From IMG/VR virus record IMGVR_UViG_3300029908_000004, positions 1 through 64,000 of that record: a stretch of 64,000 nucleotides of DNA. One strand, 5' to 3'. Within the stretch, counting starts at the first letter, position 1, and every line of letters begins with the position of its first letter. Positions 1-64,000 of this stretch are shown piece after piece. The notes under the pieces are model-generated. The model was not told the DNA's origin. It was given only the letters and a program-made list of their open reading frames with translations, and searched no databases. Made by a program: the position numbers and the translations under genes.

Positions 1-841
1 CGACGTGTTCGTATAATGGTAGTTTCAACTTAGCTAACTTGTCCCGCATAGCTTTTACTTTATCTGGGTATTTCTGTAGTCTATCTTGACCTACATCCAT
101 ACTCTCAGAGTCATCAAACCACCCCTCTAAAGCGGGGTCGAAAGCCGTCCATTCATGGCGAGCCCCAGCCCCAACCATACTTAATGTGGCTTTGGAAGAT
201 AACGAAGAGGTACCTATTACAACTAAGTCTCTTCCTTCACTACCCGTGGATAGAACCATGTATCTTTCACCGGGTTTGAACTTAACGTTCGTGCTACCGG
301 GTACTTTATATTCTTTATTACAACGTAGAACTGTACCCTCACAACATCTATCAAACAGAGGTGTGTCACCAGTTACCGGTGGCGGTGGGAAAGGTGTACT
401 TTCTATCTCTTGACGTCTAGCTTCTTTCTTAGCCCAGTTAGTTAGTGTGGGAGAAATATACACTTTTATCCCATAGCTTTCGAATATCTTTGCGTAGGGG
501 TGGTCCTTAAAATCATTCTTTAGATATAACCACAACTCCATATTTAGTTGGCTGTTGTCACAGCACCCAGAAACACCATAGAAAGCAGGATTACGCATTT
601 CCATAACGTGTTTACGCTCTTCTAACTCTCTCCATATATCAACAGCTTCGAGATCATTCGGCTGTATAACTAAATATCTTCCACCCTTATGGAACGTTAC
701 TGATGGGTGTTCTACAACTAATTTTGGAGCTGGTTTAGATGATTTTACTTTCTTCTTTGGTGGCTCCGGTGTTGGATCATTTACTACACTTACGGTCTCT
801 ACCAATCCTACGACTGGAACTTGGATCTTCGTTCTCCTCAA
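1..841 (-). CDS. Large phage protein, N-terminal part (runs off the window start); function unknown
   Basis: Manual translation: an open frame from TTG at 841 to position 1 with no stop (MRRTKIQVPVVGLVETV...KLAKLKLPLYEHV). Absent from the ORF track. Confidence 0.7.
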   Translation of the reverse strand, partial: MRRTKIQVPVVGLVETVSVVNDPTPEPPKKKVKSSKPAPKLVVEHPSVTFHKGGRYLVIQPNDLEAVDIWRELEERKHVMEMRNPAFYGVSGCCDNSQLNMELWLYLKNDFKDHPYAKIFESYGIKVYISPTLTNWAKKEARRQEIESTPFPPPPVTGDTPLFDRCCEGTVLRCNKEYKVPGSTNVKFKPGERYMVLSTGSEGRDLVVIGTSSLSSKATLSMVGAGARHEWTAFDPALEGWFDDSESMDVGQDRLQKYPDKVKAMRDKLAKLKLPLYEHV

Positions 842-846
842 CTTGA

Positions 847-978
847 CTATCCCCCTAAATTAGGGAAAAGCTGTATCTTAAATGGTAGCTTTCCCTTAGT
901 GGCTTGGTAATATAATAAAGCCACATCCATTATTACTGCAACCATTACTACTATAATGGTCACGAAAAACATTCGCAT
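847..978 (-). CDS. Small membrane protein (43 aa)
   Basis: Manual translation MRMFFVTIIVVMVAVIMDVALLYYQATKGKLPFKIQLFPNLGG; one hydrophobic helix. Confidence 0.5.
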   Translation of the reverse strand: MRMFFVTIIVVMVAVIMDVALLYYQATKGKLPFKIQLFPNLGG

Positions 979-987
979 TAACTTCCT

Positions 988-1281
988 TTACATCTTATCG
1001 GGCTTGAACACTATACGTTTCTTCCCTTTGAATTGTGTTACAATCTTTCCTAATCTCCACAATCTCCTTGATGTAGGAGCTTTACGGATGGAAAGAGTCC
1101 CGAGGTTAGGGATTATTATCTCTTCACCTCGGGATATTGCTGCCTGTAAGACAGAAAATACTATGGATACAATAGCCTTAGATTTCCTGATGGGCAAACC
1201 CATCGTTGATGATACTAGCTTTGCTAGTTCTTTCTTGGTTATAGTTCTAGGCTTTTGCCCAAATGTATTCAATTGCCACAT
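988..1281 (-). CDS. HU/IHF-like DNA-binding protein
   Basis: TKKELAKLVS...SKAIVSIVFSVLQAAISRGEEIIIPNLGTLSIRK...KRIVFKP matches the HU/IHF pattern. Confidence 0.8.
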   Translation of the reverse strand: MWQLNTFGQKPRTITKKELAKLVSSTMGLPIRKSKAIVSIVFSVLQAAISRGEEIIIPNLGTLSIRKAPTSRRLWRLGKIVTQFKGKKRIVFKPDKM

Positions 1282-2236
1282 CTACTTTATTCACAATGTC
1301 TGGAATGATATCATCGTAGGACTTTTGCATGTGTCTGCATAGTATCTCTTCGATGGGGCCTTTTACAAAGCCTCTACCATCCTTTATTCTAGCTTCTATC
1401 TCTTTATGTGTTAATATACTACCAGTCTCATCGTATCTTTCTGATAAGTCTTCTCTGGCAGACATAACTATTTCGTCATGGACGACAAATAGGATTCTAG
1501 CATCTTCAGGACCGTAGTTTTTCTCTATCAATTCGTTGTAAACGCCAGCCATTGCTGGTTTTAGCATGTCAACGTTTCCAGCTTGAATAGGTTGATTACC
1601 AGCCCATCTACGTATTTGTGCTAGTAAACCATCTGCGTCTCTATCTTCAGCGGAAGGTAAAGTATAATGTCTAATCCTACCACGAGGAGATGTAGAATAC
1701 CCATAACGTACAGCATTGTTACCTGTTTCTTCTAACCATCTCTTCAAGACATGGAATTTAGCAAAGAAAGCATTTATGAAGTCTTGCGCTGCCTCTGGTG
1801 TCATCCCAGTCATTGCTGCAATTCTAGCAGCACCGGCACCATAAGTAGTGCCAAAGGTTACAGTCTTAATGTTGTTACGGATAGTAGATAATTCTTGGTG
1901 CCTAGGATGTAACGGATCCTTACGAGCTATATTAATAGTGTCATAATCAAAATTTAGTGAGGCACCAAATACTTCTACTGAATTATAACAATGTATGTCT
2001 TTACCTGAGTTAATAGCGGCTATTAGAACTGGATCACGGCTTAGGTGAGCCATAAGCTTCACTTCTATCTGTGCATAATCAGCAGATAGAATCCTATGTC
2101 CTTCTTGTGCTCTAATAGCCTCTCTAATATCAGGAACTCTGGTATAGATATCTGGTGAAACTTTACCATTTTCTTCTATGCGCGCATAGTATTCTTTAAG
2201 GCCGATTTTACCTATTGGCTTATAATTATATTCCAA
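1247..2236 (-). CDS. polA: Family A DNA polymerase, C-terminal (palm/fingers) subunit
   Basis: Motif A ILSADYAQIEVKLMAHLS, motif B RNNIKTVTFGTTYG, motif C ILFVVHDEIV. Confidence 0.93.
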   Translation of the reverse strand: MEYNYKPIGKIGLKEYYARIEENGKVSPDIYTRVPDIREAIRAQEGHRILSADYAQIEVKLMAHLSRDPVLIAAINSGKDIHCYNSVEVFGASLNFDYDTINIARKDPLHPRHQELSTIRNNIKTVTFGTTYGAGAARIAAMTGMTPEAAQDFINAFFAKFHVLKRWLEETGNNAVRYGYSTSPRGRIRHYTLPSAEDRDADGLLAQIRRWAGNQPIQAGNVDMLKPAMAGVYNELIEKNYGPEDARILFVVHDEIVMSAREDLSERYDETGSILTHKEIEARIKDGRGFVKGPIEEILCRHMQKSYDDIIPDIVNKVDVAIEYIWAKA

Positions 2237-2819
2237 TTGCTCCTTCTATTACTAGTTTTACTTTATCTAATGTGTCCTCTATCATTTTTCTGTATTCTAC
2301 AACAGATTTAGTATGCCCAAAACGAGAACATAATTTCATCCATATGGCTACACGAAGTACATCGTCTGGGGACCCGTTACTTTTTATTGTATTAGCTTTA
2401 TGAGATATAACCCAAGAGTTATTTTGTGTGTACCCCTCAATCGGAATGAATTTATCTATCGTTGCCGATTCCGGTACAGGTTTTTCTGTACCAATCATAA
2501 AGCTTGTTCCAAATACGGGGCATGTCTGATTTAGATACTCGTTAACAAAGTCCAATGTTATATCTATTGGAACGTTCTCCAGTCCTGAACGACGTTTAGC
2601 ATTGTTTAGTAAATATCTGGGTTGTTCAGCTTTCCTAGACTTTCTGTAATGTTCTTGTTTCTTAGCCCTCAATTCTATTGCGTTGTTGTGGTGGTGATCC
2701 CTACAGTTACAACGTCTAAGAGTTTGATGGTGTGTTAACTTCCCAGACCTATATTCCTGTAGTAAATCAGGATATTTTTCTAGTCTGGATAATAACTTGG
2801 CTTCTGATAATTTTTGCAT
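2226..2819 (-). mobile_element. Free-standing HNH-type homing endonuclease gene (HEG1)
   Basis: CPVFG...ATIDKFIPIEGYTQNNSWVISHKANTIK beta-beta-alpha motif; insertion flanked by a 7-nt direct repeat AGAGTTC (2134-2140 and 2861-2867, minus strand). Confidence 0.8.
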
Positions 2820-2837
2820 TGGTAATTCTCGTATACC

Positions 2838-3002
2838 TTACATAGTATAGGAGAATTGGTGAACTCTCCAAACAATTTTCTTGTATTGGGTGTTAACAAC
2901 CTCTAGGCCAGTGTCATCCTTGACCACTGGCCTTAAATCATAGTAATATTCTTTACCGTCTTTGATGCCGAGTGGTTGACGTTCGGCTACTATACTACCC
3001 AT
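2838..3002 (-). pseudogene. Displaced original 5' end of the polymerase C-subunit gene (54 aa)
   Basis: MGSIVAERQPLGIKDGKEYYY...KKIVWRV aligns with the current N-terminus MEYNYKPIGKIGLKEYY...PDIYTRV and breaks at the AGAGTTC repeat. Confidence 0.7.
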
Positions 3003-3004
3003 TA

Positions 3005-3454
3005 CTATTCTTCACCCTTTGCTCCATTTGGATCTTCTGTGTCATCCTCGTACAAATCACTAGAGTTAGTGTTATCGTCATTGTTCTCAGCGAGTTGACG
3101 ACCAAGGAGTTCTTGCTGTGCCCTCATGTTATTACGTAGTAACCTCTCAGTAAATCCTTCGAAAGTAATAACACCATTGTTATCTTTGTATGGGATCCAA
3201 ACACGATCACCAGCAATTTGTGTGAAATGAGTAGCTGCAGCCATAAGTAGTTGCAATTCAGCGATTTGTGCGTTGCCCCTACGAATCTGAGCCTGACTAA
3301 CTGCTTTACCAGCTTCACGTTCTGCTGTTACAGCATCAGTCTTTGCTGCTTCTAGATTTAGGAATAGCTGTTCGATTTCCTGTTGTGCCTCTGGTGATAG
3401 TTCATTAATTCTAATCTTTGTGGTTCGAAATGCTTTGCGGAATTGGTTTCCCAT
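3005..3454 (-). CDS. Hypothetical coiled-coil protein between the polymerase halves
   Basis: 149-aa ORF with SD (AGGAG), an alanine/glutamate-rich helix and an acidic tail. Confidence 0.75.
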   Translation of the reverse strand: MGNQFRKAFRTTKIRINELSPEAQQEIEQLFLNLEAAKTDAVTAEREAGKAVSQAQIRRGNAQIAELQLLMAAATHFTQIAGDRVWIPYKDNNGVITFEGFTERLLRNNMRAQQELLGRQLAENNDDNTNSSDLYEDDTEDPNGAKGEE

Positions 3455-3466
3455 AGCTATATTCTC

Positions 3467-3556
3467 CTATTGATACTTCATCCAAACATCTTTGAATTGC
3501 TTTTTAACAAATGCTAACTCTTTTGGATCTTTCACTACTGCGTAGCGCTCTTCCGG
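3467..3556 (-). pseudogene. Displaced original 3' end of the polymerase N-subunit gene
   Basis: PEERYAVVKDPKELAFVKKQFKDVWMKYQ* parallels the current end PTERFCEVKGEELSEIQQLFSEKIKQFTS*; it has no start codon. Confidence 0.7.
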
Positions 3557-3597
3557 ACTATCTGAGTTTCAATTTCGCTTGTTTTCGCTGGATCTAC

Positions 3598-3608
3598 TAT
3601 ACTATATA
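3598..3608 (+). promoter_or_regulatory. TATACTATATA promoter motif of HEG2
   Basis: Lies just upstream of SD AAGGAG and ATG 3626; the same motif precedes all six endonuclease genes. Confidence 0.6.
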
Positions 3609-3625
3609 ATAGCAAGGAGATCAAT

Positions 3626-4261
3626 ATGCGAGGTACTAAGTTAAAGTTAGTTAAAAATCAGGTATTTGGTTACCTAGAAATAATAGAGGAAGACGGATTC
3701 AAACTTCAACCTAGCAACTCTAAGAAGAACTTGAAGGGGATCCGCAAATACCTCTGGAAATGTAGATGTACAGCGCCTAGTATAAAAACCGGAATAGTTT
3801 GTAACAAAATAGTAACTATAGCCGGCTCTGATATGGTTTCTGGACGTGTTATAAGTTGTGGTTGTTGTAGGGGCCATTTCGGTATGGGTGGTTTAGGAAA
3901 AGAGTATTCAAAACGCCGTAACGGAATAGGTAATCCTGCTTTTAGGACTTTGTTACGTAGATATAAGGGTGGTGCTAAAGATCGTAGTATAAAATGGACA
4001 TTAACTGATGAAGAATTCCTGGGATTAACGAGTTCTCCTTGCTTTTATACAGGGAGGTTACCAAGTTCCGAATCCAGATCTGAGAAGTCCAATTTAGGAT
4101 TATATTTATACAATGGCATAGATAGACTAGATAGTTCTAAGGGATATACAAAGGATAATTGCGTACCTTGTTGTAAACAGGCAAACTTCGCTAAACATAC
4201 TCAATCTTTTGATGAATTCATTGAGATGTGTAATATGGTTTCAGACCGTTTTAGGAAGTAA
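3626..4261 (+). mobile_element. Antisense HNH homing endonuclease gene (HEG2)
   Basis: N-terminal WKCRC..C/SCGC element plus CFYTG...NGIDRLDSSKGYTKDNCVPCCKQANFAK; own SD and promoter. Confidence 0.88.
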
Positions 4262-5570
4262 ACTGTTTTATCTTTTCAGAGAAGAGTTGTTGTATCTCAC
4301 TTAGCTCTTCTCCCTTCACCTCACAAAACCTTTCCGTTGGGCGAGGCATTTGCTGGAAGTCACTAGAGTATCTACCTGTAGCGATTGTTCCCTTCTTAGA
4401 TAAACTACCGTCTCCAGAACCTAGTTGATTAAATTCTGGGTGTAACCGTCCAGTCTTTGTATTGACCCTCTTTAGTAGGTTTTCACCGTAAGTCGAAGTA
4501 ACTTTCATTACGTTAGAATACTCTGCTAATGCTTTAGCAATAGGGTGATCAATAGATTCCAATGTTTCTCTCTGGACATTTTCTATATCAAAGTCTAGAT
4601 TTCTCAACGCTGCCAATTTCTGAGCAGGGGAATTAAGATCAAATACATTCTTAACTTCTGGTATTAGGGATAATTCTACTTTACCTTTGCTTTTTAGTTC
4701 CTTGTCATAAGAATTGAGTATTTCTATTTCTAATTCTTTCTGCCTACTCTCCCAATAGGAGAGAGCTAGTTTAAGAGTGTCCCTATCTAAATTAACTCCA
4801 TTGAGTTCCATGGAAGCAGTCACAGGTAGTACGTTAAACTCATCTTGTGCTACTACTTCTAGTTTCCAATGTTTCAGTTGTTCTTTTTGTTCATTCATTA
4901 CTGGAAATAGTAGAATAATATCTCTGGCAGCGTAGTAAGCCATATCTTTGGATATCTTTTCTCCACGTTCTTTGAAGTGGATAAAGTCAGCTCTAACTTC
5001 CTTTGATATCATCCTATAAGGCTTATATCTACGTGCTAGATCTGCTAATCCTACCTTTATTCCATTCAAACCAGAAGTTAGTAGTTGTTCGGCTAGCATA
5101 GTATCATACATATTATTTATATGTATTTTATACTTAACAAATAAGTATTTGAAGTCATATACTAGGTTTTGACCTAGATGTAGAAGTGTTTTATTTTCTA
5201 GGACATCGGCGAGGTAAGGCACTAGTCCGGGTTGTATTAGAAATACTTTACTTTCATTACCTAATTGCAACAGTAATAATTTAGAACCTTCCCGCCAAGG
5301 ATCTAAACCAGATTTCTTATCTTCACCAGTAGTTTCTGTGTCTAACCCAATCGTACCCATTTCAATTAGGGTATCAACTATCCAAGACAGTTGTTTACAT
5401 TCTCTACCTTCATCAATAATTATCCATTGAGAACGAGGGACGGCTTCTGTCTCGAAGCCGTCCTCTAACCATTCTTTATAGCCAACAACATAATAGTTGA
5501 TTGGTATTTTCTCTTCTATTTGATGGCTTACTATCTCTATAGATTTGCCCCGTATTGGAGCTCTACTCAT
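4251..5570 (-). CDS. polA: Family A DNA polymerase, N-terminal subunit (3'-5' exonuclease plus thumb)
   Basis: ExoI GLDTETTG, ExoII GQNLVYDFKYL, ExoIII YAARD, and RLHPEFNQ...TGRYSS. Confidence 0.92.
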   Translation of the reverse strand: MSRAPIRGKSIEIVSHQIEEKIPINYYVVGYKEWLEDGFETEAVPRSQWIIIDEGRECKQLSWIVDTLIEMGTIGLDTETTGEDKKSGLDPWREGSKLLLLQLGNESKVFLIQPGLVPYLADVLENKTLLHLGQNLVYDFKYLFVKYKIHINNMYDTMLAEQLLTSGLNGIKVGLADLARRYKPYRMISKEVRADFIHFKERGEKISKDMAYYAARDIILLFPVMNEQKEQLKHWKLEVVAQDEFNVLPVTASMELNGVNLDRDTLKLALSYWESRQKELEIEILNSYDKELKSKGKVELSLIPEVKNVFDLNSPAQKLAALRNLDFDIENVQRETLESIDHPIAKALAEYSNVMKVTSTYGENLLKRVNTKTGRLHPEFNQLGSGDGSLSKKGTIATGRYSSDFQQMPRPTERFCEVKGEELSEIQQLFSEKIKQFTS

Positions 5571-5583
5571 TACTTAACCTCAT

Positions 5584-6159
5584 TCACTTTTCATTGAAAG
5601 GTCTATAAAATAGGGAGCTATACACAACCTGTGTTGCCATATCTCTCAATAACTCTAGATTACCTGATACCACACCAATAACTAAATCAAATGGGTACCC
5701 GTCTAATTGTGTTTCAGATGCGTGATTAGGATCTCTTGATGGGTCAATGAATTGTGTCCCATCTGGATTAAGTCTAATGATATCAATTACCAATCCACCT
5801 AATGATTTAATCCAGTTCGCTTCATTAATAAATCTTACATCCGTTATCACGGCGATTCCGGGTTCTTCTTGTAGTATTCTAGCGTTTACCTTACTTATCC
5901 AGCAATCTGGGTCTCTTGCTCTTTCTACTTCAGTACCTATGTACTGAAGCATCTTCGGATAATTATAGATTGGATCTGGTTTAGTATCCAATTCAATAAA
6001 TGGATATTTTATTACTAGACTCTCGTGGTTATCCCTACAAAAGATCTTCAATTCCTTCGCAAATGAATAAGTTCTTGCGTATGAATACTCTTCTAATATA
6101 GACTTGGCAAACGTGTCTTTACCTTGTCTAGCTTTGTGTCCTAGACCTATGATTAGCAT
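5584..6159 (-). CDS. Deoxynucleoside monophosphate kinase
   Basis: IIGLGHKARQGKDT P-loop, LQYIGTE, VITDVRFINEA, HASE. Confidence 0.9.
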   Translation of the reverse strand: MLIIGLGHKARQGKDTFAKSILEEYSYARTYSFAKELKIFCRDNHESLVIKYPFIELDTKPDPIYNYPKMLQYIGTEVERARDPDCWISKVNARILQEEPGIAVITDVRFINEANWIKSLGGLVIDIIRLNPDGTQFIDPSRDPNHASETQLDGYPFDLVIGVVSGNLELLRDMATQVVYSSLFYRPFNEK

Positions 6160-6647
6160 TATTTATGTTTGGTTTGGTTATCAAGAACCTTTTGTATATT
6201 TGCTGGTGAGTATGTGTCTGGCGGTTTAATAACCTTACCGTCTTCCCTCTTGTGGATAGTTCCATCTGACCAGACTTTACTCATATTAGAGCGGTTCACT
6301 TCTTCGAATACTTCTTGTCCTTCTACCCCAGCTGCACTGAAGGCTCCATAAGTAACAACTAATTGGTCTGCACAAGCGTCAACGTACTCAACAAAGTCGG
6401 GTTCGAAATTGTCTGTATCAATATAAACATCCTGTGAACCAATTCTTAGGACTTGCCCAGCTCTATCATTAATGAATAAATTACATCCACAAGCTTTTAC
6501 AAATTCCATTGCCTCTTCATATACTAATCTTGCTCTGAGACGCAATGTATCTTTATCAGGCAATTCTGGGCTACTCTTAACCTCTTGGCCAAAGAGTTCC
6601 ATCATCTTATTAACATCGCCTTGTGGATTATATGGTTTTTCTGACAT
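6159..6647 (-). CDS. MazG/PRA-PH-like NTP pyrophosphohydrolase
   Basis: LRARLVYEEAMEF...DACADQLVVTYG...EVNRSNMSK...REDGKVIKP. Confidence 0.85.
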   Translation of the reverse strand: MSEKPYNPQGDVNKMMELFGQEVKSSPELPDKDTLRLRARLVYEEAMEFVKACGCNLFINDRAGQVLRIGSQDVYIDTDNFEPDFVEYVDACADQLVVTYGAFSAAGVEGQEVFEEVNRSNMSKVWSDGTIHKREDGKVIKPPDTYSPANIQKVLDNQTKHK

Positions 6648-7068
6648 CCTTTAATTCCTCTTTCCAAGCTTCAGTTGCTATCCATCCTCTGGATATCCCA
6701 TCTACTGCTATGTAGGCTTCTATTACACTAGACAGCCTCTCTCCCAGTGGACGATCACTATCTTCTATTATACTAGCATGCTCATCTAATCTCAAACCAT
6801 ATTCACGAAGAATATTTTGTAGGACTGGCATTACAATACCCACTCCTAATTTTTCCAAAGACCTTACAACTCTTCCAGCATCTGTTAGATACAGTTTTTT
6901 CCCTTTAGGTTTTTGATATGCATAAACTATGATTTGTTCGTTGTCTTTTGTTTTAAAAGGTAGTTGTATTTGATAGGTAAGGACGAGATCTTTGACTTCA
7001 CTTATGATAATGTGCTTGGCGTTGTATAGTGGCAAAGCTTCTTTTAATATTTTTGCTTCACGTCTCAT
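6628..7068 (-). CDS. DUF1828-like protein
   Basis: QLPFKTKDNEQIIVY...YLTDAGRVV pattern. Confidence 0.55.
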   Translation of the reverse strand: MRREAKILKEALPLYNAKHIIISEVKDLVLTYQIQLPFKTKDNEQIIVYAYQKPKGKKLYLTDAGRVVRSLEKLGVGIVMPVLQNILREYGLRLDEHASIIEDSDRPLGERLSSVIEAYIAVDGISRGWIATEAWKEELKDVRKTI

Positions 7069-7114
7069 TAGTTTCTTTGCACCAGTTGGCTATAGTTTAT
7101 CTAAACAAATGGAA

Positions 7115-7138
7115 GCGCTAGGTATTTAATTCTAGCGC
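7115..7138 (-). terminator. Probable intrinsic terminator hairpin
   Basis: GCGCTAG/CTAGCGC stem followed by a T-rich tract on the minus strand. Confidence 0.45.
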
Positions 7139-7151
7139 CTCCCGTAATAGT

Positions 7152-7418
7152 TTACATACGTTTTGTTTCATTATCCCGCTCCAATGGCGGCTTCACACCT
7201 TCAATATCCAAACTTACAGTAGTGGATGTGTTTAGAGCTTCATACAGGTCTTCAGATAGTGAATCTGATATAACTAACCTAAGGGCTACTTCCATAAACC
7301 TTGGCGCTTTTTCTATCTTAATCAATTGGATACGAGCTGGTACCTTCATATCTTGAAATAGAAAACCACCATTGTTATAAACAGCGTTTACATTGACGTG
7401 TACTTTCCCATTTGCCAC
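7152..7418 (-). CDS. Hypothetical protein
   Basis: 88-aa ORF, GTG start with SD. Confidence 0.55.
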   Translation of the reverse strand: MANGKVHVNVNAVYNNGGFLFQDMKVPARIQLIKIEKAPRFMEVALRLVISDSLSEDLYEALNTSTTVSLDIEGVKPPLERDNETKRM

Positions 7419-7509
7419 GTGTCACCTCTGTATGCGTTTAAATTGAGGATTACTACTTTTCTACAGTCTTAATGTATTTGAGCATAGAACAATCACTCCT
7501 AAAAAATGA

Positions 7510-10032
7510 TTACTTACATTTAGAGTAACCACACAACACACTACATTCTGTGCAGCCTGATATAAATCTTAGCTGTGCCCCACAATCAGGGCATTTAGGT
7601 GTATGTTTTGTTATATTTTCATCTTTGATAGCTGCTAGCTTTGTCTCAATAACAAATGGTATATTGGAAATCTTTGAGGCGAAGTATGGTGCTGCCTTCT
7701 CAAAGATGACTTCATCTATTAGCTGAACGGCAGAAGTAAAACACTTACCGTTATACCATAAAGCAGACTGCCCACCAACTCTTCTTAGTTGTTGGCGTAT
7801 CTCTTTGGAAGACACATTGGATCTAAGCAATAAACTTATTAATCTACCTGCTAATTCTATCCATTCATTACCAGCGTTCTCACGTAGAAATACTTCTATT
7901 ACTCTACCCTCAATCTGATGATTAACGGTTACGTATAGCTTACCATCTCTACCATCTGGGATAACATAAGTTCCCCCATCTAGGAAATCTGGACGCTCAA
8001 TAACTTCTTTCTCTTGTATCGGTTTTAGTACTGTTTTAAGAGATGTGGGCTTCTTCTCTTCTCTTATTAGTACACCTTCACGACATCCGTCTCTGTATAC
8101 AGTTATTCCTTTTAGCTTAAGCTTGAATGCTAGGTTATATACATAAGCAACGTCCTCTACTGTGGACGTAGTTGGCATATTAACTGTTTTGGATATAGCG
8201 TTATCACAATACTTCTGAAATGCAGCTTGCATTCTAACGTGTTGTTCAGGGGTTACTTGACTAGCATCTACAAAATAACTAGGAAGTTTATCTTCTTTGT
8301 GTTCAGCTAACCAAGCTTCTGCCCTTGAATCATAGTACTCTCTTACACCAATTGTATCCTGTCTAGTATATTTAAAAGCAAATATAGGCTCTATACCAGA
8401 AGAACATTCATCTATAAGAGAAATAGTCCCTGTTGGGGCTATAACAGTAACGTGACAGTTTCTAACTCCATGCTTTTTGTACAACGAGTATAAGGTTTGG
8501 TTTTGAGTAATATAACGATGAGCAGGATGACAATTTATATCCTTAGATAATTGTCCCATCTTATTATCAAAGAATTCTACATTATTCTCTAGCTCTGGAA
8601 AGGGTCCAAACTCCTTGGAAAGCATAGTAGATTCAATCCAAGCGTAGTATTGTATCCACTGTCCTATCCTTTCACCCACTTCATATGATTCATCACTACC
8701 ATAAGCGATATGTAAATCTAATAGTAAATCTGCTACTCCCATTACACCTAAACCAATAGGTCTAGAAGCTTTGGTAGTGTCAGTTATCTCTTGGATAGGA
8801 TATTCGTTTTTCTCTATAACCGCATCTAGGAATCTAGCGGCCTTACGGGCTGTAATTGCTAATCTCTTCCAGTCTACATAGTTATACCAAGCATCTGATT
8901 TATCAGATGCTTTAGCTGTAAAGAATTTACTTACATTAATAGAACCAAGATTGCAAGAATTGTGATCTACTTGATAGTATTCCCCACACGGATTGGAATT
9001 ATGTATAGGTCCTAAAGACTTGACTGGGTTATCATCGTTGACAATATCATCAAACATAATTCCGGGTTCGGCAGAGGACCATGCTGATTCTAATATCCTC
9101 TGCCATAACAGCTTAGCTCTAACATATTTGATACCATCCTTCTCGACAACGATGTTAGCGTCATTGCGAGGATCCAGAACTGGACCTCTCCAGGGCTCAT
9201 AGCGTACTTGTTTTGCCCGTGGACCATTCTCCGGGTCATCTACAATAGCTCGGCGCAACATAAAGAGTCCATCTTCTTCAAGTACTTTCATGAACTCATT
9301 AGTTACTTTAACAGAGATATTGAAACCAGAGAATGGGGAATGCCAAGTATCTTGCTGAACACTGTTTCCATGGTCGGTGACGTCAAGCCAACCGACATCC
9401 TGCGCTACCTGGCGAGCTTGCTCTAGGCTCAGACCGTACTGGTTTAGCAGGGTGTTCAACAACCAAGGCCCAGTCTTGACTTTGCAATCTATAAAAGCCA
9501 AGATTTCAGGGTGCCAGACAGCTAACATCCACATCATAGCGATGCGCCTTCTGCCTCCCTGAACAATCGCTTCGCTCATAGCCTGAAATGGACCCATGAA
9601 GCTTATAACACCTGAAGCGATTCCACCTGAATTAGTTAACGCACCATATGGTCGGATTTGAGACCCGTCCATGCCAATACCACCACCAGTCTTCCCAATA
9701 ATGGCACCGTCTTGAATTGCTTTGAAGATACCTGGTATATCATCTGGTACATGGAGGATATAACAAGCAGATAAAGACTTCTTACTTACATAAGGATTCC
9801 CAGCATTAAACCATGTTGGGGAATTAGGAGAAAACTCCTGATTATACATTAGTCTGAAGAAAGATTCTTCTAGACCCTGTGGTTCCCCTGATGGATAAGC
9901 GCTGGAAATATCTTTTGCTACACGACGACAACAATGCTCCCATTCCGTCTCGATTTTATTGCCTTGTGGATCACGGAGATAGTAGCGTTCACTTAACACC
10001 TTTTCGGTGTTAGGTTTTAAAACTCTTCCCAT
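7510..10032 (-). CDS. nrdJ: Class II (adenosylcobalamin-dependent) ribonucleotide reductase with C-terminal TSCPD/zinc-ribbon domain
   Basis: PNSPTWFNAG, SACYIL, SNPCGE, CNLGSIN, RPIGLGVMG, IAPTGTIS, DNAISKTVN, LKGITVYRDG, terminal CPDCG...CSVLCGYSKC; no NrdB nearby. Confidence 0.92.
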   Translation of the reverse strand: MGRVLKPNTEKVLSERYYLRDPQGNKIETEWEHCCRRVAKDISSAYPSGEPQGLEESFFRLMYNQEFSPNSPTWFNAGNPYVSKKSLSACYILHVPDDIPGIFKAIQDGAIIGKTGGGIGMDGSQIRPYGALTNSGGIASGVISFMGPFQAMSEAIVQGGRRRIAMMWMLAVWHPEILAFIDCKVKTGPWLLNTLLNQYGLSLEQARQVAQDVGWLDVTDHGNSVQQDTWHSPFSGFNISVKVTNEFMKVLEEDGLFMLRRAIVDDPENGPRAKQVRYEPWRGPVLDPRNDANIVVEKDGIKYVRAKLLWQRILESAWSSAEPGIMFDDIVNDDNPVKSLGPIHNSNPCGEYYQVDHNSCNLGSINVSKFFTAKASDKSDAWYNYVDWKRLAITARKAARFLDAVIEKNEYPIQEITDTTKASRPIGLGVMGVADLLLDLHIAYGSDESYEVGERIGQWIQYYAWIESTMLSKEFGPFPELENNVEFFDNKMGQLSKDINCHPAHRYITQNQTLYSLYKKHGVRNCHVTVIAPTGTISLIDECSSGIEPIFAFKYTRQDTIGVREYYDSRAEAWLAEHKEDKLPSYFVDASQVTPEQHVRMQAAFQKYCDNAISKTVNMPTTSTVEDVAYVYNLAFKLKLKGITVYRDGCREGVLIREEKKPTSLKTVLKPIQEKEVIERPDFLDGGTYVIPDGRDGKLYVTVNHQIEGRVIEVFLRENAGNEWIELAGRLISLLLRSNVSSKEIRQQLRRVGGQSALWYNGKCFTSAVQLIDEVIFEKAAPYFASKISNIPFVIETKLAAIKDENITKHTPKCPDCGAQLRFISGCTECSVLCGYSKCK

Positions 10033-10068
10033 TAAAACCTTCCTGATATTACGAGATGTATACCTTTA

Positions 10069-10079
10069 TAGTATACTTT
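10069..10079 (-). promoter_or_regulatory. TATACTATAAA promoter motif upstream of nrdJ
   Basis: Same core as the HEG promoter motif, located just upstream of the ATG at 10032. Confidence 0.45.
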
Positions 10080-10282
10080 TACCAGTCTCAGGCTGGTTAA
10101 TTACTCTTTTGACTTCCCATTCTAATATAGCGGTTTCCTTAGGACAGCCACAAGGGATAGGTCTACAATTACAAGTCCTCCAGAGGACTGATACCCCATT
10201 CTCAGAGGCTTTTATAGCCTCTATCAAAGGTACATAAATAAATTTACGATCTAAATTATCTTCCGCAGAAGGAAAGATATAC

Positions 10283-11335
10283 TTACACTTTGGTTCCGGC
10301 ATTCTCGGAGTCTTCCTTTTTAGCAGCAACTATCATAGAACATATTTTGTAGATACTAGCTGCTGTGGAAGACAACGTTAAGCCGTCTTCCCATGATTGA
10401 TATAAAGATAGTTCATGGATAGCATTAGCGCATCTCATAGCGCGTTTACCATCTGATTGGAGTAGTAACCATTTAAATCTATTAGCTAATACAGAACGAA
10501 TAGCTTTACCATCCCCTGTATTAGCTTTGTTTAGGATACCACGAGTCTTTATCCAATCACCAGTTACAACTGCTTGCCATAGTTCAGAGACATTAACACC
10601 AATAAGATCAACAGGTTGAGCAGCTTCTTCTGGACTAGCACCAGCTAAACACTTCTCCATAGCCATCACAGCTAACCCCGGGCTAGTTATACCATTAGCT
10701 TTGAGAGCTATTATTAGCTTATCAGAGACTTTGTCTGGTAACATAGGTTGATTAGCTGCTGCCAAATGTAGATTAACACAGGTTACCAATTCTGCTAGTC
10801 CGTCTTCATTGACCCCCGGCAGAACAAAAGTTAGACATCTCCGCTTTATCGCTGGTAATAACTTGGCAGGATTCGTGGTACAAAGTATCCATATAGTATT
10901 ACTGGATTCCTCTTCAAATGACTTCAACAACACAGTTTGAGCTGGTTCAGTCGTTTTATGAACTTCATCTAGTATAATTATCCTGTGATCACCTTCTAAG
11001 GGGTATCTCCCAGCTAAGCTAACCAATGCCCTAGCATCATCTATACCATTGTTATCTGGTACATTTTGTTCGGTGATACTAAATGAGTTCTCATCATATT
11101 TTTTTATACATTCTATACAAGGCTCACCAAACTCTTTTACATGTTTACATTGTAAAGATACAGCTATGATCCTAGCTATAGTGGTTTTCCCAGAGCCCGG
11201 CTCTCCAATGAAAAGCCAGACTTTGGGGATTCTACCATTGGCTATTTGATTACGAATTTGATCTGTTATACCACGCGTGCCAACCATCATGTCTAAACGT
11301 TTAGGTCGACACGTTATACTAAGATTTTGGTCCAC
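10283..11335 (-). CDS. dnaX: DnaX (gamma/tau)-like clamp loader AAA+ subunit
   Basis: GEPGSGKTT Walker A, C..PCIECI zinc motif, IIILDEVH Walker B, CTTNPAKLLPAIKRRC. Confidence 0.88.
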   Translation of the reverse strand: MDQNLSITCRPKRLDMMVGTRGITDQIRNQIANGRIPKVWLFIGEPGSGKTTIARIIAVSLQCKHVKEFGEPCIECIKKYDENSFSITEQNVPDNNGIDDARALVSLAGRYPLEGDHRIIILDEVHKTTEPAQTVLLKSFEEESSNTIWILCTTNPAKLLPAIKRRCLTFVLPGVNEDGLAELVTCVNLHLAAANQPMLPDKVSDKLIIALKANGITSPGLAVMAMEKCLAGASPEEAAQPVDLIGVNVSELWQAVVTGDWIKTRGILNKANTGDGKAIRSVLANRFKWLLLQSDGKRAMRCANAIHELSLYQSWEDGLTLSSTAASIYKICSMIVAAKKEDSENAGTKV

Positions 11336-11553
11336 TACGGTTCCTCTATATTAAAATCATCAAAATATTTAACATCAGCATCAGTTTCACTGGAAAGAGT
11401 GTCTCTATTATTAGCTATTTTTATCAAGTCGTTGAGTGATGTACCCTCAGGAATGATAATTATCTCTTCGGTGTTGTTACCTTTTATACCAATATGTACA
11501 GGTAACCCAGCTACCAATAGCATTACGTCTGCTGCAGTTATACGTATATTCAT
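11335..11553 (-). CDS. Hypothetical protein
   Basis: 72-aa ORF translationally coupled to dnaX. Confidence 0.55.
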   Translation of the reverse strand: MNIRITAADVMLLVAGLPVHIGIKGNNTEEIIIIPEGTSLNDLIKIANNRDTLSSETDADVKYFDDFNIEEP

Positions 11554-11588
11554 TTAAACTAAACTTCTCCCTACAACTATTCCTAATC

Positions 11589-12347
11589 TTAAATGAGCGA
11601 TCTGCCTAGTATTTGTGAACTATAAGAATCTAACATAGCTGTAAATGTAGCCAATGGATTACGTTTATAAACACTTTCACTTGTAGTAACCGCTCTACCA
11701 AAACCAAAGTGTTCAGATGAGAAGCCACCTTCAGCAAAGCAGACAGCTGACCACTGTTCCTCTGTTGTTGGTATGCCCCTCTTCATTAACTCTACTGCTG
11801 TCTTTGCTTCTGGAGTAAGAATGTCATAGACATTTTCCCTATAAGTAAACACTTGTGCAGGTAGAAACTTTTTACTATTTCTCTGTCTATCTTCATCTGT
11901 AATCTCACGGTATAGCCACACCTTAGCAAAATCATGAAGGAAGATAGTTATAATTAAGTCTGTTTTAGAGAAGGTAAAGTCCCCTGGATATAGTTCCATG
12001 ATGTCTAACCCCATACCTAACATCTCACAACAGTGTTGGTCTAGTCCACCTACCCACCAGTGATGATGCTTAGCACCAGCACATAATTTTCTGAATGCTG
12101 GGTAGGCGTCATGGAGTTCTAAGTATTTCTGCTGTAGTTCTATTGGCTCTATCTGTAATAGGTACTCACGCATATTAGTTTCTAAGTACCTCTTACGGAT
12201 CAGTCTAGCATTCTCTTGCTTAAGCTTGGGTATAACCTCACGTATGTGATATTTAGTTACTTCCACTTTCTCAGGCTCCGGCTGGACTACTGGTACTACC
12301 TCTTTTTCCTTCTCATTCTCCATTTTAATCCTCGTCCCATTCTCCAT
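11589..12347 (-). CDS. HD-domain phosphohydrolase (YhaM-like)
   Basis: AGAKHHHWWVGGLDQHCCEM...IFLHDFAKV. Confidence 0.75.
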   Translation of the reverse strand: MENGTRIKMENEKEKEVVPVVQPEPEKVEVTKYHIREVIPKLKQENARLIRKRYLETNMREYLLQIEPIELQQKYLELHDAYPAFRKLCAGAKHHHWWVGGLDQHCCEMLGMGLDIMELYPGDFTFSKTDLIITIFLHDFAKVWLYREITDEDRQRNSKKFLPAQVFTYRENVYDILTPEAKTAVELMKRGIPTTEEQWSAVCFAEGGFSSEHFGFGRAVTTSESVYKRNPLATFTAMLDSYSSQILGRSLI

Positions 12348-12708
12348 AATTCAATGGTATACATTCATCAAAGTCTGAGTAAGCATCTGATGATAAGTAT
12401 ACAGAAACTCCTTTATCCCCTATGTATGCTATGACTGCTGGTTCACCATTGAAATAAGGAGCTTTAAGATTTATGATAATTTTCTGTCCGACATAAGGCT
12501 CACACATAGCATCTCCTATTTATTGCTTATCTACTCCCTACGTAATGGATAGAGGGCACCTTGGTAATCTGTATACGCTTGATCTGGGTCATCATCTACC
12601 CTTATTGTCTCATCATCTATCTCTACTGCATTGCTCTCAGCATCTACATCTTCTGAGTCAGCTACTCTTAGTGATACATTTACATAGTAGATTTTCATTT
12701 CCTATTAC

Positions 12709-12963
12709 CTAATCCTTCTTCAGGGCGTCGTTTATTTGGCAGCGTAGGCACCCAGCGTCTTCATAATTATCGTGTTTAATTTCAATTAATGCCTCACGTA
12801 GAAGCTCTTCCAATCTTTCTATACGTAGCTCAGCAGCCTTGGTCTCTGCCGTCCTAGCAGCTTTTACTAGCTCTCGTAAACATGACCACTCCGCATTGTT
12901 TAGATGATCGGCATTACGATATTTCTTAAGTAAATCAGATAGTTCTTTCTCAGTAGTTTCCAT
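12709..12963 (-). CDS. Hypothetical protein
   Basis: 84-aa ORF in the gene string. Confidence 0.55.
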   Translation of the reverse strand: METTEKELSDLLKKYRNADHLNNAEWSCLRELVKAARTAETKAAELRIERLEELLREALIEIKHDNYEDAGCLRCQINDALKKD

Positions 12964-12973
12964 ATTTCCAGTA

Positions 12974-13870
12974 TTATTTGTCTAACCTCAAACGATTAAA
13001 TACAGGAAATCTCATGGATTTATCTTCTGTTATTTCCTGAAACTTTACTTCAAATATTTGATCGATTAGCTTGCCTTCTTTATACATTTTCCAGAAGGTT
13101 TCCCTCTGGGTGTCATCAAAACCAGTGCCACATTCGGAGATAACGTGGTAAGATTTGTCATTCCACTCTACATCCCCTTCAAGTAGAACCTTGCCTAACC
13201 TTCCTACATGCTTACCATTACCCTCATAGGCTTCAGTAACAAATAAATCAGCGTCTGTCCATGGCTTAATCTTTAACCAATATGGGGAGCGTCTGCCTAG
13301 TTCATAAGGTCCGTCAGGATCCTTAACCATTCCACCTTCATAGCCCTTCTCTAACAAGTGAACGTACTCTTCTTGTATCTGAGCATAAGATGTAACTATT
13401 TGGTGTTCAACAAGTATCACACCATTAGGGTTAGCAGAACTCAAAGCATTTTCTAGCTTAGCATATCTATCTCGTAGTGGGGCATCTGTCCCACACAACT
13501 GGCCATGTACTAGGGGTACCATATCAAAGATATTAAACCTAATGTTAGCAGCGTCAGGATGTGGTTCTCTCTGTCTCTTCAGAATAGACATGGATTTATT
13601 CCAATTCTCACTGAAGAATTCACCATCGAGGAAATGATTAGCAAACTGTTTGCGAGTAAGTTGTTCTAGTATATGATCAATGTTCCAGAATGGCTTACCA
13701 TTACGGCTAAATCCAACTGCCTTACCTTTATTATCTACGATAACACCACGTAAACCATCTAGTTTTGGTTCCAACCACCATGGCTTGGTAATTTTAAATC
13801 TCTTTGGATTCAGTGTCTTAGCTAGCTGTGGATTTATAAGGAAAGAATGTTCTGGAGTTGTATCGCTCAT
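12974..13870 (-). CDS. lig: ATP-dependent DNA ligase
   Basis: EPKLDGLR adenylation motif, LDGEF, FDMV, EGGMVK, WLKIKP, ECGTGF, RFPVFNRLRLDK. Confidence 0.95.
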   Translation of the reverse strand: MSDTTPEHSFLINPQLAKTLNPKRFKITKPWWLEPKLDGLRGVIVDNKGKAVGFSRNGKPFWNIDHILEQLTRKQFANHFLDGEFFSENWNKSMSILKRQREPHPDAANIRFNIFDMVPLVHGQLCGTDAPLRDRYAKLENALSSANPNGVILVEHQIVTSYAQIQEEYVHLLEKGYEGGMVKDPDGPYELGRRSPYWLKIKPWTDADLFVTEAYEGNGKHVGRLGKVLLEGDVEWNDKSYHVISECGTGFDDTQRETFWKMYKEGKLIDQIFEVKFQEITEDKSMRFPVFNRLRLDK

Positions 13871-13881
13871 TTTATAACCTC

Positions 13882-14532
13882 TTAGAAAGAAATATCAATT
13901 TCTGTTATTATAGGTCCAGTACGTAGAAAGGATTCTGGAGAAAAGTCTTCTACTGTCCTAAATTCACCAATAGCTAGGTATAATGAAGAACATAGAGAAA
14001 ACACATCTACTTTTGATCCGTATATAGATATTGGGTACCCTCCACCACGAGCATTGTTATGGAAGTCAATTCTACTCATGATAGGCTTATCTAGAACCGG
14101 GATATCAGGAGAAACTAATATTCTTTTACATATAAAGTAGCTACGTCTACCTAGACCACACCTATAACATTGTATACCACATTCCTTAAGCTCAACAGAT
14201 GGTAGGTATTGTCGTTTTCTATACAAAGGCCAATTAGTTGGGGTCTCACACTTTATTTCTAACTGCATTGCGTTATACATATCATTTACAAGGTCACGGA
14301 GAGCCCAATCATTACCTTCAAAGTATACAGATGTCTCTGGTACTGACTCTTTCGAATGAAAACCTATTTGATAAAATATAGATTCGTATCTATCTTTTAT
14401 TTTTATGTGAGGCTCAACTTCATTAATAGATATGCTAGCTACTTTAAATCTATCTCTCCAATTTGTGGAGTAGTTATTTCTTTGCACAATTACATTTAGA
14501 CCAGACATATCAAGCTTATCCATTTGTTTCAC
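13882..14532 (-). CDS. Hypothetical protein
   Basis: 216-aa ORF in the operon. Confidence 0.65.
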   Translation of the reverse strand: MKQMDKLDMSGLNVIVQRNNYSTNWRDRFKVASISINEVEPHIKIKDRYESIFYQIGFHSKESVPETSVYFEGNDWALRDLVNDMYNAMQLEIKCETPTNWPLYRKRQYLPSVELKECGIQCYRCGLGRRSYFICKRILVSPDIPVLDKPIMSRIDFHNNARGGGYPISIYGSKVDVFSLCSSLYLAIGEFRTVEDFSPESFLRTGPIITEIDISF

Positions 14533-15211
14533 TAATCTCTTTCATTAAATCTAGTATCTTATTTGAATCTAAGTATTCTCTCTTAAATAGGAGTAAGTTT
14601 TGTTCCACTCTACCAGTCTTCTCTGGAGAAGGCTCTCTAAGTAGATAAGCTGGGTGTACCATGCAGAATACAGCGATGTTTGGTAAAATAGAAGTAGTAA
14701 ACCACCGTCCTTCATGAGTGTTTCCTTTCGGTTCCCCTCCAAGTATGGTTTTAGCCGCTACCCAGCCTAAAGTTATAACCACTTCTAAGTTTGGCATAGC
14801 AGTAAGCACACGAAGGGTTCTACTACCAAAGCAGGCTTTTATTTCATCTTTATCTGGAGGTTTCTGTGAAAGTCTGCCATCTACCCTTTGTTTTCCCGGT
14901 TGACATTGAACTACATTTGTTAATAAACATCTGTTCTGGTCTAGATTTATGAATCTTGCCCACTTATCCCACTCTCTACCTGATACACCTACTAACGGCT
15001 GCCCACGTTCTGTTTCTGTATCGCCCGGCGCTTCGCCTATGACCGCTACATTTCCATCTGGGTTACCACGTAGAATTAATCCCCTATTGTCTGGGTGTAA
15101 ATAAGATAACCTACATTCATTACAGGTTTTGGATAGTTCTTTGATTACTACCCTAGGGTCCTCTTTTATATTCGATTTTGTATCTGTTACAAGGAATGTT
15201 AATTGCCCCAC
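14516..15211 (-). CDS. Uracil-DNA glycosylase, family 4
   Basis: CNECRL, VIGEAPG..E...G.PLVG.SG, LTNVVQC, KAC, MVHPAYLLR. Confidence 0.9.
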   Translation of the reverse strand: MGQLTFLVTDTKSNIKEDPRVVIKELSKTCNECRLSYLHPDNRGLILRGNPDGNVAVIGEAPGDTETERGQPLVGVSGREWDKWARFINLDQNRCLLTNVVQCQPGKQRVDGRLSQKPPDKDEIKACFGSRTLRVLTAMPNLEVVITLGWVAAKTILGGEPKGNTHEGRWFTTSILPNIAVFCMVHPAYLLREPSPEKTGRVEQNLLLFKREYLDSNKILDLMKEISETNG

Positions 15212-15365
15212 GTTCGTTTTCTCCTACCAATTGTAGCTGAAGCGTCCCAGAATATTTCGTCTCTTAATTGGAACCTCCATGACGTCATCAGCACCATTGT
15301 AAAGCTACAAAGTACAAGCATCCAGAACTTCTTTGTGGCTAGTATTGACACAATGAAGTCGATCA

Positions 15366-16526
15366 CTATGGTTTTATCCCCATAACAACATATTTAGTTG
15401 TTATTTCATCCTCACCATCAGTAATAACTAATGGCTGTAACGGACCAGTAATCCCAACTTTCAGAGTTAGAGACTTAGATACACTAACTATATTAGACAA
15501 GTAGTCTATACCAATAGCTATCTTTATTGGTTCCTCTGTGTTAACATCCGCTGGTAACATTACTGGTAGAACATCATAAGAGTCACCTACCCCAGAGTCA
15601 TTCTTGGTAGTTATATATAATTCCGCTTTCTTTAACTCTATGTCTACGTATCCCTTGGAGTTCCGAAAGGTATTTGCCCTATCTAAGGCAGCTTTAAAAG
15701 CCATCCTATCGATAGTGAAAGTGATATTCCCCTTCTTCTCAAACACACTAGTTAGATTAGGATATTTACCAGACAATAAGATAGTGCCATACATAGTGTC
15801 ACCACATTTAAACACTATTTTATTGTTCCCATACCTAATTATGTTTATTACTTCTGTGGATCTCTTACCTAATAGTTTACCTAAAGGGGCTAGGGAAGCT
15901 TGAGGTAACTTAATTCCTTCTAATTCCCCCGGTTGTGCTTTAGATGCTTTAACGATTACACTTACAGCTATACAGTTATCTGTAGCTTGACCTTCATACC
16001 CAGTAGATGTACTTACTACATTCAAACAACTAAATATGTTACTTTGTCCAGTGTTATCTGTTGGTATACAGAACTGAGCACGACGAATGAACTCTGCCAT
16101 GTCTTTACCATTAACCTTGAAGATAGAAGGTTCCGTAAATGGTAACTTCTTTAGCTGATTTTCAACAGCAATAACGTTTATATCTGCAGTAACATGGAAT
16201 TTAGCCTTACCAAAGGCTACCTTTATTTTCTTGCCTTCTGATTCTAACGTAAGAGCAATCTCGTCGTCTCTTGGTCTGCCTTGCAAGCCACCTATTAATT
16301 GATCTGGGTTAAGAAGAACTTTACCCTCTTCCTCAATGATAGCTGGTATTTTAGTTAGGGTTTCTGAAAGTAGATTTGTAGAATAGATATATAAAAACTG
16401 CTGATCTGCTGATTTCTTCACCGCTTGTATATACACACAAGCAGTGGAGGTAGCACGTTTATCCGCAGTAGCAAAAACCTGGTTGACAGCGTCAACCAGG
16501 CTTCCAATGTTTACTTTGAGCCTCAT
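15366..16526 (-). CDS. dnaN: DNA polymerase III beta sliding clamp
   Basis: 386 aa with three-domain clamp features: QATDNCIA, LSGKYPNL, IGIDYL, C-terminal YVVMGIKP. Confidence 0.85.
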   Translation of the reverse strand: MRLKVNIGSLVDAVNQVFATADKRATSTACVYIQAVKKSADQQFLYIYSTNLLSETLTKIPAIIEEEGKVLLNPDQLIGGLQGRPRDDEIALTLESEGKKIKVAFGKAKFHVTADINVIAVENQLKKLPFTEPSIFKVNGKDMAEFIRRAQFCIPTDNTGQSNIFSCLNVVSTSTGYEGQATDNCIAVSVIVKASKAQPGELEGIKLPQASLAPLGKLLGKRSTEVINIIRYGNNKIVFKCGDTMYGTILLSGKYPNLTSVFEKKGNITFTIDRMAFKAALDRANTFRNSKGYVDIELKKAELYITTKNDSGVGDSYDVLPVMLPADVNTEEPIKIAIGIDYLSNIVSVSKSLTLKVGITGPLQPLVITDGEDEITTKYVVMGIKP

Positions 16527-16541
16527 AAGGCTTCTCCCACT

Positions 16542-17378
16542 TTAATTACTTAGTCTATCGTGACTCTCTTGAGAAACACTTGATATATGACGTTTCTTCT
16601 GACAAGAAACACAAAGATTCGCGTTGTACTTTTGCTTACTATTCGAAAGAACTTCTGGTATAGTAAGAGTAACTTCCCTGTTATTCACGGTTAGAATTGT
16701 AGTAGTTATAGGTTCACTGCAATCTTCACACTTCTGTGTGGGTATAAAGTGATCTGGTAGCTTAGGTTCTACTACCCACTTCCTTGCATCAGAATCGTAT
16801 GGAAATTCCATTGCTTCCATCTGATAGAAGTACTTTCCCGGACCGAAGGTAGATATACATCTTTTAACAGCCTGTGCAAAGGCAGAAGTAAAGGCATTCT
16901 CATCGCTACCTTCCTTCTCTCCTGTATCGCTAGCTACGCCTAATCCATCGATCCATACGGTTACCACACAACCTATCTTGTTACCGGGGTATACCTTATC
17001 TTCTGTAGCTGGTGAGCTACCATAACCCTTCTTACCCTTAACTAACTTCTGATAGTCAGTTGGGTACATGTTTTCGATCTTTACGCCCCAGTTCCAACGA
17101 CCAACTACTTTATTAAGTCGATCGTAGTACACACGGGTATCTGCGTATGCTGCTGCTACTGCTGTCTTAGCTCTATAGTTAACACTCTGTGGTCTAAATG
17201 AAACTTCTGAAGGTTCGAAATATTCTTCTAACTTTCTTAGTACTTCTTCGCGATTCTCCTCAGTAACTTTGTCTACTGGGAATCTAATTTCTGGCATCTG
17301 TTTTCTATGGCTCCGGGTAATTAAATAAAAACTTGGTACCTTTTCGATCTCTGATCGTGAAAGTAGCAAGTTCCCCAC
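16542..17378 (-). CDS. Rad52/Rad22-family ssDNA annealing protein
   Basis: AYADTRVYYDRLNKVVGRWNW...FAQAVKRCISTFGPGKYFY, plus a C-terminal zinc finger. Confidence 0.8.
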   Translation of the reverse strand: MGNLLLSRSEIEKVPSFYLITRSHRKQMPEIRFPVDKVTEENREEVLRKLEEYFEPSEVSFRPQSVNYRAKTAVAAAYADTRVYYDRLNKVVGRWNWGVKIENMYPTDYQKLVKGKKGYGSSPATEDKVYPGNKIGCVVTVWIDGLGVASDTGEKEGSDENAFTSAFAQAVKRCISTFGPGKYFYQMEAMEFPYDSDARKWVVEPKLPDHFIPTQKCEDCSEPITTTILTVNNREVTLTIPEVLSNSKQKYNANLCVSCQKKRHISSVSQESHDRLSN

Positions 17379-17480
17379 ACTTTGAACAAGGTTCTTTTTT
17401 ATCTGTATCGTAGTGGGCCACGATTACTTCAAAGGTTTCTTTACATTTAGGGCATATATATTCGTATATAGGAATTTTAT

Positions 17481-17849
17481 TTATCCTTTTACGGCTGGTT
17501 CTTCCACAGCCCCAACACTAGACACACGGTACCTAGTATTAAACTTGAACTTTCCTAGCTTCTTTACATGTTCCATAGCGCGTAGAGCTTTGGTACAAAT
17601 CTCTGTATCAATGGACCCAGAGAAGGCAGTAACAACTTCTTTACTGCCATTCCTATATTGTACCGTATTTGGGCTCTGAAAAGCAAATACTTTAGACGCT
17701 ATTTTCTTGTATGGGATACCTCTTATAGCATTCCCATCTTCCACAATACAAAGATCAACGTAAGCTAGTACACCAGTATTTTTATAGACTTCCTCTGTGC
17801 AAGTTGTTACTATTGCATGTGTTACACCTACCAATAATGGTGGCATCAT
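17481..17849 (-). CDS. Hypothetical protein
   Basis: 122-aa ORF in the operon. Confidence 0.55.
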   Translation of the reverse strand: MMPPLLVGVTHAIVTTCTEEVYKNTGVLAYVDLCIVEDGNAIRGIPYKKIASKVFAFQSPNTVQYRNGSKEVVTAFSGSIDTEICTKALRAMEHVKKLGKFKFNTRYRVSSVGAVEEPAVKG

Positions 17850-17859
17850 ACCCTCCTAG

Positions 17860-20094
17860 TTATGGGGTTAAGGCTTTTCTTAATCTCTGCATAAGAAATG
17901 TGTTTCTTTTACGGACTTCACCATTGTTCACTGCGAAGTTAATCGCTTCTTGTGTCCCCAGAAATAAAGCCATTCTCTTAGCTCTGGTAGTAGCTGTGTA
18001 TAATAGGTTTCTCTCTAACATAGGGCGATGTTGCCATAACATAACAACTATAGTCACTGGGTATTCGCTACCTTGTGACTTATGTATAGTAGTAGCATAG
18101 GCTAACTGTAATTCCTTTTCATCTTCATCATCATAGTTTACAGTAACGTTATCTATTTCTACTTGCATAGTATCTTCAGTATGGTCATAGCCCATCACAA
18201 AGCCTATGTCCCCATTGAAAACCTCTAACTTGTAGTTGTTCTTCATCTGCATAACTCTGTCACCAATACGGAAGCCAGCTTTACCAACTAGACAACCCTC
18301 TGGGTTCAGTGCTGTTCTTAACACTTCATTTAGTTCTATTACACCAGCAGAGTTTTTCTTCATTGGTACTAGAACTTGTACATCTCTTATGGAATTAAGG
18401 AATAGTTTCTGTGGTATGTACTTAGTTACCAGTGAAATCAAAGTCTCCTTTAACCAATGGACATCTTCCATTTTCTTTCCAGCATCTTCACTATAAGTAC
18501 GTGGTACACTCATTAGATACATGTTAGATACTACATCCTTTGGAAAGAATACTGGAGCCTCACCCCTACGTATATGATGGGCATTCTTTATGATAAGAGA
18601 GCCTTCCGCTTGTCTGAATACAGTATCTAGTACTGTCATTGGGAGCTTTCCACAGTCTATGATATCACGTAGCACCATCCCGGGCCCTACAGCAGGTAAC
18701 TGATCTACATCCCCAATAATAATCACTGAACAATGAGGTGGAACAGCATCAAATAGTTTATTAGCTAGGTCAAGATCTACCATTGAGAACTCGTCTAAGA
18801 TCAATAGATCAGCATCAATAGGATCCCAAGCATTGTGTGTAAACTGTCCTGTTATCTTATTGAATCCTAATAATCTATGAATAGTAGATGCTTCTCTTTC
18901 ACTTACTTCTGCTAGCCTCTTGGCTGCTCTACCTGTGGGACAAGCTAAAACTACATTCAATCCTAGTCTCTCTGCCACACGTACAATAGTCAAGGTGGTT
19001 GTCGTTTTCCCGGTACCCGGACCACCAGTAATAATAGATCCATGGTAGGAAAAGGCTTTTAATACAGCTTCTTTCTGTTCAGAACTAAGAACCATGTTAT
19101 GTTCCTTCTGAACAGCTTGTAACCTATCTTCTAGGTTAGGATTAGGTGTAAACCTATGAGTGGCCATTTCCACCAATCTTTTGGTGAGGTCTACCTCAGC
19201 TTTATGTATCATAGGTAAGTAAAGAATCTTTAATTCATTGCCAGCTCGATCTTTAATTGTTTCTTGGATTAAAGTCCCTGAAGATATAACATTATCTAGT
19301 TCTACATTAGTAATTTCACTGCTAGCACCAGTGAATACTATTACTTCTTCTATAAGCTTACCTCTATCTAAGAAGCAATGCCCATTTACCGTGGCTTCTT
19401 GTAGTACAAAGGTGAAAGCTGCCCTAACTCTTTCTGGGGATGTAGCCCAGCTAGAACTTATTAGCAGCGCCATTTTATCAGCAGTTTTAAACCCAATACC
19501 CTCTACTTGTGTTAGTCTATAAGGGTTTTCGATGAGTGTGACCTGTGCGTTAGCTCCAAACTCATTAGTAATTTTCCTAGACCAATCAGGACTAATCCCA
19601 TGATGAGCTAGGAAAATCTTCAATGGCTGTTGTGGTACAGTCATCGCCCAGTTATCTGCTATTTTCTTTGCCTTGGCTTGTGTTATCCCGACTACTTCAG
19701 TTAACCTATTTGGGTTATTGTCCAGTATGAACTTCAGCTCACTACCGAAGTGTACAGCCATTCTTCTTGCTATGACTGGTCCTACTCCCTTTATCTCTTT
19801 GTATAGGAACTTTTCTAAACCAGCGGTAGATGTAGGAATAAGTCTAATGGAACTAGTTGCTTTAAACTGTCTTCCATATATTTTATGGTCTTCCCAATTA
19901 CCAGTAAATTCTATGCACTCATCGATATCTGCTTCTGGCATGTACCCAGTTACTGTAATCTCTTTATGCTTTGACTTACATGTAGTGTAATCTAGCTCTC
20001 TAACGACACCTATCTTCCACAATCCCTCTGGTTGTCGGTACACAACACGGAGTATGTTCCCACGAATCGTTTCTATGTTATTTGTAGTTGCCAA
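17860..20094 (-). CDS. recD2: RecD2-like SF1B helicase
   Basis: N-terminal OB/HhH region (GVGPVIA), GGPGTGKTT, ILDEFSMVD, GDVDQLPAVGPG, YATTIHKSQGSEY, LLYTATTRAK. Confidence 0.95.
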   Translation of the reverse strand: MATTNNIETIRGNILRVVYRQPEGLWKIGVVRELDYTTCKSKHKEITVTGYMPEADIDECIEFTGNWEDHKIYGRQFKATSSIRLIPTSTAGLEKFLYKEIKGVGPVIARRMAVHFGSELKFILDNNPNRLTEVVGITQAKAKKIADNWAMTVPQQPLKIFLAHHGISPDWSRKITNEFGANAQVTLIENPYRLTQVEGIGFKTADKMALLISSSWATSPERVRAAFTFVLQEATVNGHCFLDRGKLIEEVIVFTGASSEITNVELDNVISSGTLIQETIKDRAGNELKILYLPMIHKAEVDLTKRLVEMATHRFTPNPNLEDRLQAVQKEHNMVLSSEQKEAVLKAFSYHGSIITGGPGTGKTTTTLTIVRVAERLGLNVVLACPTGRAAKRLAEVSEREASTIHRLLGFNKITGQFTHNAWDPIDADLLILDEFSMVDLDLANKLFDAVPPHCSVIIIGDVDQLPAVGPGMVLRDIIDCGKLPMTVLDTVFRQAEGSLIIKNAHHIRRGEAPVFFPKDVVSNMYLMSVPRTYSEDAGKKMEDVHWLKETLISLVTKYIPQKLFLNSIRDVQVLVPMKKNSAGVIELNEVLRTALNPEGCLVGKAGFRIGDRVMQMKNNYKLEVFNGDIGFVMGYDHTEDTMQVEIDNVTVNYDDEDEKELQLAYATTIHKSQGSEYPVTIVVMLWQHRPMLERNLLYTATTRAKRMALFLGTQEAINFAVNNGEVRKRNTFLMQRLRKALTP

Positions 20095-20096
20095 AA

Positions 20097-20351
20097 TTAT
20101 CTAGCTTCCTCTATCCTATTAGCGCTTATTATATGCTTTGATGTTATAGACATTGGGTCTATAGCTATTTTACCATTAACTGCCCCGCCTGTCACTGGCA
20201 CGTCTATAAAGCCTTCATTATCTATGGTTTCTAACATAGCCCGTCTGGCTCTATCAACAGCCTCCAACTCTCCACTAGCACAAATATCGAAGGAGAAATC
20301 TACTATCTCTCCTTCGTCTCTGAATCTAATGTGGTATAAAAACATTGACAC
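20097..20351 (-). CDS. Hypothetical protein
   Basis: 84-aa ORF with SD. Confidence 0.55.
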   Translation of the reverse strand: MSMFLYHIRFRDEGEIVDFSFDICASGELEAVDRARRAMLETIDNEGFIDVPVTGGAVNGKIAIDPMSITSKHIISANRIEEAR

Positions 20352-20368
20352 TTCTATTGGTTCCTTTC

Positions 20369-21142
20369 CTATATCTCGAACTCTGACTTTGGGTATTCTT
20401 CGTTATATAGCTCAAGTGGGTACCCAATAGCATTGCACAATAGTCTAGTATTATGCTCTGTAAAGTCTCTACGTGAATGTGTGTGTCCAAATATCCATAC
20501 ACTTGGTTCATTAGCAGTAATAATATCTTTCATATCACTTACAAAGTAGGGGCTAGTTTCGTGGTTTCTAAATTGAACCGGTTGACATTCATTGGTAGGA
20601 AGGTGATGAGTTATAACAATATCACCTTTCCTACATTCCTTACTAACCCAATTCCTAAAATCTGTGTTCTTATTATATGCCCACGGTAGTAAATCTTTGA
20701 TTAGGAAGGTGTCATTAATGCAACCTTTATTAATCTCAACCTCTGGGATATTTGGAAACCACATCGTGTCTCCTATGAAACGCTTATCTTCATATAGAAA
20801 CACCTCATTAGTTCGTAACACTTTGAGGTTTGTGAGCTCTGACTCTATCTCACTTATCCTATCATCTACATAAGCAGTTGACACAGCTTTATAATACTCA
20901 TGATTACCGGGTAGATATATTACCATTGGTGCTTGATCACAAAGATAATCCAATATTGTTTCTGGTTCCCATCTAGAATAACTAGGTGTACGAAAAGTAG
21001 TAAGATCCCCCGGTATTATCAATGGCATATCTTTACTAATCTTAAATTCTTCCAAATGTTTACGTTCACTTCCGCCCCAAAACTCAAGGTGTAGATCTGA
21101 TAGCAATGTTACAAACAATTTAACTCCTATCGTGCAAACCAA
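20369..21142 (-). CDS. Metallophosphoesterase
   Basis: SDLHLE, PGDL, PGNHEYY, ITHHLP, WIFGHTH. Confidence 0.9.
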   Translation of the reverse strand: MVCTIGVKLFVTLLSDLHLEFWGGSERKHLEEFKISKDMPLIIPGDLTTFRTPSYSRWEPETILDYLCDQAPMVIYLPGNHEYYKAVSTAYVDDRISEIESELTNLKVLRTNEVFLYEDKRFIGDTMWFPNIPEVEINKGCINDTFLIKDLLPWAYNKNTDFRNWVSKECRKGDIVITHHLPTNECQPVQFRNHETSPYFVSDMKDIITANEPSVWIFGHTHSRRDFTEHNTRLLCNAIGYPLELYNEEYPKSEFEI

Positions 21143-21486
21143 CTAAATCCAAGTTCGCCTTCAAACTTCTTATCAATTTCTTCAGTATGTGTATACCAAT
21201 TATAACGACATAGAATGACATAATCTTTCATTAGGGTTTTGTATAATTCAGGACTTTCTTTCTTTATCACAGAGATTACAGAGGCTCTTGGTCTTACTCT
21301 AATCTTCCTACCAGATATAACAGCTCTGATTAAAGCCAACGCTACTTCTCTTGCTTTTGGGTTCATACCACTGGTGTATCTAGTTGCTAGTATTATTCTT
21401 TCTATTAACTGATACTTTTGTTCTTCGTTTAAAGGCCGGCTTGTTACGCCTAAGTTTGTCTGGTTTTCTATTAAAGGTAGTGGCAT
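21127..21486 (-). CDS. Hypothetical protein (related to ORFs at 39476 and 40414)
   Basis: ALALIRAVIS...VISVIKKESPELY resembles the other two ORFs. Confidence 0.55.
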   Translation of the reverse strand: MPLPLIENQTNLGVTSRPLNEEQKYQLIERIILATRYTSGMNPKAREVALALIRAVISGRKIRVRPRASVISVIKKESPELYKTLMKDYVILCRYNWYTHTEEIDKKFEGELGFSWFAR

Positions 21487-21656
21487 TCGTTCTTTCTAAG
21501 AGCCCACCTAAATACCTCCTAACTCTGTTGTAGTACCATATAAAATCATAATCATACGGTCTCCATAACTCAAGAGAGTACTCTAATGGGAGAGATTTAA
21601 AACAAGGGTTACATATAGTTAGGAACTCTTCTTTCCTTCCTAAGCAAACACATTTA

Positions 21657-21950
21657 TTAGATCGTATTATTTGGATCGCCTGCTCTAGGCTGATTGACTT
21701 CTTCAAGACTTCCGCTAATGGAATTGGGATTTTCTCCATTTAATAGCTCTCTTCTCTTGAGTTCTTCTTTTACCTGTTCTTGTATACTCTTTTCAACTGG
21801 TAAAGACTCAAAGATAAATAACATACCTTGAGGTGTGCTCTCAATAAACTTTAATGAGAACCCTTCTGAAGCAATGTTATTCAAGGAAGCTTCCAATGAC
21901 GTTGCTTGGGTGTTCGTATATAAAAAACGTTTATAGGTAGGTCCCTTCAT
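21657..21950 (-). CDS. Hypothetical protein
   Basis: 97-aa ORF. Confidence 0.55.
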   Translation of the reverse strand: MKGPTYKRFLYTNTQATSLEASLNNIASEGFSLKFIESTPQGMLFIFESLPVEKSIQEQVKEELKRRELLNGENPNSISGSLEEVNQPRAGDPNNTI

Positions 21951-21960
21951 ATTATGTCCT

Positions 21961-22281
21961 TTATTCGATATCGGATCTAGTCATTTGATTATTTGTGCTG
22001 GCATGCTCGTATAGACACTCTTCAATTATTTGTTCCACGTCTACTACCGCTTGCATATAAACAAGGTCCTTAGATGTAAGAGCCATTGTCTTTCTAAGTA
22101 CCTTCCTTAGAACTTCTACAATAGCTTTATCCTTACAATCTTCCAAAGCATGATAAAGTCTAGCGCTAACGTCCGAGATACTAACTTGTTCCATCTCTGG
22201 CGAGCGTAATATCTCTCTTGCTACCTCTGGTCTGTCCTCAATGAAAGCTATTACAGCGTTCAGAGTTTTATTGTAAGACAT
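21961..22281 (-). CDS. Hypothetical protein
   Basis: 106-aa ORF. Confidence 0.6.
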   Translation of the reverse strand: MSYNKTLNAVIAFIEDRPEVAREILRSPEMEQVSISDVSARLYHALEDCKDKAIVEVLRKVLRKTMALTSKDLVYMQAVVDVEQIIEECLYEHASTNNQMTRSDIE

Positions 22282-22490
22282 TTTAACCTTCTTCGTCTTC
22301 TACGATATCACCAAAGAAATCATCTAATCTATCAGATAAATCTACCAATTCTTCTTCTTGTAGCTCAGTTCTCCCAAGCTCTTGCCATTTAAGGTTCAGG
22401 TATCCTATGCTCTCTTCTATAAAACTATCGAACTGTTCGTTATCCATCTATAAACGGGCAGAGAAGGCCAACTCCTCTGCCCAATCCTCT

Positions 22491-22892
22491 CTAAAAGGGT
22501 ATATCGTCGGGTGAAATACCACCAGCAGCCCCGGTTGATGCTACTGCAGTTGCTGTTTGTTCACTTACCTTACTAGCGCCTTCTCCAGAACGAGACAAGT
22601 TCTCTACACGATTAACAATAATCTTAGGGGCAACATGCTTAACGTTGTCCTTTGTATATTCTTCAATCTTGAGTTCACCCTCGACATATACCATTGAGCC
22701 TTTCTTCAAGTTGTTGCCTATATATTCTGCAGTCTTGTTAAAAGCTACCATGTTAATCCAAGTCGTTTCTTTCTTCTCTCCGCTGCCTTTATTCACAGCT
22801 ATAGAGAAAGTACAGAAAGGCGTTCCTGATTGACTTGTCTTGAGCTCGGGATCCTTGCCTATATTCCCGATGAACGTACATAAATTTGCCAC
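22491..22892 (-). CDS. ssb: Single-stranded DNA-binding protein
   Basis: IGNIGKDPEL...FSIAVN...WINMVAF...GSMVYVEGEL, C-terminal DDIPF; GTG start. Confidence 0.95.
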   Translation of the reverse strand: MANLCTFIGNIGKDPELKTSQSGTPFCTFSIAVNKGSGEKKETTWINMVAFNKTAEYIGNNLKKGSMVYVEGELKIEEYTKDNVKHVAPKIIVNRVENLSRSGEGASKVSEQTATAVASTGAAGGISPDDIPF

Positions 22893-23121
22893 GTAACTAC
22901 CTCATAATAAAATGTTTATTGGTTGTACTTCTTGTTGATGTTTATTGTGCAGCACTGTATACAGTATGCCTTCTCGCGGCATGCACAATTTAATGACAGA
23001 TTGCCTATGTCAACTCGAACAATCTGTCCTTTAATTGTATCTAATTGACATATTAGATACAAATTCTACGCTCTACTAACAGTCCGGATATATCGCAACG
23101 GGGTAATAGAAGCAGAAGAAA

Positions 23122-24009
23122 TTATGAATAACTGTAAGAAGACCTCTCCCTAGGTGGGGTAGGAGGCACAGGCTTAGAAAGTTTCTCAAGGGTAGGCTTG
23201 TTTCCTTGTTGCATTCTTTCTATTTCTAAGAATAATTCTGCCTTCAATGCAGACCTATCTACTTCACCTAAACACTTGATAGAACTGATACTCCACGTAA
23301 GTATATTAGCCAAGTCATTAGGACCTATGCTATAACCTCTTGCTATGAATTTAAGTAGCCTTGCTATATGCCCAGCACCTTCGTTACCGGGTACTCCACT
23401 AGAGTAGACTATCCTCTTGGCAGCTAGGTCTTGATAGTATGTATCACATACTAAACCACACCAATCACTACCATTATACCATATAACCGCTTTGGCGATT
23501 GTGAAATCAAACTTGTCTATTAAGTCCTTTGCATCTGTGAACTTCCATCGCCAAATGAATTGGATCGGGGGACAATCTAATCTCTTTGGTATAAGGAAAG
23601 AGTTTTCTGTTTCCTCAATCCCAGCTAGATCCGCAGAAGGTGACCATGTATGTAGATGACTTTGTAAATTAGCTTTGTCATAGGAAAAAAAGATATCATA
23701 ATCAGATATAGGTTCATTACCAATTACTGATCTTAAGTACCCACCAGCCAAATAAGCTTTGTTTGAATTAACTTTTAAGAAGTGAACAATCTTGTCTGGT
23801 AGAAGTAGAACAGCATTATACAAGTCTGTTTCATTCATATCTATTGTAATAGTAGCAGATGGTTTTTCTACCTCTTCCATAAAACATCTTACACATCCAC
23901 TACCTTCTCCATGAGGACAAGCGTCTTTCTTAGGCTTAACCTTTGCTTTGGCTCCAGCATTAGCTACTCTCTTTATCTCGTCTTCACTTTTCTTGTTGAA
24001 CCAAGTCAT
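23122..24009 (-). CDS. Nucleotidyltransferase (CCA-adding/poly(A) polymerase head-like)
   Basis: YLAGGYLRS...DYDIFF and FDFTI motifs. Confidence 0.65.
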   Translation of the reverse strand: MTWFNKKSEDEIKRVANAGAKAKVKPKKDACPHGEGSGCVRCFMEEVEKPSATITIDMNETDLYNAVLLLPDKIVHFLKVNSNKAYLAGGYLRSVIGNEPISDYDIFFSYDKANLQSHLHTWSPSADLAGIEETENSFLIPKRLDCPPIQFIWRWKFTDAKDLIDKFDFTIAKAVIWYNGSDWCGLVCDTYYQDLAAKRIVYSSGVPGNEGAGHIARLLKFIARGYSIGPNDLANILTWSISSIKCLGEVDRSALKAELFLEIERMQQGNKPTLEKLSKPVPPTPPRERSSYSYS

Positions 24010-24030
24010 AATGCTGCCTCCAAAGGGAAA

Positions 24031-24050
24031 GGGAACCAGTTAAGGTTCCC
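24031..24050 (-). terminator. Hairpin downstream of tRNA-Pro, probable terminator
   Basis: GGGAACC/GGTTCCC stem followed by TTT on the minus strand. Confidence 0.45.
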
Positions 24051-24057
24051 TTATAAA

Positions 24058-24134
24058 TGGTCGGAAAGGAGAGGCTCGAACTCCCAATTGTTCTCGGACC
24101 CAAACCGAGTGCCATACCATTAGGCGACTTTCCG
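24058..24134 (-). tRNA. tRNA-Pro(TGG)
   Basis: Cloverleaf; anticodon arm CTCGG-TT TGG GT-CCGAG; encoded CCA. Confidence 0.92.
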
Positions 24135-24150
24135 ATTAAACTGAATAGCT

Positions 24151-24543
24151 TTAAATATGAGGAGGTATGATACTATCATAGTCTTCCATCTCATGCGTTT
24201 GTTTGAACTTCTTAGCGGTTACAAATCCAACCTTATCACCTTTGTTAACTAGGATTAGAGCCATCTTCTGCATTTGATATAGATCTGGTTTACCCTTCTC
24301 TACGTATTCAGAACACTCTTTAACATTACAAGTGATCTCCAGTGGACCACCATAAATGCCAGTGAACTCTCTACAGAAGAAGTGCCTTTCGCTCTCAGAT
24401 TCACCAATTATCTTTGAACAATGCTCACAACTCATACAAAGGCTAGATTTACTATATTGTGGAGTTCCGTCTCTAATGTGTCTTTTCATTGGATACTCTA
24501 ATCCTTTAATCTTGGAGCGAGGGGTGAGAATTGAACTCACCAT
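24151..24543 (-). CDS. Cys-rich hypothetical protein (probable start at MKRHIRDG)
   Basis: CMSCEHC...C...C..C pattern; the upstream extension overlaps tRNA-Cys. Confidence 0.55.
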   Translation of the reverse strand: MVSSILTPRSKIKGLEYPMKRHIRDGTPQYSKSSLCMSCEHCSKIIGESESERHFFCREFTGIYGGPLEITCNVKECSEYVEKGKPDLYQMQKMALILVNKGDKVGFVTAKKFKQTHEMEDYDSIIPPHI

Positions 24544-24589
24544 TTATTAGTTTTGCAGACTAAGCCCTGAAGCCGATTGGATCCCCCGC
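24513..24589 (-). tRNA. tRNA-Cys(GCA)
   Basis: TTAGT-CT GCA AA-ACTAA; U73; CCA. Confidence 0.88.
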
Positions 24590-24937
24590 TTATGAAATTC
24601 TATAATACACGAGGACAGTAACCTCACTGTCCTCAGTTAGTTCGTTTCTATACGCACTCTTAAGAGAAGAAAGTAATGAGGAATAACTCCTGTCCTCTAC
24701 TATCTGTTCCATCTCCACATATCTAGCCGGTATATCCCTAAATATTCCTACCCAACGATCAAGTATCCTAGCGGTACCTATTACTTCATGTTGTTTCCCA
24801 CTAGGGGAACATATACAGATATCAACTATTTCTTCTAACCCAGCTAGCTCCAACCATTTTTGACCAAGGCGCACAGTAGAACCCTCGAACCCTACCTGAG
24901 TGTCAATGCTCCTTCTAGTGTGAAGAATCTTATTCAT
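24590..24937 (-). CDS. Hypothetical protein
   Basis: 115-aa ORF with SD. Confidence 0.6.
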   Translation of the reverse strand: MNKILHTRRSIDTQVGFEGSTVRLGQKWLELAGLEEIVDICICSPSGKQHEVIGTARILDRWVGIFRDIPARYVEMEQIVEDRSYSSLLSSLKSAYRNELTEDSEVTVLVYYRIS

Positions 24938-24982
24938 GTCGTCTCCAACAAGTTATAACTACTGTGTTTATTATACCATAGC

Positions 24983-25303
24983 CTAGTAAACTTCTCTGTC
25001 TAATCTTTCATTTGTTTTAACAGAAGTCTCTTCCGCACTCTTAGCTATAAGATCCCCTACAGAATTATGTTCAGGATAGTATTTCCTAAAGTGTATTATC
25101 AATGCTTGTCTAGAAGTTTCATATTTTTTAGTGTACTCTTCTAGTTCTTTATTATACTTCGCCAAGATCTGTTGTTCTCTGCTTATTACGTCTTGTATTC
25201 TAATGATGTTAGACGCTTCTGATGATAGTGTACCTGATAGACCTTGTTCCACTTTCAGTAGGCTTACACCGTCTAATTTTACGTCCTCTTTCTTGTGAGA
25301 CAT
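24983..25303 (-). CDS. Coiled-coil hypothetical protein
   Basis: Ends ERLDREVY, like the adjacent ORF (NRLDREVF). Confidence 0.6.
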   Translation of the reverse strand: MSHKKEDVKLDGVSLLKVEQGLSGTLSSEASNIIRIQDVISREQQILAKYNKELEEYTKKYETSRQALIIHFRKYYPEHNSVGDLIAKSAEETSVKTNERLDREVY

Positions 25304-25689
25304 TAGAACACCTCTCTATCTAGCCTGTTACTAATCTTCTGTTCTATAGCTATCACTGAGGTTTCCGTAGGTCTAAGAGGGTTAATTGAATGGAATACAA
25401 TTAATTCAGCTCGCAACTTTTCAGCTTCGTTTATTAAATCATCGAGCTCTTTCCTCTTGGTATTTAACACTTCGTTCAGTTGTGCGATCTTCTTTATGCA
25501 GGTATCCGCGTTACTCTCATACTCCGTTATAACAGCTATCTTTGTGGAAATGTTACCAAGCTTTTCATAGATGGAGCCTATCAATGCGCGCTCTTTATCA
25601 GCTATTTCTTTTAATGAGAAGGGTTTAACACTTACATCTGTGTTAGTACCCCCAGTAGGGCCCTCTGTTGCTTTGGAGTTCTCTGTCAT
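25303..25689 (-). CDS. Coiled-coil hypothetical protein (start MTENSK)
   Basis: SD GAGGAG precedes this ATG; the track's longer start overlaps tRNA-Leu. Confidence 0.6.
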   Translation of the reverse strand: MTENSKATEGPTGGTNTDVSVKPFSLKEIADKERALIGSIYEKLGNISTKIAVITEYESNADTCIKKIAQLNEVLNTKRKELDDLINEAEKLRAELIVFHSINPLRPTETSVIAIEQKISNRLDREVF

Positions 25690-25714
25690 GATAGACTCCT
25701 CTCTATTAATAAGT

Positions 25715-25797
25715 TGGTACTGGCGGAGGGACTCGAACCCCCAATCCCGAAGGCATCCGATCTTAAGCCGGATGTGTATGCATTCCACCACGCCAGC
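25715..25797 (-). tRNA. tRNA-Leu(TAA)
   Basis: TCCGG-CT TAA GA-TCGGA; long variable arm; CCA. Confidence 0.92.
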
Positions 25798-25803
25798 ACA
25801 TTG

Positions 25804-26124
25804 TTATAATGCTATAGTACCTGTACGGAAGGCATCCTGAGGTAAACCTTGTGCCTTTGCTCTACCTTCTTCAGCTACACCATCGTTAGGTGGTGGTGCT
25901 AATTGGAAGGAATTCCTAATCGTTTCTACTAACCCCGGTAGATCTTCAGCAGCTTGATCAACGAAAGATTGTGCTGCTTGATAATCAGATGCGTTTATAG
26001 CTATTACTGACCCATCTGAAGTATGAATACGTAGTTCAATGGCATCTCCTGATACCTTTGTTATAGTCGCTGTAACAATACAATGAAACTTTCCATTGTT
26101 TAACACTAAGTTAATAGTCTGCAT
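25804..26124 (-). CDS. Hypothetical protein
   Basis: 106-aa ORF with SD. Confidence 0.6.
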   Translation of the reverse strand: MQTINLVLNNGKFHCIVTATITKVSGDAIELRIHTSDGSVIAINASDYQAAQSFVDQAAEDLPGLVETIRNSFQLAPPPNDGVAEEGRAKAQGLPQDAFRTGTIAL

Positions 26125-26144
26125 TTTATCCTTTGTTTAATTTG

Positions 26145-26347
26145 TGGTGCTCACGGCGAGATTCGAACTCGCGACCCACACATTAGATTGTGTGTCTAAG
26201 TAGCTATAACGCGCTTTCCTACACATTTCAGTGATAGGAGTTAATCCTATCTCGGTTACGATGTACCTTTCGGGGCCTCCGCAACTCACTACCTATGACG
26301 AGCTTCCTAAGTTTGCTCCGCTCTTTCCATTCTAAGCTATCGTGAAC
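26145..26347 (-). ncRNA. 203-nt tRNA-like RNA: acceptor, D and T arms intact, anticodon region replaced by a long insertion
   Basis: GTTCACG/CGTGAGC-A-CCA acceptor; GCTT..GAGC D arm; GCGAG-TTCGAAT-CTCGC T arm. Confidence 0.7.
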
Positions 26348-26353
26348 AATATT

Positions 26354-26404
26354 TGGTACCGACGACGGGGATCGAACCTGCAACGGCTTTCGCCTCAACT
26401 GATT
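26354..26404 (-). pseudogene. Orphan 3' half of a type II tRNA (Leu-like)
   Basis: Variable arm GGCGAAAGCC, degenerate T arm, CGTCGGT-A-CCA; abuts the CCA of tRNA-Leu(TAG). Confidence 0.7.
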
Positions 26405-26481
26405 TGGTCCGGGAGGTCGGACTTGAACCGACAGAATCGAGTTCCTAAGACTCGCACGTTTGCCAATTACGTCACCCCCGG
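26405..26481 (-). tRNA. tRNA-Leu(TAG) with a short variable loop
   Basis: CGAGT-CT TAG GA-ACTCG; 5-nt variable region; CCGGGGG/CTCCCGG-A-CCA. Confidence 0.85.
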
Positions 26482-26508
26482 TTATTGGTTTCTATAGCAT
26501 GGCAATTT

Positions 26509-26733
26509 TTAGTTAGGTTTAGAGTATAGAAAAACTTGTTCGTTGTTCGGATTACCAAGGTTCATTAAACCATTCTGTATATTTCTCCCCAAGTCATTGG
26601 CTTCTTGGTCCGAATCGGTAGCCCATATCTTATGGGCCCATTCACCCTTACCTAATACTACCAGATGAACTTCATTCTTCAATAACTTTGTTAATTCATT
26701 ATTATTGGTATACTTGATGTGTCTAATAGACAT
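26509..26733 (-). CDS. Hypothetical protein
   Basis: 74 aa; its SD AGGAGG overlaps the anticodon loop of the tRNA 5' fragment just upstream. Confidence 0.6.
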   Translation of the reverse strand: MSIRHIKYTNNNELTKLLKNEVHLVVLGKGEWAHKIWATDSDQEANDLGRNIQNGLMNLGNPNNEQVFLYSKPN

Positions 26734-26740
26734 TGTAGTC

Positions 26741-26779
26741 CTCCTAAGCGTGCGCGTCTTTCAGTTCCACCATCTGGGC
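26741..26779 (-). pseudogene. Orphan 5' half of tRNA-Leu(TAG)
   Basis: GCCCAGATGGTGGAACTGAAAGACGCGCACGCTTAGGAG; stops at the anticodon loop. Confidence 0.65.
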
Positions 26780-26782
26780 TTA

Positions 26783-26974
26783 CTACGCTATCCTTATAAT
26801 TTGGAGCAATTCTTCTTTGCTTCTACAAAAATCGGTGTACAGTTTAGCAAAATCATTTGCTGCCATACAAGTACATCCAGAGAAACTACAACTTACTTTA
26901 TGAGTTCTAGTATGTATTACTTTAATAGCTAAGTCAAGAGTCTCTAGAACTTTCTCGTGTTCATCAAGTGTCAT
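26783..26974 (-). CDS. Hypothetical protein
   Basis: 63-aa ORF with SD. Confidence 0.5.
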   Translation of the reverse strand: MTLDEHEKVLETLDLAIKVIHTRTHKVSCSFSGCTCMAANDFAKLYTDFCRSKEELLQIIRIA

Positions 26975-26983
26975 AAATAACTC

Positions 26984-27366
26984 CTAGAAGTATTCTATTT
27001 TTATATTCTCTTGGGACATCATCTGGTCTACCTTCTTCCAGATTTCTTCATCAGTCATTTCTATGATAACATTACTTTGACCTAGTCTACGTGCTACTTC
27101 TATTTTATGCCAAGCTTTGAACGCAGAGGTATTAACACACTTAACGAACGCCTGTTCTTTGTTCTTGGCTTGGTCTCTACCATCTCTATGCTCAGCTGTT
27201 GCTCCAGAATCAATGTGGATACACCTTACACCATTCTGTTTGGCGTTTCTGTGAATATAGGTCTCCCGACCTAATGCTGACCGCCGTTACCGCCCGTGCA
27301 GAAAGTCTCAAAGGTAAAATCCTTGCGAGTGAGAGTAAATAATAGGTGCTTTTCTTTTTTAGACAT
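26984..27366 (-). CDS. GGQ peptide-release-factor-like protein (RF-1 domain, ArfB-like), interrupted by a 20-nt coding gap
   Basis: Frame 1, 27366-27274: MSKKEKHLLFTLTRKDFTFETFCTGGNGGQH then TAG. Frame 2 resumes at CAC 27253: HRNAKQNGVRCIHIDSGATAEHRDGRDQAKNKEQAF...IKIEYF*. The joined product would be 119 aa. Confidence 0.85.
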
Positions 27367-27949
27367 CTTGATTCCCCTTCTTGTGTTTAGCTAGGTAAGC
27401 AATGGCTTCTTCTAGGAGATGCTCATCTTCATTCAATAAACCTATGGCTGTGTTGCATTTGCTACATAGTAATCCTCTATGCTTCCCAGAGGAGTGGCAG
27501 TGATCCAGAGACAATCTAATCAATTTACCTTGTCTTGTCTTTGTTTCTTTCTCTTTACAGATAGCACACTTGCCTTCCTGTGCTTCATGAAGGTTATTAT
27601 ATTCCTGCCTTGTGACTCCGTACTTAGTTTTCAAGCAACTATTATAAGACTGCTCATATATCTTATCTTTGTTCTTGTGTCTGTTTCTAGTTGTTATCAG
27701 TCCTGTAGACTTGCTCCAGCAGGTTTTACAGATATGCCTTTTTCCTAATCTATCCCTCCGGTCGTAAAATTCACCTGATGTTTTATCAAGCTTGCATTTA
27801 GTACATATTCTTCCGGTTGGAGTTTCCAGTATAGATTTCTGGTATAGATTAAAGCAATTAGTAGAACAGAATGATTTACGGTTTGGTTTTATTTGACTGG
27901 GCTTCTTGGGGTGTACTTTCGTACAGTAGGTACATATTACATTCATCAT
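27359..27949 (-). mobile_element. Endonuclease VII-like HNH homing endonuclease gene (HEG3)
   Basis: LKTKYGVTRQEYNNLHEAQEGKCAIC...LSLDHCHSSGKHRGLLCSKCNTAIG; N-terminal zinc fingers. Confidence 0.9.
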
Positions 27950-28074
27950 GTACCTATATAGTATGTGACCTCCGTTACCTTTCTGTGTTGTCCACCCTTA
28001 CCGCCTGTACAGAAGGTCTGAAACTCAAAGTCTTTCCTTGTCAGAGAGAATAAGAGGTGTTTCTCCTTAGACAT
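27946..28074 (-). pseudogene. Original 5' part of the release-factor-like gene, truncated by HEG3
   Basis: MSKEKHLLFSLTRKDFEFQTFCTGGKGGQHRKVTEVTYYIGT*; breaks at CACAGAAA, which is repeated at 27246-27253. Confidence 0.85.
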
Positions 28075-28093
28075 AACTAACTCCTGTTGGGAG

Positions 28094-28333
28094 CTAGCTT
28101 AACCCCCCAACCTTCCAGTCCGTATGTAATAAGTCTTTATGTCGTAAGGTTGTAAACATACGGGAAACTTTCCATAGACGAGAGTCATCCATAAGTGAGA
28201 TTATACTATCTACTTGATAACCTTTTGTCTTTGGCAACCATACAACCACTTTTACTCCAGTTGGTTGATAATACTTAGCATCCAATTCTTGGAGTTCACA
28301 CTGAACATATAGCTCTTCTTCTTTTCCAATCAT
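28094..28333 (-). CDS. Hypothetical protein
   Basis: 79-aa ORF. Confidence 0.55.
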   Translation of the reverse strand: MIGKEEELYVQCELQELDAKYYQPTGVKVVVWLPKTKGYQVDSIISLMDDSRLWKVSRMFTTLRHKDLLHTDWKVGGLS

Positions 28334-28336
28334 ACA

Positions 28337-28639
28337 CTAGCTGTCCTTATCCTTAGACATATTCTTTATGTTTTCTATTAGTTCATCCACTAAATGGATC
28401 TTCACCCCATTGTTCTTATCCATGGCAATGATCCCCGACATAACTATTTCCTGATTCTCTGTGTGTTCCTTCAGCAAGTCTTTTTTGTTTAGTAAATCTA
28501 GCATTGCCTGTCCACCAGCCTGAACACCATCCCTTATACCTATTTTAAACCCCATCAGCAACCCCCTCCTTCTACCCTCAAAGAAGCAGGCCACTCCACC
28601 TACAATGTAGATAGCCATTATCATAAATACCTGTGTCAT
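28337..28639 (-). CDS. Membrane-anchored hypothetical protein
   Basis: N-terminal hydrophobic helix; SD. Confidence 0.6.
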   Translation of the reverse strand: MTQVFMIMAIYIVGGVACFFEGRRRGLLMGFKIGIRDGVQAGGQAMLDLLNKKDLLKEHTENQEIVMSGIIAMDKNNGVKIHLVDELIENIKNMSKDKDS

Positions 28640-28659
28640 AAATTCTCCTTGGTGGAAGC

Positions 28660-28735
28660 TGGTGGGAACGAAGAGATTCGAACTCTTATGGTCGACGCTT
28701 AAAAGGCGTGTGCATCACCCTTCTGCCACGTTCCC
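28660..28735 (-). tRNA. tRNA-Lys(TTT)
   Basis: ACGC-CT TTT AA-GCGT; CCA. Confidence 0.9.
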
Positions 28736-28761
28736 CAGTTTAAAAGAATAGTCTAGGTAGT

Positions 28762-29583
28762 CTACCACCCAAGCCATCTATCATTGTTTGATGTTTCACT
28801 TATTGAAGCGGACCTCTTACCATACTTAAGGATATATCCGCGTTCTTTCTCAAGTAGTTCTTCTATCCTTAATAGTTCTCTGGAGTTAGCCAGACGGGAA
28901 CCGACAAGAATTTTCTCCCCAACTTCATAGATACGTGATTCTCCGATATTTGGATCCCATCGCATCTCTGGCTTGGTAAGGGTTACCCAGCTATTCTTAC
29001 GCCATCTTTCTTCATTGACCTTATTAACGTAGTTGTACCCACGAATTAATCTATACTCACAAGCAGAGTCTACCCACAAGGTCCGAATGTTCTTCGCCAT
29101 CTGCTTTGTTATATTGTGGTTATCGATATAACTATACTTCTTATAGCAAAGGAGATTAGTTATTGGATGAACATAGAAACCAGAGACCTCCATTTTATGT
29201 AAATGGGAAGGTATTGCCATAACGGTTTTACCATCTTTTCCCATGAAGCAATTGGTGGTAACGTTCCATTTAATCCAGTGTAAGATAAAATTATTCACAT
29301 TGGTACGGGCGTCTACTACTTCCCGAATCTCACTGTATATTTTATCCCATGGTTTTCCAACACTCTTGTGTAAAAATCTTGTCAAAGGGGTTGTATATTC
29401 TATCTTGTCGTTACAATCCCATCCGTAGACACGGCCTCTCAAAGACAGGTGCGTGATGTTATCACTCGTACCTTCTTCATATTTTGAAACGTCTTTGGTA
29501 TCGAGCTTCTTTGCAGTCTTCGCAGTGGGGTATTTGTTGACACGACCACGTTCATAGACTATTTTGCCAAAGTCTTTACGCAT
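28762..29583 (-). CDS. Hypothetical protein
   Basis: 273-aa ORF with SD; PLTRFLHKSVGKPWDKIYSEI motif. Confidence 0.75.
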   Translation of the reverse strand: MRKDFGKIVYERGRVNKYPTAKTAKKLDTKDVSKYEEGTSDNITHLSLRGRVYGWDCNDKIEYTTPLTRFLHKSVGKPWDKIYSEIREVVDARTNVNNFILHWIKWNVTTNCFMGKDGKTVMAIPSHLHKMEVSGFYVHPITNLLCYKKYSYIDNHNITKQMAKNIRTLWVDSACEYRLIRGYNYVNKVNEERWRKNSWVTLTKPEMRWDPNIGESRIYEVGEKILVGSRLANSRELLRIEELLEKERGYILKYGKRSASISETSNNDRWLGW

Positions 29584-29598
29584 ATTATCCTTTAAGTA

Positions 29599-29675
29599 TG
29601 GTGCCCATGACTAGATTCAAACTAGCACCCTCTGTCTTCGGAGGACAGTGCTCTATTCATTTGAGCTACACGGGC
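29599..29675 (-). tRNA. tRNA-Arg(CCG)
   Basis: CTGTC-CT CCG AA-GACAG; CCA. Confidence 0.92.
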
Positions 29676-30042
29676 GATATGGGTCAATAATGAAACGACA
29701 GTGCCCTCTTAATTCATTGGCTATGTTCATAGCACCAACTGGGTTTAGCGAGTGTATTATTATCAGTGGTGGTGGTACACCTTGCTTGTCTATAACTCTT
29801 AATAGGTACCTAGCACAATCAAGACCAGTCTTCTCATTGTAAGTGGTATATGGAACAGGTCTATTTGGGTCGCCCTCGCCCTCAATGTACTCAAAGTAAT
29901 GTTCCATAGATAAATCATGATCAAGGCTAACAATATCTGGCATCCCATTTTCATCTATAAACTTAACAAATGCTTTATAATCTCTTACCACGATCCATGT
30001 TTTATCATAGGGATCACGAATGTCATCTAGGAATAAATTCAT
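29653..30042 (-). CDS. Cyclic-phosphate-processing receiver-like domain protein
   Basis: NLFLDDIRDP...IVSLDHDL...TGLDCARYL...IIHSLNPVGA. Confidence 0.75.
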   Translation of the reverse strand: MNLFLDDIRDPYDKTWIVVRDYKAFVKFIDENGMPDIVSLDHDLSMEHYFEYIEGEGDPNRPVPYTTYNEKTGLDCARYLLRVIDKQGVPPPLIIIHSLNPVGAMNIANELRGHCRFIIDPYRPCSSNE

Positions 30043-30335
30043 ATTTTTACCTCTTTAAACAAACCTAATTTATTATATCCATGACAAGGACGAGTGTAGC
30101 TATGTGGTTCCCCATGACTGTGGTATGTAACAATCTTTGGGAGTTTACAGATGATATAGCGATCTTTGGAAAAGATTCCGCAAAGTACGGAATTAAAGGT
30201 AGGTGCACGCCCACGATGTTTAACTCTTTCCTTAAAGAAACAAGTATTATTTAAAACCGTAAACTTGTCTCCATCCAGTTCGATGAATAGATAACCACCA
30301 CAAGTACTACATTTTCTGCTTAGAATCGTCAGCAT
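30039..30335 (-). CDS. Cys-rich hypothetical protein
   Basis: 98-aa ORF. Confidence 0.5.
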   Translation of the reverse strand: MLTILSRKCSTCGGYLFIELDGDKFTVLNNTCFFKERVKHRGRAPTFNSVLCGIFSKDRYIICKLPKIVTYHSHGEPHSYTRPCHGYNKLGLFKEVKI

Positions 30336-30552
30336 TTTTTATACTCTCTAAGATACCTTCCACTGAACCAGAGAAATTATACATGTAGTCAAAGAGTTTA
30401 TCATCTTGGAGGGAACCTCTTTCATTCTTCACTCCCTCTTTAATGTTTAACTCTTTACAACATTTAGAGTATATCTCATCTCGTTTCTTGGTGATACCAC
30501 GAATCTTCTTGGAATACTTACTTATGATTTTGGTTTTATCCTTCTTATCCAT
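30307..30552 (-). CDS. Hypothetical protein
   Basis: 81-aa ORF. Confidence 0.5.
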   Translation of the reverse strand: MDKKDKTKIISKYSKKIRGITKKRDEIYSKCCKELNIKEGVKNERGSLQDDKLFDYMYNFSGSVEGILESIKNADDSKQKM

Positions 30553-31111
30553 CTATCACCTCTGGGGTGTACCCATCAAACTTAGGATGTTCCCCAATAG
30601 TTCTAGTGTCCATATAAACTTTCAACTCTTCGAAACTTACTGGAGAAAAGTTCCAACAATCAACACCTATATCACAGGACTTCCCGTATGGTGGTAACCC
30701 TCCATGAGAGTGCCCATATAGATGCCAAGTTCCCCTCAGATCATGTCGCCAAGTACGCATAGCATAGTGACACAGCACTATACTCTGAGCCCCTACTGTG
30801 ACTTCTAACATAGAGTAACAGCCAATGAAAGGACTAGTTTTAGCTCTTATCCGCATAAGTAGGTTGTCATGGTTACCATCTACCAAAATGATACGACCAT
30901 GTAGTTTACGAATTATGGGTTCTAAGTCTACTGGTTTCATCTTCATAGCAAAATCACCAAGATGATATACCAAATCGTTTGGTTTGATCTTACTATTCCA
31001 ATTTTCTATGAGCTTGCTGTTCATCTCTGATACATCAGCAAATGGGCGCTTACAAAGTCTTATGATATTTTCGTGACCGAAATGGGTATCGGCAGTGAAG
31101 AAAGTGTTCAT
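30545..31111 (-). CDS. Calcineurin-like phosphoesterase
   Basis: TADTHFGHENI, YHLGDF, GNHD, LCHY, HLYGHSH, DIGVD. Confidence 0.92.
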   Translation of the reverse strand: MNTFFTADTHFGHENIIRLCKRPFADVSEMNSKLIENWNSKIKPNDLVYHLGDFAMKMKPVDLEPIIRKLHGRIILVDGNHDNLLMRIRAKTSPFIGCYSMLEVTVGAQSIVLCHYAMRTWRHDLRGTWHLYGHSHGGLPPYGKSCDIGVDCWNFSPVSFEELKVYMDTRTIGEHPKFDGYTPEVIDG

Positions 31112-31141
31112 ACGAGTCTCTCAAATTCTAGATTTTTATGT

Positions 31142-31218
31142 TGGGAGCCCTAGTAGGATTCGAACCTACCTAATCCATCTACAGTAAACTGTTTAGGAAA
31201 CAGTGCTGGTATAGGGCC
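31142..31218 (-). tRNA. D-armless tRNA-Arg(CCT)-like RNA with a long variable region
   Basis: GGCCCTA/TAGGGCT acceptor; only TACCAGC before ACTGT-TT CCT AA-ACAGT; canonical T arm; CCA. Confidence 0.65.
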
Positions 31219-31244
31219 TTATCAATTATTGTGGTCTCTTAGAA

Positions 31245-31321
31245 TGGTGCACCCGGAGAGAGTCGAACTCCCGGCCTTTTCGTTCGTAGCGAATTGCTCT
31301 TGTCCACTGAGCTACGGGTGC
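31245..31321 (-). tRNA. tRNA-Arg(ACG)
   Basis: TTCG-CT ACG AA-CGAA; CCA. Confidence 0.92.
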
Positions 31322-31837
31322 TTATTTCTCACTACGGGCTAACCAACCAGCTAGGTACTTAGAATACTTAGCGGGATCAGTGCTTACCAGATGTTCATAG
31401 TAAACCTTTTGCTGTAGCCTAATAATTGGTAGTAAATAATTTCTTTCTAATTCAGTATATCCTATTGTAGAAGGATTTAAACTACCATCTGCTTTTATCT
31501 TGGCACCTAGTGAAATCAAAGCTTTCTGTAATATTAGTATTGCCTCCTTGGGAGAAGCATTAACAGCTATATCAAATATCTTGTTTGCTATGTCTTGCGT
31601 TGGTAATCTATTAATAGCTGTAGCTAACCAATAATCATTGGAATATATCTTCTTAGCATATTCTAATGCTTCAGCAGTGTCCATGGTATAGAAACCATCA
31701 CTAACTGCCTTAGGATGTGCACTACTGTTGATACCAAATCTAGCCTGAGCTCCATCGGGTTCTGTGGTAACTACACCAGTTCTGGCATAGTCCTCGGATA
31801 ACATCATGAAATCGAATGCTGAATCAAAGGTGTTCAT
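31322..31837 (-). CDS. Glycoside hydrolase family 108-like peptidoglycan hydrolase
   Basis: FDFMMLSED...DGAQARFGI...IYSNDYW...FDIAVN...ILQKAL...DG...GWLARS. Confidence 0.8.
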   Translation of the reverse strand: MNTFDSAFDFMMLSEDYARTGVVTTEPDGAQARFGINSSAHPKAVSDGFYTMDTAEALEYAKKIYSNDYWLATAINRLPTQDIANKIFDIAVNASPKEAILILQKALISLGAKIKADGSLNPSTIGYTELERNYLLPIIRLQQKVYYEHLVSTDPAKYSKYLAGWLARSEK

Positions 31838-31867
31838 ATCTTTGATTAGTATACTTATTTCTTGATA

Positions 31868-31953
31868 TGGTGCACGCAGGAGGACTCAAACCTCCGAAGG
31901 TCTAAGACCGACGGGTTTACAGCCCGTAGTAATTGTCGCTATACGATACGTGC
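31868..31953 (-). tRNA. tRNA-Tyr(GTA)
   Basis: ACGGG-CT GTA AA-CCCGT; long variable arm; CCA. Confidence 0.92.
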
Positions 31954-31957
31954 ATTT

Positions 31958-32362
31958 CTATTCCTTAACTCTATACTTTTCTATCTGGTTTTCCTGCACT
32001 ATTTTCTGTCTTGCTTCGTCTAAATATAGTAGGGCCACGGCTCGCTTTTTAAACTCATCAGGGTCCCAATAACCAACGAAGTTTGAGTTAGGGTTCATTC
32101 CTAATGAGTCTACCTCATCGTTGTTCCATTGACTTCTAGTGGGTATATGCCCACAATCCTTTAGAACGTGGATGATAGCAGCTCTACGCCCCATCTCACC
32201 AAACAATTCTTCTGCTTTGTTTATGCCTTCATCATGGTGGCGATCGAACCTATGTCTTGGCCCATATCTATCAAAAGCGGAGTCCATCCAAAGGTTTGCT
32301 TCTTCGCACCTATCACCTAGTATACGCTCACAATCTCTACAATGCTCATCAAAGTGTGCCAT
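31958..32362 (-). CDS. His-rich conserved hypothetical protein (DUF6915-like)
   Basis: HFDEHC...WMD...HRFDRHHDEGI...HVLKDCGHIPT. Confidence 0.6.
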   Translation of the reverse strand: MAHFDEHCRDCERILGDRCEEANLWMDSAFDRYGPRHRFDRHHDEGINKAEELFGEMGRRAAIIHVLKDCGHIPTRSQWNNDEVDSLGMNPNSNFVGYWDPDEFKKRAVALLYLDEARQKIVQENQIEKYRVKE

Positions 32363-32678
32363 TATTAGTCTCTTTCATTTGCTCGAACTTAGATATTGAT
32401 GCTTTCCTATTACAAGAACTACACCTCACATATTTAATAGGAACATCAATTAGCCCTAAAGATAATGGATGTTGTCTGCACTTGCCAACCACTGTCTTAT
32501 CTACCTTTGTTACACCACAACAATGAAATGCAGTGTCACCAGAGATCAAGTCTCTAGCTCGTGGTCTCCACCAGTGATATTCTACATCTATAATTATTGG
32601 ACGATAGGAGCTTATCCTTAAAATCTCTCCACAACTACATTTACGAGCGTACCATATCTTTTCCATGAGAGTTTTCAC
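32349..32678 (-). CDS. Cys-rich paralog family member 1
   Basis: WYARKCSCGEILRI...CSSC..KASISKF. Confidence 0.7.
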   Translation of the reverse strand: MKTLMEKIWYARKCSCGEILRISSYRPIIIDVEYHWWRPRARDLISGDTAFHCCGVTKVDKTVVGKCRQHPLSLGLIDVPIKYVRCSSCNRKASISKFEQMKETNNGTL

Positions 32679-32985
32679 TATCCACCATTAATTCAAATTT
32701 AGATATATGTGCCCTCTTAGAACAAGACATACAATTTAAATTTAAGATACCTACACAAGATTTATGCATGTAATGGATCGTATTACAATCTTTAAGTGTT
32801 TTTTTATCTACCTTAGTTAATTCGCATCCATAAAAACTAATATCCCCATTTATAAGTTCTTTATGGCTAGGTATCCAAATTTTAATACCAATTAGATTTA
32901 AACGATGGAGTGATAATGGATGGGGAGTCTTTATTCTAAGAACCTCCCCACAACTACATTTACGGGCGTACCATAATTCTTTCGT
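32641..32985 (-). CDS. Cys-rich paralog family member 2, with ACG at the start position
   Basis: Manual translation (T/M)KELWYARKCSCGEVLRI...CMSCSKRAHISKF; SD AAGGAG lies 6 nt before the ACG; no in-frame ATG upstream. Confidence 0.6.
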   Translation of the reverse strand, partial: TKELWYARKCSCGEVLRIKTPHPLSLHRLNLIGIKIWIPSHKELINGDISFYGCELTKVDKKTLKDCNTIHYMHKSCVGILNLNCMSCSKRAHISKFELMVDSENSHGKDMVRS

Positions 32986-33001
32986 ATGATTCTCCTTAGA
33001 A

Positions 33002-33078
33002 TGGAGTTCCCGGAGAGGCTCAAACTCTCAACCTAAGGGTTAGAAACCCTTTGCTCTGTTCAATTGAGCTACGGGAAC
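33002..33078 (-). tRNA. tRNA-Arg(TCT)
   Basis: AAGGG-TT TCT AA-CCCTT; CCA. Confidence 0.93.
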
Positions 33079-33084
33079 TTATAT

Positions 33085-33408
33085 CTATACATCAGGCAAT
33101 GAGTTAAACTTTGATACCGAAACTCTACTTTTACAGCTAGAGCAAACGAAGTTAAAAAACCGATAATAACTCTCTGGGTATAGTTTATGCATTGTCTTAT
33201 CTATTTCTGTTAGTTCACAGTCAAATAGTTTAGCGTGTTTATTAAAGCTTTTCATTTCGGGTCTCCAAACACATAGTCCTTTTCTACCAGCAGTAGTGTC
33301 TAGATTACTAAATAAAGGCTCATGCATACATATTCTTATTATTTGACCACATTTACAAATAGCTGCCATCCAATGTTCTTGCATATAAACTCTTTGTGGC
33401 GGAGACAC
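33085..33408 (-). CDS. Cys-rich paralog family member 3
   Basis: WMAAICKCGQIIRI...CSSCKSRVSVSKF. Confidence 0.65.
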   Translation of the reverse strand: MSPPQRVYMQEHWMAAICKCGQIIRICMHEPLFSNLDTTAGRKGLCVWRPEMKSFNKHAKLFDCELTEIDKTMHKLYPESYYRFFNFVCSSCKSRVSVSKFNSLPDV

Positions 33409-33485
33409 CCGGGCTCGAACCGAGACTGCCTTTACAGGTCAGGATGGGTTAGCAACCCACTGCAATGCCATTATGCCATGTCTCC
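33397..33485 (-). tRNA. tRNA-Ser(GCT)
   Basis: GTGGG-TT GCT AA-CCCAT; long variable arm; G73; CCA. Confidence 0.9.
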
Positions 33486-33851
33486 ACTTTTCTCTCTTAA
33501 GTATTGTATTTCTGGGTAAGTCTTAAACTTCTCTTCCGCTTCTAAGTATAGGTCATTAAGCTCTTTAGCTTCTTCATTAACTTTTCCTCTATACTTATCA
33601 ATATCACGTAGCATATAAGTTTTTACTATATCAGAGGTACCTTTTGCCTTTCCAGTAAGCCATAGCACCCTTACTTCAGAGACGTATATACTCATGTAGA
33701 GGTTTGTGTCCTCAGAATCAGCTGGGGTTATCCCAATTATTATCCCAATGTTCTTCTTATGAGTGGAACGACAAACATGTTTACCCATTAGACTCTGTGC
33801 GTTAGCATGGGGTATCCATCCTAATCTACATCCAGTTATCAATGTACCCAT
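33471..33851 (-). CDS. Hypothetical protein
   Basis: 126-aa ORF. Confidence 0.6.
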   Translation of the reverse strand: MGTLITGCRLGWIPHANAQSLMGKHVCRSTHKKNIGIIIGITPADSEDTNLYMSIYVSEVRVLWLTGKAKGTSDIVKTYMLRDIDKYRGKVNEEAKELNDLYLEAEEKFKTYPEIQYLREKSGDMA

Positions 33852-33862
33852 TATATAATCCT

Positions 33863-33889
33863 TGGCTCCGACTTAGGGATTCGAACCCC
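33863..33889 (-). pseudogene. Orphan tRNA 3' end (Gln-like)
   Basis: GGGGTTCGAATCCCTAAGTCGGAGCCA. Confidence 0.65.
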
Positions 33890-33900
33890 AATAAACAGCT

Positions 33901-33986
33901 TGGCTGGGAAGGAGGGACTCGAACCCACACGTCTTTCGACACTGGTTCCAAAGACCAGCGCGTCTAATCCATTTCGCCACTTCCCA
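33901..33986 (-). tRNA. tRNA-Gln(TTG) with a long variable arm
   Basis: CTGGT-CT TTG GA-ACCAG; U1-A72, G73; variable arm TGTCGAAAGACG. Confidence 0.85.
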
Positions 33987-34177
33987 ATTATTAAGGCTTC
34001 TCGCCTTTCTTCACTACTACTACAGTGAGAGGTCTATTATTCCCAAGTGCAGAGAACCTTTTCCTCTGTAAGTCTTCTAAACTACCTTCTACTATTGGTT
34101 CTGGCTTAGCAGTAGGTTCAAAGTGAACCACCTTCTTCTTCTTTTCCCTAGCCTTCTTCTTCATACACCTTCCTAAT

Positions 34178-34252
34178 TGGTAGCACTAATGAGCTTCGAA
34201 CTCATATTCTCACTGTGAAGGAGTGGCGACCTAACCCTTAGTCGATAGTGCT
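34178..34252 (-). tRNA. tRNA-Glu(TTC), C33 variant
   Basis: CCACT-CC TTC AC-AGTGA; CCA. Confidence 0.8.
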
Positions 34253-34255
34253 ATA

Positions 34256-34846
34256 TTAATGTTTCTTAACTTCTTTCACATTGACGCTGCTAACATCTAT
34301 ATCTTTAGGACACCAATTAAAGACTGGGCTTTTAGACACTTCATTTAACGCCATCATTTGGGCATGTCCTGCGTTATACGCACTTTTTATTATTACCAAA
34401 CGTGAGATAGTAGTCATTGTTTCTACAGTCACATAGTAATCACCAGTTTCCTCTGTGATTCCCATTTCTTCAAGGACACTGTTCGCCCAGTTAACTTCCT
34501 TATCAGTTGCTGTGGTAGCAGTGAACTCGAAGTAATGATCAGGAATATATTGACACTTGGGAAACTGTTCCCTAGTACGTCTCACAATTAATCTTTGATG
34601 TGGATGAGTCTTAGGATAGACATGTTCGTCTGTTGTTAAATTAGACGTCCCACTTGTATCAGACCAGTTCCAACTACTACGTGATTTACTTTTCATGAAA
34701 AATATAACTTTTACAGACTTCACCTTATGATTAATGGTGTTACCTATCGTAAGATTTAAGTCCAATATTGCCAGAGCTTTCACTCTCTTTTGTATCTCTG
34801 TACCTATCTTGATACGTTCTTCTTCAGTCATTCTTGCTATTGCCAT
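34256..34846 (-). CDS. Hypothetical protein
   Basis: 196-aa ORF with SD. Confidence 0.7.
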   Translation of the reverse strand: MAIARMTEEERIKIGTEIQKRVKALAILDLNLTIGNTINHKVKSVKVIFFMKSKSRSSWNWSDTSGTSNLTTDEHVYPKTHPHQRLIVRRTREQFPKCQYIPDHYFEFTATTATDKEVNWANSVLEEMGITEETGDYYVTVETMTTISRLVIIKSAYNAGHAQMMALNEVSKSPVFNWCPKDIDVSSVNVKEVKKH

Positions 34847-34861
34847 GATTTCCTTTGTATC

Positions 34862-34938
34862 TGGTGGTGCTAGTGAGATTCTAACTCACATTCTGTATCT
34901 TGAGAGGATACCTACCTATCCAGTTAGTAGATAGCACC
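34862..34938 (-). tRNA. tRNA-Glu(CTC)
   Basis: GTATC-CT CTC AA-GATAC; T loop TTAGAAT; CCA. Confidence 0.78.
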
Positions 34939-34950
34939 TTTTATAAGAAT

Positions 34951-35025
34951 TGGTAGTCCCGGTTGGAATTGAACCAACAACCTTTCCGTTATCAGCAGAA
35001 TGCTCCACCCTTGAGCTACGGAACT
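34951..35025 (-). tRNA. tRNA-Ile(GAT)
   Basis: TTCTG-CT GAT AA-CGGAA; CCA. Confidence 0.93.
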
Positions 35026-35256
35026 ACGAGATTAAATAATGCTGGGGACTTAAGTGTTATATCTAATTGGTAAATACCCTACATACACAGTAGTTAACTT
35101 ATTTAATTCCTCACAACAAATTGAGCAAGCGTTAACATAATAATAAATCTTAGGTTCATTGTTAAACGTACCCAAAGATTGTCTTACTATTTGTTTAGTC
35201 CCATTACACTTCCAACATATTCTTGAATGTATAGTTTTTCTATCGAACATAACTCT

Positions 35257-35330
35257 TGGCTCCGACCGGTGGATTCGAACTACCATAACAACTTCCAGAG
35301 AGTTGTGTCCTACCATTAAACGAGGTCGAA
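35257..35330 (-). tRNA. tRNA-Gln(CTG)
   Basis: CAACT-CT CTG GA-AGTTG; U1-A72; G73; CCA. Confidence 0.88.
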
Positions 35331-35933
35331 TTAATTCTTTAACACAGCCCAAGCGTTTACTAATGTTTCAAATGTTTCTTCTACCCTAGTAATCTTAGAA
35401 ACTCTTGGTACTTCCTTAAGATCTTTTATAGCTTCCTCATGGGCTAGCAAAGCTTCTAGTAGCCTCTGATCAACTTCAGAACGCCTGTCAAGTGCTATTA
35501 CCTCTGGCTTCATACCTCTATCCATTGCTAGATTAGCTAATGAATCGGCATGTTTATTCTGTTCTCTAGGTACCCACTTCAATGTAAGATTAACTCCAAG
35601 CTTCTTCAGCTTGGCCATTCTAATACGGGCTGCTTTGTATAGCTCTAATAAGTCTACACTTTTAACATTCCAGTTACCGCTCAGTTGCTCGATTATTAGC
35701 TTGGAATCAGAGTGAACTACAACAATATTATAGTTCATTTCTATAGCATAATCCAGAGCTCTAATAAGTGCTGTGTACTCGGCATAGTTATTACTTTTAT
35801 CTTTAAGATAGTCGCTCTTCTCAAGGATACAAGTCTTCTTATTACCCTCTACAAGTATACCTGATACGCCTATCCCTGCTGCTCCCGGGTTAGCTCTTGA
35901 ACCACCATCACAGTAGAGCCAAAGCTCAGGCAT
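35331..35933 (-). CDS. rnhA: Ribonuclease HI
   Basis: YCDGGSRANPG.AGIG...NNYAEYTAL...HSDSKL...WVPREQNKHADSLAN. Confidence 0.93.
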   Translation of the reverse strand: MPELWLYCDGGSRANPGAAGIGVSGILVEGNKKTCILEKSDYLKDKSNNYAEYTALIRALDYAIEMNYNIVVVHSDSKLIIEQLSGNWNVKSVDLLELYKAARIRMAKLKKLGVNLTLKWVPREQNKHADSLANLAMDRGMKPEVIALDRRSEVDQRLLEALLAHEEAIKDLKEVPRVSKITRVEETFETLVNAWAVLKN

Positions 35934-35952
35934 CTTGTACCTCTACTTTCCT

Positions 35953-36026
35953 TGGAGAGATGTATCGGGTTCGAACCGATGATTACGCGTTGGCAACGCA
36001 TTATTTTGCCCCTAAATTAACATCTC
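35953..36026 (-). tRNA. tRNA-Gly(GCC)
   Basis: ATGCG-TT GCC AA-CGCGT; U73; CCA. Confidence 0.8.
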
Positions 36027-36282
36027 GTATCTGTTCTACACTAAACTTAGATTTAAGGCGTATGACACCCTCTAAATCTGTAGTAAATTTAAAGAAGATC
36101 CCACGTCTATTCAATTTATCTATTAGGGTATCGATATGTATTTTACGAGATTCATCATCCCCACCAACATGGCTTATTACATCACGTAATGTACGTATCT
36201 CATCATAACTAAGTACAATAGAATAGAGTTCTACATTAGAATCAGCCTTAGAACGGAAGATATTTATCCTTGTACTCTTCAT
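36001..36282 (-). CDS. Tandem paralog family (RINIF...VGG...R) member 1
   Basis: LRDVISHVGG; similar to the ORFs at 36331 and 36533. Confidence 0.6.
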   Translation of the reverse strand: MKSTRINIFRSKADSNVELYSIVLSYDEIRTLRDVISHVGGDDESRKIHIDTLIDKLNRRGIFFKFTTDLEGVIRLKSKFSVEQIRDVNLGAK

Positions 36283-36330
36283 GATTAAGCCTCAGTGAAG
36301 TATATGGAATCCTTCATATCCTCTCATCCA

Positions 36331-36555
36331 CTATTGTAGATACCACTTTGAAATTCGTATGTTATCAACATACTTCCTACGACTTGTAATAGCAGACCCA
36401 CCAACAGACCCCAGTATATCACGTAATACTTGCGCTTCTTCGAAGTTGAGGGTTATAGTGTAGTAGGTTGTTTCATTAGGTATGCTTATACGAATGGAAT
36501 TGAATACATTTATTCTTATATGTTTCATAATGTTACCTGAAATAAATAGCGCCAA
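36331..36555 (-). CDS. Tandem paralog family member 2
   Basis: RINVF...LRDILGSVGG...SRRKYVD. Confidence 0.55.
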   Translation of the reverse strand: MALFISGNIMKHIRINVFNSIRISIPNETTYYTITLNFEEAQVLRDILGSVGGSAITSRRKYVDNIRISKWYLQ

Positions 36556-36796
36556 AATCCATATCAGATCTTCTGCGTCCGACGTTATCTTTTATTCCAC
36601 TTGCGTCAAGGCTTCTTAGTACCTCATCGGCATAGCACCTTCGAGTGGTGCGAGGGCCGCCGACACTCATTAAGATATCAAACAAAGTCTCAGCTTGCTT
36701 AGTATTCAACTTCAGTATAATAGGAGCTTCTTCTTTCACAGGTCTATTATTCTGCAAAAATATATTCAATCTATCGGTTAAATGTGGATTTTCCAT
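36533..36796 (-). CDS. Tandem paralog family member 3
   Basis: RLNIF...LFDILMSVGG...TRRCYAD. Confidence 0.55.
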   Translation of the reverse strand: MENPHLTDRLNIFLQNNRPVKEEAPIILKLNTKQAETLFDILMSVGGPRTTRRCYADEVLRSLDASGIKDNVGRRRSDMDFGAIYFR

Positions 36797-37029
36797 TTGT
36801 GTCCGTTTTTACAAGAACCAACCTTCGTTTTGGTTTGACATACGACTTGTGGATTCGTTTCAGGACGAGCTGGGTTACATGATGCGGGGGACTCACTTGG
36901 ACAATGAGGACAGTAGCTAACTATTCTCATTCTACCTCTTGCTCCTCCCGGGGAACTATGCGCTCTACCATTCATTTGTTTCAACTTACGTTTCGTAACC
37001 GTTGAATGTTTAACTACCCCTGCTGCCAT
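36778..37029 (-). CDS. Small Cys-containing hypothetical protein
   Basis: CPHC...C...CKNGH. Confidence 0.5.
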   Translation of the reverse strand: MAAGVVKHSTVTKRKLKQMNGRAHSSPGGARGRMRIVSYCPHCPSESPASCNPARPETNPQVVCQTKTKVGSCKNGHKWKIHI

Positions 37030-37056
37030 ATTTTCCTTCCCTGTGTTAAGTCATAC

Positions 37057-37191
37057 GGATATAGTTTGAACAAGATGTTTTTCGATGCTACCATTACACC
37101 AAGCTGGCATAAATTATTAAATGGTGCCAGCCCTGGGATTTGAACCCAGACCCGTTCGTTATGAGTGAAGATAACCTTGCTCTGTCGACCC
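37057..37191 (-). ncRNA. YrlA-like Y RNA 1 (permuted tRNA-like domain)
   Basis: GGGTCGA-N8-GGTTATC, then T arm CTGGG-TTCAAAT-CCCAG, acceptor GGCTGGC/GCCAGCT closed by a loop, D arm GTGT-AATGGTA-GCAT, and 3' CTTGTTCAAACTATATCC pairing with the 5' end. Confidence 0.85.
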
Positions 37192-37214
37192 GTATGATTT
37201 GAATTTAATGATGA

Positions 37215-37348
37215 GGATATGGGGTGGAATTGGGTAAGCCTTTCGGCTGACGGATGTTCTACCATTTGAACTACATCCACTCGATTGAATGGAAGATTGG
37301 ACTCGAACCAATAACATTCTGTTTGAGATAACCAATTTCTATCGACCC
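37215..37348 (-). ncRNA. YrlA-like Y RNA 2
   Basis: GGGTCGA-N8-GGTTATC; ATTGG-TTCGAGT-CCAAT; acceptor hairpin; GTTC-AAATGGTA-GAAC; 3' CCAATT...ATATCC. Confidence 0.85.
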
Positions 37349-37359
37349 TCATCTAATAC

Positions 37360-37824
37360 TTATTGTGTAGCTTCCTTTTCGTTCCTTGATGGTGAGGTGC
37401 ACTCCTTGCGCGTGTTGGCCACCATCTCCTCGTACATGTGACCAAGCTGCTCTGATTCTTGGGCATGAGCTTCTGCCACTTCATCTACCACTACAGCTTC
37501 TGCCTGTGGTTGAGTACGTGGTGTCTTCAGCCAAAGAAGAGCAGCTTCCTGCGTACGCTGTGGGAACTTATCGTAACACAAGATTGCAGAAAGGATATTT
37601 ACTTTGATATCCCCTTCAACCTTTACAGTATCAGAGAGCCAGCTACCATTGGTCAGTCTTGATACAGCGATATGACGCCCCAACTTCTTGTTGAAACAAT
37701 CCTTTGGGTTGTGTGTGGAAACGGCGAAGATAGCTTCGTCTTCGGTCTGGGTATAAGCAACGCAAGCAACGGGGAAGCGATTCTCGTTGCGAAGAGAAAA
37801 TACCTTTACTGTTGGTTCAGTCAT
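37360..37824 (-). CDS. Conserved phage hypothetical protein
   Basis: 154 aa with SD; FAVSTHNPKDCFNKKLGRHIA motif. Confidence 0.65.
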   Translation of the reverse strand: MTEPTVKVFSLRNENRFPVACVAYTQTEDEAIFAVSTHNPKDCFNKKLGRHIAVSRLTNGSWLSDTVKVEGDIKVNILSAILCYDKFPQRTQEAALLWLKTPRTQPQAEAVVVDEVAEAHAQESEQLGHMYEEMVANTRKECTSPSRNEKEATQ

Positions 37825-37846
37825 ACTACTTCTCCTTTGGGGTTAA

Positions 37847-37920
37847 TGGTGGGACTAGGAGGAGTCGGACCTCCCTCGACGAATTAAGAATCCGCTGCAT
37901 GGCCGATGTGCTATAATCCC
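37847..37920 (-). tRNA. tRNA-Lys(CTT)
   Basis: GCGGA-TT CTT AA-TTCGT; CCA. Confidence 0.85.
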
Positions 37921-38119
37921 TTATTGTTTAGTCCTGTACTGCTATCACGTATTCTAAGAGACCTATTAGATCCTGAGCTATGCTTTTTAGCATAGCGGCT
38001 CCAACAACATCTCCTTTTTCTCGTAAATGTTTATCTAACAGCTCAAATCCATTGACAAACATTTCCGCTTGAGCTTCTGCTTCTTCTTGGGTTAACTCTG
38101 GCATATCATATCCTTTGTA

Positions 38120-38197
38120 TGGTGGCTAGAGAGGGAGTTGAACCCCCGACACACGGATTTTCGGTCCGCTGCTCTACCGAGACTGAGCTATCTAGCC
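38120..38197 (-). tRNA. tRNA-Phe(GAA), C33 variant
   Basis: GCGGA-CC GAA AA-TCCGT; CCA. Confidence 0.9.
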
Positions 38198-38380
38198 ATA
38201 TTTAAACTACGATTTTCTGTTAAGGAATCGTTCTAACACTACGAAAATAATGAACATAACTAATACTAAAACAATAGTCATAATTACCTTTATGTATTAA
38301 GTCTTATGTTGTAGTAGTTATAGTACAGATTCTGGATGGGCCTGAGGTCTAGAATTTATAACTACAACTACTACAAGCTC

Positions 38381-38899
38381 TTACAAGCTCTGGCGTTGGG
38401 AGATAGGTACTGCTGAGTTACATAACCACAAAGGTAAGTAGTCTGTTATACCTACTAGCCTAGAACTTTCTATTGGTTCTGTACAAATAGCTGTTAGTAC
38501 TAGTCCATCTATTCCATATATCTTCGGATTCTGATCATGGAAGGCATGGATAGGTATAAAAGCTTTGTTTAATAATGTTACTACATGCCATAGTTCATCA
38601 CTATTTCTGGCACCTAGTATCACTGTTGTAATAGGTATTATATCATCGGCCCTAGAGAATTTCATTAAACTAATAAGTCCTGGAGCGATACCCTTCTTCT
38701 TTCCCTTAGTTCTAGCATTATGTTCTTGAACTCTATCTAGGGAAACTCTCATCTTAGATACGACATGAGCTACTTGAGCAGCCGCTCTACCCCAATCTTG
38801 AGGTATGGTTCTACGAATTCTACGTGTAGTAAGGTGAGAAAATATTTCTACTTGTACTGTCTCAGCAACCACTACTACTATTCTTTTCTCTTCTGTCAT
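38381..38899 (-). CDS. Peptidyl-tRNA hydrolase PTH2-like protein
   Basis: GRAAAQVAHV...VILGARNSDEL...HAFHDQN...LTAI...P...ITDYLPLW. Confidence 0.75.
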   Translation of the reverse strand: MTEEKRIVVVVAETVQVEIFSHLTTRRIRRTIPQDWGRAAAQVAHVVSKMRVSLDRVQEHNARTKGKKKGIAPGLISLMKFSRADDIIPITTVILGARNSDELWHVVTLLNKAFIPIHAFHDQNPKIYGIDGLVLTAICTEPIESSRLVGITDYLPLWLCNSAVPISQRQSL

Positions 38900-38901
38900 A
38901 T

Positions 38902-39111
38902 CTAATCCTTGAAGGAAGAAGGAGAGTCAGATATTATTATTTCTGTTGGTGGTTCTACAGGATAAGCATTTACCGCGTCAAGAATAAACTTCATTACATG
39001 ACTACGATCACAGGCAAGTCCAACTGGTTCTCCATCGGCTGAAATGATTTCCATTCCTTCTTGCTTCCATGGTCGTGGTGGTACCTTAGGTAGTCGTATT
39101 GTTCTACTCAT
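38902..39111 (-). CDS. Hypothetical protein
   Basis: 69-aa ORF. Confidence 0.5.
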   Translation of the reverse strand: MSRTIRLPKVPPRPWKQEGMEIISADGEPVGLACDRSHVMKFILDAVNAYPVEPPTEIIISDSPSSFKD

Positions 39112-39127
39112 AAATCCTTTGAAGTAA

Positions 39128-39156
39128 TGGCGGTAGAGAGGAGAGTCGAACTCCTA
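39128..39156 (-). pseudogene. Orphan tRNA 3' end (Ser-like, G73)
   Basis: TTAGGAGTTCGACTCTCCTCTCTACCGCCA, just downstream of tRNA-Ser(TGA). Confidence 0.6.
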
Positions 39157-39181
39157 AGTCCGGTTAGGGTACTATAGTTTA

Positions 39182-39274
39182 TGGAGGAAGCGGTCCGATT
39201 CAAACGGACGGACCCCATCATTGGGCATCGGAAGTTTTCAGGACTTCTGCATTAGTTCGCTCTGCCACGCTTCC
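39182..39274 (-). tRNA. tRNA-Ser(TGA), C33 variant
   Basis: GAAGT-CC TGA AA-ACTTC; long variable arm; CCA. Confidence 0.87.
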
Positions 39275-39397
39275 AATAACCGGTAACCTCTGTTTCTAAC
39301 TGAAAATTGGACCCCTCAGTTATGCGTCGGACTAGCTAGAACGAGTTGATGCTACGCCCCATCACCGGTTACTACAACAACTCTAATTACTTATAAT

Positions 39398-39485
39398 TGG
39401 AGGAAGGAGAGGGAGTCAGACTCTCAAGTCCCTTACGGGCACCCTGAGTTTCTAGCTCAGTTGGCTTATCGATGCCTACCCTTCC
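39398..39485 (-). tRNA. tRNA-Ser(AGA)-like, degenerate D and T loops
   Basis: CTGAG-CT AGA AA-CTCAG; long variable arm; GGAAGGG/TCCTTCC-T-CCA. Confidence 0.6.
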
Positions 39486-39859
39486 TTTAATTCTAATTTC
39501 TTACAATTACATTCATTACATGCAGAATTATCATAATTATGAGACCAATAGAAATGTCCACAAATACATGTGTCTATTCCTATTGACATGAATGGTGTTA
39601 TTTGATGAAGAAGCACTTGATCTTGTTTCAAGAACCTATATAGAGAAGATCGCTTCTCTGTTCGACATCTTTTTGCATTAGGATTAAGTATTGTATGCAT
39701 CAAATCTAACAAATCTAATCCTAATGTTCTAGAACCACAGAACTTTTTATCCTTACTAACTTTCTTTAACAAGTGTAAGGCTAAAGTATCCCTGTCCTCT
39801 TGTGGTAATTGTATACGCTTCTGACTATAAAAATTCGCTAATATCTCTAATCTTTTCAT
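39476..39859 (-). CDS. Hypothetical protein (paralog of the ORF at 40414)
   Basis: LALHLL...TILNP...LKQDQVLLHQITPF...CICGH. Confidence 0.6.
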   Translation of the reverse strand: MKRLEILANFYSQKRIQLPQEDRDTLALHLLKKVSKDKKFCGSRTLGLDLLDLMHTILNPNAKRCRTEKRSSLYRFLKQDQVLLHQITPFMSIGIDTCICGHFYWSHNYDNSACNECNCKKLELKEG

Positions 39860-40167
39860 GGTGTTATAGATGTTATCTTTGGTAGAGTTGGTAGTTCTCT
39901 AGGTGATAGTGTTGGTAAACAAGGTTCATGTAATACTAATGTGGGCTGGATAAGGAGCGTCTTGTTCTTAGAGAATCGTTTGTAATATTCGATCCAAATA
40001 GCAGCATCCTGATTGGAACTTTCTAAAGCTGCATCCCAAACAAGGCTACATTCAGCCCAATGTCCGTGCCCAACGAACCCTGTGACACCTTCCATCCAAA
40101 CCACTCTGCACTTATTTTTGGCGAACGCAGAAGAACATAGTAGAAGTATAATTAATAGTTTTTTCAT
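39856..40167 (-). CDS. Secreted hypothetical protein
   Basis: Signal peptide MKKLLIILLLCSSAFA. Confidence 0.6.
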   Translation of the reverse strand: MKKLLIILLLCSSAFAKNKCRVVWMEGVTGFVGHGHWAECSLVWDAALESSNQDAAIWIEYYKRFSKNKTLLIQPTLVLHEPCLPTLSPRELPTLPKITSITP

Positions 40168-40493
40168 TTACTAGACCCTATCTTACAATCACAACCAAAT
40201 GTTTCTGGTTGTGATACCTCAGTTATGAAGCGGTCTGGGGCTCTTCTTGGTTTATCACATACCGAACAAACTTTTCCTGCTCCACAACAATCCTCGCAGG
40301 TAGTGGTCTTACCATGACAGTAGACACACACTTTTGTTGGTGGGAGTAACACGTCTAACTCATCTACTTGAATGGCAAGATTATCCAAAGTAATCCATTC
40401 ATTTTTGTCGTAGTTAGCAGGCCTCTCTGATGTACACCCACGAGCTTTCCCCCATAGATGTACTACTAAGCTGTGCATACTTTGTTTGTTCAT
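40164..40493 (-). CDS. Cys-rich hypothetical protein
   Basis: CVYCHG...CEDCCGAGKVCSVC. Confidence 0.55.
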   Translation of the reverse strand: MNKQSMHSLVVHLWGKARGCTSERPANYDKNEWITLDNLAIQVDELDVLLPPTKVCVYCHGKTTTCEDCCGAGKVCSVCDKPRRAPDRFITEVSQPETFGCDCKIGSSK

Positions 40494-40926
40494 GAGGTTT
40501 CTCCCTAGAACCCAGACTTGATTTTGAGCTCTTCACACTTACCCTTGGCTTTACCGCGTGTTCACAACCAGTGCACTTCCATTTTTTACCTATGTAATCA
40601 TGATTAAAGGATATATGCCCACATTCACAATATGGATCGTAATCACATATGAAAGGGCTTAGTTGTCCTAATAACACTGGGTCGTCTTTCTTTAGCTGAC
40701 GGATAAAGTTAGATTGTTTAAATAATAAAACTTTACTCTGTGTTGGATCTAGTATAGCCCTCGTCGTCTCTGCTAAGTCTTTTATAGAGGCGTTGGTGTC
40801 CCAGATATGCTCGTTGGTTAAAGACCACTTGAACAAGAATAACGCTAAGGCTTCCCTAAGTGCAGTGTCCATTACTATAGTCTGTTTACTATAGTCTTCC
40901 ATAATTTGTTGATATTTAGATTTCAT
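40414..40926 (-). CDS. Hypothetical protein (paralog of the ORF at 39476)
   Basis: ALALFL...AILDP...LKKDDPVLLGQLSPF...CECGH. Confidence 0.6.
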   Translation of the reverse strand: MKSKYQQIMEDYSKQTIVMDTALREALALFLFKWSLTNEHIWDTNASIKDLAETTRAILDPTQSKVLLFKQSNFIRQLKKDDPVLLGQLSPFICDYDPYCECGHISFNHDYIGKKWKCTGCEHAVKPRVSVKSSKSSLGSREKPHEQTKYAQLSSTSMGESSWVYIREAC

Positions 40927-40936
40927 AATATATGTT

Positions 40937-40966
40937 TGGAGCTATCGAAGAGTCTCGAACTCTTGA
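40937..40966 (-). pseudogene. Degenerate tRNA 3' part
   Basis: AAGAG-TTCGAGA-CTCTT-CGATAGC-T-CCA with no matching 5' acceptor or D arm. Confidence 0.5.
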
Positions 40967-41006
40967 GTTTTATTTGTAGATTAAAATTGTAGCTGAACTC
41001 CCTCAA

Positions 41007-41270
41007 CTATAAAACCATTATCTTGTCACATTCAGCTTTGTTCTTTTCTTCTTTTAGTCTTGCATCTTCTACAAGGAATGGAAGATATAATCGTTCGGCA
41101 TATTCTAGCTTAGCATTTAGCTGGGCTATTTTGTAGTTGTACGCCTCTACTTCAAGGATATCCGGGCCTACTACACTCCATGCACTAGGATTATATAATT
41201 CTCTTATTTCTTTACGACAGTTAACTATCGTTGTTCCTAATTCTTTTCTTATTGATTCAAGTGTCCACAT
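41007..41270 (-). CDS. Hypothetical protein
   Basis: 87-aa ORF. Confidence 0.55.
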   Translation of the reverse strand: MWTLESIRKELGTTIVNCRKEIRELYNPSAWSVVGPDILEVEAYNYKIAQLNAKLEYAERLYLPFLVEDARLKEEKNKAECDKIMVL

Positions 41271-41277
41271 ATATGTA

Positions 41278-41301
41278 TGGAGCTGAGAGTCGTGATTGAA
41301 C
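41278..41301 (-). pseudogene. Orphan tRNA 3' end (Thr-like)
   Basis: GTTCAATCACGACTCTCAGCTCCA, downstream of tRNA-Thr. Confidence 0.55.
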
Positions 41302-41319
41302 GGACGCTAGCTTATAAGT

Positions 41320-41394
41320 TGGAGCTACCAGAGAGATTTGAACTCCCGATTGACTGATTACAGATCAGTTGCTGTTCCACTGAGCCATGGTAGC
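41320..41394 (-). tRNA. tRNA-Thr(TGT), C33 variant
   Basis: ACTGA-TC TGT AA-TCAGT; GCTACCA/TGGTAGC-T-CCA. Confidence 0.82.
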
Positions 41395-41426
41395 TAATAA
41401 GACTTTCCTTTTGGTGACCGGTGGGT

Positions 41427-41448
41427 TGGGGTGCATGATGGGAGTCGA
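41427..41448 (-). pseudogene. 3' fragment of the original tRNA-His
   Basis: TCGACTCCCAT-CATGCAC-C-CCA pairs at all 8 positions (one G-U) with the 5' fragment GGTGCGTG at 42278-42285. Confidence 0.8.
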
Positions 41449-41488
41449 TTGACACTTTCGACTAAGTTATTCTATACTATATAGTTAT

Positions 41489-42154
41489 ATGATAACCCTA
41501 AGTATGGAACAATTTACCAAACTAAATAGTCGCTCACCAGTAGAATGTAAATGTGAACAATGTAACAGTCTTTTCTACAGAGTAAAACATGATTTACAGA
41601 CAGCTATTCGTAGGAAAGAACCAATATCATTTTGTTCGCCGAAGTGTTATGGTTTATACAGAAACACTAAGACTACTGTCAAATGTTTATGGTGTAAGTC
41701 TGAAGTAGTTAGAATACCAACTACTAAGAATGTCTTCTGTTCGAGATCGTGTTCTGCAAAATATAATAACACACATAAAACATTTGGGACTAGAAGATCG
41801 AAACTTGAGAGATTTCTAGAAGAACAAATAAAATTATCGTACCCCAATTTGGAGCTTATATGCAATAGCAAATCAGTCATCGGTTCAGAGTTAGATTTCT
41901 ATTTCCCGAGGCTCAGATTGGCGATAGAACTCAATGGTATTCTGCACTACGAACCAATCTATGGGACAGATAAATTCTCTAAAATTGTTGACAATGATAG
42001 ACAAAAAGTTAGATTATGTGAAGCTATGGGTATTGAGCTAGCAGTTATTAATTCTTCGTCATGTTCACGCATGAGCGCAGTATTTAAAACTAAGTATTTG
42101 GGGATAACACGTGAATTAATAGACTCTGTTATTGATAGAGGAAATTTGGGGTAG
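41489..42154 (+). mobile_element. Antisense PD-(D/E)XK/Vsr-like homing endonuclease gene with zinc fingers (HEG4)
   Basis: ELDFYFPRLRLAIELNGILHY; CSPKC/CSRSC repeats; TTGACA-18nt-TATACT promoter at 41449-41478. Confidence 0.8.
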
Positions 42155-42221
42155 ATAGAGAGGTTCAAACTCTCGCTAAGGGAGCCACAGACCCTCGTGC
42201 TTTCATTACACTATACCTACC
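42147..42221 (-). tRNA. tRNA-His(GTG), replacement copy
   Basis: G-1:C73; AGGGT-CT GTG GC-TCCCT; CCA. Confidence 0.88.
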
Positions 42222-42244
42222 ATACTAAAAACTCCGTCGTCAGA

Positions 42245-42285
42245 GGTGCCACAGACCAGCGCCTCACCGTTTGGCTTCACGCACC
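42245..42285 (-). pseudogene. 5' fragment of the original tRNA-His
   Basis: GGTGCGTGAAGCCAAACGGTGAGGCGCTGGTCTGTGGCACC. Confidence 0.8.
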
Positions 42286-42288
42286 ATG

Positions 42289-43393
42289 TTAATATTTTGA
42301 AAGTTGTTCCATATTTCTATGTACTATTGACTTATTTGTTAGTTTAACATAACAGTAACCCGGATTACTGGAATAGTACATAACCTTACCTACCCGACCC
42401 CTCAGATTATCATTGTCACCTATGAGTATTACGTCATCACTAATATTTAGCTTGGGGAGTATTGGATTAGTCCAAATTATTATACGATCAATGTTATACC
42501 TTTTTGGCAATGGAACTCAAATATTCTATACAATCTTTGTCAAGTTCTACTGCGTATTGATAAGCAAACAAAGCTAATACGTGGGACAGCCTTTGTTCAT
42601 TATCAGTCCCTTCATGTCTTATAACTAAATCCCTTATACCGCCTCGCTTTAAGAAAGATTCTGCTTCTTTTATTAACTTACCTTCTAAAACTGTGGTAGG
42701 AAATGGTTCGCCTAGTCTCCACATATCTATCCTATATTCTCTCCAGAAATTCTTCTGGGACACAATATACCTTTGAATTAAAGAATGCATCATAGTACTC
42801 AACATAATAGTTACAATTTAAGTTGATTGGACCATTGTATGTAGGAGAGTAGGTACGAGAACATATAATCTTTACTAGTGAGTGTGATGGTATTTGTGTA
42901 TATCCTGTTTTCGTTAACGCGAAGGCACCATAACGAAAGGGTTCAGGCTTGATTAATATACATATCCTATCCATGGCACGCCCTCTCTAACTGTTCAGCC
43001 GCCACCAAGAGACACCTTCCTGTCCGTAATTCTTCAATCAAGAAAAGAATATTACTAATACTATCATTGAGGGGAAATTGTACTATAAAAATACTGCCTT
43101 TATTAGGTCCACTTATAAAAGTTACTGCTTCTCCAGCTTCCAGTTTGGTAGGTCTTGGACCATTATATAAACAAATTCTATCCATATCACAATCTTTCTA
43201 TATACTTAGATGGAATAATATACCTCTGGCCATTTCTTATGATTTCACAGCATTCATCATTTAAATATATGAGGCCCTTTAGATAAATGTCTGTTATTAC
43301 CCCAGTAAATTCATAGCCAGATCCTGCTCGTACGTTTACTCTAAGACCAACTTCAAGATTCTTCGGTATATGCCAGATACACATACGGTCCAT
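42289..43393 (-). other. Tandem array of small DRIC/DRMC-motif paralogs (42289-42510, 42732-42974, 42967-43185, 43187-43393) plus an unrelated ORF at 42494-42805
   Basis: N-termini IDRIIIW, MDRICIL, MDRICLY and MDRMCIW; SH3/KOW-like beta pattern; ends E(Q)LS/LERI/LERA/IERL. Confidence 0.65.
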
Positions 43394-43591
43394 AGCATGC
43401 CTCTGGTTACCTCTTTTGCAAGTCCTTAATCAGTGAGTTTAAGGCTTTATTCTCGAAGAAACCAGAAGGATCAAATTCTAGTTCAGCAACTGTGTCGTCC
43501 TGTAAGTAGAAGATTTGTGTCTTACCTTGGGTGTTCTTTACGATCTTGATATGTCCTGTCCATAGTGTCTGTTCATCCATAATTATCTCCT

Positions 43592-43667
43592 TGGAGCTAC
43601 CGCCGGGGATCGAACCCGGGACCTCTACTATACCAAAGTAGCACTCTACCGACTGAGCTACAGTAGC
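43592..43667 (-). tRNA. tRNA-Thr(GGT)
   Basis: CTACT-TT GGT AT-AGTAG; CCA. Confidence 0.93.
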
Positions 43668-44042
43668 TTATACTTCATTCCTTGATTCCAATTCGTCAAC
43701 AACAGTTCGTTCTTTATTAGCATGAACTGGCTTTTTATTAATCTTTACTTTATCTATATTAATCTTCTGAAGACAGGCTATTATTCGCTTCTTGTCTGAA
43801 TCAACTTTTTTCATAGCAGCTTCGACTTGTCCTTGTATCTTATTAACTTCAGACTGTCGCTGCTCCAGATTCTTCTCGGCTTGCGCGAAGCTGGCAAGTG
43901 CCCGTTTATTTTCGTAATCCAGATTTGCTATTTCACTTAAATGAGATTGGATACTATCCAACATTCTCCTACCCGTTGGATCGATGATCCTGTCAAGGAT
44001 TGATCCTTTCGCTACACTTTTCTTTACTATCTTTTTCATCAT
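43668..44042 (-). CDS. Coiled-coil hypothetical protein
   Basis: 124-aa ORF. Confidence 0.6.
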   Translation of the reverse strand: MMKKIVKKSVAKGSILDRIIDPTGRRMLDSIQSHLSEIANLDYENKRALASFAQAEKNLEQRQSEVNKIQGQVEAAMKKVDSDKKRIIACLQKINIDKVKINKKPVHANKERTVVDELESRNEV

Positions 44043-44178
44043 TGTGCCACCGCCTCTGAAAATGTAAGAATCGAAATTAGTGAATCTGGAAAAATAAGTG
44101 CTATACCACTAAATCTGAAGATTAAAGAAGAGCTTTTTTGTCTCGCGTGTTGACTTTAGGACAACCTCTCTAGTTAGC

Positions 44179-44514
44179 TTACTTAGGCAACTTACCCTTG
44201 CTTCTAAGCTTTTCTTCAGATTCATCAAATTCGTGTTTTAGCTGTTGCCCCTGAACTGCCACTTTTACGCATAATTCCAAATATTCATCAAAATCTGACC
44301 AGTAGTCATAAGACATGGGTTCGGATTTACGACCAGAGGTGTAAGTTACAACTATATTAGGGGAACCATACACCCCGTTTTTCTTTATTTCTGTTATAAC
44401 ACCATTTTTTGTAGGATAACACGTCTTGTAAACACGTTTACCAATTTTCAACTGGTCATTTTTTATGTGAGCTCTGCTTTTCAGAATTACTTGTGATGGA
44501 AGAAGTTTTGCCAT
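44179..44514 (-). CDS. Hypothetical protein
   Basis: 111-aa ORF. Confidence 0.6.
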   Translation of the reverse strand: MAKLLPSQVILKSRAHIKNDQLKIGKRVYKTCYPTKNGVITEIKKNGVYGSPNIVVTYTSGRKSEPMSYDYWSDFDEYLELCVKVAVQGQQLKHEFDESEEKLRSKGKLPK

Positions 44515-44559
44515 AAACTAGAAACCTTTTGTCTATACTATATAATAGTGAGGTGATCA

Positions 44560-44781
44560 ATGAACGATAATTTGATTAAAATCTGCCGTAAATGTAAAAT
44601 CCCTAAAGATCGTGACGAATTCCCGTGGAAGAACAAATCCAAAGGAATTCGCCATAATACTTGTAAGCATTGTACACGGGACTATAGTGAAAACTATTAC
44701 AAGTCAAATCAAAATGAACTATCAGAGAAAGCTAAACTACACCAAAGGGAGAAAAGAGCTGCTAAACCAAATGTGGTTTAA
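44560..44781 (+). pseudogene. Truncated antisense homing endonuclease (N-terminal zinc finger only; HEG5)
   Basis: KICRKCKIPK...EF...TCKHC; promoter TATACTATATA at 44534-44544 and SD GAGGTG; no nuclease domain. Confidence 0.65.
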
Positions 44782-46502
44782 GCTTCTAATTCCTTCTCTC
44801 GTGGTTCAGCATCATAGCTATCAATAGACAGTTTCATGTCCTCAGAGAACTTTATAGCCACTTCTACTGATCTCTTGATATCTCCTATTCTAATCTCACG
44901 ACCATTATCTGCCCGAGCTAGTGTTTGTGACAAACGGATGGCATTTTTGATTTGTCGTCCGTTTAGATTATAAACACTCATCTCTTTCGACCACTGTGCA
45001 TTCATTTTGGCCGCTTCTAGTAGGTTGTACCAGATTTTCTCTCTCTTTTCCTGTCCGTTGTTACAGAAATGAAGTGCTACAGAGATGCGGCTATAAAATG
45101 CCTTATCAATATTCTTGACACGATTGGTGGTAAGGAAAAGTACTCCGTTGTGATATTCTAGCAAACGAAGGAAAACACCAACCATAGCATTTCTTTCGAT
45201 GTCGTGCTCATCACGAGCTTCCAAGAAGATATCTGCCTCATCCAGAAGGATAACAGCATCCCAAATCGTTGCTACCTCCAAGATATTGCGTAAATGAGAT
45301 TCCAAGTGTTCTGTATCTGTTCCCAATTCTCCTACTGAGACTGAATACAGTGGCTTGTGAAGAATTTCTGCAACTGCTTCAGCAGAAGCAGTTTTACCTA
45401 ACCCCGGTTCTCCATGAAGCAGGAAGATGCAGCCTCCACCTTTACCTTCAATGATATCGGTGAATCCGCCACCATGGTATTTAACCAGAGAGTAAATCAA
45501 ATCCTTACTGTCTTGATCCAACACCAGTCGATCAAAAGCATCCTCACGGAAATTGATCTCGCTCAAGCCAGAAAGTCTTAGACGTCCCCATTCCTTAACT
45601 TGTAAGCTAAACCCCAGAAGATATGGATAACAGCGCCAATAGTCTTCTTCTTTTAACTTGGTTTCATCTTTTTGGGTAACTTCTACTTCATCGTCGTCTT
45701 CCAAATTGATACCCAACATACGTCCACATTGGCCCCAAACGTCAGGTTTTAATCTGGAGAAGGAAACTGGATCGATTACCACACGACCAGAAGCTCTCGT
45801 TATCTTGTTCCCGAGCCAACTTGGTGATATCATGTTGCCTTCGTAATGAAGGTACCTACCCGGTTTAGACATTGATAGAATCTTCTCTCCACGTTCGGAC
45901 ATGGACTTCTTCTCAGAGTCAGTGACCAACCGAATTGGTAACGAACTAATTGGTACGCTACCCGGGAATCCGTTTATTCCGAATGAATAATCATTCTCCA
46001 CGATTTTGCCGCATAACCCATGTATAACCCTTAGGGAGATCCTGAATACAGGACCCATCCATGTATAATCTATTCTTGACTTCCTGACGATACCACCAAT
46101 GGCTTCTTCCCCTTGGATAACAACTTCTTTCTCTTCTGGGAAATATCTTATCATATCGTTAAGGGTAAGAACTCCGTTATCGATTCTTGCTAAGAATAAT
46201 TTCTCTAACAATTCCCCCATCGACTGAATATATTTATAAAGGTCTTTACCCTTTTTGTCAGTTTTCAGCGATGTCCCCTCGTTTGATACATAGCCGTGAT
46301 AAAACTGACACAATACATAGATAGGGTATCTATGACGATATATAATTGCGGCTTCGTAATCCCATACTTTTGTTAGATCGCTAAACACTAAAGTCTTTAT
46401 ATATTGGTCTTTAACAGATCGGAAACAGACCACTTCTTCACCAGAAATATCAAGAATTGTGTAGAAGTCTGTTGCATTAATTAATTTCTCTGCGATTTCC
46501 AT
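44778..46502 (-). CDS. AAA+ ATPase
   Basis: LLHGEPGLGKTASAEAVAE, ILLDEADIFLE, LFLTTNRV..IDKAFYSRI; start placed at MEIAEK because the longer frame overlaps two tRNAs. Confidence 0.88.
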   Translation of the reverse strand: MEIAEKLINATDFYTILDISGEEVVCFRSVKDQYIKTLVFSDLTKVWDYEAAIIYRHRYPIYVLCQFYHGYVSNEGTSLKTDKKGKDLYKYIQSMGELLEKLFLARIDNGVLTLNDMIRYFPEEKEVVIQGEEAIGGIVRKSRIDYTWMGPVFRISLRVIHGLCGKIVENDYSFGINGFPGSVPISSLPIRLVTDSEKKSMSERGEKILSMSKPGRYLHYEGNMISPSWLGNKITRASGRVVIDPVSFSRLKPDVWGQCGRMLGINLEDDDEVEVTQKDETKLKEEDYWRCYPYLLGFSLQVKEWGRLRLSGLSEINFREDAFDRLVLDQDSKDLIYSLVKYHGGGFTDIIEGKGGGCIFLLHGEPGLGKTASAEAVAEILHKPLYSVSVGELGTDTEHLESHLRNILEVATIWDAVILLDEADIFLEARDEHDIERNAMVGVFLRLLEYHNGVLFLTTNRVKNIDKAFYSRISVALHFCNNGQEKREKIWYNLLEAAKMNAQWSKEMSVYNLNGRQIKNAIRLSQTLARADNGREIRIGDIKRSVEVAIKFSEDMKLSIDSYDAEPREKELEA

Positions 46503-46519
46503 ACGAATTGTCCTTTTCT

Positions 46520-46595
46520 TGGAGCTGGTGACCGAAGTCGAATCGATAACCTCTACTTTACGAAAGTATTGCTCTTCCAATTGAGCTACACCAGC
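46520..46595 (-). tRNA. tRNA-Thr(CGT)
   Basis: TACT-TT CGT AA-AGTA; CCA. Confidence 0.88.
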
Positions 46596-46604
46596 GTTGA
46601 TATC

Positions 46605-46689
46605 TGGAGCGAGAGACGGGATTTGAACCCGCATGTCTTTCAACGGTAGCTTGGAAGGCTACTGACCAACCGAGTAGGTCATCTCCCGC
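46605..46689 (-). tRNA. tRNA-Gly(TCC) with a long variable arm
   Basis: GTAGC-CT TCC AA-GCTAC; variable region CGTTGAAAGACAT; U73; CCA. Confidence 0.82.
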
Positions 46690-46959
46690 TTATGTATTCG
46701 CTGTTGCTTCTGTGAAATCCAGATATACGTACTTTCCGGTACAGGAGGCAGTATCTGGCCCCAACTTCTCGAAAAACTCGATAGCCGCTGGGTTGGTAAG
46801 CGTCAGCTCGACGCTTCCTGATGGTGTAGAATTGGAAAAGCTCTCGTTTTCCGGGTTAGATTCGTCGCCCTTGTAAACGGCATAAAGCTTGACTACCACA
46901 TTCCCATATTGATCCTTGAGAATGTTGCTTACGGTGAACTTTGCTCGTACTCTTTCCAT
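46690..46959 (-). CDS. Conserved hypothetical protein
   Basis: VRAKFTVS...ENESFSNSTPSGSVELTLTNPAA...YVYLDF. Confidence 0.75.
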   Translation of the reverse strand: MERVRAKFTVSNILKDQYGNVVVKLYAVYKGDESNPENESFSNSTPSGSVELTLTNPAAIEFFEKLGPDTASCTGKYVYLDFTEATANT

Positions 46960-47546
46960 TTGATTTTCCTTTTCCCGTAGTTACGGGAGTCAAGTGTGTA
47001 ATTCCCAAAAATAAGATGGTGGGACCACGAGCGCGAACACAGCTCAAGCTGTATCCCACCATCAATAAAGCTATTCAGTTGTCAAATATCTATAATAGAC
47101 TGCCTAGGCAACCTATTGGTAAGCGTTAAGATTTATCATAATTCACTAGATGATCAAGCTCGCCTAAATCTAGTTCGTCTATATCTTCGGACTCATAGCC
47201 CTGTTCTTTGGCTAAAGCTAACATTGAGTATACTTGTTCATCCGAGTATTCCCAATGTCCCTTCCCTCTTATCTTGTGGTAAATTCCAAATCCCATTTGC
47301 CTACCTAAACTAAAAGGGAGAATGATTAACATTCTCCCTCTGTGATACAGAAACTTGTATGCTTAAGCTACAAGATTTTACCAAGAGGGTTCGTAGTGTT
47401 AATATGGGTGAATGAACTACCCGAATACACGAGTCCTGTGCGCCCCGTAAAGGGTGTTTCACTGGATAATACGAATTGATATCTTGGTTTCATTTTTGCT
47501 TAACTCTGATTAGTATAGCACTTCTTAGTACAAAGTCCAGAACTAT

Positions 47547-48095
47547 TTATCCAATACTTTCGGGGTCATCATCAACATAGTTTACTGTAGCCATAGAAGC
47601 AGGCATACAAAACTCATTCACTGACATTTTGTAACCACGGTTTGAGATTGTGAATGAATCTTTCCAGTTCCATTCGTCCATTACATAATTACGGAAATCT
47701 TCTTCCGTTACTTCAATGATCGTGTCAGAAGACATTTCTAGCATTGTAATCGCTCTGTCGTAGGACCTAAGATAACAACATGGGGCTGATTCAGATATGC
47801 TTAGTGAACTTATTTGTTTTGAAATGTCAATCTTAGCATCAGGCTCTTTGACTTTTGAGACTGCCCAAGTAAGTTTCTTCTTACACAGAGTCCGGAAATC
47901 GGCTACTGCTTCACGATATTCCTTCTCGTGTTTGATCCTGTTTGATTTCAGTTTCGTAACAAGGTCGGAGACCTTCATTTTTACGGATTTCATTTGAATC
48001 TCTTCTCCTAAGGTATATGGTTTGAAAGGACGATATTGTTGGTAGTTAGTAGGCTGTATATCAGTGAATTCAGCGAATAATATTGGATTTGGCAT
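47547..48095 (-). CDS. Hypothetical protein
   Basis: SYDRAITMLEMSSD...FRNYVMDEWNWK. Confidence 0.7.
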   Translation of the reverse strand: MPNPILFAEFTDIQPTNYQQYRPFKPYTLGEEIQMKSVKMKVSDLVTKLKSNRIKHEKEYREAVADFRTLCKKKLTWAVSKVKEPDAKIDISKQISSLSISESAPCCYLRSYDRAITMLEMSSDTIIEVTEEDFRNYVMDEWNWKDSFTISNRGYKMSVNEFCMPASMATVNYVDDDPESIG

Positions 48096-48121
48096 ATGAC
48101 AGGGAGTACACCACTGTATTC

Positions 48122-48316
48122 CTAGTTATCTTTAGATCCACATTTCAAAACGTTCTGAAATATATTTATTAATAACTGTCTATTAAGTTCTTGTTGTTCA
48201 ATTATACTCTTCAAAGCTGCCCTTGAGTAGGAGTTATGGAAATACAAAGTTACTATCAAAGCTACAAACCATGCAGTTGTAGGTAGTACAAAGACCCAAA
48301 ATTCATGAGCGGTCAT
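48122..48316 (-). CDS. Small membrane protein
   Basis: N-terminal transmembrane helix. Confidence 0.55.
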   Translation of the reverse strand: MTAHEFWVFVLPTTAWFVALIVTLYFHNSYSRAALKSIIEQQELNRQLLINIFQNVLKCGSKDN

Positions 48317-48853
48317 TTATATCTTCTCTCCTTGACCCTTCTCTGCGGATTCTTCTTTAGTACCTACCAAACCAATGTGAGTTAATCTCCCCGGGGTGTC
48401 AGCTTCAGTTAGAACCTTCTTCATAACTCCCAATAGGAGAAGAGCACTTTCACGTTGACCTTCTGTTATATCCTCGTGCGTATCAACTGAACGCTTAACT
48501 AATAGTTCCTTAAGAACTATACGTTCGTCGTCACTGATAGTTAGAGTATCTAATTTCTCTAATAACTTGTCCATTTGAAGATATCGAGGGTGAGGATGAT
48601 GCAAATCAGCTGTTAATTTAGCTTGGACTGTCGCCCATAACGGTGTGACTTGAGTATTTAGAACTGTTAGTTGTTTATCGATATCTTGTTTCCATACCAA
48701 CAACGCGTCCTCAGCTTCTTTTCTGTCTTTTTTAGCTTGTACATATAACGTATACACCAAGCCAAGTGTAGCAGAAAACCCAGCTAGTAAAAAACTGAAC
48801 CACCAATTTCCTGTTGTTGCTAACTCTGTAAATACTATTGTAAAAAGTAACAT
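48317..48853 (-). CDS. Membrane-anchored coiled-coil protein
   Basis: Transmembrane helix followed by a helical region. Confidence 0.6.
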   Translation of the reverse strand: MLLFTIVFTELATTGNWWFSFLLAGFSATLGLVYTLYVQAKKDRKEAEDALLVWKQDIDKQLTVLNTQVTPLWATVQAKLTADLHHPHPRYLQMDKLLEKLDTLTISDDERIVLKELLVKRSVDTHEDITEGQRESALLLLGVMKKVLTEADTPGRLTHIGLVGTKEESAEKGQGEKI

Positions 48854-48929
48854 AACTCAATGTCCCCGTCTATCCATTAAATGCTTGGAACTCTGGGGTT
48901 CACTGGTTGTAATGGGTCTTTCTGTTCCC

Positions 48930-49260
48930 AGGTAGACCCTAACCCGGTTAATCAACTAAGAAGATTAACAATACGCTGGGGCAGAAACACTGGCTAGGCT
49001 GGAAATCATCCAGGCTGGCAGAGTGTCGATACCAACAGCGTTTACGTTAACAGTTTTGCCTGTTATTGTTGTATAGTCGTTTAACGTGAGCCTATAGCAC
49101 GACCTGTCATTATTTGCAATTCATACCAAGCGAACCCGGGAGCGGCCCCTATGGTGGACACTCGGGATTCAACCTCCGTGCCCTTATAATTGGTGGACCG
49201 CGAGGGAGTTGAACCCTCGTTAATGGTCATGCTTACAAATAAATCATACAGGTTTAACCG
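48930..49260 (-). ncRNA. ssrA: Circularly permuted two-piece tmRNA
   Basis: The acceptor piece (49260-49191: T arm GAGGG-TTCAACT-CCCTC, GCGGTCC-A-CCA) precedes the coding piece starting GGGCCGC at 49148 (G3:U70). Helix 2 TTGCAAATAA/TTATTTGTAA; pk1-like element; AATAACA-GGC resume context; tag ORF 49060-48965. Confidence 0.85.
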
Positions 49261-49746
49261 TTAGAACTTAAATACTATTCCACCGCTATAACGAAACCCA
49301 GAGACCCCTTTACCATCATGAATTGAATATATGTGGTCTAGGTCAATGGCTCTAATAGCAACATGTTTAAATAGGTTGTAATCAACTGCTCCGCCAGTGG
49401 CTATAGCAAATCCAGAATCCGAAAACTTATTAATCTCTGCACGTTCCCAGCCTAGTAATACGTGGCTGGATACGTCTATGTTTCCTACTGAGAATAACTT
49501 TACAGTAGGACCAACAGAGTATACATAAGCTCGCTTACCGTCTGAGAAATTGCCACTTAGGTCTACTGTTGCACCAAACCTAGGAGTGAAGAAGTAAGTT
49601 CCATCTGCTTGATACCCAAGCACGTTGGAAAACTGACTTACATCTGTATGGCGATATTGAATACCACCGTAGACCTCGACCTTGTCTTGGGCGAGTGCGA
49701 AAGTACTTAATAGTACCATAGCAACAGCTAACATGAAATTACGCAT
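49261..49746 (-). CDS. Outer-membrane beta-barrel protein (8-stranded, OmpX/Ail-like)
   Basis: Signal peptide, amphipathic strands, C-terminal GIVFKF. Confidence 0.75.
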   Translation of the reverse strand: MRNFMLAVAMVLLSTFALAQDKVEVYGGIQYRHTDVSQFSNVLGYQADGTYFFTPRFGATVDLSGNFSDGKRAYVYSVGPTVKLFSVGNIDVSSHVLLGWERAEINKFSDSGFAIATGGAVDYNLFKHVAIRAIDLDHIYSIHDGKGVSGFRYSGGIVFKF

Positions 49747-49863
49747 TTATATTTCTCTCCTTGGAAATCTTATGGGAATCAGGTGCAGGGCTTTAGGCTA
49801 CAATCCCATCTTGTAGTAGCTCCTAAAGTGTCTAGTGTTACCTAGAGCCTACACCCTCACTAT

Positions 49864-49938
49864 TGGCGATCCAGATCGGATTTGAACCGACACAAACTTC
49901 AGAGACAGTGAAGTGCACTGCCGTTATGCTACTGGACC
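49864..49938 (-). tRNA. tRNA-Asp(GTC)
   Basis: CTTCA-CT GTC TC-TGAAG; G73; CCA. Confidence 0.9.
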
Positions 49939-49950
49939 AAAATCTTAGGT

Positions 49951-50213
49951 GGATATAATTGGAATTGGATATTTCGGATATCTTAGTCCAGCAAACATCA
50001 CCAGCGTCAAATATCCTACACCTTTATGTGGTCAAAGGTAACCGCACTGACTTCTCAATACTAGTAGTGTCTTAACCAGACACAGGCTTATAACTATTTA
50101 ACCTCTGTGTTTGCTATTCTTTCAAATAGCTCTTCTCTATCAGAGAAGGTTTAATTGTCCCCGAGGTAACGGGTACTTGCACGGTTATAGAGATAACCAA
50201 GTTCCGGCGACCC
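49951..50213 (-). ncRNA. Long Y-RNA-family member (about 263 nt)
   Basis: GGGTCGC-N8-GGTTATC at the 5' end; GGAACTTGG pairs with the 3' CCAATTCC; ends TATATCC; several internal hairpins. Confidence 0.65.
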
Positions 50214-50223
50214 ACCAAAGGTC

Positions 50224-50394
50224 TTAATGCTTTATTGTTACTCCTGCTGTGTTTACAAAACCTAATAACACGGTTAGAGCCCAGAAGAATAACCCCCAAG
50301 CTAGCATATTAAATCTAGGATTGGGGAAATTAACACCACAAGCTGCGATCAATAAACAAACCACAGCTAAAATCATTAGAACTAAACCTACCAT
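50224..50394 (-). CDS. Small membrane protein with two transmembrane helices (56 aa)
   Basis: MVGLVLMILAVVCLLIAACGVNFPNPRFNMLAWGLFFWALTVLLG... Confidence 0.65.
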   Translation of the reverse strand: MVGLVLMILAVVCLLIAACGVNFPNPRFNMLAWGLFFWALTVLLGFVNTAGVTIKH

Positions 50395-50445
50395 TGTAAA
50401 ACCCCCATATTTACCTTCTAGAGGTTCAACGAACGTAGTTTGTTG

Positions 50446-50667
50446 TTATTGCAATCCAAGTAGTGGAAGTTTTGCTCCACCACTCTTACCTCTTGTCTTC
50501 TTGCCGGGCTTGAACTTAGCCTTGGCATATCTGACAGAGGGTGGGTATGCTTTCATTACCCTTTCACGATGAGCTTCACGTTCAGCTGCCTTACGAAGTC
50601 TCGTAGCTTCTTTCTGCTCTTCAGTCCTTGGGAGATGTACAGTTTCTCCATTCACTCGACAGCGCAT
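50446..50667 (-). CDS. Small basic protein
   Basis: 73 aa, K/R-rich; SD AAGGAG. Confidence 0.55.
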   Translation of the reverse strand: MRCRVNGETVHLPRTEEQKEATRLRKAAEREAHRERVMKAYPPSVRYAKAKFKPGKKTRGKSGGAKLPLLGLQ

Positions 50668-50709
50668 ATGTAGCTCCTTTTAATGTTTGGAACTATTTAT
50701 TCATCTCTC

Positions 50710-50784
50710 GGATATGGATTGACAAAGGTATTGCCTGCACGCAGGCTGTCATTTTAATTGTAGATAACCTTTATACTTCGACCC
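50710..50784 (-). ncRNA. Short Y-RNA-family member
   Basis: GGGTCGA-N8-GGTTATC...CCTTTGTCAATCCATATCC; ends pair. Confidence 0.8.
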
Positions 50785-50802
50785 GAGATTCTTTGTTGCT
50801 TA

Positions 50803-50904
50803 AGATGTAGATTGATAAGGGAATGCCTTTTCCCGAGATGGATCCGGGAACCACTGTAGGCAACAGCTAGCTTGCGCTTTTAGATAACCCTTGTCGTTCG
50901 ACCC
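50803..50904 (-). ncRNA. Y-RNA-family member
   Basis: GGGTCGA-N8-GGTTATC...CCCTTATCAATCTACATCT. Confidence 0.8.
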
Positions 50905-50926
50905 TAAGCGGAATTTATATTGTTAT

Positions 50927-51026
50927 GGATATGGATTGATAAGGTTATGCCTTATTTGGGTATCGAAACCCGCTGCAGGCGACAGTTAGACTTTCGTCCA
51001 TCCAGATAATCCTCGTCGGTCGACCC
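50927..51026 (-). ncRNA. Y-RNA-family member with a T-loop-like hairpin
   Basis: GGGTCGA-N8-GATTATC...GGGTTTCGATACCC...CCTTATCAATCCATATCC. Confidence 0.8.
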
Positions 51027-51044
51027 ATAACAAAGTTGTTAAAA

Positions 51045-51188
51045 CTACTTCTTTTTACCACCCTTACCACGGTTACCACCAACGGTTGTGGTGGCTGTCT
51101 TGTTCAATGACTCGAAGCCGCCCTTTTTACTTGGTTTGCCAGTGCTACCGATCTTACCCTGACCCGGATCTTTACCCTTGTGAATCAT
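51045..51188 (-). CDS. Gly/Lys-rich basic peptide (47 aa)
   Basis: MIHKGKDPGQGKIGSTGKPSKKGGFESLNKTATTTVGGNRGKGGKKK; SD upstream. Confidence 0.55.
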   Translation of the reverse strand: MIHKGKDPGQGKIGSTGKPSKKGGFESLNKTATTTVGGNRGKGGKKK

Positions 51189-51219
51189 CGTACTCTCCCT
51201 TATTTGTACTACTTAATAT

Positions 51220-51240
51220 TGGTGGACCCAGCGAGAATTG
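51220..51240 (-). pseudogene. 3' fragment of the original tRNA-Ala
   Basis: CAATTCTCGC-TGGGTCC-A-CCA (U70) pairs with the 5' fragment GGGCTCT. Confidence 0.72.
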
Positions 51241-51283
51241 CACCTTTGTAAATGTTATACTATATAGATACGAAAGGATTTGT

Positions 51284-51362
51284 TGGTGGATCGTATGAGA
51301 ATCGAACTCATCTGAAATCTTCTTTGCAAAAGAAGTGACCACCCCGTGCAGTCCCACAACCC
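51284..51362 (-). tRNA. tRNA-Ala(TGC), replacement copy
   Basis: CTTCT-TT TGC AA-AGAAG; G3:U70; CCA. Confidence 0.88.
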
Positions 51363-51368
51363 ATTTAT

Positions 51369-51899
51369 ATGCCAATTCGTAACTGTTTATATTGTAACAA
51401 ACTATTTGATGCTCCACAACGTGATATTACCAGAGGTAATGGTAAATACTGTTCCAGGAAATGCTCTGGAAACTATAAGAGCTCTCTTCCTAGTAAAGCT
51501 CCTATTATAGAGCTTACTTGTGCTTATTGTAATAGTACATTTACTAAGCCTTCCAGATACGTTAGAAAAGCCAATTCTAGAAGCGGATTGCGCTTTTGTA
51601 ACCGTAAGTGTAAAGAACTTGGACAGCGATTAGACGGTGGTAACATAAAAGCTATACAACCATCTCATTTTGGCACAGGTACCGGAGAACACCATTATAG
51701 AGCAAAAGCTCTAAACGCATTCCCAAATAAGTGTAATAGATGTGGATATGATGAATTAATAGGGATCCTTGTTGTACACCACAAGGATCGTAACCGTTCC
51801 AATTCTCATCTATCAAACTTAGAGATTCTGTGCCCAAATTGTCACGCTAAAGAACATTACATTAATCACGATGGATCGTATAGCTCAAAGAGAAAATGA
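51369..51899 (+). mobile_element. Antisense HNH homing endonuclease gene (HEG6)
   Basis: CNRCG...VHHKDRNRSNSHLSNLEILCPNCHAKEH; CSRKC repeats; promoter motif at 51256-51266. Confidence 0.9.
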
Positions 51900-51900
51900 T

Positions 51901-51944
51901 GCTGCTTTGCAAGAGCATTGCTCTCCCGAATGAGCTAAGAGCCC
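51901..51944 (-). pseudogene. 5' fragment of the original tRNA-Ala(TGC)
   Basis: GGGCTCTTAGCTCATTCGGGAGAGCAATGCTCTTGCAAAGCAG, abutting the HEG6 stop codon. Confidence 0.8.
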
Positions 51945-52284
51945 ACGTCGTGCTTTCCTATTTAGTATACCACCAAATGTTGGAAAACACTAGAATCTTT
52001 AATCTCTTTCTCTTTCTCTTTCGCGACTCAACGCCTTCTGTTCGCGAGACCACCAGAACTTCCATGAAACACTTCTACCATCGTAGTACCAGCCAAGCGC
52101 TTTCAAACGTTCGTACGTTTCTGGTGAGGTTCCTGTCTTCTTAAGTTCTTCTGGCATTTTCTTTTCCTCATCTTGGGATTTTAGTGGAGTAGCCCGGCTA
52201 TCCGCGTCGGGCTACCCCGGTTAATTTGATGTCAAACCTAAATGGTTTTAACAAATTACGGTAGTTGTATAAACACGTGTCTGG

Positions 52285-52465
52285 AACTACGATTGTTTAC
52301 GTTAATCTCGGTGCTTTACCATTGAGCTACTCAGGCATATGTTTTGGGGCCCGAGGAGAGCATCGAACTCTCATACCCGATTTTGAAAGAAATCGTCTAC
52401 CAGATGTTGTTTCTACCAAGTGAACCTCTTGGGTAATAGATTAACGTTAAACTTAATCGTTTATT
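52285..52465 (-). ncRNA. Permuted tRNA-like RNA with a long closing stem and no GGGUCGA motif
   Basis: T arm GAGAG-TTCGATG-CTCTC, CTCGGGC-C-CCA, short linker, GCCTGAG, D arm GCTC-AATGGTA-AAGC; flanks ACGTTAATCT/AGATTAACGT pair. Confidence 0.7.
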
Positions 52466-52790
52466 TAACCTGACCCTGAGGTTGAAAGAATCCTTGCGGA
52501 CTCTTCCCAAGCTTGTTAGTTATTAGCCACTTTGTCTTTGTACTTAAGACCGGGCTTATTGCGTTTGTCCATCTTTTTCTTTGCTGATGCAATGTGTTTC
52601 TGCTTGTTACTGAACTTCATTGTACCACCTCTATAAAACATTTCTCCTACGGCAAGAAGACGAATCTTCTAGGTGGTAACATCGCATTAAACCCACGACT
52701 CTTGTTGGTTATGACCCAACCTCCGTTTACTACGTCCGTGCGACTAGTTCGTAGCGACCTCGGGGATTCCGTCCTATAGGAGAAAACTTA

Positions 52791-53549
52791 TTATGCTAAT
52801 GGAACAAGGATATAATCCATCAGCTTCTTGCCAATCTTTGAGCTTGATACGTCAATGTCCTGCTCATTGGCGCGGGCTCTTGCCTTCTTGACGAATCTTG
52901 ACAGGTTTTCAACCCTCTCCAGAAGTGAAGCTTTCATAACTGGAGTCAACATTGAGGACCATTCCTGAGTTCTCAATAGACCTGTTGCAATGGTTTCTTC
53001 CAGAATTTGACACTGTGCTGGATGTTTGTCTGTAGCCGGGTACAGAACTAGTGGTTTCTTTACAAGTGTTTTGCGCTCTGATTCCACGTCTCTCGCTTGA
53101 TAGATTCCTACTGAGCGGTTATCGTCTTGCTTGAACCCTTTTGTTGGATCAAGTGTTGGAATAGCTGTCAGAAGAACCTGAACTTCCTTCAACCTCTTTT
53201 CCAACTGCAATAGACTTGTGGCGGGGACATCCTTCAGGATTGTGTTTCCGTCATCGTCTACCACATCTGCTCTTGCTTGAGTATTTGCTACATCAACCTG
53301 ATGTGACAGGTCAATACTCTTGATCTGGAATGCCGACCACCACAACAGTTCATCTTTCACTGTTGTCTGAATCTCTGACACTTCCTCGATCTTGACTGGT
53401 GCACCTTCTGTATAAGCAGAGTAGGTCTTACGAATCTCACTGAAATGAGATCTTTTCTTCTCGAAGGTGGCCTCTAATTCAGTCCGTGTTTTTGCGGCTT
53501 GATTTTCCAAATTCTTCTCAACCGCTAGTAACTCATGTAGCTTTGGCAT
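52791..53549 (-). CDS. Conserved phage coiled-coil protein
   Basis: MPKLHELLAVEK...VPATSLLQLEK...IPTLDP...YPATDKHPAQ...KKARARAN. Confidence 0.8.
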   Translation of the reverse strand: MPKLHELLAVEKNLENQAAKTRTELEATFEKKRSHFSEIRKTYSAYTEGAPVKIEEVSEIQTTVKDELLWWSAFQIKSIDLSHQVDVANTQARADVVDDDGNTILKDVPATSLLQLEKRLKEVQVLLTAIPTLDPTKGFKQDDNRSVGIYQARDVESERKTLVKKPLVLYPATDKHPAQCQILEETIATGLLRTQEWSSMLTPVMKASLLERVENLSRFVKKARARANEQDIDVSSSKIGKKLMDYILVPLA

Positions 53550-53610
53550 ATCTGAACCTCACTTGGGTTTCTCTTTGTAAGTTTGAGTTTAGTTAAAAGG
53601 GCATGGTACT

Positions 53611-53844
53611 TTAGTACATGTCCTGATCTTGTGGTGATATAAAAGGAGGAGGTGGTGCGCCCGGTTCCCCAGTGGCTAATGCATTGCGACCAGCAGCTAA
53701 GATAATACGAATTTCTTGTATTACTCTCCAGTTCTCGTATGAGAATCTTTGAGCTGCTGTTTGGTCGTATTCAGTCATTACTTCTTCTATCATATCAAAC
53801 TGAATACGATTAAATGTTACTGTAATCTGTTCTTCCTGTCCCAT
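53611..53844 (-). CDS. Hypothetical protein
   Basis: 77-aa ORF. Confidence 0.55.
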   Translation of the reverse strand: MGQEEQITVTFNRIQFDMIEEVMTEYDQTAAQRFSYENWRVIQEIRIILAAGRNALATGEPGAPPPPFISPQDQDMY

Positions 53845-53872
53845 TTTACCTTTGTTTAGAATTGCAGATTGT

Positions 53873-54016
53873 CTAGATATTTCTGCCAGAGAATAGCCCT
53901 ATCATTAATACTATAAAGGCTAGTACTAGTAAAAGGTGGATTAAACCGCCTGCTATATGGAGACCGAAACCAAGTAACCATAAAAATAGTAAAATTATTA
54001 ATATCGTCCAAAGCAT
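53873..54016 (-). CDS. lmo0937/DUF5670-like small membrane protein (47 aa)
   Basis: MLWTILIILLFLWLLGFGLHIAGGLIHLLLVLAFIVLMIGLFSGRNI. Confidence 0.8.
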   Translation of the reverse strand: MLWTILIILLFLWLLGFGLHIAGGLIHLLLVLAFIVLMIGLFSGRNI

Positions 54017-54068
54017 ATGAATCCTTCACGTTATTGTAGGGTGGTTCCCCACCCTACAATGTTGAATG

Positions 54069-54224
54069 TTAGAGCCTACCCAATACTAGAAGTATAATGA
54101 GGATTAAAAGAACTAATCCTATTCCTCCACTTGGAAAGTATCCCCAATTCTGACTGTGTGGCCAAGAAGGCAACGCACCGACGAAGAAGAAGATCAATAG
54201 TATTACTAGGATTATTCCTAACAT
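54069..54224 (-). CDS. DUF3309-family small membrane protein (51 aa)
   Basis: MLGIILVILLIFFFVGALPSWPHSQNWGYFPSGGIGLVLLILIILLVLGRL. Confidence 0.85.
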   Translation of the reverse strand: MLGIILVILLIFFFVGALPSWPHSQNWGYFPSGGIGLVLLILIILLVLGRL

Positions 54225-54235
54225 CTGTTACTCCT

Positions 54236-54895
54236 TTACATTGATACGTTTATTGCTATTGCTACACCAGCATGTCTACTATCATATAGATAATACCCAC
54301 CACCTTCATAAACAATATAGCAATCATCTGTATCATACCAGTTATCGCCCCAGTCCCCGGGATAAGGGTCAGCTAGTACAAACCAAAAACCGTTATATTG
54401 GAAGCTTGGGAACCCATTAACCAATCTATATGGGTAGCTGCCAATTCTGAATGAGTGTTCTCTTCCGAATGACGTTCTAAACCTATCATCTGGAATATGA
54501 TACCCGTTATACCCGCCACGAGCTGCCCAAGTCTTATGTTCACCAGCCCAATTACCTGACTTGTGAGCTTGCCAATCACTTCTTTGTTCTTTTGGTCTCT
54601 GTTCTTGTTTAGGCTGTTGAGCTTGCTTCGGAGCATGTTGTTGTTTAGGCTGTTGATCTCTTTGTTCTACTCGTTGAGCGCTCGGCTTCGACATCTGAGA
54701 AGGCTGGCTGCGTGGATGTGATTGAGGACGCTGTTGGTCCATATTATGTTGTGGTTTCGCACTCTGTTGTGATTTAACTTGTTCGTGCTGTTGAGCTGGC
54801 TTTTCTTGCTTTTCACCAGACTTCTGTGCGTATACTGGGGCTATCCCAATAAGTGCACACATCAAGATACCTAAGTATCTACTTTTCATGAACAT
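54236..54895 (-). CDS. Secreted Q/P-rich protein with an aromatic beta-rich C-terminal domain (RcnB-like)
   Basis: Signal peptide, low-complexity QQP region, HIPDDRFRTSFGREHSFRI...WYDTDDCYIVY. Confidence 0.7.
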   Translation of the reverse strand: MFMKSRYLGILMCALIGIAPVYAQKSGEKQEKPAQQHEQVKSQQSAKPQHNMDQQRPQSHPRSQPSQMSKPSAQRVEQRDQQPKQQHAPKQAQQPKQEQRPKEQRSDWQAHKSGNWAGEHKTWAARGGYNGYHIPDDRFRTSFGREHSFRIGSYPYRLVNGFPSFQYNGFWFVLADPYPGDWGDNWYDTDDCYIVYEGGGYYLYDSRHAGVAIAINVSM

Positions 54896-54974
54896 TGTTC
54901 TCCATTGCTACTAATAAAAGCTCAATGGCTTTCACTTGTTTCAGTCCTACATGTTTAATTAGTATACGATAATT

Positions 54975-55373
54975 CTATCCATCTATGTTAGTGTTTTGTT
55001 TCTTCTTCCAGTCACGTATTGCAGCCGCTATCGCGTCTTGGGCAAGAACCGAGCAATGAATCTTGACCGGAGGCAGTGACAGCTCTTTCACTATGTCGGT
55101 GTTCTTGATCTGCAGAGCCTCGTCCACCGTCTTGCCTTTTACCCACTCGGTCGCCAGCGATGACGATGCGATCGCCGAGCCGCAGCCGAACGTCTTGAAC
55201 TTCGCGTCCTCGATGATCCTGGTCTGCGGGTTTACCCGGATTTGCAGCTTCATGACGTCGCCGCATTCCGGAGCGCCGACCAGCCCGGTGCCAACCTCAT
55301 CTGCATTCTTGTCCATGGTGCCGACGTTGCGCGGATTGGTGTAGTGATCCAGTACCTTATCGCTGTAAGCCAT
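54975..55373 (-). CDS. iscU: Fe-S cluster scaffold protein IscU/NifU
   Basis: YSDKVLDHYTNPRNVG...GAPECGDVMKLQI...KFKTFGCGSAIASSS...LPPVKIHCSVLA. Confidence 0.97.
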   Translation of the reverse strand: MAYSDKVLDHYTNPRNVGTMDKNADEVGTGLVGAPECGDVMKLQIRVNPQTRIIEDAKFKTFGCGSAIASSSLATEWVKGKTVDEALQIKNTDIVKELSLPPVKIHCSVLAQDAIAAAIRDWKKKQNTNIDG

Positions 55374-56067
55374 CCATCTCCTCTACTTGTTGCAAAACAC
55401 TTCTTACCTTGTTTATATCTAAGCTACTATCATCTTCAGTTCTAACTCTACGCTGCATGTCGATCCAATATGGAGCACGGCAAACGTCATTAATTCTTGA
55501 GATCTCTTCCTTCACGTTATCTGGTCCTAATCCACCAGCAAACCCTATCGGGAATGCAAACGTTGGTGACGGCCATTTGTCTGGGATGATACCCCTTCCA
55601 CCGGATTTGTCAAATAATCCTTGAGCTCTGAATCCACAAGATTTCAGTGCATAAGGTAGTAGGTTATTTACCCCGTCCAACTGAAAGATAAACTTTTTCT
55701 GACTAAGCTCCTTAAGTCTGTTTACCATACTAAATGTGGAACTGTGTGTTTCGCTGTGAGTGTTAATCTGAATTCTATCGCTTATATTAACACAAGCAGG
55801 TAGAGCTGTCCAGTCTAACTCACCAATCAGTAATTCTTTAACCCATGCACCACAGATATGTGTAGCTACCTGAAGTTCATTTATCTCAGCAGCTTTGGAG
55901 AATTGTGATATCCAATGATTGAATGGAAATCTAGGCTCACCGAAGTGGTCTCTAGATACTAAGATCCCCCATTCTACGAATGGGAACTCTTTACTAAGCT
56001 CAACCAGATCGTTGATATTGGTAGCATCATCAGCTCCAGTGATTGTTACTGTGTGTGGATAAAACAT
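55357..56067 (-). CDS. TIM-barrel protein (phosphoribosylanthranilate isomerase-like)
   Basis: VTITGADD...VEWGIL...LFDKSGGRG...GFAGGLGPDNV...YWIDM; start placed at MFYPH. Confidence 0.65.
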   Translation of the reverse strand: MFYPHTVTITGADDATNINDLVELSKEFPFVEWGILVSRDHFGEPRFPFNHWISQFSKAAEINELQVATHICGAWVKELLIGELDWTALPACVNISDRIQINTHSETHSSTFSMVNRLKELSQKKFIFQLDGVNNLLPYALKSCGFRAQGLFDKSGGRGIIPDKWPSPTFAFPIGFAGGLGPDNVKEEISRINDVCRAPYWIDMQRRVRTEDDSSLDINKVRSVLQQVEEMDGLQR

Positions 56068-56116
56068 AAACTCCTTTGTTTGGCATGGGCACGAGGGCGG
56101 AGATAGAACTAAGTTT

Positions 56117-56143
56117 TGGCACCAGATGGAAGAATCGGACTCC
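56117..56143 (-). pseudogene. Orphan tRNA 3' end (Trp-like)
   Basis: GGAGTCCGATTCTTCCATCTGGTGCCA, downstream of tRNA-Trp. Confidence 0.55.
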
Positions 56144-56166
56144 TGAGTCCTGATACTTAAATTCTT

Positions 56167-56240
56167 TGGCACAAGCACCAGGATTTGAACCCGTACGAAC
56201 TGTTTTGGAGACAGTCATGCTACCGTTACATCATGCTTAT
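56167..56240 (-). tRNA. tRNA-Trp(CCA)
   Basis: ACTGT-CT CCA AA-ACAGT; G73; CCA. Confidence 0.92.
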
Positions 56241-56282
56241 GCGATAGCCTTTTACTACATGGAAAGGCCTTCCATGTCCATA

Positions 56283-56603
56283 TTACTTCTTAAACAGTCT
56301 TTCTAATTCTCTTACATCCGGGTTAATAGGCTCTGGTTCATCCATGTTGTCATCATCATCATCATCATCGTCATCGTCATCATTGTCAAAGTATCGGTCG
56401 TAGACATATACTTGACAATTACACCTTGTAAGTGCATTTTCCATTACACAACAACCATGTTTACCTTCAGTGTGACGACATCTGAAGTGCCCACATTGAC
56501 ATACACCCGGTTTGAGTCTCAAGAGTTCTTTTATAAGTAATAATATAACAATAATCATCATTATTGCTACTACAATGATAAACAACTGAGTTATCAAGGT
56601 CAT
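56283..56603 (-). CDS. Membrane-anchored protein with a Cys/His motif and a poly-Asp tract
   Basis: Transmembrane helix, CQCGH..C.H, and a long Asp run encoded by GAT/GAC repeats. Confidence 0.65.
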   Translation of the reverse strand: MTLITQLFIIVVAIMMIIVILLLIKELLRLKPGVCQCGHFRCRHTEGKHGCCVMENALTRCNCQVYVYDRYFDNDDDDDDDDDDDNMDEPEPINPDVRELERLFKK

Positions 56604-56621
56604 AATAGCCTCTCTTTACAT

Positions 56622-56696
56622 TGGTACGCCGTGAGAGATTTGAACTCCCAACCTCTTGCTTGTAACGCAAATACTCTACCATTGAGCTAACGGCGT
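56622..56696 (-). tRNA. tRNA-Val(TAC)
   Basis: TTGC-GT TAC AA-GCAA; CCA. Confidence 0.9.
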
Positions 56697-56698
56697 AT

Positions 56699-56956
56699 TT
56701 ATTGTATCTCGTTATCGGTTATGTGGATCTTGCCTTTTTCCGTTGGTTCCACTCGGATATGTGGTTTGATGTAGCTTTTATCAATCAGTCCATTATTTAA
56801 CAGTGTAACATGAATTCTCATGTTATCTTGGATTACATCCGTTAGAACGTCATTCTGTACGATTACTGCTTCGTTTAAGTTACGAAGGGTAAGGTATTGT
56901 GAGATATTAATTAAAGCTAACCCAATCATTGAAATGATCATAATTCTCTTTGCCAT
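56699..56956 (-). CDS. Membrane-anchored hypothetical protein
   Basis: N-terminal hydrophobic segment. Confidence 0.55.
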   Translation of the reverse strand: MAKRIMIISMIGLALINISQYLTLRNLNEAVIVQNDVLTDVIQDNMRIHVTLLNNGLIDKSYIKPHIRVEPTEKGKIHITDNEIQ

Positions 56957-56986
56957 TACCCTACCCTTCTTTCTTAAGAGGCGGAT

Positions 56987-58687
56987 TTACTCCGCTTCTG
57001 CTTCTTCAGTTTCCAATACTTCCGTTTTCCCTGAAACGAATTGGGCAATCAACGAAGGCACATTGGTATCGAATCCAACCACGTCCAACGAACGTACATC
57101 GTTTGGATCTGCGATCGAGAATCCAGTTGCTGTCATCCCGATGACAATCTGATGAGCGTTACGTCCAGAACTCTGACGATAGCTCTCCAAAGCGCTAAAT
57201 ACGTGTTTAGGTCCTGCCCAAGTCTCGTTGTCAGTGATGTTGACAAACACATCGACTGGCATCTTCTTTTCTTGTGCATCCTTATATGGAAGTGAACAAT
57301 CTGTTCCTCCCCACCCTGTGCGTAGTGCCTTGGATATTGCTGCGTCTAGCTTCATGGATTTAACCAATCCAACATCAATCATCTTGGTGTTGTAGGAAGC
57401 AACGTGATGCCATGGCTCATTATGCATGATTACCATAGCCATTGCTACTGCACCCATGATTGGTGACATGTTTGGACAACCAACAAGATTTCCCCATCCC
57501 ATTGAGCCGGAACAATCCAAGCCAATGTAATAGTTCAAATTGGTGGTTTCAGCATTCTTAAACGTCTTATAGAACGCTGCGTCCATAGCATCCAAAACTG
57601 GTTTCACCACTGTCCAAGTCAACGAGCCACGAATGCCATGACCAGTTTGATAGGTTAACATAGCATTCAGAACAGTTAGTGGGTGAACACGACTACGTTG
57701 CAGATATTCCTGATCCGACAGACGTGTTACTACTAGCTTTGACGCCTCTGATAGAGGAGCTAACAGCTTGATGCTACTCATCTTACCAAGGTTCCTGATC
57801 ATTGCGTTCATGGGCATTTTCTGAAGCAATGCCTCCCAAACTGCAACGTGGTTCAATGCCTCTGTAGGGATCATTTCGCGAGTGAGGTTGTACTTCTGAA
57901 TCGCTGAAATGATTACCTTTGGGTCTTTTTCATTCTTCATTGCCTCGAACTGCTTAATCAGTTCTGGCAAGTCCTTCTCTAAATCGGTTGCTCCGTGCAG
58001 ACCTTTGGTAGCCCAATCAAACAAGGCTTTCTGCCCATTCGACAACGTAGCATGGGTACCTGCATGGGTGGCACGAAGGATGTCGCGATGGCTCCATCCT
58101 TGTGTTCCATCCACACGCCGTGATTGGTATTTCACCATCTGATAAGCCAGTTTCTGCTCATCTTTCTGTGTGTACCAATCTGCTACGCCGTTGCGTAGTG
58201 ACCTATTCCAACGCATCTTTGCGGCACCTTCGGCCTGTTTTGACCGCATGCCTTTCAGATATTCCATTAGTTGGAACAAATGCGTTCCGATACGTGCTAC
58301 GTCTGGCAGTTTATCCAAGGCGTAACCACGAGTGGATTTGTCACCGAATGCTATACACTGTGCCAACGCGAACAGGGCATAGTCATTCTTTGGAGCCCGG
58401 CCAGATACAGAGATATCGACAATCGTTTTTACTGTCTTCTCTCCATCTGCCGAAATACAGCGTTCAACGCACTTTGCGTTGTCACGCGTCAACTTGTCGG
58501 CACCAACATAATAAGTGCCACCTTCGCTTCCAAGAATTATAAATCTCTGGAGTCGGTCCCAGTCACTCAGTTCAAAAACATAACCTCCAGCGTTATTCTG
58601 AACTTGATTCTTTTCTGGGAATGGTTCACTTTGAGGAATTGTTGGCTTCATCGCCCCATACACATTTGTTAGGTTGGGTTTCTTCAT
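56987..58687 (-). CDS. rsr: Ro60/Rsr TROVE-domain RNA-binding protein with a vWA domain
   Basis: QVQNNAGGYVF...DRLQRFIILGSEGGTYY...KYQSR..GWSHRDILRATH...MIRNLGKMS...SRVHPL...LDCSGSM...GGTDCSLP...TDNETW...VVGFDTNVP. Confidence 0.96.
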   Translation of the reverse strand: MKKPNLTNVYGAMKPTIPQSEPFPEKNQVQNNAGGYVFELSDWDRLQRFIILGSEGGTYYVGADKLTRDNAKCVERCISADGEKTVKTIVDISVSGRAPKNDYALFALAQCIAFGDKSTRGYALDKLPDVARIGTHLFQLMEYLKGMRSKQAEGAAKMRWNRSLRNGVADWYTQKDEQKLAYQMVKYQSRRVDGTQGWSHRDILRATHAGTHATLSNGQKALFDWATKGLHGATDLEKDLPELIKQFEAMKNEKDPKVIISAIQKYNLTREMIPTEALNHVAVWEALLQKMPMNAMIRNLGKMSSIKLLAPLSEASKLVVTRLSDQEYLQRSRVHPLTVLNAMLTYQTGHGIRGSLTWTVVKPVLDAMDAAFYKTFKNAETTNLNYYIGLDCSGSMGWGNLVGCPNMSPIMGAVAMAMVIMHNEPWHHVASYNTKMIDVGLVKSMKLDAAISKALRTGWGGTDCSLPYKDAQEKKMPVDVFVNITDNETWAGPKHVFSALESYRQSSGRNAHQIVIGMTATGFSIADPNDVRSLDVVGFDTNVPSLIAQFVSGKTEVLETEEAEAE

Positions 58688-58771
58688 TTTCTTTTGACCT
58701 CTTACGAGACTACCAAGATAATCTGGCTTCTCGCATCCTTTATATTTGCTTTGGAGATTTTGGTTTACCCT

Positions 58772-58930
58772 TTAAGAACGATTTTCTTTGGTGAGCAGCT
58801 GGGCAACCGTTTCCAGTGAATTGAAGCTTGGGACGTGGGCGTCTGGAGGCGCTGGGTGCAAACCCTTTGCCACAGCCGTCATCTCCTCACGCAACGATTT
58901 CAGCGATTGAATTTTCAACTTGCTCGTCAT
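58772..58930 (-). pseudogene. Truncated bacterial HTH regulator (HVO_A0114/MarR-like N-terminus)
   Basis: MTSKLKIQSLKSLREEMTAVAKGLHPAPPDAHVPSFNSLETVAQLLTKENRS*; stops before the HTH. Confidence 0.5.
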
Positions 58931-58940
58931 CCTACACCCC

Positions 58941-58993
58941 GGATATGATGTTGCATAGGGTTTGTTGTCAAGGTAACCCTACGCGTTCGACCC
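58941..58993 (-). ncRNA. Minimal Y-RNA-family member (53 nt)
   Basis: GGGTCGA-N8-GGTTACC...CCCTATGCAACATCATATCC. Confidence 0.75.
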
Positions 58994-59014
58994 GTGGTCG
59001 AATTTTGTTGCTAT

Positions 59015-59076
59015 GGATATAATACGATTGAAGGCGTTTTTATCTGCAATGATTGATAACCTTCATTCTTCGACCC
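59015..59076 (-). ncRNA. Minimal Y-RNA-family member
   Basis: GGGTCGA-N8-GGTTATC...CCTTCAATCGTATTATATCC. Confidence 0.75.
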
Positions 59077-59096
59077 ATAGCCGATATTAATAGAGT

Positions 59097-59164
59097 GGAT
59101 ATAAACAACTTTGCTGGGATATTGTTTAAATTAGCAGTTTAAGGTAACCCAACGATCTCGACCC
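59097..59164 (-). ncRNA. Minimal Y-RNA-family member
   Basis: GGGTCGA-N8-GGTTACC...CCCAGCAAAGTTGTTTATATCC. Confidence 0.75.
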
Positions 59165-59331
59165 ACTCCATGATTTGATGGTGGAAAGAGGTATTGTATG
59201 TTTGGCCCAACACCGGCCTAGATATATCCGCAGTGCTGGTTTCCTCTCTTACAAATTACCTAGTTCTAGGCACCAAATAACCGTAAGCCACCAAACTTTA
59301 TTACTTCGTTTCAAAATCTTTAATATCTAGT

Positions 59332-59452
59332 AGATATAAATTTGACTGGATGTTTTAGAGTGTCCTGCCAATTAGACGATGCCGGTTACCCGGTAGAGAG
59401 ATTCGAACTCCCATAACCCGCTCCATAGGCGATAACCCAATCGGGTCGACCC
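59332..59452 (-). ncRNA. YrlA-like Y RNA 3
   Basis: GGGTCGA-N8-GGTTATC; GGGAG-TTCGAAT-CTCTC; acceptor hairpin ACCGG-GTAA-CCGG; D arm GTCT-AATTGGC-AGGAC; 3' ATATCT. Confidence 0.85.
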
Positions 59453-59502
59453 ACTAGATAAATTCATTTGCTCCCTAGGAGCGCTTTACATTCTTATGGT
59501 GT

Positions 59503-59565
59503 GGATATAAACAACTTAGTCAGGAAGTTTATCAAAGTAATAAGGTAATCCTAACTATTCGACCC
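59503..59565 (-). ncRNA. Minimal Y-RNA-family member
   Basis: GGGTCGA-N8-GATTACC...CCTGACTAAGTTGTTTATATCC; shares its 3' 17 nt with the 59097 copy. Confidence 0.75.
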
Positions 59566-59688
59566 AAACCATTTCCTATGCGAGGAGCAATAACAATATA
59601 ATAAAGAGAACTGGGTGAAGGTTCCAGAAAGCCAGAATTAGTGCTCCCTTTCCTAGTAGGGCAAGTAGAATTAGAATTAATATCATAA

Positions 59689-59919
59689 TTACCTCTCAAT
59701 TGTTGTTTCTTCTTCTTCTTTGTGTTTATTTCTTAGAGAGAGAATCATACGGGAAACTTCTTCTGCCGTTAACATTACGTCTCCCATCCTTCTGAACGCT
59801 TCTGCTAAGTTAGTAAGTGTTAGGTCGTAAAGGGTATCCATCCCATTTTCCACAATTTCCTTTACTCCACTTTCTTTCTTTTGATCCACAAACCATTTAT
59901 CCCAAAACATAGTATTCAC
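59689..59919 (-). CDS. Hypothetical protein
   Basis: 76-aa ORF. Confidence 0.55.
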   Translation of the reverse strand: MNTMFWDKWFVDQKKESGVKEIVENGMDTLYDLTLTNLAEAFRRMGDVMLTAEEVSRMILSLRNKHKEEEETTIER

Positions 59920-59955
59920 CTTAAGTGTTTCTACTTCCCGTAGTATTCTCTAAAT

Positions 59956-60032
59956 TGGCTGAGAGGGAGGGATTCGAACCCTCGGAATCTCTGGCTTAAC
60001 AGGCCAGCGCATTACCACTTTGCTACCTCTCA
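59956..60032 (-). tRNA. tRNA-Asn(GTT)
   Basis: CTGGC-CT GTT AA-GCCAG; G73; CCA. Confidence 0.93.
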
Positions 60033-60454
60033 TCATTGTTACAACTTTCTTTCTCACGTGGTAACTTTATGATACCTTTTGGTTTATTAGATTTGTATTT
60101 AGTATTGAGTTCATCAGTACCCATACATATATAATGTCCATTAAGTGGATGTTCTGGTAATTCATCTAACATAGCCATAGCTAACCTATTGAAAATGAAG
60201 TCTTTAAGGTATTTAGATTTCTTCAATTTCCCTAAATTGTGAAAGCTATAGCCGAGTCTAGAGGAACCATTTGTTCTATGTTCCCATCTACGAAACATCT
60301 TACCATTAACTATCTTACCGTCTATCTCAGCTATGAATAGATGTTCAGCTCTCATTCCTGTACGTTGTATATAAGAATGGGCTAATATCTTTACCTTGTG
60401 ACCATCTTTGGTAATGTACTTTTCTTTATTCATAATGAGGAATAAACTTTTCAT
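60023..60454 (-). CDS. Hypothetical protein
   Basis: 143-aa ORF. Confidence 0.55.
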   Translation of the reverse strand: MKSLFLIMNKEKYITKDGHKVKILAHSYIQRTGMRAEHLFIAEIDGKIVNGKMFRRWEHRTNGSSRLGYSFHNLGKLKKSKYLKDFIFNRLAMAMLDELPEHPLNGHYICMGTDELNTKYKSNKPKGIIKLPREKESCNNDER

Positions 60455-60680
60455 TTGCTTCGTTACGTAATGTAACTCTACCAGTTAAACCAGATTTTAC
60501 GCTGGTTAGGGTATAGACACCTTTAGTTTCAGATCTGGTTATAGTTACTTCCTCTTCTATATGGAAGGGTAGACGTTTGTAATAGTCCATGTCAACTATT
60601 ATTTCCATTCCATTGTCACTTAATAGTTGAACTGTTACATCACCCATTGCACCTATGTACATTATTCCACCTATAAACAT
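60426..60680 (-). CDS. Hypothetical protein
   Basis: 84-aa ORF. Confidence 0.5.
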   Translation of the reverse strand: MFIGGIMYIGAMGDVTVQLLSDNGMEIIVDMDYYKRLPFHIEEEVTITRSETKGVYTLTSVKSGLTGRVTLRNEANEKFIPHYE

Positions 60681-60687
60681 GTTGTAC

Positions 60688-60978
60688 CTACTGACGTTTC
60701 AACTCTACATCTTCAAGCCAGAACGTAACTGTCTGTAATACTTTTGTAAAATCATGAGTTATACTTGATACTCTTCCAATACCGTGACCTCTTTCACTAG
60801 GCATCGCATCAAACACTGCTAGTGAAACAGAATCTGGTATCGTAAATCTTAGATTATCCCCAATTGCTGGTATGGCTTCAATTGTGGGCGTTAGTTCCGC
60901 TTCCATATATACACTTGAGTGTTTGTGATCGCTCTGCTTCCAACCAACAATGGCTTTCATATTCCCCCTATGCAACAA
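60688..60978 (-). CDS. Hypothetical protein
   Basis: 96-aa ORF. Confidence 0.5.
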   Translation of the reverse strand: MLHRGNMKAIVGWKQSDHKHSSVYMEAELTPTIEAIPAIGDNLRFTIPDSVSLAVFDAMPSERGHGIGRVSSITHDFTKVLQTVTFWLEDVELKRQ

Positions 60979-61028
60979 ATCCCTCTAATTATAGAGGGAT
61001 TGGTAGAGTTAACTCATCTACACCCTCA

Positions 61029-61634
61029 TTATTTACGCAAGTTCCCCCATACGCTTGAACTGGCGTTGAGATCGACGGTATTGTAGGTTTCCATTCCCAT
61101 GTCTTTACTATTTAGTATAGTATGATTTTGTGTAAATTGGAAATCATGATAATCATTTACTAAATGTATGCTTGTGCCTTCGTACGCGGCGGTCTCTTTT
61201 AACCCGATAGCCGCACCAGAAAAGGTGAAATCTTTTACTATCAGTATATCAAGATCTTCATAAATTTCTGTCTGTACATTAACTATTTCATAGCTCATTC
61301 CTAATCTTGAGCTGTGGTCCTCTAATTCACGAACAACCAGTGGAAAGTTAACAGCAAATATATAACCATATACCTTTACATAGGTTATATCGTCTTTAAC
61401 TTCCAGACTTCCAAAGTTAATGATACCAACCGGTCTTTCCGCGTTATGAGAACGAAAGTCATAATTACAGTTGACTGGTGTTCCCTCCAAGGTCGGCAAT
61501 GCCTTGATTGTGCCTGACTCTGTTAGGATAACCTTTTTACCGTTGGTTCCCTTTGGTGTTCTTGTTGAGACAACGCCAATAACTGTTAATATTCCTTCAA
61601 AATATCTCTTGTTAGGATGAGCTTCTGTGAGCAT
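61029..61634 (-). CDS. Prohead-protease-like protein
   Basis: LPTLEGTPVN...H...VGII...GYIFAVNFP...LGMSYEI...FTFSGAAI.LKETAAY..TSI; start placed after the tRNA remnant. Confidence 0.55.
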   Translation of the reverse strand: MLTEAHPNKRYFEGILTVIGVVSTRTPKGTNGKKVILTESGTIKALPTLEGTPVNCNYDFRSHNAERPVGIINFGSLEVKDDITYVKVYGYIFAVNFPLVVRELEDHSSRLGMSYEIVNVQTEIYEDLDILIVKDFTFSGAAIGLKETAAYEGTSIHLVNDYHDFQFTQNHTILNSKDMGMETYNTVDLNASSSVWGNLRK

Positions 61635-61652
61635 TGTAACAGTCCTCAAGAT

Positions 61653-61679
61653 TGGGAGCGGAGGTTGGATTTGCACCAA
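61653..61679 (-). pseudogene. Orphan tRNA 3' end (Met-like)
   Basis: TTGGTGCAAATCCAACCTCCGCTCCCA shares the CCGCTCCCA end with the adjacent tRNA. Confidence 0.65.
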
Positions 61680-61683
61680 ATTA

Positions 61684-61757
61684 TGGGAGCGGGTTCTGGT
61701 AACGATCCAGCTTTTGGGCTTATGAGGCCCACGTAGCAACCTGTCTACTTACCCGCA
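61684..61757 (-). tRNA. tRNA-Met/Ile2(CAT), atypical T loop and 1-72 mismatch
   Basis: TGGGC-CT CAT AA-GCCCA; T loop ATCGTTA; CCA. Confidence 0.75.
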
Positions 61758-61808
61758 TATTGTTTGTCTAAATCACTTCCGTTAGGAAGTGATTTTAGTC
61801 TTAGAAGT

Positions 61809-62084
61809 TTAGAGTAAATCGTCCTCTGTCCCTTTTGGACTTGATGGTACAATTGCAAATCTCTTATTTTCAATGAATCTATGAATAATTTCGTGGATCT
61901 GATCTGCATCTAACACGTCAAGGTCACCACCTTGAGTCCTTTGATGTACAGGACTTAGTGCTGTAGATATGTTGTTTATCTCTAAGTATCCAAAGGGTAC
62001 ACCGAAACGGAGTATTTCTACTCTTAGACACGTAGTTAAATGATAAGTTATCGTACCATTCTTTAACTCTTCTTTTGTATTCAT
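61809..62084 (-). CDS. Hypothetical protein
   Basis: 91-aa ORF. Confidence 0.55.
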   Translation of the reverse strand: MNTKEELKNGTITYHLTTCLRVEILRFGVPFGYLEINNISTALSPVHQRTQGGDLDVLDADQIHEIIHRFIENKRFAIVPSSPKGTEDDLL

Positions 62085-62338
62085 TATTTCTTTACCACCA
62101 ACACTACACTTAATGCATTACTGGATATACGTCTCCATTTAGCTTTGAGTGGGTCTGATGCCTCTTCCCATATTTCGACAGAGCAAAATCCGTTAAATGC
62201 TGCTTCTGCAGCTTTTTCTATCACCGCTAGTAACATTTCTTTTGATACTTCTATCTTCAAAGAGCTTTCTTTTCGATATCTTTGTCACTTGGATAATCAT
62301 CTTCTATACTTAGACTGAATTTTTTGTCTACCATAGTG

Positions 62339-62590
62339 TCACTTCTTCTTTTTTATTAGTGGTTCCAAGACAAGTCTGACTATTTTTATCCACAGATCTC
62401 TGTTGTATGGTGAACACTCTTGCCAATCGTGTTCAGAAAGACCAGTATGGCCCATATACGCTCTACGAGCAGCTTCTTCTATAAAATCCTCTACATTATC
62501 TACTACTAAAGATAATAAATCTTTGGCATTAACTACTTCCTTCTTAATAGGATAGTCTCGTTCTATCTCTAAACTGTTTTTATCTGCCAT
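62339..62590 (-). CDS. Hypothetical protein
   Basis: 83-aa ORF. Confidence 0.55.
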   Translation of the reverse strand: MADKNSLEIERDYPIKKEVVNAKDLLSLVVDNVEDFIEEAARRAYMGHTGLSEHDWQECSPYNRDLWIKIVRLVLEPLIKKKK

Positions 62591-62909
62591 GGATCATTAC
62601 ACCTATTCTTAATCCTAAAGCTGTTACCTGTATTATTAAACAAGCAAAGAAAAGTAAAGCAGACCACCACATATCCCTTTGAATACACTTTCTCATACTT
62701 ATTAGGGCAAGGACACTGAATGAACCACACCATACTATCCAAAATATGTTCATATCATTCTTTCCACCACTCAGGTTTAACCTTCGCTAAGATTAGCGCA
62801 AGTGTACTTGGATACACAACAGCATGGTCTGATAGGATATCGTGGTTAAAGGTTAAATAAGCTACTTCTTTAAAGAAGATTCTTAATAATCTTAACTCTT
62901 CTTCTTCTG

Positions 62910-63176
62910 TCATAACCCTACCTTATTGTGATATTTATTCTTATGGACATTTTCTTTCTGGTTACCTATATGATAATGCCCACAATCACAACCATAGACC
63001 AAGCACTTACAATCTGGGTCTTTCCTTAGCATCCCTCTCAGATGTGCTTTTGCTTGACCTATGGTATCGTGACAATGCTTGTGTAATTGACAACTACAGG
63101 AGGTATTCATAAACCCTCTTGATATGATTATTTCAAAGAACTTTGTGAGGCAGGGAATTTCCAACCATGCCCACAC
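62910..63176 (-). CDS. Cys/His-rich hypothetical protein
   Basis: CSC..HKHCH...AKAH...VYGCDCGHYHIG. Confidence 0.55.
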   Translation of the reverse strand: MWAWLEIPCLTKFFEIIISRGFMNTSCSCQLHKHCHDTIGQAKAHLRGMLRKDPDCKCLVYGCDCGHYHIGNQKENVHKNKYHNKVGL

Positions 63177-63358
63177 TCAACCCACCAAGCTGGTGAAGTA
63201 AGGTATTTGTCTCCATCTTTTGATACTGAATATTTGGAGAGAATGGTTACTTCTTCTCCTATAGATGGATACTTTACCTTATCGCCCACTTTCATTGTGC
63301 GAGTATTTACTTTGTTTTTCATTGAATCTCCAATCGGTAGAGCTTCCCGATTCTCCAA
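63128..63358 (-). CDS. Hypothetical protein
   Basis: MKVGDKVKY SH3-like pattern. Confidence 0.5.
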   Translation of the reverse strand: MENREALPIGDSMKNKVNTRTMKVGDKVKYPSIGEEVTILSKYSVSKDGDKYLTSPAWWVECGHGWKFPASQSSLK

Positions 63359-63595
63359 CTCTACATGGTTTTCTGTCCTTTCGGACTGGGCCGTAACCCT
63401 CGAAGCTGAAAAACCTCGTGTTCAGGATGGAGTATCATCCTACGATTAGATTAGTGAGGTCGCATCAGAGCCCTAATCTAATCTTCACTTAGCGTCTAAT
63501 TTATTGATCGTATCTTTTCCGCCACGATTGGAGCATCTAAGGTGGAAATGTGAAAGCACATTTTATGGTTGATGAGACCAACCACCTAAGACATT

Positions 63596-63826
63596 TTACT
63601 TCTTCTTCTTCTTTTCTTCCAATGCAACTTCCCTGATACGCAACTCATTGGGTTTGGTCCCAACATCAGTGATGTGGTCGCCAAGGTGCTTACGCAAGCC
63701 ACTTCCCCTGCGCTTGGAATGAACCTGACCAGACGGATCAATCTTGCCACGATATTTCTTGTGGATCCCGTCAACTTTTGCTTCGTTTCTTTCCTGCTTC
63801 GGGTTGAACAACGTCAAGTCGGACAT
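63596..63826 (-). CDS. Small basic protein
   Basis: 76 aa; SD AAGGGA; poly-Lys tail. Confidence 0.6.
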   Translation of the reverse strand: MSDLTLFNPKQERNEAKVDGIHKKYRGKIDPSGQVHSKRRGSGLRKHLGDHITDVGTKPNELRIREVALEEKKKKK

Positions 63827-63843
63827 AATTTCCCTTCTGTTGT

Positions 63844-64000
63844 TTAAAGTTTGTTGTAAAGGTTGTTTAAGGTTGTTATTTCTTCTTGAGCTGTGTGAGG
63901 CATCCCAATAAGATCTCTTAGTTCTCTTTCTTGTTTACATATTGGACAAGGTTGCCCCATAACGTAGCCATTTATACATAGGCTACAATTGTGGTAGGAT
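63844..64000 (-). CDS. 3' end of an ORF that begins beyond the window
   Basis: ...SYHNCSLCINGYVMGQPCPICKQERELRDLIGMPH...YNKL*. Confidence 0.5.
   Translation of the reverse strand, partial: SYHNCSLCINGYVMGQPCPICKQERELRDLIGMPHTAQEEITTLNNLYNKL

What the first reader, a model, noticed from the sequence alone, without database searches (positions are those of the whole stretch)
37057..37348. Tandem YrlA-type RNAs: circularly permuted tRNA mimics, one with an encoded CCA
Seen: both RNAs run Y-motif, T arm, acceptor 3' strand, loop, acceptor 5' strand, D arm, Y-motif partner, so the Ro-binding helix takes the place of the anticodon arm. Copy 1 has GGCTGGC-A-CCA inside the acceptor loop. A third copy is at 59332-59452. 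Known: YrlA RNAs mimic tRNA in this way. Inference: RNase P or 3' trimming could open the loop into a two-piece, possibly chargeable RNA, or these RNAs could act as decoys for anticodon nucleases or T-arm-binding defence proteins.
Basis: partly seen in the sequence, partly recalled or inferred. Interest (0 to 1): 0.7.

Follow-up and report, generated by a model that had tools for sequence, protein, structure and literature searches.

The report
Phage Y RNAs that mimic pre-tRNAs
Two neighbouring small RNA genes in a 215-kb peat phage are tRNA-shaped Y RNAs, the likely partners of the phage's own Ro60 protein; they belong to a set of at least eleven, and two of the set carry a built-in tRNA-style CCA end, a new twist on a known RNA family.

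Summary
RNA A (37353..37210) and RNA B (37196..37052) lie 13 nt apart. Each runs: terminal stem, GUCGAY motif, second helix, GGUUAUC, V arm, T arm, acceptor hairpin, D arm, 3' strand ending AUAUCC. RNA C (59457..59327) is a third copy, 640 nt upstream of a full-length Ro60 gene (TROVE plus vWA).

A covariance model built only from 25 RNAs of other phage contigs matches A, B and C end to end (87.6, 77.7 and 74.5 bits). In the 28-sequence alignment 95.7% of pair cells are paired, against 67% in shuffles.

The window holds at least 11 Y RNA genes in four clusters, including a fourth tRNA-like one, D (52404..52280).

B and D have a 7-bp acceptor stem followed at once by N73-CCA. All 30 tRNA genes of this phage also encode CCA. 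The same NCCA recurs in 5 of 34 related phage Y RNAs, where about 0.5 is expected.

A peat metatranscriptome contig at 15-60 times the depth of its neighbours ends exactly at D's acceptor 3' strand.

Verdict: these are divergent YrlA-type Y RNAs. The pre-tRNA-like forms with encoded CCA are a new variant. Two-piece processing is plausible, with Mycobacterium smegmatis YrlA as precedent. Charging and decoy roles are untested.

The parts
37210..37353 (-). Y RNA A (144 nt), tRNA-like. Terminal stem 37353-37347 with 37216-37210. GUCGAU 37346-37341. Helix 2 37339-37332 with 37233-37226. UUAUC 37331-37327. T arm 37312-37296. Acceptor 3' strand 37295-37289. Loop UCAAUCGA 37288-37281 (no CCA). Acceptor 5' strand 37280-37274 (6/7 pairs). 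D arm 37271-37256. Extra GAAA-capped hairpin 37248-37237.
   Evidence: independent model R2 87.6 bits; Rfam YrlA 26.6 bits, below GA 69
37052..37196 (-). Y RNA B (145 nt), pre-tRNA-like. Terminal stem 37196-37190 with 37058-37052. GUCGAC 37189-37184. Helix 2 37182-37175 with about 37074-37067. UUAUC 37174-37170. V arm with loop CUCAUAA 37169-37155. T arm 37149-37133. Acceptor 3' strand GGCUGGC 37132-37126. A73-CCA 37125-37122. 13-nt A/U linker 37121-37109. Acceptor 5' strand GCCAGCU 37108-37102 (7/7 pairs, U at -1, G1:C72). D arm 37099-37085.
   Evidence: MFE -44.9, z -4.3; R2 77.7 bits
59327..59457 (-). Y RNA C (131 nt), tRNA-like with a closed acceptor hairpin (CCGG-GUAA-CCGG, 59393-59382). 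T arm 59412-59396. D arm 59377-59362. V arm UCGC-CUAUGGA-GCGG 59432-59418. Lies 640 nt upstream of rsr on the same strand.
   Evidence: R2 74.5 bits
52280..52404 (-). Y RNA D (125 nt), a divergent tRNA-like Y RNA with motif GACGAU 52397-52392. T arm 52372-52356. Acceptor 3' strand CUCGGGC 52355-52349. C73-CCA 52348-52345. 8-nt linker 52344-52337. Acceptor 5' strand GCCUGAG 52336-52330 (7/7). D arm 52327-52313.
   Evidence: Rfam YrlA full-length 26.6 bits; R1 32.2 and R2 29.8 bits full length; X19 RNA contig, depth 209.7, covers 52349-52500
58936..59169 (-). Three short Y RNAs in tandem, 10-11 nt apart: 59169-59092 (78 nt), 59081-59010 (72 nt), 58998-58936 (63 nt). They have the same terminal stem, GUCGAR, GGUUAYC and AUAUCC module, and no tRNA-like domain.
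   Evidence: R2 31.5, 32.6 and 27.2 bits
59498..59570 (-). Short Y RNA (73 nt) with GUCGAA ... GAUUACC ... AUAUCC.
   Evidence: (weak YrlB match)
50705..51031 (-). Three Y RNAs in tandem, 8-12 nt apart: 51031-50922 (110 nt, with a T-loop-like GGGUUUCGAUACCC), 50909-50798 (112 nt), 50789-50705 (85 nt).
   Evidence: R2 27.7, 26.4 and 37.0 bits; all but the first 56 nt of the 51031-50922 RNA is covered by a 1160-nt metatranscriptome contig of run X17 that ends at 50975
50166..50218 (-). Possible degenerate twelfth member (GGUCGCC ... GGUUAUC, no clear AUAUCC end).
   Evidence: R2 16.2 bits, E 0.036
56987..58687 (-). rsr: a phage Ro60 orthologue, 566 aa, TROVE plus Ro60-type vWA domain. It is the presumed protein partner of all these RNAs.
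   Evidence: E 1e-95 to 1e-109 to solved Ro60/Rsr structures; about 40% identity to 'Ro-like RNA binding protein' of actinobacteriophages

Best explanation
A and B are two members of a family of at least 11 non-coding Y RNAs encoded by a 215-kb phage from peat, together with its own Ro60 (Rsr) protein.

Every member has the same Ro60-binding module: a 7-9-bp terminal stem, an internal loop carrying (G)UCGA on the 5' side and AUAU on the 3' side, a second helix, and an invariant GGUUAYC. Each member carries a different middle (effector) module.

In A, B, C and D the middle module is a circularly permuted tRNA: V arm, T arm, acceptor hairpin, D arm. It is predicted to fold into the tRNA L-shape, as in the crystallised Salmonella YrlA.

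Shown here: the sequence architecture, the covariation, family membership by an independent model, the co-located Ro60 gene, and presence of the region in RNA libraries.

Inferred:
1. The RNAs are cut out of long polycistronic transcripts together with the neighbouring tRNAs and bind phage Ro60.
2. B and D have a 7-bp acceptor stem, G1:C72, U at -1 and genomically encoded N73-CCA. They are cleaved by host RNase P at the 5' side of G1 and trimmed back to CCA like this phage's pre-tRNAs. This gives two-piece RNAs held together by the acceptor helix and the Y stem, with a free tRNA-like end. M. smegmatis YrlA does this.
3. The tRNA-like head tethers Ro60 to a tRNA-binding factor or exoribonuclease. 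Ro60-Y RNA-PNPase complexes, shown for Deinococcus radiodurans, Salmonella and Thermus phage phiLo, are the model. The likely service is tRNA or RNA quality control, or counter-defence, during infection.
For: - Architecture and coordinates.
- Motif count: 10 versus 0.4 expected, all on one strand.
- Eleven units with complementary, covarying terminal stems.
- Alignment of 28 tRNA-like members: 95.7% of pair cells paired versus 67.3% in shuffles and 46% or less when slid; 21/26 pairs have compensatory changes. The acceptor and D helices were not used for selection.
- Levitt 15:48 covaries: G:C 15, A:U 10, 3 others, of which two are evident mis-parses and one a shifted T stem.
- Model R2, built without window sequences: A 87.6, B 77.7, C 74.5, D 29.8 bits; seven short siblings 26-37 bits.
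- Ro60 gene with TROVE plus vWA_Ro60.
- In other phage contigs, arrays of up to 6 such RNAs next to Ro60 homologues.
- CCA: all 30 phage tRNA genes encode CCA. NCCA sits exactly at positions 73-76 in 5/34 well-formed family members and is the commonest trinucleotide there, against about 0.5 expected. My Poisson estimate is about 2e-4, and the cases are not fully independent.
- The only two CCA-encoding phages in the set (this one and L130) both have NCCA Y RNAs.
- The phage encodes a CCA-adding-enzyme family protein.
- RNA: X17 contig across Y RNAs at 50.7-51.0 kb. X19 contig at depth 209.7 (others 3-14) covers 52349-52500 and stops at the last base of D's acceptor 3' strand, with nothing over D's 3' half.
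Against: - None of the window RNAs reaches Rfam's YrlA gathering score: A and D score 26.6 bits against 69, and B and C gave no match at E <= 10. None of the family members in 16 other loci reaches it either.
- A, B and C have GUCGAY, not the published GNCGAA.
- A and B lie about 20 kb from rsr, outside the 4-kb rule used to define YrlA.
- No Ro60 binding, modification or RNA-end data exist.
- The metatranscriptome data are assembled contigs. They cannot prove RNA ends or exclude DNA carry-over. They do not cover B or the 3' part of A.
- The D contig also includes 96 nt upstream of D, so D's true 5' end is uncertain. A weaker normal-order tRNA-like reading of 52434..52345 exists (ARAGORN at relaxed threshold).
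- No RtcB or PNPase partner was found in the phage: RtcB was searched and is absent, and PNPase was not searched.
Confidence: 0.8

Rival explanations
1. A and B are decaying remnants of tandem tRNA genes, pseudogenes left in a tRNA island, without function. The YrlA resemblance is the known artefact of a T arm of one tRNA followed by the D arm of the next.
For: The island holds other odd tRNA-like pieces: orphan T arm plus NCCA elements and a true dimeric-tRNA false positive at 46567-46632. B literally has T arm, acceptor 3' strand, ACCA, short spacer, acceptor 5' strand, D arm, like two adjacent CCA-encoding tRNA genes.
Against: - In B and D the two acceptor strands pair 7/7. In the real tRNA dimer they do not (mismatch marks).
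- The flanks form a conserved Ro-type module shared with 9 other RNAs, five of them clustered directly upstream of rsr and three more in a second cluster at 50.7-51.0 kb.
- There are end-to-end matches to a model from other phages, with compensatory changes in all helices.
- No close similarity to any of the phage's own tRNAs.
Confidence: 0.04
2. B and D are circularly permuted genes for working tRNAs, as in the red alga Cyanidioschyzon merolae. The flanking stem directs excision and circularisation, and cutting at the acceptor loop yields a normal tRNA. For B this would be a CAU (Met/Ile2-type) tRNA.
For: 3' half before 5' half. Encoded NCCA directly after a 7-bp acceptor stem. In B, an anticodon-like loop CUCAUAA 5 nt before the T arm. 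All phage tRNAs encode CCA.
Against: - The flanks are the Y RNA module, not a bulge-helix-bulge splice motif, and are shared with RNAs that have no tRNA part.
- B's V stem has only 3 pairs plus a mismatch. There is a 10-nt linker instead of a 26/27 junction.
- Siblings A and C lack CCA or a 7-bp stem.
- The phage already has two tRNA-Met(CAU) genes at 64-65 kb.
- No tRNA splicing endonuclease or RtcB ligase was found: RtcB absent, endonuclease not searched.
Confidence: 0.04
3. The stretch is protein-coding: the 112-codon ORF at 37014-37352 on the minus strand spans both RNAs.
For: The ORF exists.
Against: No Pfam family for it or for the overlapping ORFs. Substitutions among relatives are compensatory in helices, not codon-patterned. 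The same architecture recurs in three other places with no conserved frame.
Confidence: 0.01
4. The RNAs are real Y RNAs, but the encoded CCA is only a fossil of an origin from dimeric tRNA transcripts (the Sim and Wolin model quoted in bioRxiv 10.1101/312249). They stay closed-loop and are never cleaved.
For: Most YrlA RNAs are closed-loop (bioRxiv 10.1101/312249). In L181b and L176b the whole loop is only 5-6 nt (ACCAU, CCCAGG), which is tight for RNase P and for free CCA. No RNA-end data for B.
Against: - CCA is enriched at exactly positions 74-76 in lineages with unrelated acceptor sequences, which argues for selection.
- B and D have long A/U linkers with U at -1.
- The abundant D-derived contig stops at the acceptor 3' strand and does not cross the loop.
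- M. smegmatis shows that the cleavage happens in vivo (PMC4201824).
Confidence: 0.25

Closest known systems
Salmonella Typhimurium YrlA (Rfam RF02553; crystal structure PDB 6cu1)
   Same: Ro60/Rsr-associated RNA in which T arm, acceptor-like hairpin and D arm appear in permuted order. tRNA tertiary pairs including the Levitt pair. A (G)NCGA motif near the 5' end. YUAY/UUAUC ahead of the V region.
   Different: - Window RNAs score 26.6 bits or less against Rfam's gathering score of 69.
- The motif is GUCGAY in A-C.
- There is a separate hairpin V arm with an anticodon-like 7-nt loop, and a 6-10-nt A-rich linker after the D arm instead of a continuous anticodon-stem equivalent.
- Salmonella YrlA has a closed 6-bp acceptor hairpin, no CCA, and is not cut by RNase P.
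Mycobacterium smegmatis YrlA (Chen et al. 2014, PMC4201824)
   Same: 7-bp acceptor stem. Cleaved by RNase P in vitro and in vivo into 82-nt and 65-nt halves that both stay with Rsr. The 5' half ends in CCA. This is the direct precedent for the two-piece model of B and D.
   Different: There CA is added after transcription. In B and D the full N73-CCA is in the gene, followed by an 8-13-nt A/U linker, matching this phage's CCA-encoding tRNA genes. Processing of B and D is not demonstrated.
Thermus phage phiLo Ro60 with Yrl1/Yrl2 (PMC12135203), and the YrlA-like RNAs reported in 22 phages (PMC4201824)
   Same: Phage-encoded Ro60 with Y RNA genes just upstream. Stem, CGA(A)-containing internal loop, stem. 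Forms a complex with host PNPase in vitro.
   Different: Those phages have one or two Y RNAs. This phage has at least 11, in four clusters spread over 22 kb of a tRNA island, four of them tRNA-like.
Metazoan Y RNAs and nematode stem-bulge RNAs
   Same: Terminal stem plus a Ro-binding 5' strand of GGUC(C)GA type. A conserved UUAUC motif, stated for sbRNAs and vertebrate Y RNAs in PMC4726728. A variable middle. One related short phage RNA (L161) reaches the gathering score of Rfam's nematode sbRNA family RF01656.
   Different: No window RNA matched Rfam Y_RNA or the sbRNA families in the stretches scanned at a permissive E-value (36900-37500 and 50100-59600, which hold all twelve RNAs). No bulged-C helix is evident. 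Homology is undecided.
Two-piece tmRNA from circularly permuted ssrA genes (alpha-proteobacteria, cyanobacteria); cited from general knowledge, not tested here
   Same: A permuted gene order puts the acceptor 3' strand with CCA upstream of the acceptor 5' strand. Processing in the linker gives a two-piece RNA with a chargeable tRNA-like end.
   Different: tmRNA carries alanine identity (G3:U70) and an mRNA module and works with SmpB. B has C3:G70 and D has C3:G70, there is no tag reading frame, and the partner is Ro60.
Permuted tRNA genes of Cyanidioschyzon merolae; cited from general knowledge
   Same: 3' half encoded before 5' half.
   Different: Those yield ordinary tRNAs through a circular intermediate and eukaryal splicing enzymes. 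Here the flanks are a Y RNA module.

Membership tests
YrlA-type Y RNA (Chen et al. 2014; Rfam RF02553) | T stem-loop with tRNA T-loop consensus, placed 5' of the D stem-loop | tested here: met
   A AUUGG-UUCGAGU-CCAAU, B CUGGG-UUCAAAU-CCCAG, C GGGAG-UUCGAAU-CUCUC, D GAGAG-UUCGAUG-CUCUC. Each is upstream of a D arm with A14, G18G19 and A21. T helix 98.6% paired with 4/5 pairs covarying.
YrlA-type Y RNA (Chen et al. 2014; Rfam RF02553) | Acceptor-like stem-loop between T and D arms | tested here: met
   A 6/7 pairs with an 8-nt loop. B 7/7 with a 17-nt loop. C 4-5 bp with a GUAA loop. D 7/7 with a 12-nt loop. All 8 pairs covary in the family.
YrlA-type Y RNA (Chen et al. 2014; Rfam RF02553) | GNCGAAN0-1G motif near the 5' end (presumed Ro60 contact) | tested here: inconclusive
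   A GUCGAUAG, B GUCGACAG, C GUCGACCCG, D GACGAUUU. GNCGA is present but the sixth base is a pyrimidine. Five sibling short RNAs have GUCGAA. GGUCGA is invariant in 28 family members.
YrlA-type Y RNA (Chen et al. 2014; Rfam RF02553) | tRNA tertiary pairs, especially a covarying Levitt pair 15:48 | tested here: met
   A, B, C and D all have A15 with U48. Across 28 relatives G15:C48 occurs 15 times and A15:U48 10 times. The 3 exceptions are two evident regex mis-parses and one shifted T stem.
YrlA-type Y RNA (Chen et al. 2014; Rfam RF02553) | Encoded within about 4 kb of the Ro60 gene on the same strand | tested here: inconclusive
   C meets it (640 nt upstream of rsr, same strand). D is 4.6 kb downstream. 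A and B are about 19.6-19.8 kb downstream on the same strand, within one tRNA/Y RNA island.
YrlA-type Y RNA (Chen et al. 2014; Rfam RF02553) | Score at or above Rfam gathering threshold (69 bits) | tested here: not met
   A 26.6 bits (partial, model positions 24-84). D 26.6 bits (full length). B and C not reported at E <= 10. None of the Y RNAs in 16 related phage loci reaches it either. So this is a divergent subfamily, not a hit to the curated model.
YrlA-type Y RNA (Chen et al. 2014; Rfam RF02553) | Bound by Rsr/Ro60; carries tRNA modifications (TruB, DusA) | not testable with these tools
   Needs immunoprecipitation or EMSA and modification mapping.
Phage Ro60-linked Y RNA family defined here (models R1 and R2) | End-to-end match to a covariance model built only from other phages' RNAs | tested here: met
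   R2: A 87.6 bits (2e-18), B 77.7 (4e-16), C 74.5 (2e-15), D 29.8 (3e-5).
RNase P-cleavable, CCA-ended YrlA (M. smegmatis type) | Seven-base-pair acceptor stem stacked on a 5-bp T stem | tested here: met
   B and D have 7/7 pairs. A has 6/7 with a U-U mismatch. C does not qualify.
RNase P-cleavable, CCA-ended YrlA (M. smegmatis type) | Actual cleavage at G1 and a 3' end at CCA in vivo | tested here: inconclusive
   For D, an RNA-library contig at depth 209.7 ends at 52349, the last acceptor 3' base and 4 nt short of the CCA end, and nothing covers the 3' half. Contigs cannot fix RNA ends. There are no data for B.
Circularly permuted tRNA gene (C. merolae type) | Complete tRNA body including a canonical anticodon arm; flanks forming a splice (bulge-helix-bulge) signal | tested here: not met
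   B's anticodon-like arm has 3 pairs plus a mismatch. The flanks are the shared Y RNA module. A splice signal was not specifically modelled.
Metazoan Y RNA / nematode sbRNA (Rfam RF00019, RF01656 and relatives) | Match to the curated models | tested here: not met
   No match for any window RNA at permissive E-values. Only a relative in another phage (L161) touches RF01656's threshold.

The most novel reading that the evidence does not exclude
B- and D-type phage Y RNAs are complete, permuted pre-tRNA mimics: an anticodon-like arm (CUCAUAA in B, the loop sequence of Met/Ile2-type tRNAs), a variable loop, a T arm, a 7-bp acceptor and encoded N73-CCA. RNase P and 3' trimming turn them into two-piece RNAs with a free CCA end while they stay clamped to Ro60.

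That end would then be used as a real tRNA end. It could be charged (for B, by MetRS through CAU plus A73), repaired by the phage CCA-adding enzyme, or offered as bait to host tRNA-cleaving or CCA-removing defence nucleases. In the bait case Ro60 and a recruited exoribonuclease or the phage's tRNA-repair set would be brought to the site of attack.

The same RNAs would be living intermediates of the proposed origin of YrlA from dimeric tRNA transcripts.
Probability: 0.12. Interest if true: 0.85.

Novelty: new variant of a known kind. Interest (0 to 1): 0.6.

Why it matters
Y RNAs tether Ro60 to effector proteins, but what the tRNA-like head of bacterial YrlA binds is still unknown. [quoted passage not shown]

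This phage, and at least four unrelated phage contigs, carry versions with a gene-encoded discriminator plus CCA after a perfect 7-bp acceptor stem. Many versions also have anticodon-loop-like V arms. That makes three open questions directly testable with defined sequences:
- Are some Y RNAs processed like pre-tRNAs?
- Can they be charged, or recognised by CCA- or anticodon-directed enzymes?
- Did YrlA arise from tandem tRNA transcripts?

The size of the repertoire also matters. There are at least 11 Y RNAs with one shared Ro60-binding module and different heads, inside a block of 30 or more tRNA genes, in a phage that also encodes a CCA-adding enzyme elsewhere in its genome. This suggests that large phages use Ro60 as a multi-adaptor platform for RNA or tRNA quality control or counter-defence. 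That goes well beyond the one or two Y RNAs described for phages so far.

Tried and rejected
- MAFFT of the four window copies alone (A1) misaligned the arms and was not used.
- Megablast of the region against GenBank phages found nothing.
- A back-translated Ro60 peptide scan of viral contigs found nothing.
- The first loose DNA pattern returned mostly chance hits. It was filtered by script down to 14 real units.
- The pattern with CTCATAA but without the Y motif was swamped, probably by ordinary tRNA-Met genes: none of its 118 matches has the Y motif. The stricter version showed the CUCAUAA V loop only in B, L181b and L187.
- The closest contig (L166/G001) is 100% identical over 801 nt, so it is the same phage and gives no comparative information.
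- The tRNA-like parts of A-D show no close similarity to any of the phage's own tRNAs, so they are not recent copies.
- A search for trans-encoded 5' halves matching the orphan T-arm/NCCA elements gave only noise.
- Sigma-70 promoter and intrinsic terminator scans around both clusters were at chance level.
- RtcB is absent from the phage. The RNA-ligase family match is below cut-off.
- Pfam gave nothing for the ORFs flanking A and B.
- ARAGORN at relaxed thresholds is too noisy to use.
- Two review papers on bacterial Y RNAs and the supplement of Chen et al. 2014 were not available. The claim that encoded CCA and arrays of 10 or more are undescribed therefore rests on the papers I could read.
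Full report
SETTING. The window is the first 64 kb of a 215,291-bp IMG/VR virus record. GC is about 0.40. It recurs in many peat metagenomes and metatranscriptomes. From 24 to 65 kb the minus strand carries 30 ARAGORN tRNA genes, plus a tRNA-His seen only by Rfam. All 30 encode the 3' CCA.

THE OBSERVATION. Read on the minus strand, the finding resolves into two units 13 nt apart: A (37353..37210, 144 nt) and B (37196..37052, 145 nt). Each begins and ends with a perfectly complementary 7-nt stem: GAUGAGG/CCUCAUC in A and CAUACGG/CCGUAUG in B. The family alignment extends this stem by an invariant G-U and U-A pair.

Next come GUCGAY, a second helix of 7-8 pairs, an invariant GGUUAUC, a V region, a canonical T arm, an acceptor hairpin, a canonical D arm, a linker, the return strand of helix 2, and ...AUAU before the closing strand.

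B has GGCUGGC-A-CCA, then a 13-nt A/U linker ending in U, then GCCAGCU. That gives 7/7 pairs, G1:C72 and A73. A has 6/7 pairs and UCAA in place of NCCA.

Its acceptor is a short GUAA-capped hairpin.

MFE folding of the full units returns exactly these structures. B folds at -44.9 kcal/mol (z -4.3, 0 of 200 shuffles as good). A has z -2.4.

MORE COPIES THAN REPORTED. GGTCGAY-N7-GGTTATC with up to two mismatches occurs ten times in the window, always on the minus strand, against 0.4 expected. Extending each hit shows a unit closed by its own complementary stem and preceded on the 3' side by AUAU(C/U). A script scan of the whole genome for the same module found none outside 37-60 kb.

The units fall into four clusters:
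- 59570-59498, C, then 59169-59092, 59081-59010 and 58998-58936, all directly upstream of a 566-codon ORF at 58687..56987.
- 51031-50922, 50909-50798 and 50789-50705.
- A and B.
- A divergent unit D (52404..52280), picked up by Rfam's YrlA model over its full length at 26.6 bits.

D has a T arm, CUCGGGC-C-CCA, an 8-nt linker ending in U, GCCUGAG (7/7) and a textbook D arm. A 53-nt degenerate twelfth candidate lies at 50218-50166.

Spacers of 8-13 nt, together with promoter and terminator hits at chance level, point to processing from long transcripts together with the tRNAs. That is an inference.

THE PROTEIN. The ORF at 56987-58687 has TROVE plus Ro60-type vWA domains. It aligns end to end with solved Ro60/Rsr structures, at E 1e-95 to 1e-109. 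It is about 40% identical to the 'Ro-like RNA binding protein' of 355 GenBank phages.

IS IT A FAMILY WITH A CONSERVED STRUCTURE? An exact pattern joining the 5' module to a T loop found 75 viral-contig loci. About half of these loci, most only a few kb long, also hold a Ro60 homologue, often with two to six such RNAs in tandem upstream.

I aligned 25 tRNA-like units from these loci with A, B and C (A3). RNAalifold predicts the terminal stem, T arm, acceptor stem and D arm, and 21 of 26 pairs show double changes.

On the stated structure:
- 95.7% of cells are paired, against 67.3 +/- 1.2% in shuffles (0/500 as high).
- Pairing is 36-46% when the partners are slid.
- The covariation score is 0.80 against 0.23.

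My selection required a complementary terminal stem and a T-loop motif, so helix 1 pairs partly by construction and the T loop was selected for. The acceptor and D helices were not selected for, and they are 91% and 97% paired with 8/8 and 3/4 covarying pairs.

The Levitt pair switches between G15:C48 and A15:U48, as Chen et al. reported for YrlA. This supports an L-shaped fold.

A model built from the 25 foreign sequences alone (R2) finds A, B and C end to end at 87.6, 77.7 and 74.5 bits, D at 29.8, and seven short siblings at 26-37 bits. Its only other match with E below 0.01 is the known artefact: the T arm of tRNA-Gly followed by the D arm of tRNA-Thr at 46567-46632, whose 'acceptor' does not pair.

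RELATION TO PUBLISHED YrlA. Chen et al. 2014 (PMC4201824) define YrlA by several features: a GNCGAAN0-1G motif, T, AS, D and V elements in this order, tRNA tertiary pairs, and a position within 4 kb of Ro60 on the same strand. They found it in 254 bacteria and 22 phages.

The window RNAs meet the architectural and tertiary criteria. They miss others:
- They miss the Rfam threshold (26.6 bits or less, against 69).
- A-C have GUCGAY rather than GNCGAA. Five short siblings do have GUCGAA.
- A and B lie about 20 kb from rsr.

I therefore file them as a divergent, phage-borne subfamily of YrlA-type Y RNAs, not as hits to the curated model. None of the family members in 16 other loci reaches Rfam's threshold either.

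THE ENCODED CCA. This is the part that is new.
- In 34 non-redundant family members with a 6-7-pair acceptor stem and a D arm, CCA at exactly positions 74-76 occurs five times: L104 C-CCA, L130 G-CCA, L176b C-CCA, L181b A-CCA and B A-CCA.
- It is the commonest trinucleotide there. CCA at other loop offsets occurs once each. About 0.5 is expected, and my Poisson estimate is about 2e-4. D is a sixth case.
- Three of the cases share a D-arm type, so they are not fully independent, but their acceptor sequences are unrelated.
- Among loci with three or more tRNA genes, only this phage and L130 encode CCA in all tRNA genes, and both have NCCA Y RNAs. Of 37 loci whose tRNA genes mostly lack CCA, two have NCCA Y RNAs. 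My hypergeometric estimate is about 0.008.
- The phage also encodes a CCA-adding-enzyme family protein at 74.4 kb.

Bacterial RNase P favours a 7-bp acceptor on a 5-bp T stem, U at -1, G1:C72 and RCCA. This is general knowledge of the enzyme. B has all of these. D has all but a purine discriminator, since its N73 is C.

The published precedent is M. smegmatis YrlA. It is the one characterised YrlA with a 7-bp stem. It is cut by RNase P in vitro and in vivo, is nibbled and receives CCA, and both halves co-precipitate with Rsr (PMC4201824). What differs is that the mature end is written in the gene.

RNA EVIDENCE. Only assembled contigs of four peat metatranscriptomes could be laid.
- Around A and B they cover the flanking ORFs and tRNA-Lys. 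One 151-nt record spans 37264-37403, which is 50 nt of upstream sequence plus the first 90 nt of A. Nothing covers B.
- A 1160-nt contig spans tRNA-Asp through the Y RNAs at 50705-50975.
- In run X19 a 152-nt contig at word depth 209.7 covers 52349-52500. Other phage contigs in that run have depth 3-14. On the RNA strand this contig runs from 96 nt upstream of D to the very last base of D's acceptor 3' strand, four bases short of the end of CCA. Nothing covers D's linker or 3' half.

This fits an abundant, stable 5' piece ending at or near the tRNA-like 3' end. But contigs cannot define ends, DNA carry-over is not excluded, and the upstream 96 nt form their own stem-loops. D's 5' boundary is therefore unsettled.

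THE V ARM. In 28 of 84 non-redundant tRNA-like units, the sequence just after GGUUAUC forms a 4-5-bp stem with a 7-nt loop, U at loop position 2 and a purine at position 6. The loop usually reads CU-NNN-AA and lies 3-7 nt (mostly 4-6) before the T arm. These are the proportions of an anticodon arm followed by a variable loop.

B, L181b and L187 share the loop CUCAUAA on different stems. From general knowledge this is the anticodon loop of CAU tRNAs, and two of the three also have A73-CCA.

After the D arm these RNAs have a 6-10-nt A-rich linker rather than a continuous stem. So the Ro module may leave the tRNA body at the 26/27 junction beside an anticodon-arm mimic. This is an inference and needs a 3D model or probing.

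The whole layout is what the dimeric-tRNA origin model quoted in bioRxiv 10.1101/312249 predicts for an early intermediate: anticodon-like arm, variable loop, T arm, acceptor 3' strand, NCCA, short spacer, acceptor 5' strand, D arm.

FUNCTION. Shown: nothing beyond sequence, structure conservation and genomic association.

Inferred, with about 0.8 confidence: all of these RNAs bind the phage Ro60 through the shared module, and their variable heads act as adaptors. This rests on the Ro60-Y RNA-PNPase complexes of Deinococcus and Salmonella (PMC4201824) and on the Thermus phage phiLo Ro60, which binds its two Yrl RNAs and host PNPase (PMC12135203).

Inferred, with about 0.5 confidence: B and D are opened into two-piece RNAs. 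Charging and decoy roles remain open. The phage lacks RtcB.

NOVELTY. Phage Y RNAs, tRNA mimicry, permuted topology and RNase P opening are all published. I did not find the following in the papers I could read:
- Gene-encoded N73-CCA in the acceptor loop, recurring across phage lineages and tracking CCA-encoding tRNA genes.
- Anticodon-loop-like V arms.
- A repertoire of at least 11 Y RNAs with one binding module in a single phage.

I rate this a new variant of a known kind, with interest 0.6.

Noticed in passing
An RNA-library contig at 15-60 times the depth of neighbouring phage contigs ends exactly at its acceptor 3' strand.
   Followed up: yes
window 58936-59169, 59498-59570, 50705-51031, 50166-50218 (-): Seven (possibly eight) further Y RNA genes share the same terminal module but carry other middle parts. 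They sit in tight tandem arrays upstream of rsr and at 50.7-51.0 kb.
   Followed up: yes
window 52428-52511 (-), and ORF 52517-52620 (-): A structured RNA lies directly upstream of D and inside the abundant metatranscriptome contig. It has a CUUGGG/CCCAAG stem enclosing a GCAA-capped hairpin. A 34-codon basic ORF precedes it. CCCAAG could alternatively pair with D's acceptor 3' strand.
   Followed up: partly
window 33863-33890, 39128-39155, 40937-40964, 49191-49218 (-): Four orphan elements consist of a perfect T arm, a 7-nt acceptor-3'-like strand and NCCA, with no convincing 5' acceptor strand or D arm nearby. At 49.2 kb a complementary heptamer lies 70 nt downstream, and a second ...CCACCA element lies between.
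   Followed up: partly
window 26145-26347 (-): A tRNA-like gene has a normal acceptor stem, D arm and T arm but an insertion of about 104-130 nt. ARAGORN finds it only with introns allowed.
   Followed up: partly
window 31142-31218 (-): A 77-nt tRNA-Arg(CCU)-like gene has no D arm (7 nt in its place), an 18-nt variable region, a 7-bp acceptor stem and encoded CCA. It is missed by ARAGORN at default settings and by Rfam at gathering score.
   Followed up: partly
window 24058-60032 and genome 64032-65367 (-): All 30 tRNA genes encode CCA. Most other Y RNA-bearing phage loci examined encode none. The phage also has a CCA-adding-enzyme family ORF at genome 74375-74752 (outside the window).
   Followed up: yes
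window 46567-46632 (-): The junction of tRNA-Gly and tRNA-Thr, 9 nt apart, scores 33 bits on the Y RNA models. This is the dimeric-tRNA false positive that Chen et al. warned about: its pseudo-acceptor does not pair.
   Followed up: yes
L177:4034-4170 (-): In another phage, a Y RNA with the same end module carries D arm, anticodon-like arm and T arm in the normal (non-permuted) tRNA order. The Y stem takes the place of the acceptor stem.
   Followed up: no
L161:10034-10103 (-): A short Y RNA of another phage reaches the gathering score of Rfam RF01656, a nematode stem-bulge RNA family (38.4 against 38 bits). The invariant UUAUC of the phage family is also the motif described as conserved in sbRNAs and vertebrate Y RNAs.
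   Followed up: partly
L194:2652-3050 (+): A phage-encoded tmRNA lies beside a Y RNA and a block of about 16 tRNA genes in another viral contig.
   Followed up: no
window 54975-55373, 52791-53549, 35331-35933, 44778-46643 (-): Protein genes scattered through the tRNA/Y RNA island include a NifU-like Fe-S scaffold, a DUF7873 protein, an RNase H-like protein and an AAA ATPase. Most other ORFs have no Pfam family.
   Followed up: partly

What the first reader, a model, noticed from the sequence alone, without database searches (positions are those of the whole stretch)
41427..42285. Endonuclease cassette that splits tRNA-His and supplies a new tRNA-His
Seen: the 5' fragment (42285-42245, GGTGCGTG...CTGTGGCACC) and the 3' fragment (41448-41427, ...CATGCAC-C-CCA) pair across all 8 acceptor positions, including G-1:C73. 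Between them lie a complete but sequence-divergent tRNA-His(GTG), an antisense Vsr/PD-(D/E)XK nuclease ORF overlapping its 3' end, and a TTGACA-18nt-TATACT promoter. Inference: an intron-less homing element targeting a tRNA gene and carrying its own immune replacement.
Basis: partly seen in the sequence, partly recalled or inferred. Interest (0 to 1): 0.74.

Follow-up and report, generated by a model that had tools for sequence, protein, structure and literature searches.

The report
Nuclease cassette that split tRNA-His
A selfish nuclease gene landed in the T-loop of a giant peat phage's histidine tRNA gene, leaving the old gene in two dead pieces and a different, intact tRNA-His in its place; the same kind of cassette, with the same scar, sits in tRNA clusters of dozens of other phages.

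Summary
On the minus strand lie, in order:
- a 41-nt 5' remnant of a tRNA-His gene "A" (42285-42245);
- a 23-nt spacer;
- a complete, unrelated tRNA-His(GTG) "B" (42221-42147; Rfam 50 bits);
- an antisense 221-aa nuclease gene (41489-42154, +) whose stop codon overlaps B's 3' end;
- a strong promoter-like site;
- the 22-nt 3' remnant of A (41448-41427).

The two remnants pair at all 8 acceptor positions. Positions 42-54 of A are missing.

The nuclease has two Cys4 modules and a Vsr/I-Bth0305I-like domain. It belongs to a large unannotated family. In 78 distinct phage loci, 70 copies lie within 1.5 kb of tRNA genes, and in 64 of these all the tRNAs are antisense.

The family has a hallmark: a ~20-nt tRNA 3' fragment that begins at T54 of the TψC loop and sits just upstream of the nuclease start. 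The window's 3' remnant starts at T55, one base off that position. One relative (L013) has the same layout of split tRNA plus replacement tRNA.

Best reading: a free-standing homing endonuclease cassette cuts tRNA genes in the T-loop, and here it invaded a divergent tRNA-His and dragged the donor's tRNA-His along. Cleavage, immunity of B, and an empty allele remain untested or unfound.

The parts
42245..42285 (-). 5' remnant of the resident tRNA-His gene 'A': G-1, acceptor 5' strand, D arm and anticodon arm (GTG), ending after position 41
   Evidence: Sequence read. Rfam truncated match to tRNA positions 1-40, 17.5 bits.
42222..42244 (-). 23-nt spacer between remnant A and tRNA-His B. With C42245 it forms a terminator-like hairpin followed by T5. 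Inferred to be donor flank carried in with B.
   Evidence: Its origin is an inference.
42147..42221 (-). Complete tRNA-His(GTG) 'B', with encoded G-1, C73 and CCA. T-loop TTTGAAC (U56). Unrelated in sequence to A outside the anticodon loop.
   Evidence: Rfam RF00005, 50 bits. Sequence. Not called by ARAGORN.
41489..42154 (+). Free-standing homing-endonuclease-like gene of 221 aa: two Cys4 zinc modules, a basic linker and a C-terminal Vsr/EDxHD-like nuclease domain. Its stop codon lies inside the acceptor stem of tRNA-His B.
   Evidence: PHROG 559/1271/3339/9084, annotated HNH or homing endonuclease. 489 homologues at E<=1e-5. Invariant residues from alignment A1. AF2 model pLDDT 88.9. Foldseek hits Vsr 1cw0 at E 2.6e-4 and I-Bth0305I 3r3p at TM 0.60.
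41449..41478 (+). Sigma-70-like promoter TTGACA-18-TATACT, 10 nt upstream of the nuclease ATG, implying a nearly leaderless mRNA
   Evidence: 11 of 12 matches. Relatives have -10-like boxes close to their ATG. Function not shown.
41443..41463 (.). Inverted repeat at the cassette junction, AGTCGA-(9 nt)-TCGACT. The distal arm is T-loop positions 55-60 of remnant A, and the loop holds the -35 box. Relatives have the equivalent TTCGAA-(8-10 nt)-TTCGA arrangement.
   Evidence: Any role as a nuclease binding site or operator is an inference.
41427..41448 (-). 3' remnant of tRNA-His 'A': T-loop positions 55-60, T-stem 3' strand, acceptor 3' strand, C73 and CCA. This is the family-typical displaced tRNA 3' fragment.
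   Evidence: Family comparison.
41320..41394 (-). tRNA-Thr(TGT), the unaffected next gene of the array. It marks the end of the disturbed region.

Best explanation
A free-standing homing endonuclease cassette, from a family that targets the T-psi-C loop of phage tRNA genes, invaded the resident tRNA-His gene (A) of this peat jumbo phage.

Proposed steps:
1. The nuclease cut A in or next to its T-loop.
2. The right-hand break end was kept, so A positions 55-76 survive directly beside the cassette's promoter end.
3. The left-hand end was resected to position 41.
4. Repair copied the donor through the nuclease gene, the donor's own tRNA-His (B) and 23 nt of its upstream flank. It then rejoined without homology, because A and B are too divergent to recombine inside the tRNA body.

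The outcome is a dead tRNA-His in two pieces around a working tRNA-His plus the nuclease gene.

Shown here: the anatomy; the nuclease fold with its family-invariant residues intact; the family's near-exclusive residence in tRNA arrays; the recurrent T54 breakpoint; and a second locus with the same layout.

Inferred: that the protein cleaves tRNA-gene DNA at the T-loop; that B arrived together with the nuclease gene; the order of repair events; and any immunity of B.
For: 1. Anatomy and acceptor pairing are confirmed, with 0.018 such pairings expected by chance.
2. B is the only tRNA-His in the 215-kb genome, so the phage's own tRNA-His supply depends on it.
3. The nuclease is Vsr/I-Bth0305I-like and carries every family-invariant residue: eight Cys, plus E134, D136, E147, N149, H153, D170 and K173.
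4. Of 78 distinct family loci, 70 have tRNAs within 1.5 kb, and in 64 of them all the tRNAs are antisense. In 40 loci an antisense tRNA's 3' end lies within -40 to +100 nt of the end of the nuclease homology.
5. A tRNA 3' fragment starting exactly at T54 lies upstream of the nuclease start.
   - 9 of 50 loci match at >=16 of 20 positions, against 0 of 50 controls. At least one of the nine (L052) may overlap an annotated upstream tRNA of the same amino acid.
6. In L052 and L076 the fragment differs in the T-stem from the current tRNA yet still pairs with that tRNA's 5' acceptor strand. Conversion tracts therefore reach 5' of position 54.
7. In L083 the tRNA is a dead chimera whose 5' acceptor pairs only with the displaced fragment.
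8. L013 repeats the window's layout. An old 5' piece pairs 7 of 7 with the displaced fragment, and between them lie a complete tRNA (Rfam 37.9 bits) and the nuclease gene.
9. There is a precedent: T4 SegB recognises the T-psi-C motif of tRNA genes and drives inheritance of the tRNA region (PMC2330249; motif RAWTSGAAC in PMC13096335).
10. In one metatranscriptome (X12), contigs cover 41337-42505 at word depth 3-12 while both flanks are near zero.
Against: - No HEG-less allele of this phage was found. Every contig that carries the flanking genes also carries the cassette. No relative closer than about 55% protein identity is sampled.
- No donor is known. The closest nuclease homologue is 57% identical.
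- In relatives with identical duplicates, the intact tRNA keeps the same 20 nt as the displaced fragment. How the element avoids cutting its own genome is unexplained.
- B's U56 T-loop is not unique in this phage.
- The left junction shows no homology, so an illegitimate join has to be assumed.
- A second RNA run (X20) shows no coverage of the nuclease body. Contig depth carries no strand information, and RNA libraries can hold DNA.
- Nuclease activity and target are inferred from junctions only.
Confidence: 0.75

Rival explanations
1. Two separate events. The cassette first sat in its ordinary family configuration next to an intact tRNA-His A, with a duplicated A 3' fragment upstream of the nuclease start. 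Later an unrelated recombination replaced A positions 42-76 with a spacer plus tRNA-His B.
For: The ordinary family configuration is an intact tRNA, the nuclease, then a duplicate of that tRNA's own 3' end. The window's tRNA array holds several other orphan tRNA 3' portions without a nuclease beside them, so tRNA replacement happens here by other routes too.
Against: It needs an extra event whose right-hand junction falls exactly at the nuclease stop codon. L013 shows the same combined layout independently. L052, L076 and L083 show that conversion tracts tied to the cassette do extend into the tRNA body.
Confidence: 0.13
2. The fragments are ordinary decay products or chance look-alikes. The nuclease gene merely sits in an intergenic gap of the tRNA array, with no causal link to them.
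For: The 5' piece alone scores only 17.5 bits, and the 3' piece gets no Rfam hit alone. Phage tRNA arrays hold many homing-endonuclease-like genes: an HNH gene at 51369-51899 and an EndoVII-like gene at 27359-27949 lie in this window.
Against: Eight of 8 acceptor pairs form, with 0.018 expected by chance. The 3' piece starts at T55, one base off the T54 position where the displaced fragments of at least 9 independent family members start, and at the same place relative to the nuclease start.
Confidence: 0.04
3. The split tRNA-His A is still functional, as an intron-containing, trans-spliced or permuted tRNA gene whose intervening sequence happens to hold B and the nuclease.
For: Group I introns do occur in tRNA genes next to family members: L011 has an RF00028 match of 62.8 bits. 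T-psi-C loops of tmRNA genes host group I introns (PMC11915505).
Against: Positions 42-54 of A are absent from both junctions: two anticodon-stem bases, the variable loop, the T-stem 5' strand and T54. Rfam finds no intron or ribozyme in 40900-42900 at E<=10. The ribozyme model R1 finds nothing in the window.
Confidence: 0.02
4. The cassette moves as an integrase- or transposase-type element that uses the tRNA T-loop as its attachment site, as genomic islands do. The Vsr-like protein would then play another role.
For: Direct repeats of a tRNA 3' end starting in the T-loop are the classic signature of integrase-mediated insertion (own knowledge: Williams 2002, Nucleic Acids Res, on sublocations in tRNA genes).
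Against: The roughly 0.8-kb cassette holds a single credible ORF, the nuclease. No integrase or transposase family matches it. The left junctions in the window, L013, L076 and L083 are variable, which fits break repair and not site-specific recombination.
Confidence: 0.03

Closest known systems
Phage T4 SegB, a GIY-YIG free-standing homing endonuclease in the tRNA gene cluster (PMC2330249; PMC13096335)
   Same: It is a free-standing nuclease gene inside a phage tRNA cluster. Its recognition site is centred on the conserved T-psi-C stem-loop motif of tRNA genes. It drives co-inheritance of neighbouring tRNA genes by break repair.
   Different: The nuclease fold is unrelated: GIY-YIG against Vsr-like with two Cys4 modules. 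No displaced tRNA 3' fragment, antisense tail-to-tail layout, ribozyme or split-plus-replacement scar has been described for SegB. SegB activity is proven, whereas activity here is only inferred.
EDxHD / Vsr-like homing endonucleases: I-Bth0305I and phage Hef (PMC3239194)
   Same: The catalytic domain has a Vsr-like fold (Foldseek 3r3p, TM 0.60). Conserved residues run in the same order, acid...D...N...H...D: here D136, N149, H153 and D170, against D196, N208, H213 and D222. Both are phage-borne.
   Different: There is no detectable sequence match to PDB chains or to Pfam. The N-terminal DNA-binding part is two Cys4 modules, not NUMOD/HTH. I-Bth0305I sits in a group I intron in recA, whereas this family sits free in tRNA arrays.
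Integrase-borne islands and prophages inserted in the T-loop sublocation of tRNA genes
   Same: The inserted DNA restores the tRNA and leaves a displaced copy of the tRNA's 3' end, starting in the T-loop.
   Different: No recombinase is present. The element is about 0.8 kb and lies in phage genomes. The junctions on the tRNA-body side vary.
Genes in pieces made by homing endonuclease insertion, e.g. mobE in Aeromonas phage Aeh1 nrdA (own knowledge: Friedrich et al. 2007, PNAS)
   Same: An intron-less endonuclease gene physically splits its target gene.
   Different: In that case the two pieces stay functional as a split protein. Here the split tRNA is dead and a second complete gene replaces it.
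Theta / HDV-like ribozymes at phage tRNA 3' ends (PMC10879173)
   Same: [quoted passage not shown]
   Different: This is not present in the window. The published work does not mention endonucleases or homing. Here 16 of 17 model hits touch a nuclease gene.

Membership tests
Free-standing (intron-less) homing endonuclease gene | Encodes a nuclease-fold protein with conserved catalytic residues intact | tested here: met
   Alignment A1 gives the invariant residues. AF2 model pLDDT 88.9. Foldseek hits Vsr, I-Bth0305I and PvuRts1I. PHROG families annotated as homing or HNH endonuclease.
Free-standing (intron-less) homing endonuclease gene | Not embedded in a self-splicing intron or an intein | tested here: met
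   No intron or ribozyme family matches in 40900-42900 at E<=10. The ORF stands alone with its own promoter-like site.
Free-standing (intron-less) homing endonuclease gene | Patchy presence or absence among otherwise collinear relatives | tested here: inconclusive
   All 19-24 contigs with the flanking genes carry the cassette. No closer relatives are sampled. At family level, paralogues sit at different tRNAs within single genomes.
Free-standing (intron-less) homing endonuclease gene | Site-specific cleavage of the endonuclease-less allele, followed by gene conversion | not testable with these tools
   Needs the protein and DNA substrates. Only the junction scars are available.
EDxHD / Vsr-like homing endonuclease family | Vsr-like alpha/beta catalytic fold | tested here: met
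   Foldseek: 1cw0_A at E 2.6e-4, 1vsr at E 2e-3, 3r3p at TM 0.60-0.61.
EDxHD / Vsr-like homing endonuclease family | Composite catalytic motif E...D...x...H...D | tested here: inconclusive
   Invariant E107/E134, D136, N149, H153 and D170 follow the order of E170, D196, N208, H213 and D222 of I-Bth0305I, with similar spacing. No residue-by-residue superposition was made, and no sequence-level match exists.
GIY-YIG Seg endonucleases (SegB) | GIY-YIG catalytic domain | tested here: not met
   No GIY-YIG match in Pfam, PHROGs or by fold. The resemblance is functional only.
Integrase-mediated tRNA T-loop insertion | Tyrosine or serine recombinase encoded by the element | tested here: not met
   The only credible ORF between the remnants is the nuclease.
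Functional split or intron-containing tRNA gene | All tRNA positions are present across the pieces, together with a splicing or joining device | tested here: not met
   Positions 42-54 are missing. No intron family matches.
HDV-like / theta ribozyme (related loci only) | Nested double pseudoknot with a catalytic C, and the cleavage site at the tRNA 3' end | tested here: inconclusive
   RF02682 matches of 40 and 35.9 bits fall below the gathering score of 44. P1, P2 and P3 with G1-U wobble and compensatory changes were read from alignment A3. The motif starts within 1-3 nt of the tRNA end. No cleavage has been tested.

The most novel reading that the evidence does not exclude
The Cys4-Vsr nuclease genes may define an undescribed class of composite mobile element of phage tRNA arrays. 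Such an element would insert at the T-stem/T-loop boundary (position 53/54) of a tRNA gene and carry its own repair kit for the damaged host gene. The kit is always a replacement tRNA 3' end. In one subfamily it also includes an HDV-like ribozyme that would recreate the tRNA's 3' terminus in front of the long antisense trailer. In heterologous jumps (this window, L013) it is a whole replacement tRNA. This would be a DNA-level analogue of the way introns and inteins make endonuclease insertions harmless.
Probability: 0.45. Interest if true: 0.82.

Novelty: new variant of a known kind. Interest (0 to 1): 0.7.

Why it matters
Homing endonucleases in phage tRNA clusters are known from T4 SegB, but how they reshape tRNA repertoires is poorly documented. 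This locus is a clean fossil of one event: a tRNA gene destroyed and replaced in a single cassette. Comparison with about 80 related loci turns it into a rule, with a fixed breakpoint at T54, displaced 3' fragments, chimeric tRNAs and associated HDV-like ribozymes.

If the family works as inferred, three things follow:
- It offers one route by which tRNA genes are exchanged, duplicated and pseudogenised in phage arrays.
- It gives a likely reason why some published "theta" ribozymes sit behind phage tRNAs.
- It provides a new set of nucleases whose targets can be read from their scars.

It also warns annotators: tRNA finders missed the functional tRNA-His here and would miss the remnants.

Tried and rejected
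Searches for an empty allele or an intact A-type tRNA-His:
- Exact 41-nt and 32-nt patterns of A, and a gapped acceptor pattern, in IMG/VR found only the same phage.
- Flanking proteins found only the same phage (ORF73; the AAA ATPase).
- All contigs that carry the exact flanking ORF87 or the nuclease hold the cassette.
- The nearest AAA-ATPase relatives are at most 55% identical and either not collinear or without DNA on file.
- Read laying on two DNA and two RNA peat runs showed no joint that skips the cassette.
- The loose ends in X13 and X14 led to another phage's tRNA-His (L039-L041). It shares only about 85% of the D and anticodon arms, so it is not an ancestor of A.
- An empty-site pattern for relative L057 found nothing.

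Other dead ends:
- INPHARED blastn found only a tRNA-Thr match.
- The second IMG/VR contig is 99.99% identical, which makes it the same phage and uninformative.
- Pfam and PDB sequence searches of the nuclease gave nothing significant.

Ideas rejected:
- B's U56 T-loop as an immunity mark. Four other tRNAs of this phage have it.
- Simple TTCRA motif counts as a statistic. The motif is too common in AT-rich DNA: 53 loci upstream of the nuclease start against 36 inside the ORF. The argument therefore rests on exact duplicates and acceptor pairing.
- Complex prediction was not used, because it gives no verdict for protein-DNA pairs.

Full report
**Setting.** The window is the first 64 kb of a 215,291-bp IMG/VR virus record from a peat metagenome. 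From about 24 to 65 kb the minus strand carries a tRNA array. ARAGORN tRNAs, and Rfam adds more. All of them encode CCA. Small ORFs and several homing-endonuclease-like genes lie between them.

**The observation.** Read on the minus strand, the region holds these elements:

| Coordinates | Strand | Element |
|---|---|---|
| 42285-42245 | - | 41-nt tRNA 5' part: G-1, acceptor strand, D arm, anticodon arm with GTG, ending after position 41 |
| 42244-42222 | - | 23-nt spacer, forming a weak terminator-like hairpin plus T5 |
| 42221-42147 | - | complete tRNA-His(GTG) with G-1, C73 and CCA |
| 41489-42154 | + | 221-codon ORF whose stop codon lies in that tRNA's acceptor stem |
| 41449-41478 | + | TTGACA-18-TATACT |
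| 41448-41427 | - | 22 nt: T-loop 55-60, T-stem 3' strand, acceptor 3' strand, C73, CCA |

- Rfam finds the complete tRNA at 50 bits, although ARAGORN misses it. It is the only tRNA-His in the genome.
- The 5' piece, searched as a cut stretch, aligns to tRNA model positions 1-40 (17.5 bits).
- The two pieces form seven Watson-Crick pairs and one G-U, across -1:73 and 1:72 to 7:66. Only 17 octamers in the whole genome could do so, which gives 0.018 expected in the relevant 450 nt.
- Positions 42-54 are absent and no intron-like RNA is detected. The old gene (A) is therefore dead.
- A and the complete gene (B) share only the anticodon-loop region. B is therefore not a recent copy of A.

**The protein.** Pfam and PDB sequence searches give nothing significant. 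PHROG profiles annotated as HNH or homing endonuclease match it. A search of 5.8 billion proteins finds 489 homologues at E<=1e-5, almost all unnamed, with a few called very-short-patch-repair endonuclease. An alignment of 40 of them shows these invariants:
- eight cysteines in two CxxC...C...C modules;
- a basic linker;
- E134, D136, E147, N149, H153, D170 and K173 in the C-terminal domain.

The AlphaFold model (pLDDT 88.9) matches Vsr (1cw0, E 2.6e-4), PvuRts1I and the catalytic domain of the homing endonuclease I-Bth0305I (3r3p, TM 0.60). The order and spacing of D136, N149, H153 and D170 mirror D196, N208, H213 and D222 of I-Bth0305I. I read this as a distinct branch of the Vsr-like (EDxHD-type) nucleases with a new zinc-module DNA-binding part. 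Membership rests on fold, not on sequence.

**The family lives in tRNA arrays.** Two IMG/VR scans and three look-ups of exact proteins gave 78 distinct loci.
- In 70 loci a tRNA lies within 1.5 kb.
- In 64 of these, all the tRNAs are antisense to the nuclease gene.
- In 40 loci an antisense tRNA's 3' end lies within -40 to +100 nt of the end of the nuclease homology.
- Several phages carry two copies at different tRNAs.

**The hallmark scar.** In tRNA orientation, a short AT-rich promoter region follows the nuclease start. After it, many loci show about 20 nt that read as T-loop, T-stem 3' strand, acceptor 3' strand and discriminator. This stretch begins exactly at T54.

| Class | Loci | What is seen |
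|---|---|---|
| Diverged fragment | L052, L076 | T-stem differs from the present tRNA, yet the fragment still pairs with that tRNA's 5' acceptor strand |
| Dead chimera | L083 | the tRNA's 5' acceptor pairs only with the displaced fragment |
| Split plus replacement | L013 and the window | old 5' piece, complete tRNA, nuclease, old 3' piece |

- Overall, 9 of 50 loci match at >=16 of 20 positions against 0 of 50 controls taken inside the ORF. At least one of the nine (L052) may overlap an annotated upstream tRNA-Thr.
- In L052 and L076 the T-arm of the present tRNA must itself have been replaced.
- In L013 the old 5' piece (acceptor plus D arm) pairs 7 of 7 with the displaced fragment. Between them lie a complete tRNA (37.9 bits, with a 56-nt insert in the anticodon loop) and the nuclease gene.
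- The window's 3' remnant begins at T55, one base off the family position, preceded by the family-typical second TCGA about 9 nt away. In the window this gives the palindrome AGTCGA-N9-TCGACT, which encloses the -35 box.

**Interpretation.** A fixed breakpoint on one side and variable tracts on the other are what a double-strand break in the T-loop, repaired from an element-bearing donor, would leave. When donor and recipient carry the same tRNA, the product is an intact tRNA, the cassette, and a displaced 3' end. In the window the recipient's tRNA-His A and the donor's tRNA-His B were too different to recombine within the gene. Copying therefore ran through B and 23 nt beyond it, and was joined illegitimately to A at position 41.

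The closest functional precedent is T4 SegB. Its 27-bp site is centred on the T-psi-C motif, and it drives inheritance of the T4 tRNA region (PMC2330249; cleavage motif RAWTSGAAC in PMC13096335). The fold differs here, and the scar has not been described. Full-text searches that combined homing endonuclease, tRNA genes, T-loop and phage, or added HDV-like ribozyme, found nothing that describes it.

**What is not shown.**
- No cleavage has been tested.
- No empty allele or donor was found.
- Immunity of B is untested. Its U56 T-loop, paired with a D-loop that lacks GG, also occurs in tRNA-Arg(CCG), tRNA-Arg(TCT), tRNA-Tyr and tRNA-Ser(TGA) of this phage.
- It is unexplained how elements with identical duplicates avoid cutting their own intact tRNA. 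A recognition site longer than the 20-nt repeat and spanning both its ends would solve this, but that is conjecture.
- Expression evidence is weak. One metatranscriptome has contigs over 41337-42505 at depth 3-12 with empty flanks, and another lacks the nuclease body.

**Rivals.**
- A two-step history, with the ordinary cassette beside A and a later swap for B, cannot be excluded. It needs an extra event that ends exactly at the stop codon.
- Chance or simple decay is contradicted by the pairing statistics and by the near-coincidence with the family breakpoint (T55 against T54).
- A functional split tRNA is excluded by the missing 13 positions.
- An integrase-type element is excluded by the absence of any recombinase in the 0.8-kb cassette.

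**Side finding.** In at least 14 related loci, the 70 nt between the tRNA and the nuclease stop form a conserved HDV-like nested pseudoknot. It has P1 with G1-U wobble, a GTTAAC P2 and a CAC/GTG P3 with compensatory changes.
- Rfam's HDV-F-prausnitzii model scores 40 and 35.9 bits, below its threshold of 44.
- A model built from 12 copies finds 17 sites in 436 kb that hold 343 ARAGORN-called tRNAs. Sixteen of the 17 touch a nuclease stop (12 are training copies and 4 are new), and one lies elsewhere. There are none in the window.
- The paper that defined tRNA-associated theta ribozymes does not mention endonucleases.
- If the ribozyme travels with the nuclease gene, it would restore the tRNA's 3' end ahead of the antisense trailer.

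**Other remnants.** The window's array also holds seven further orphan units of T-arm, acceptor strand and CCA outside any called tRNA. tRNA replacement seems to be frequent in this genome.

Noticed in passing
Related loci, e.g. L087:2141-2210(-), L071:2147-2216(-), L100:2153-2222(-), L113:2153-2222(-): A conserved ~70-nt HDV-like (theta-type) ribozyme motif sits exactly between a tRNA 3' end and the stop codon of the antisense nuclease gene. Of 17 hits of a purpose-built model in 436 kb, 16 abut a nuclease stop. Rfam RF02682 scores are below threshold (40 and 35.9 bits against 44). There are none in the window.
   Followed up: partly
window 26145-26172, 33863-33890, 37122-37149, 39128-39155, 40937-40964, 49191-49218, 52345-52372 (all - strand): Seven orphan units of T-arm, acceptor 3' strand, discriminator and CCA lie inside the tRNA array but outside any called tRNA. 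Most have no matching 5' acceptor strand within 130 nt. None occurs outside the array. They are probably remnants of earlier tRNA replacements. The unit at 33863-33890 resembles the 3' end of tRNA-Gln(CTG), and the one at 52345-52372 has a His-like C73.
   Followed up: partly
window 51369-51899 (+) and 27359-27949 (-): Two further homing-endonuclease-like genes lie in the same array. One is an HNH gene that starts 6 nt from the 5' end of tRNA-Ala(TGC). The other is an endonuclease VII-like gene.
   Followed up: no
window 29599-29675, 31868-31953, 33002-33078, 39182-39274, 42147-42221 (-): Five tRNAs of this phage have a TTTGA T-loop (U56 in place of the near-universal C56). Those inspected also have D-loops without the usual GG, which suggests a covarying 19:56 tertiary pair. 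This may be why ARAGORN misses tRNA-His B.
   Followed up: partly
window 31145-31218 (-): An extra weak tRNA-like match (Rfam 29.4 bits) that ARAGORN does not call. It has discriminator C and an odd anticodon region.
   Followed up: no
L040:902-977 (also L039, L041), another peat phage with 17-20 tightly packed tRNAs: A tRNA-His(GTG) with two U-U mismatches in the middle of the acceptor stem, T at -1 and T73. It shares about 85% of its D and anticodon arms with remnant A.
   Followed up: no
L011:4723-4920(-) and L013:4582-4701(-): The family nuclease abuts a tRNA with a group I intron in L011 (RF00028, 62.8 bits). In L013 it abuts a tRNA with a 56-nt insert in the anticodon loop.
   Followed up: no
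L083:2197-2270(-): A chimeric, probably dead tRNA(CAT). Its 5' acceptor strand ACCGATA does not pair with its present 3' strand TACCCCA, but it pairs perfectly with the displaced fragment upstream of the nuclease start.
   Followed up: yes
window 42732-43393 (-) and 39476-40926 (-): There are tandem small paralogous ORFs. Three consecutive genes start MDRIC or MDRMC. Two genes share a CxCGH...C motif region. Function unknown.
   Followed up: no
window 41337-42505, RNA run X12: In one peat metatranscriptome, the contigs cover the cassette at word depth 3-12 while both flanks are near zero. In a second RNA run the pattern is the reverse.
   Followed up: partly
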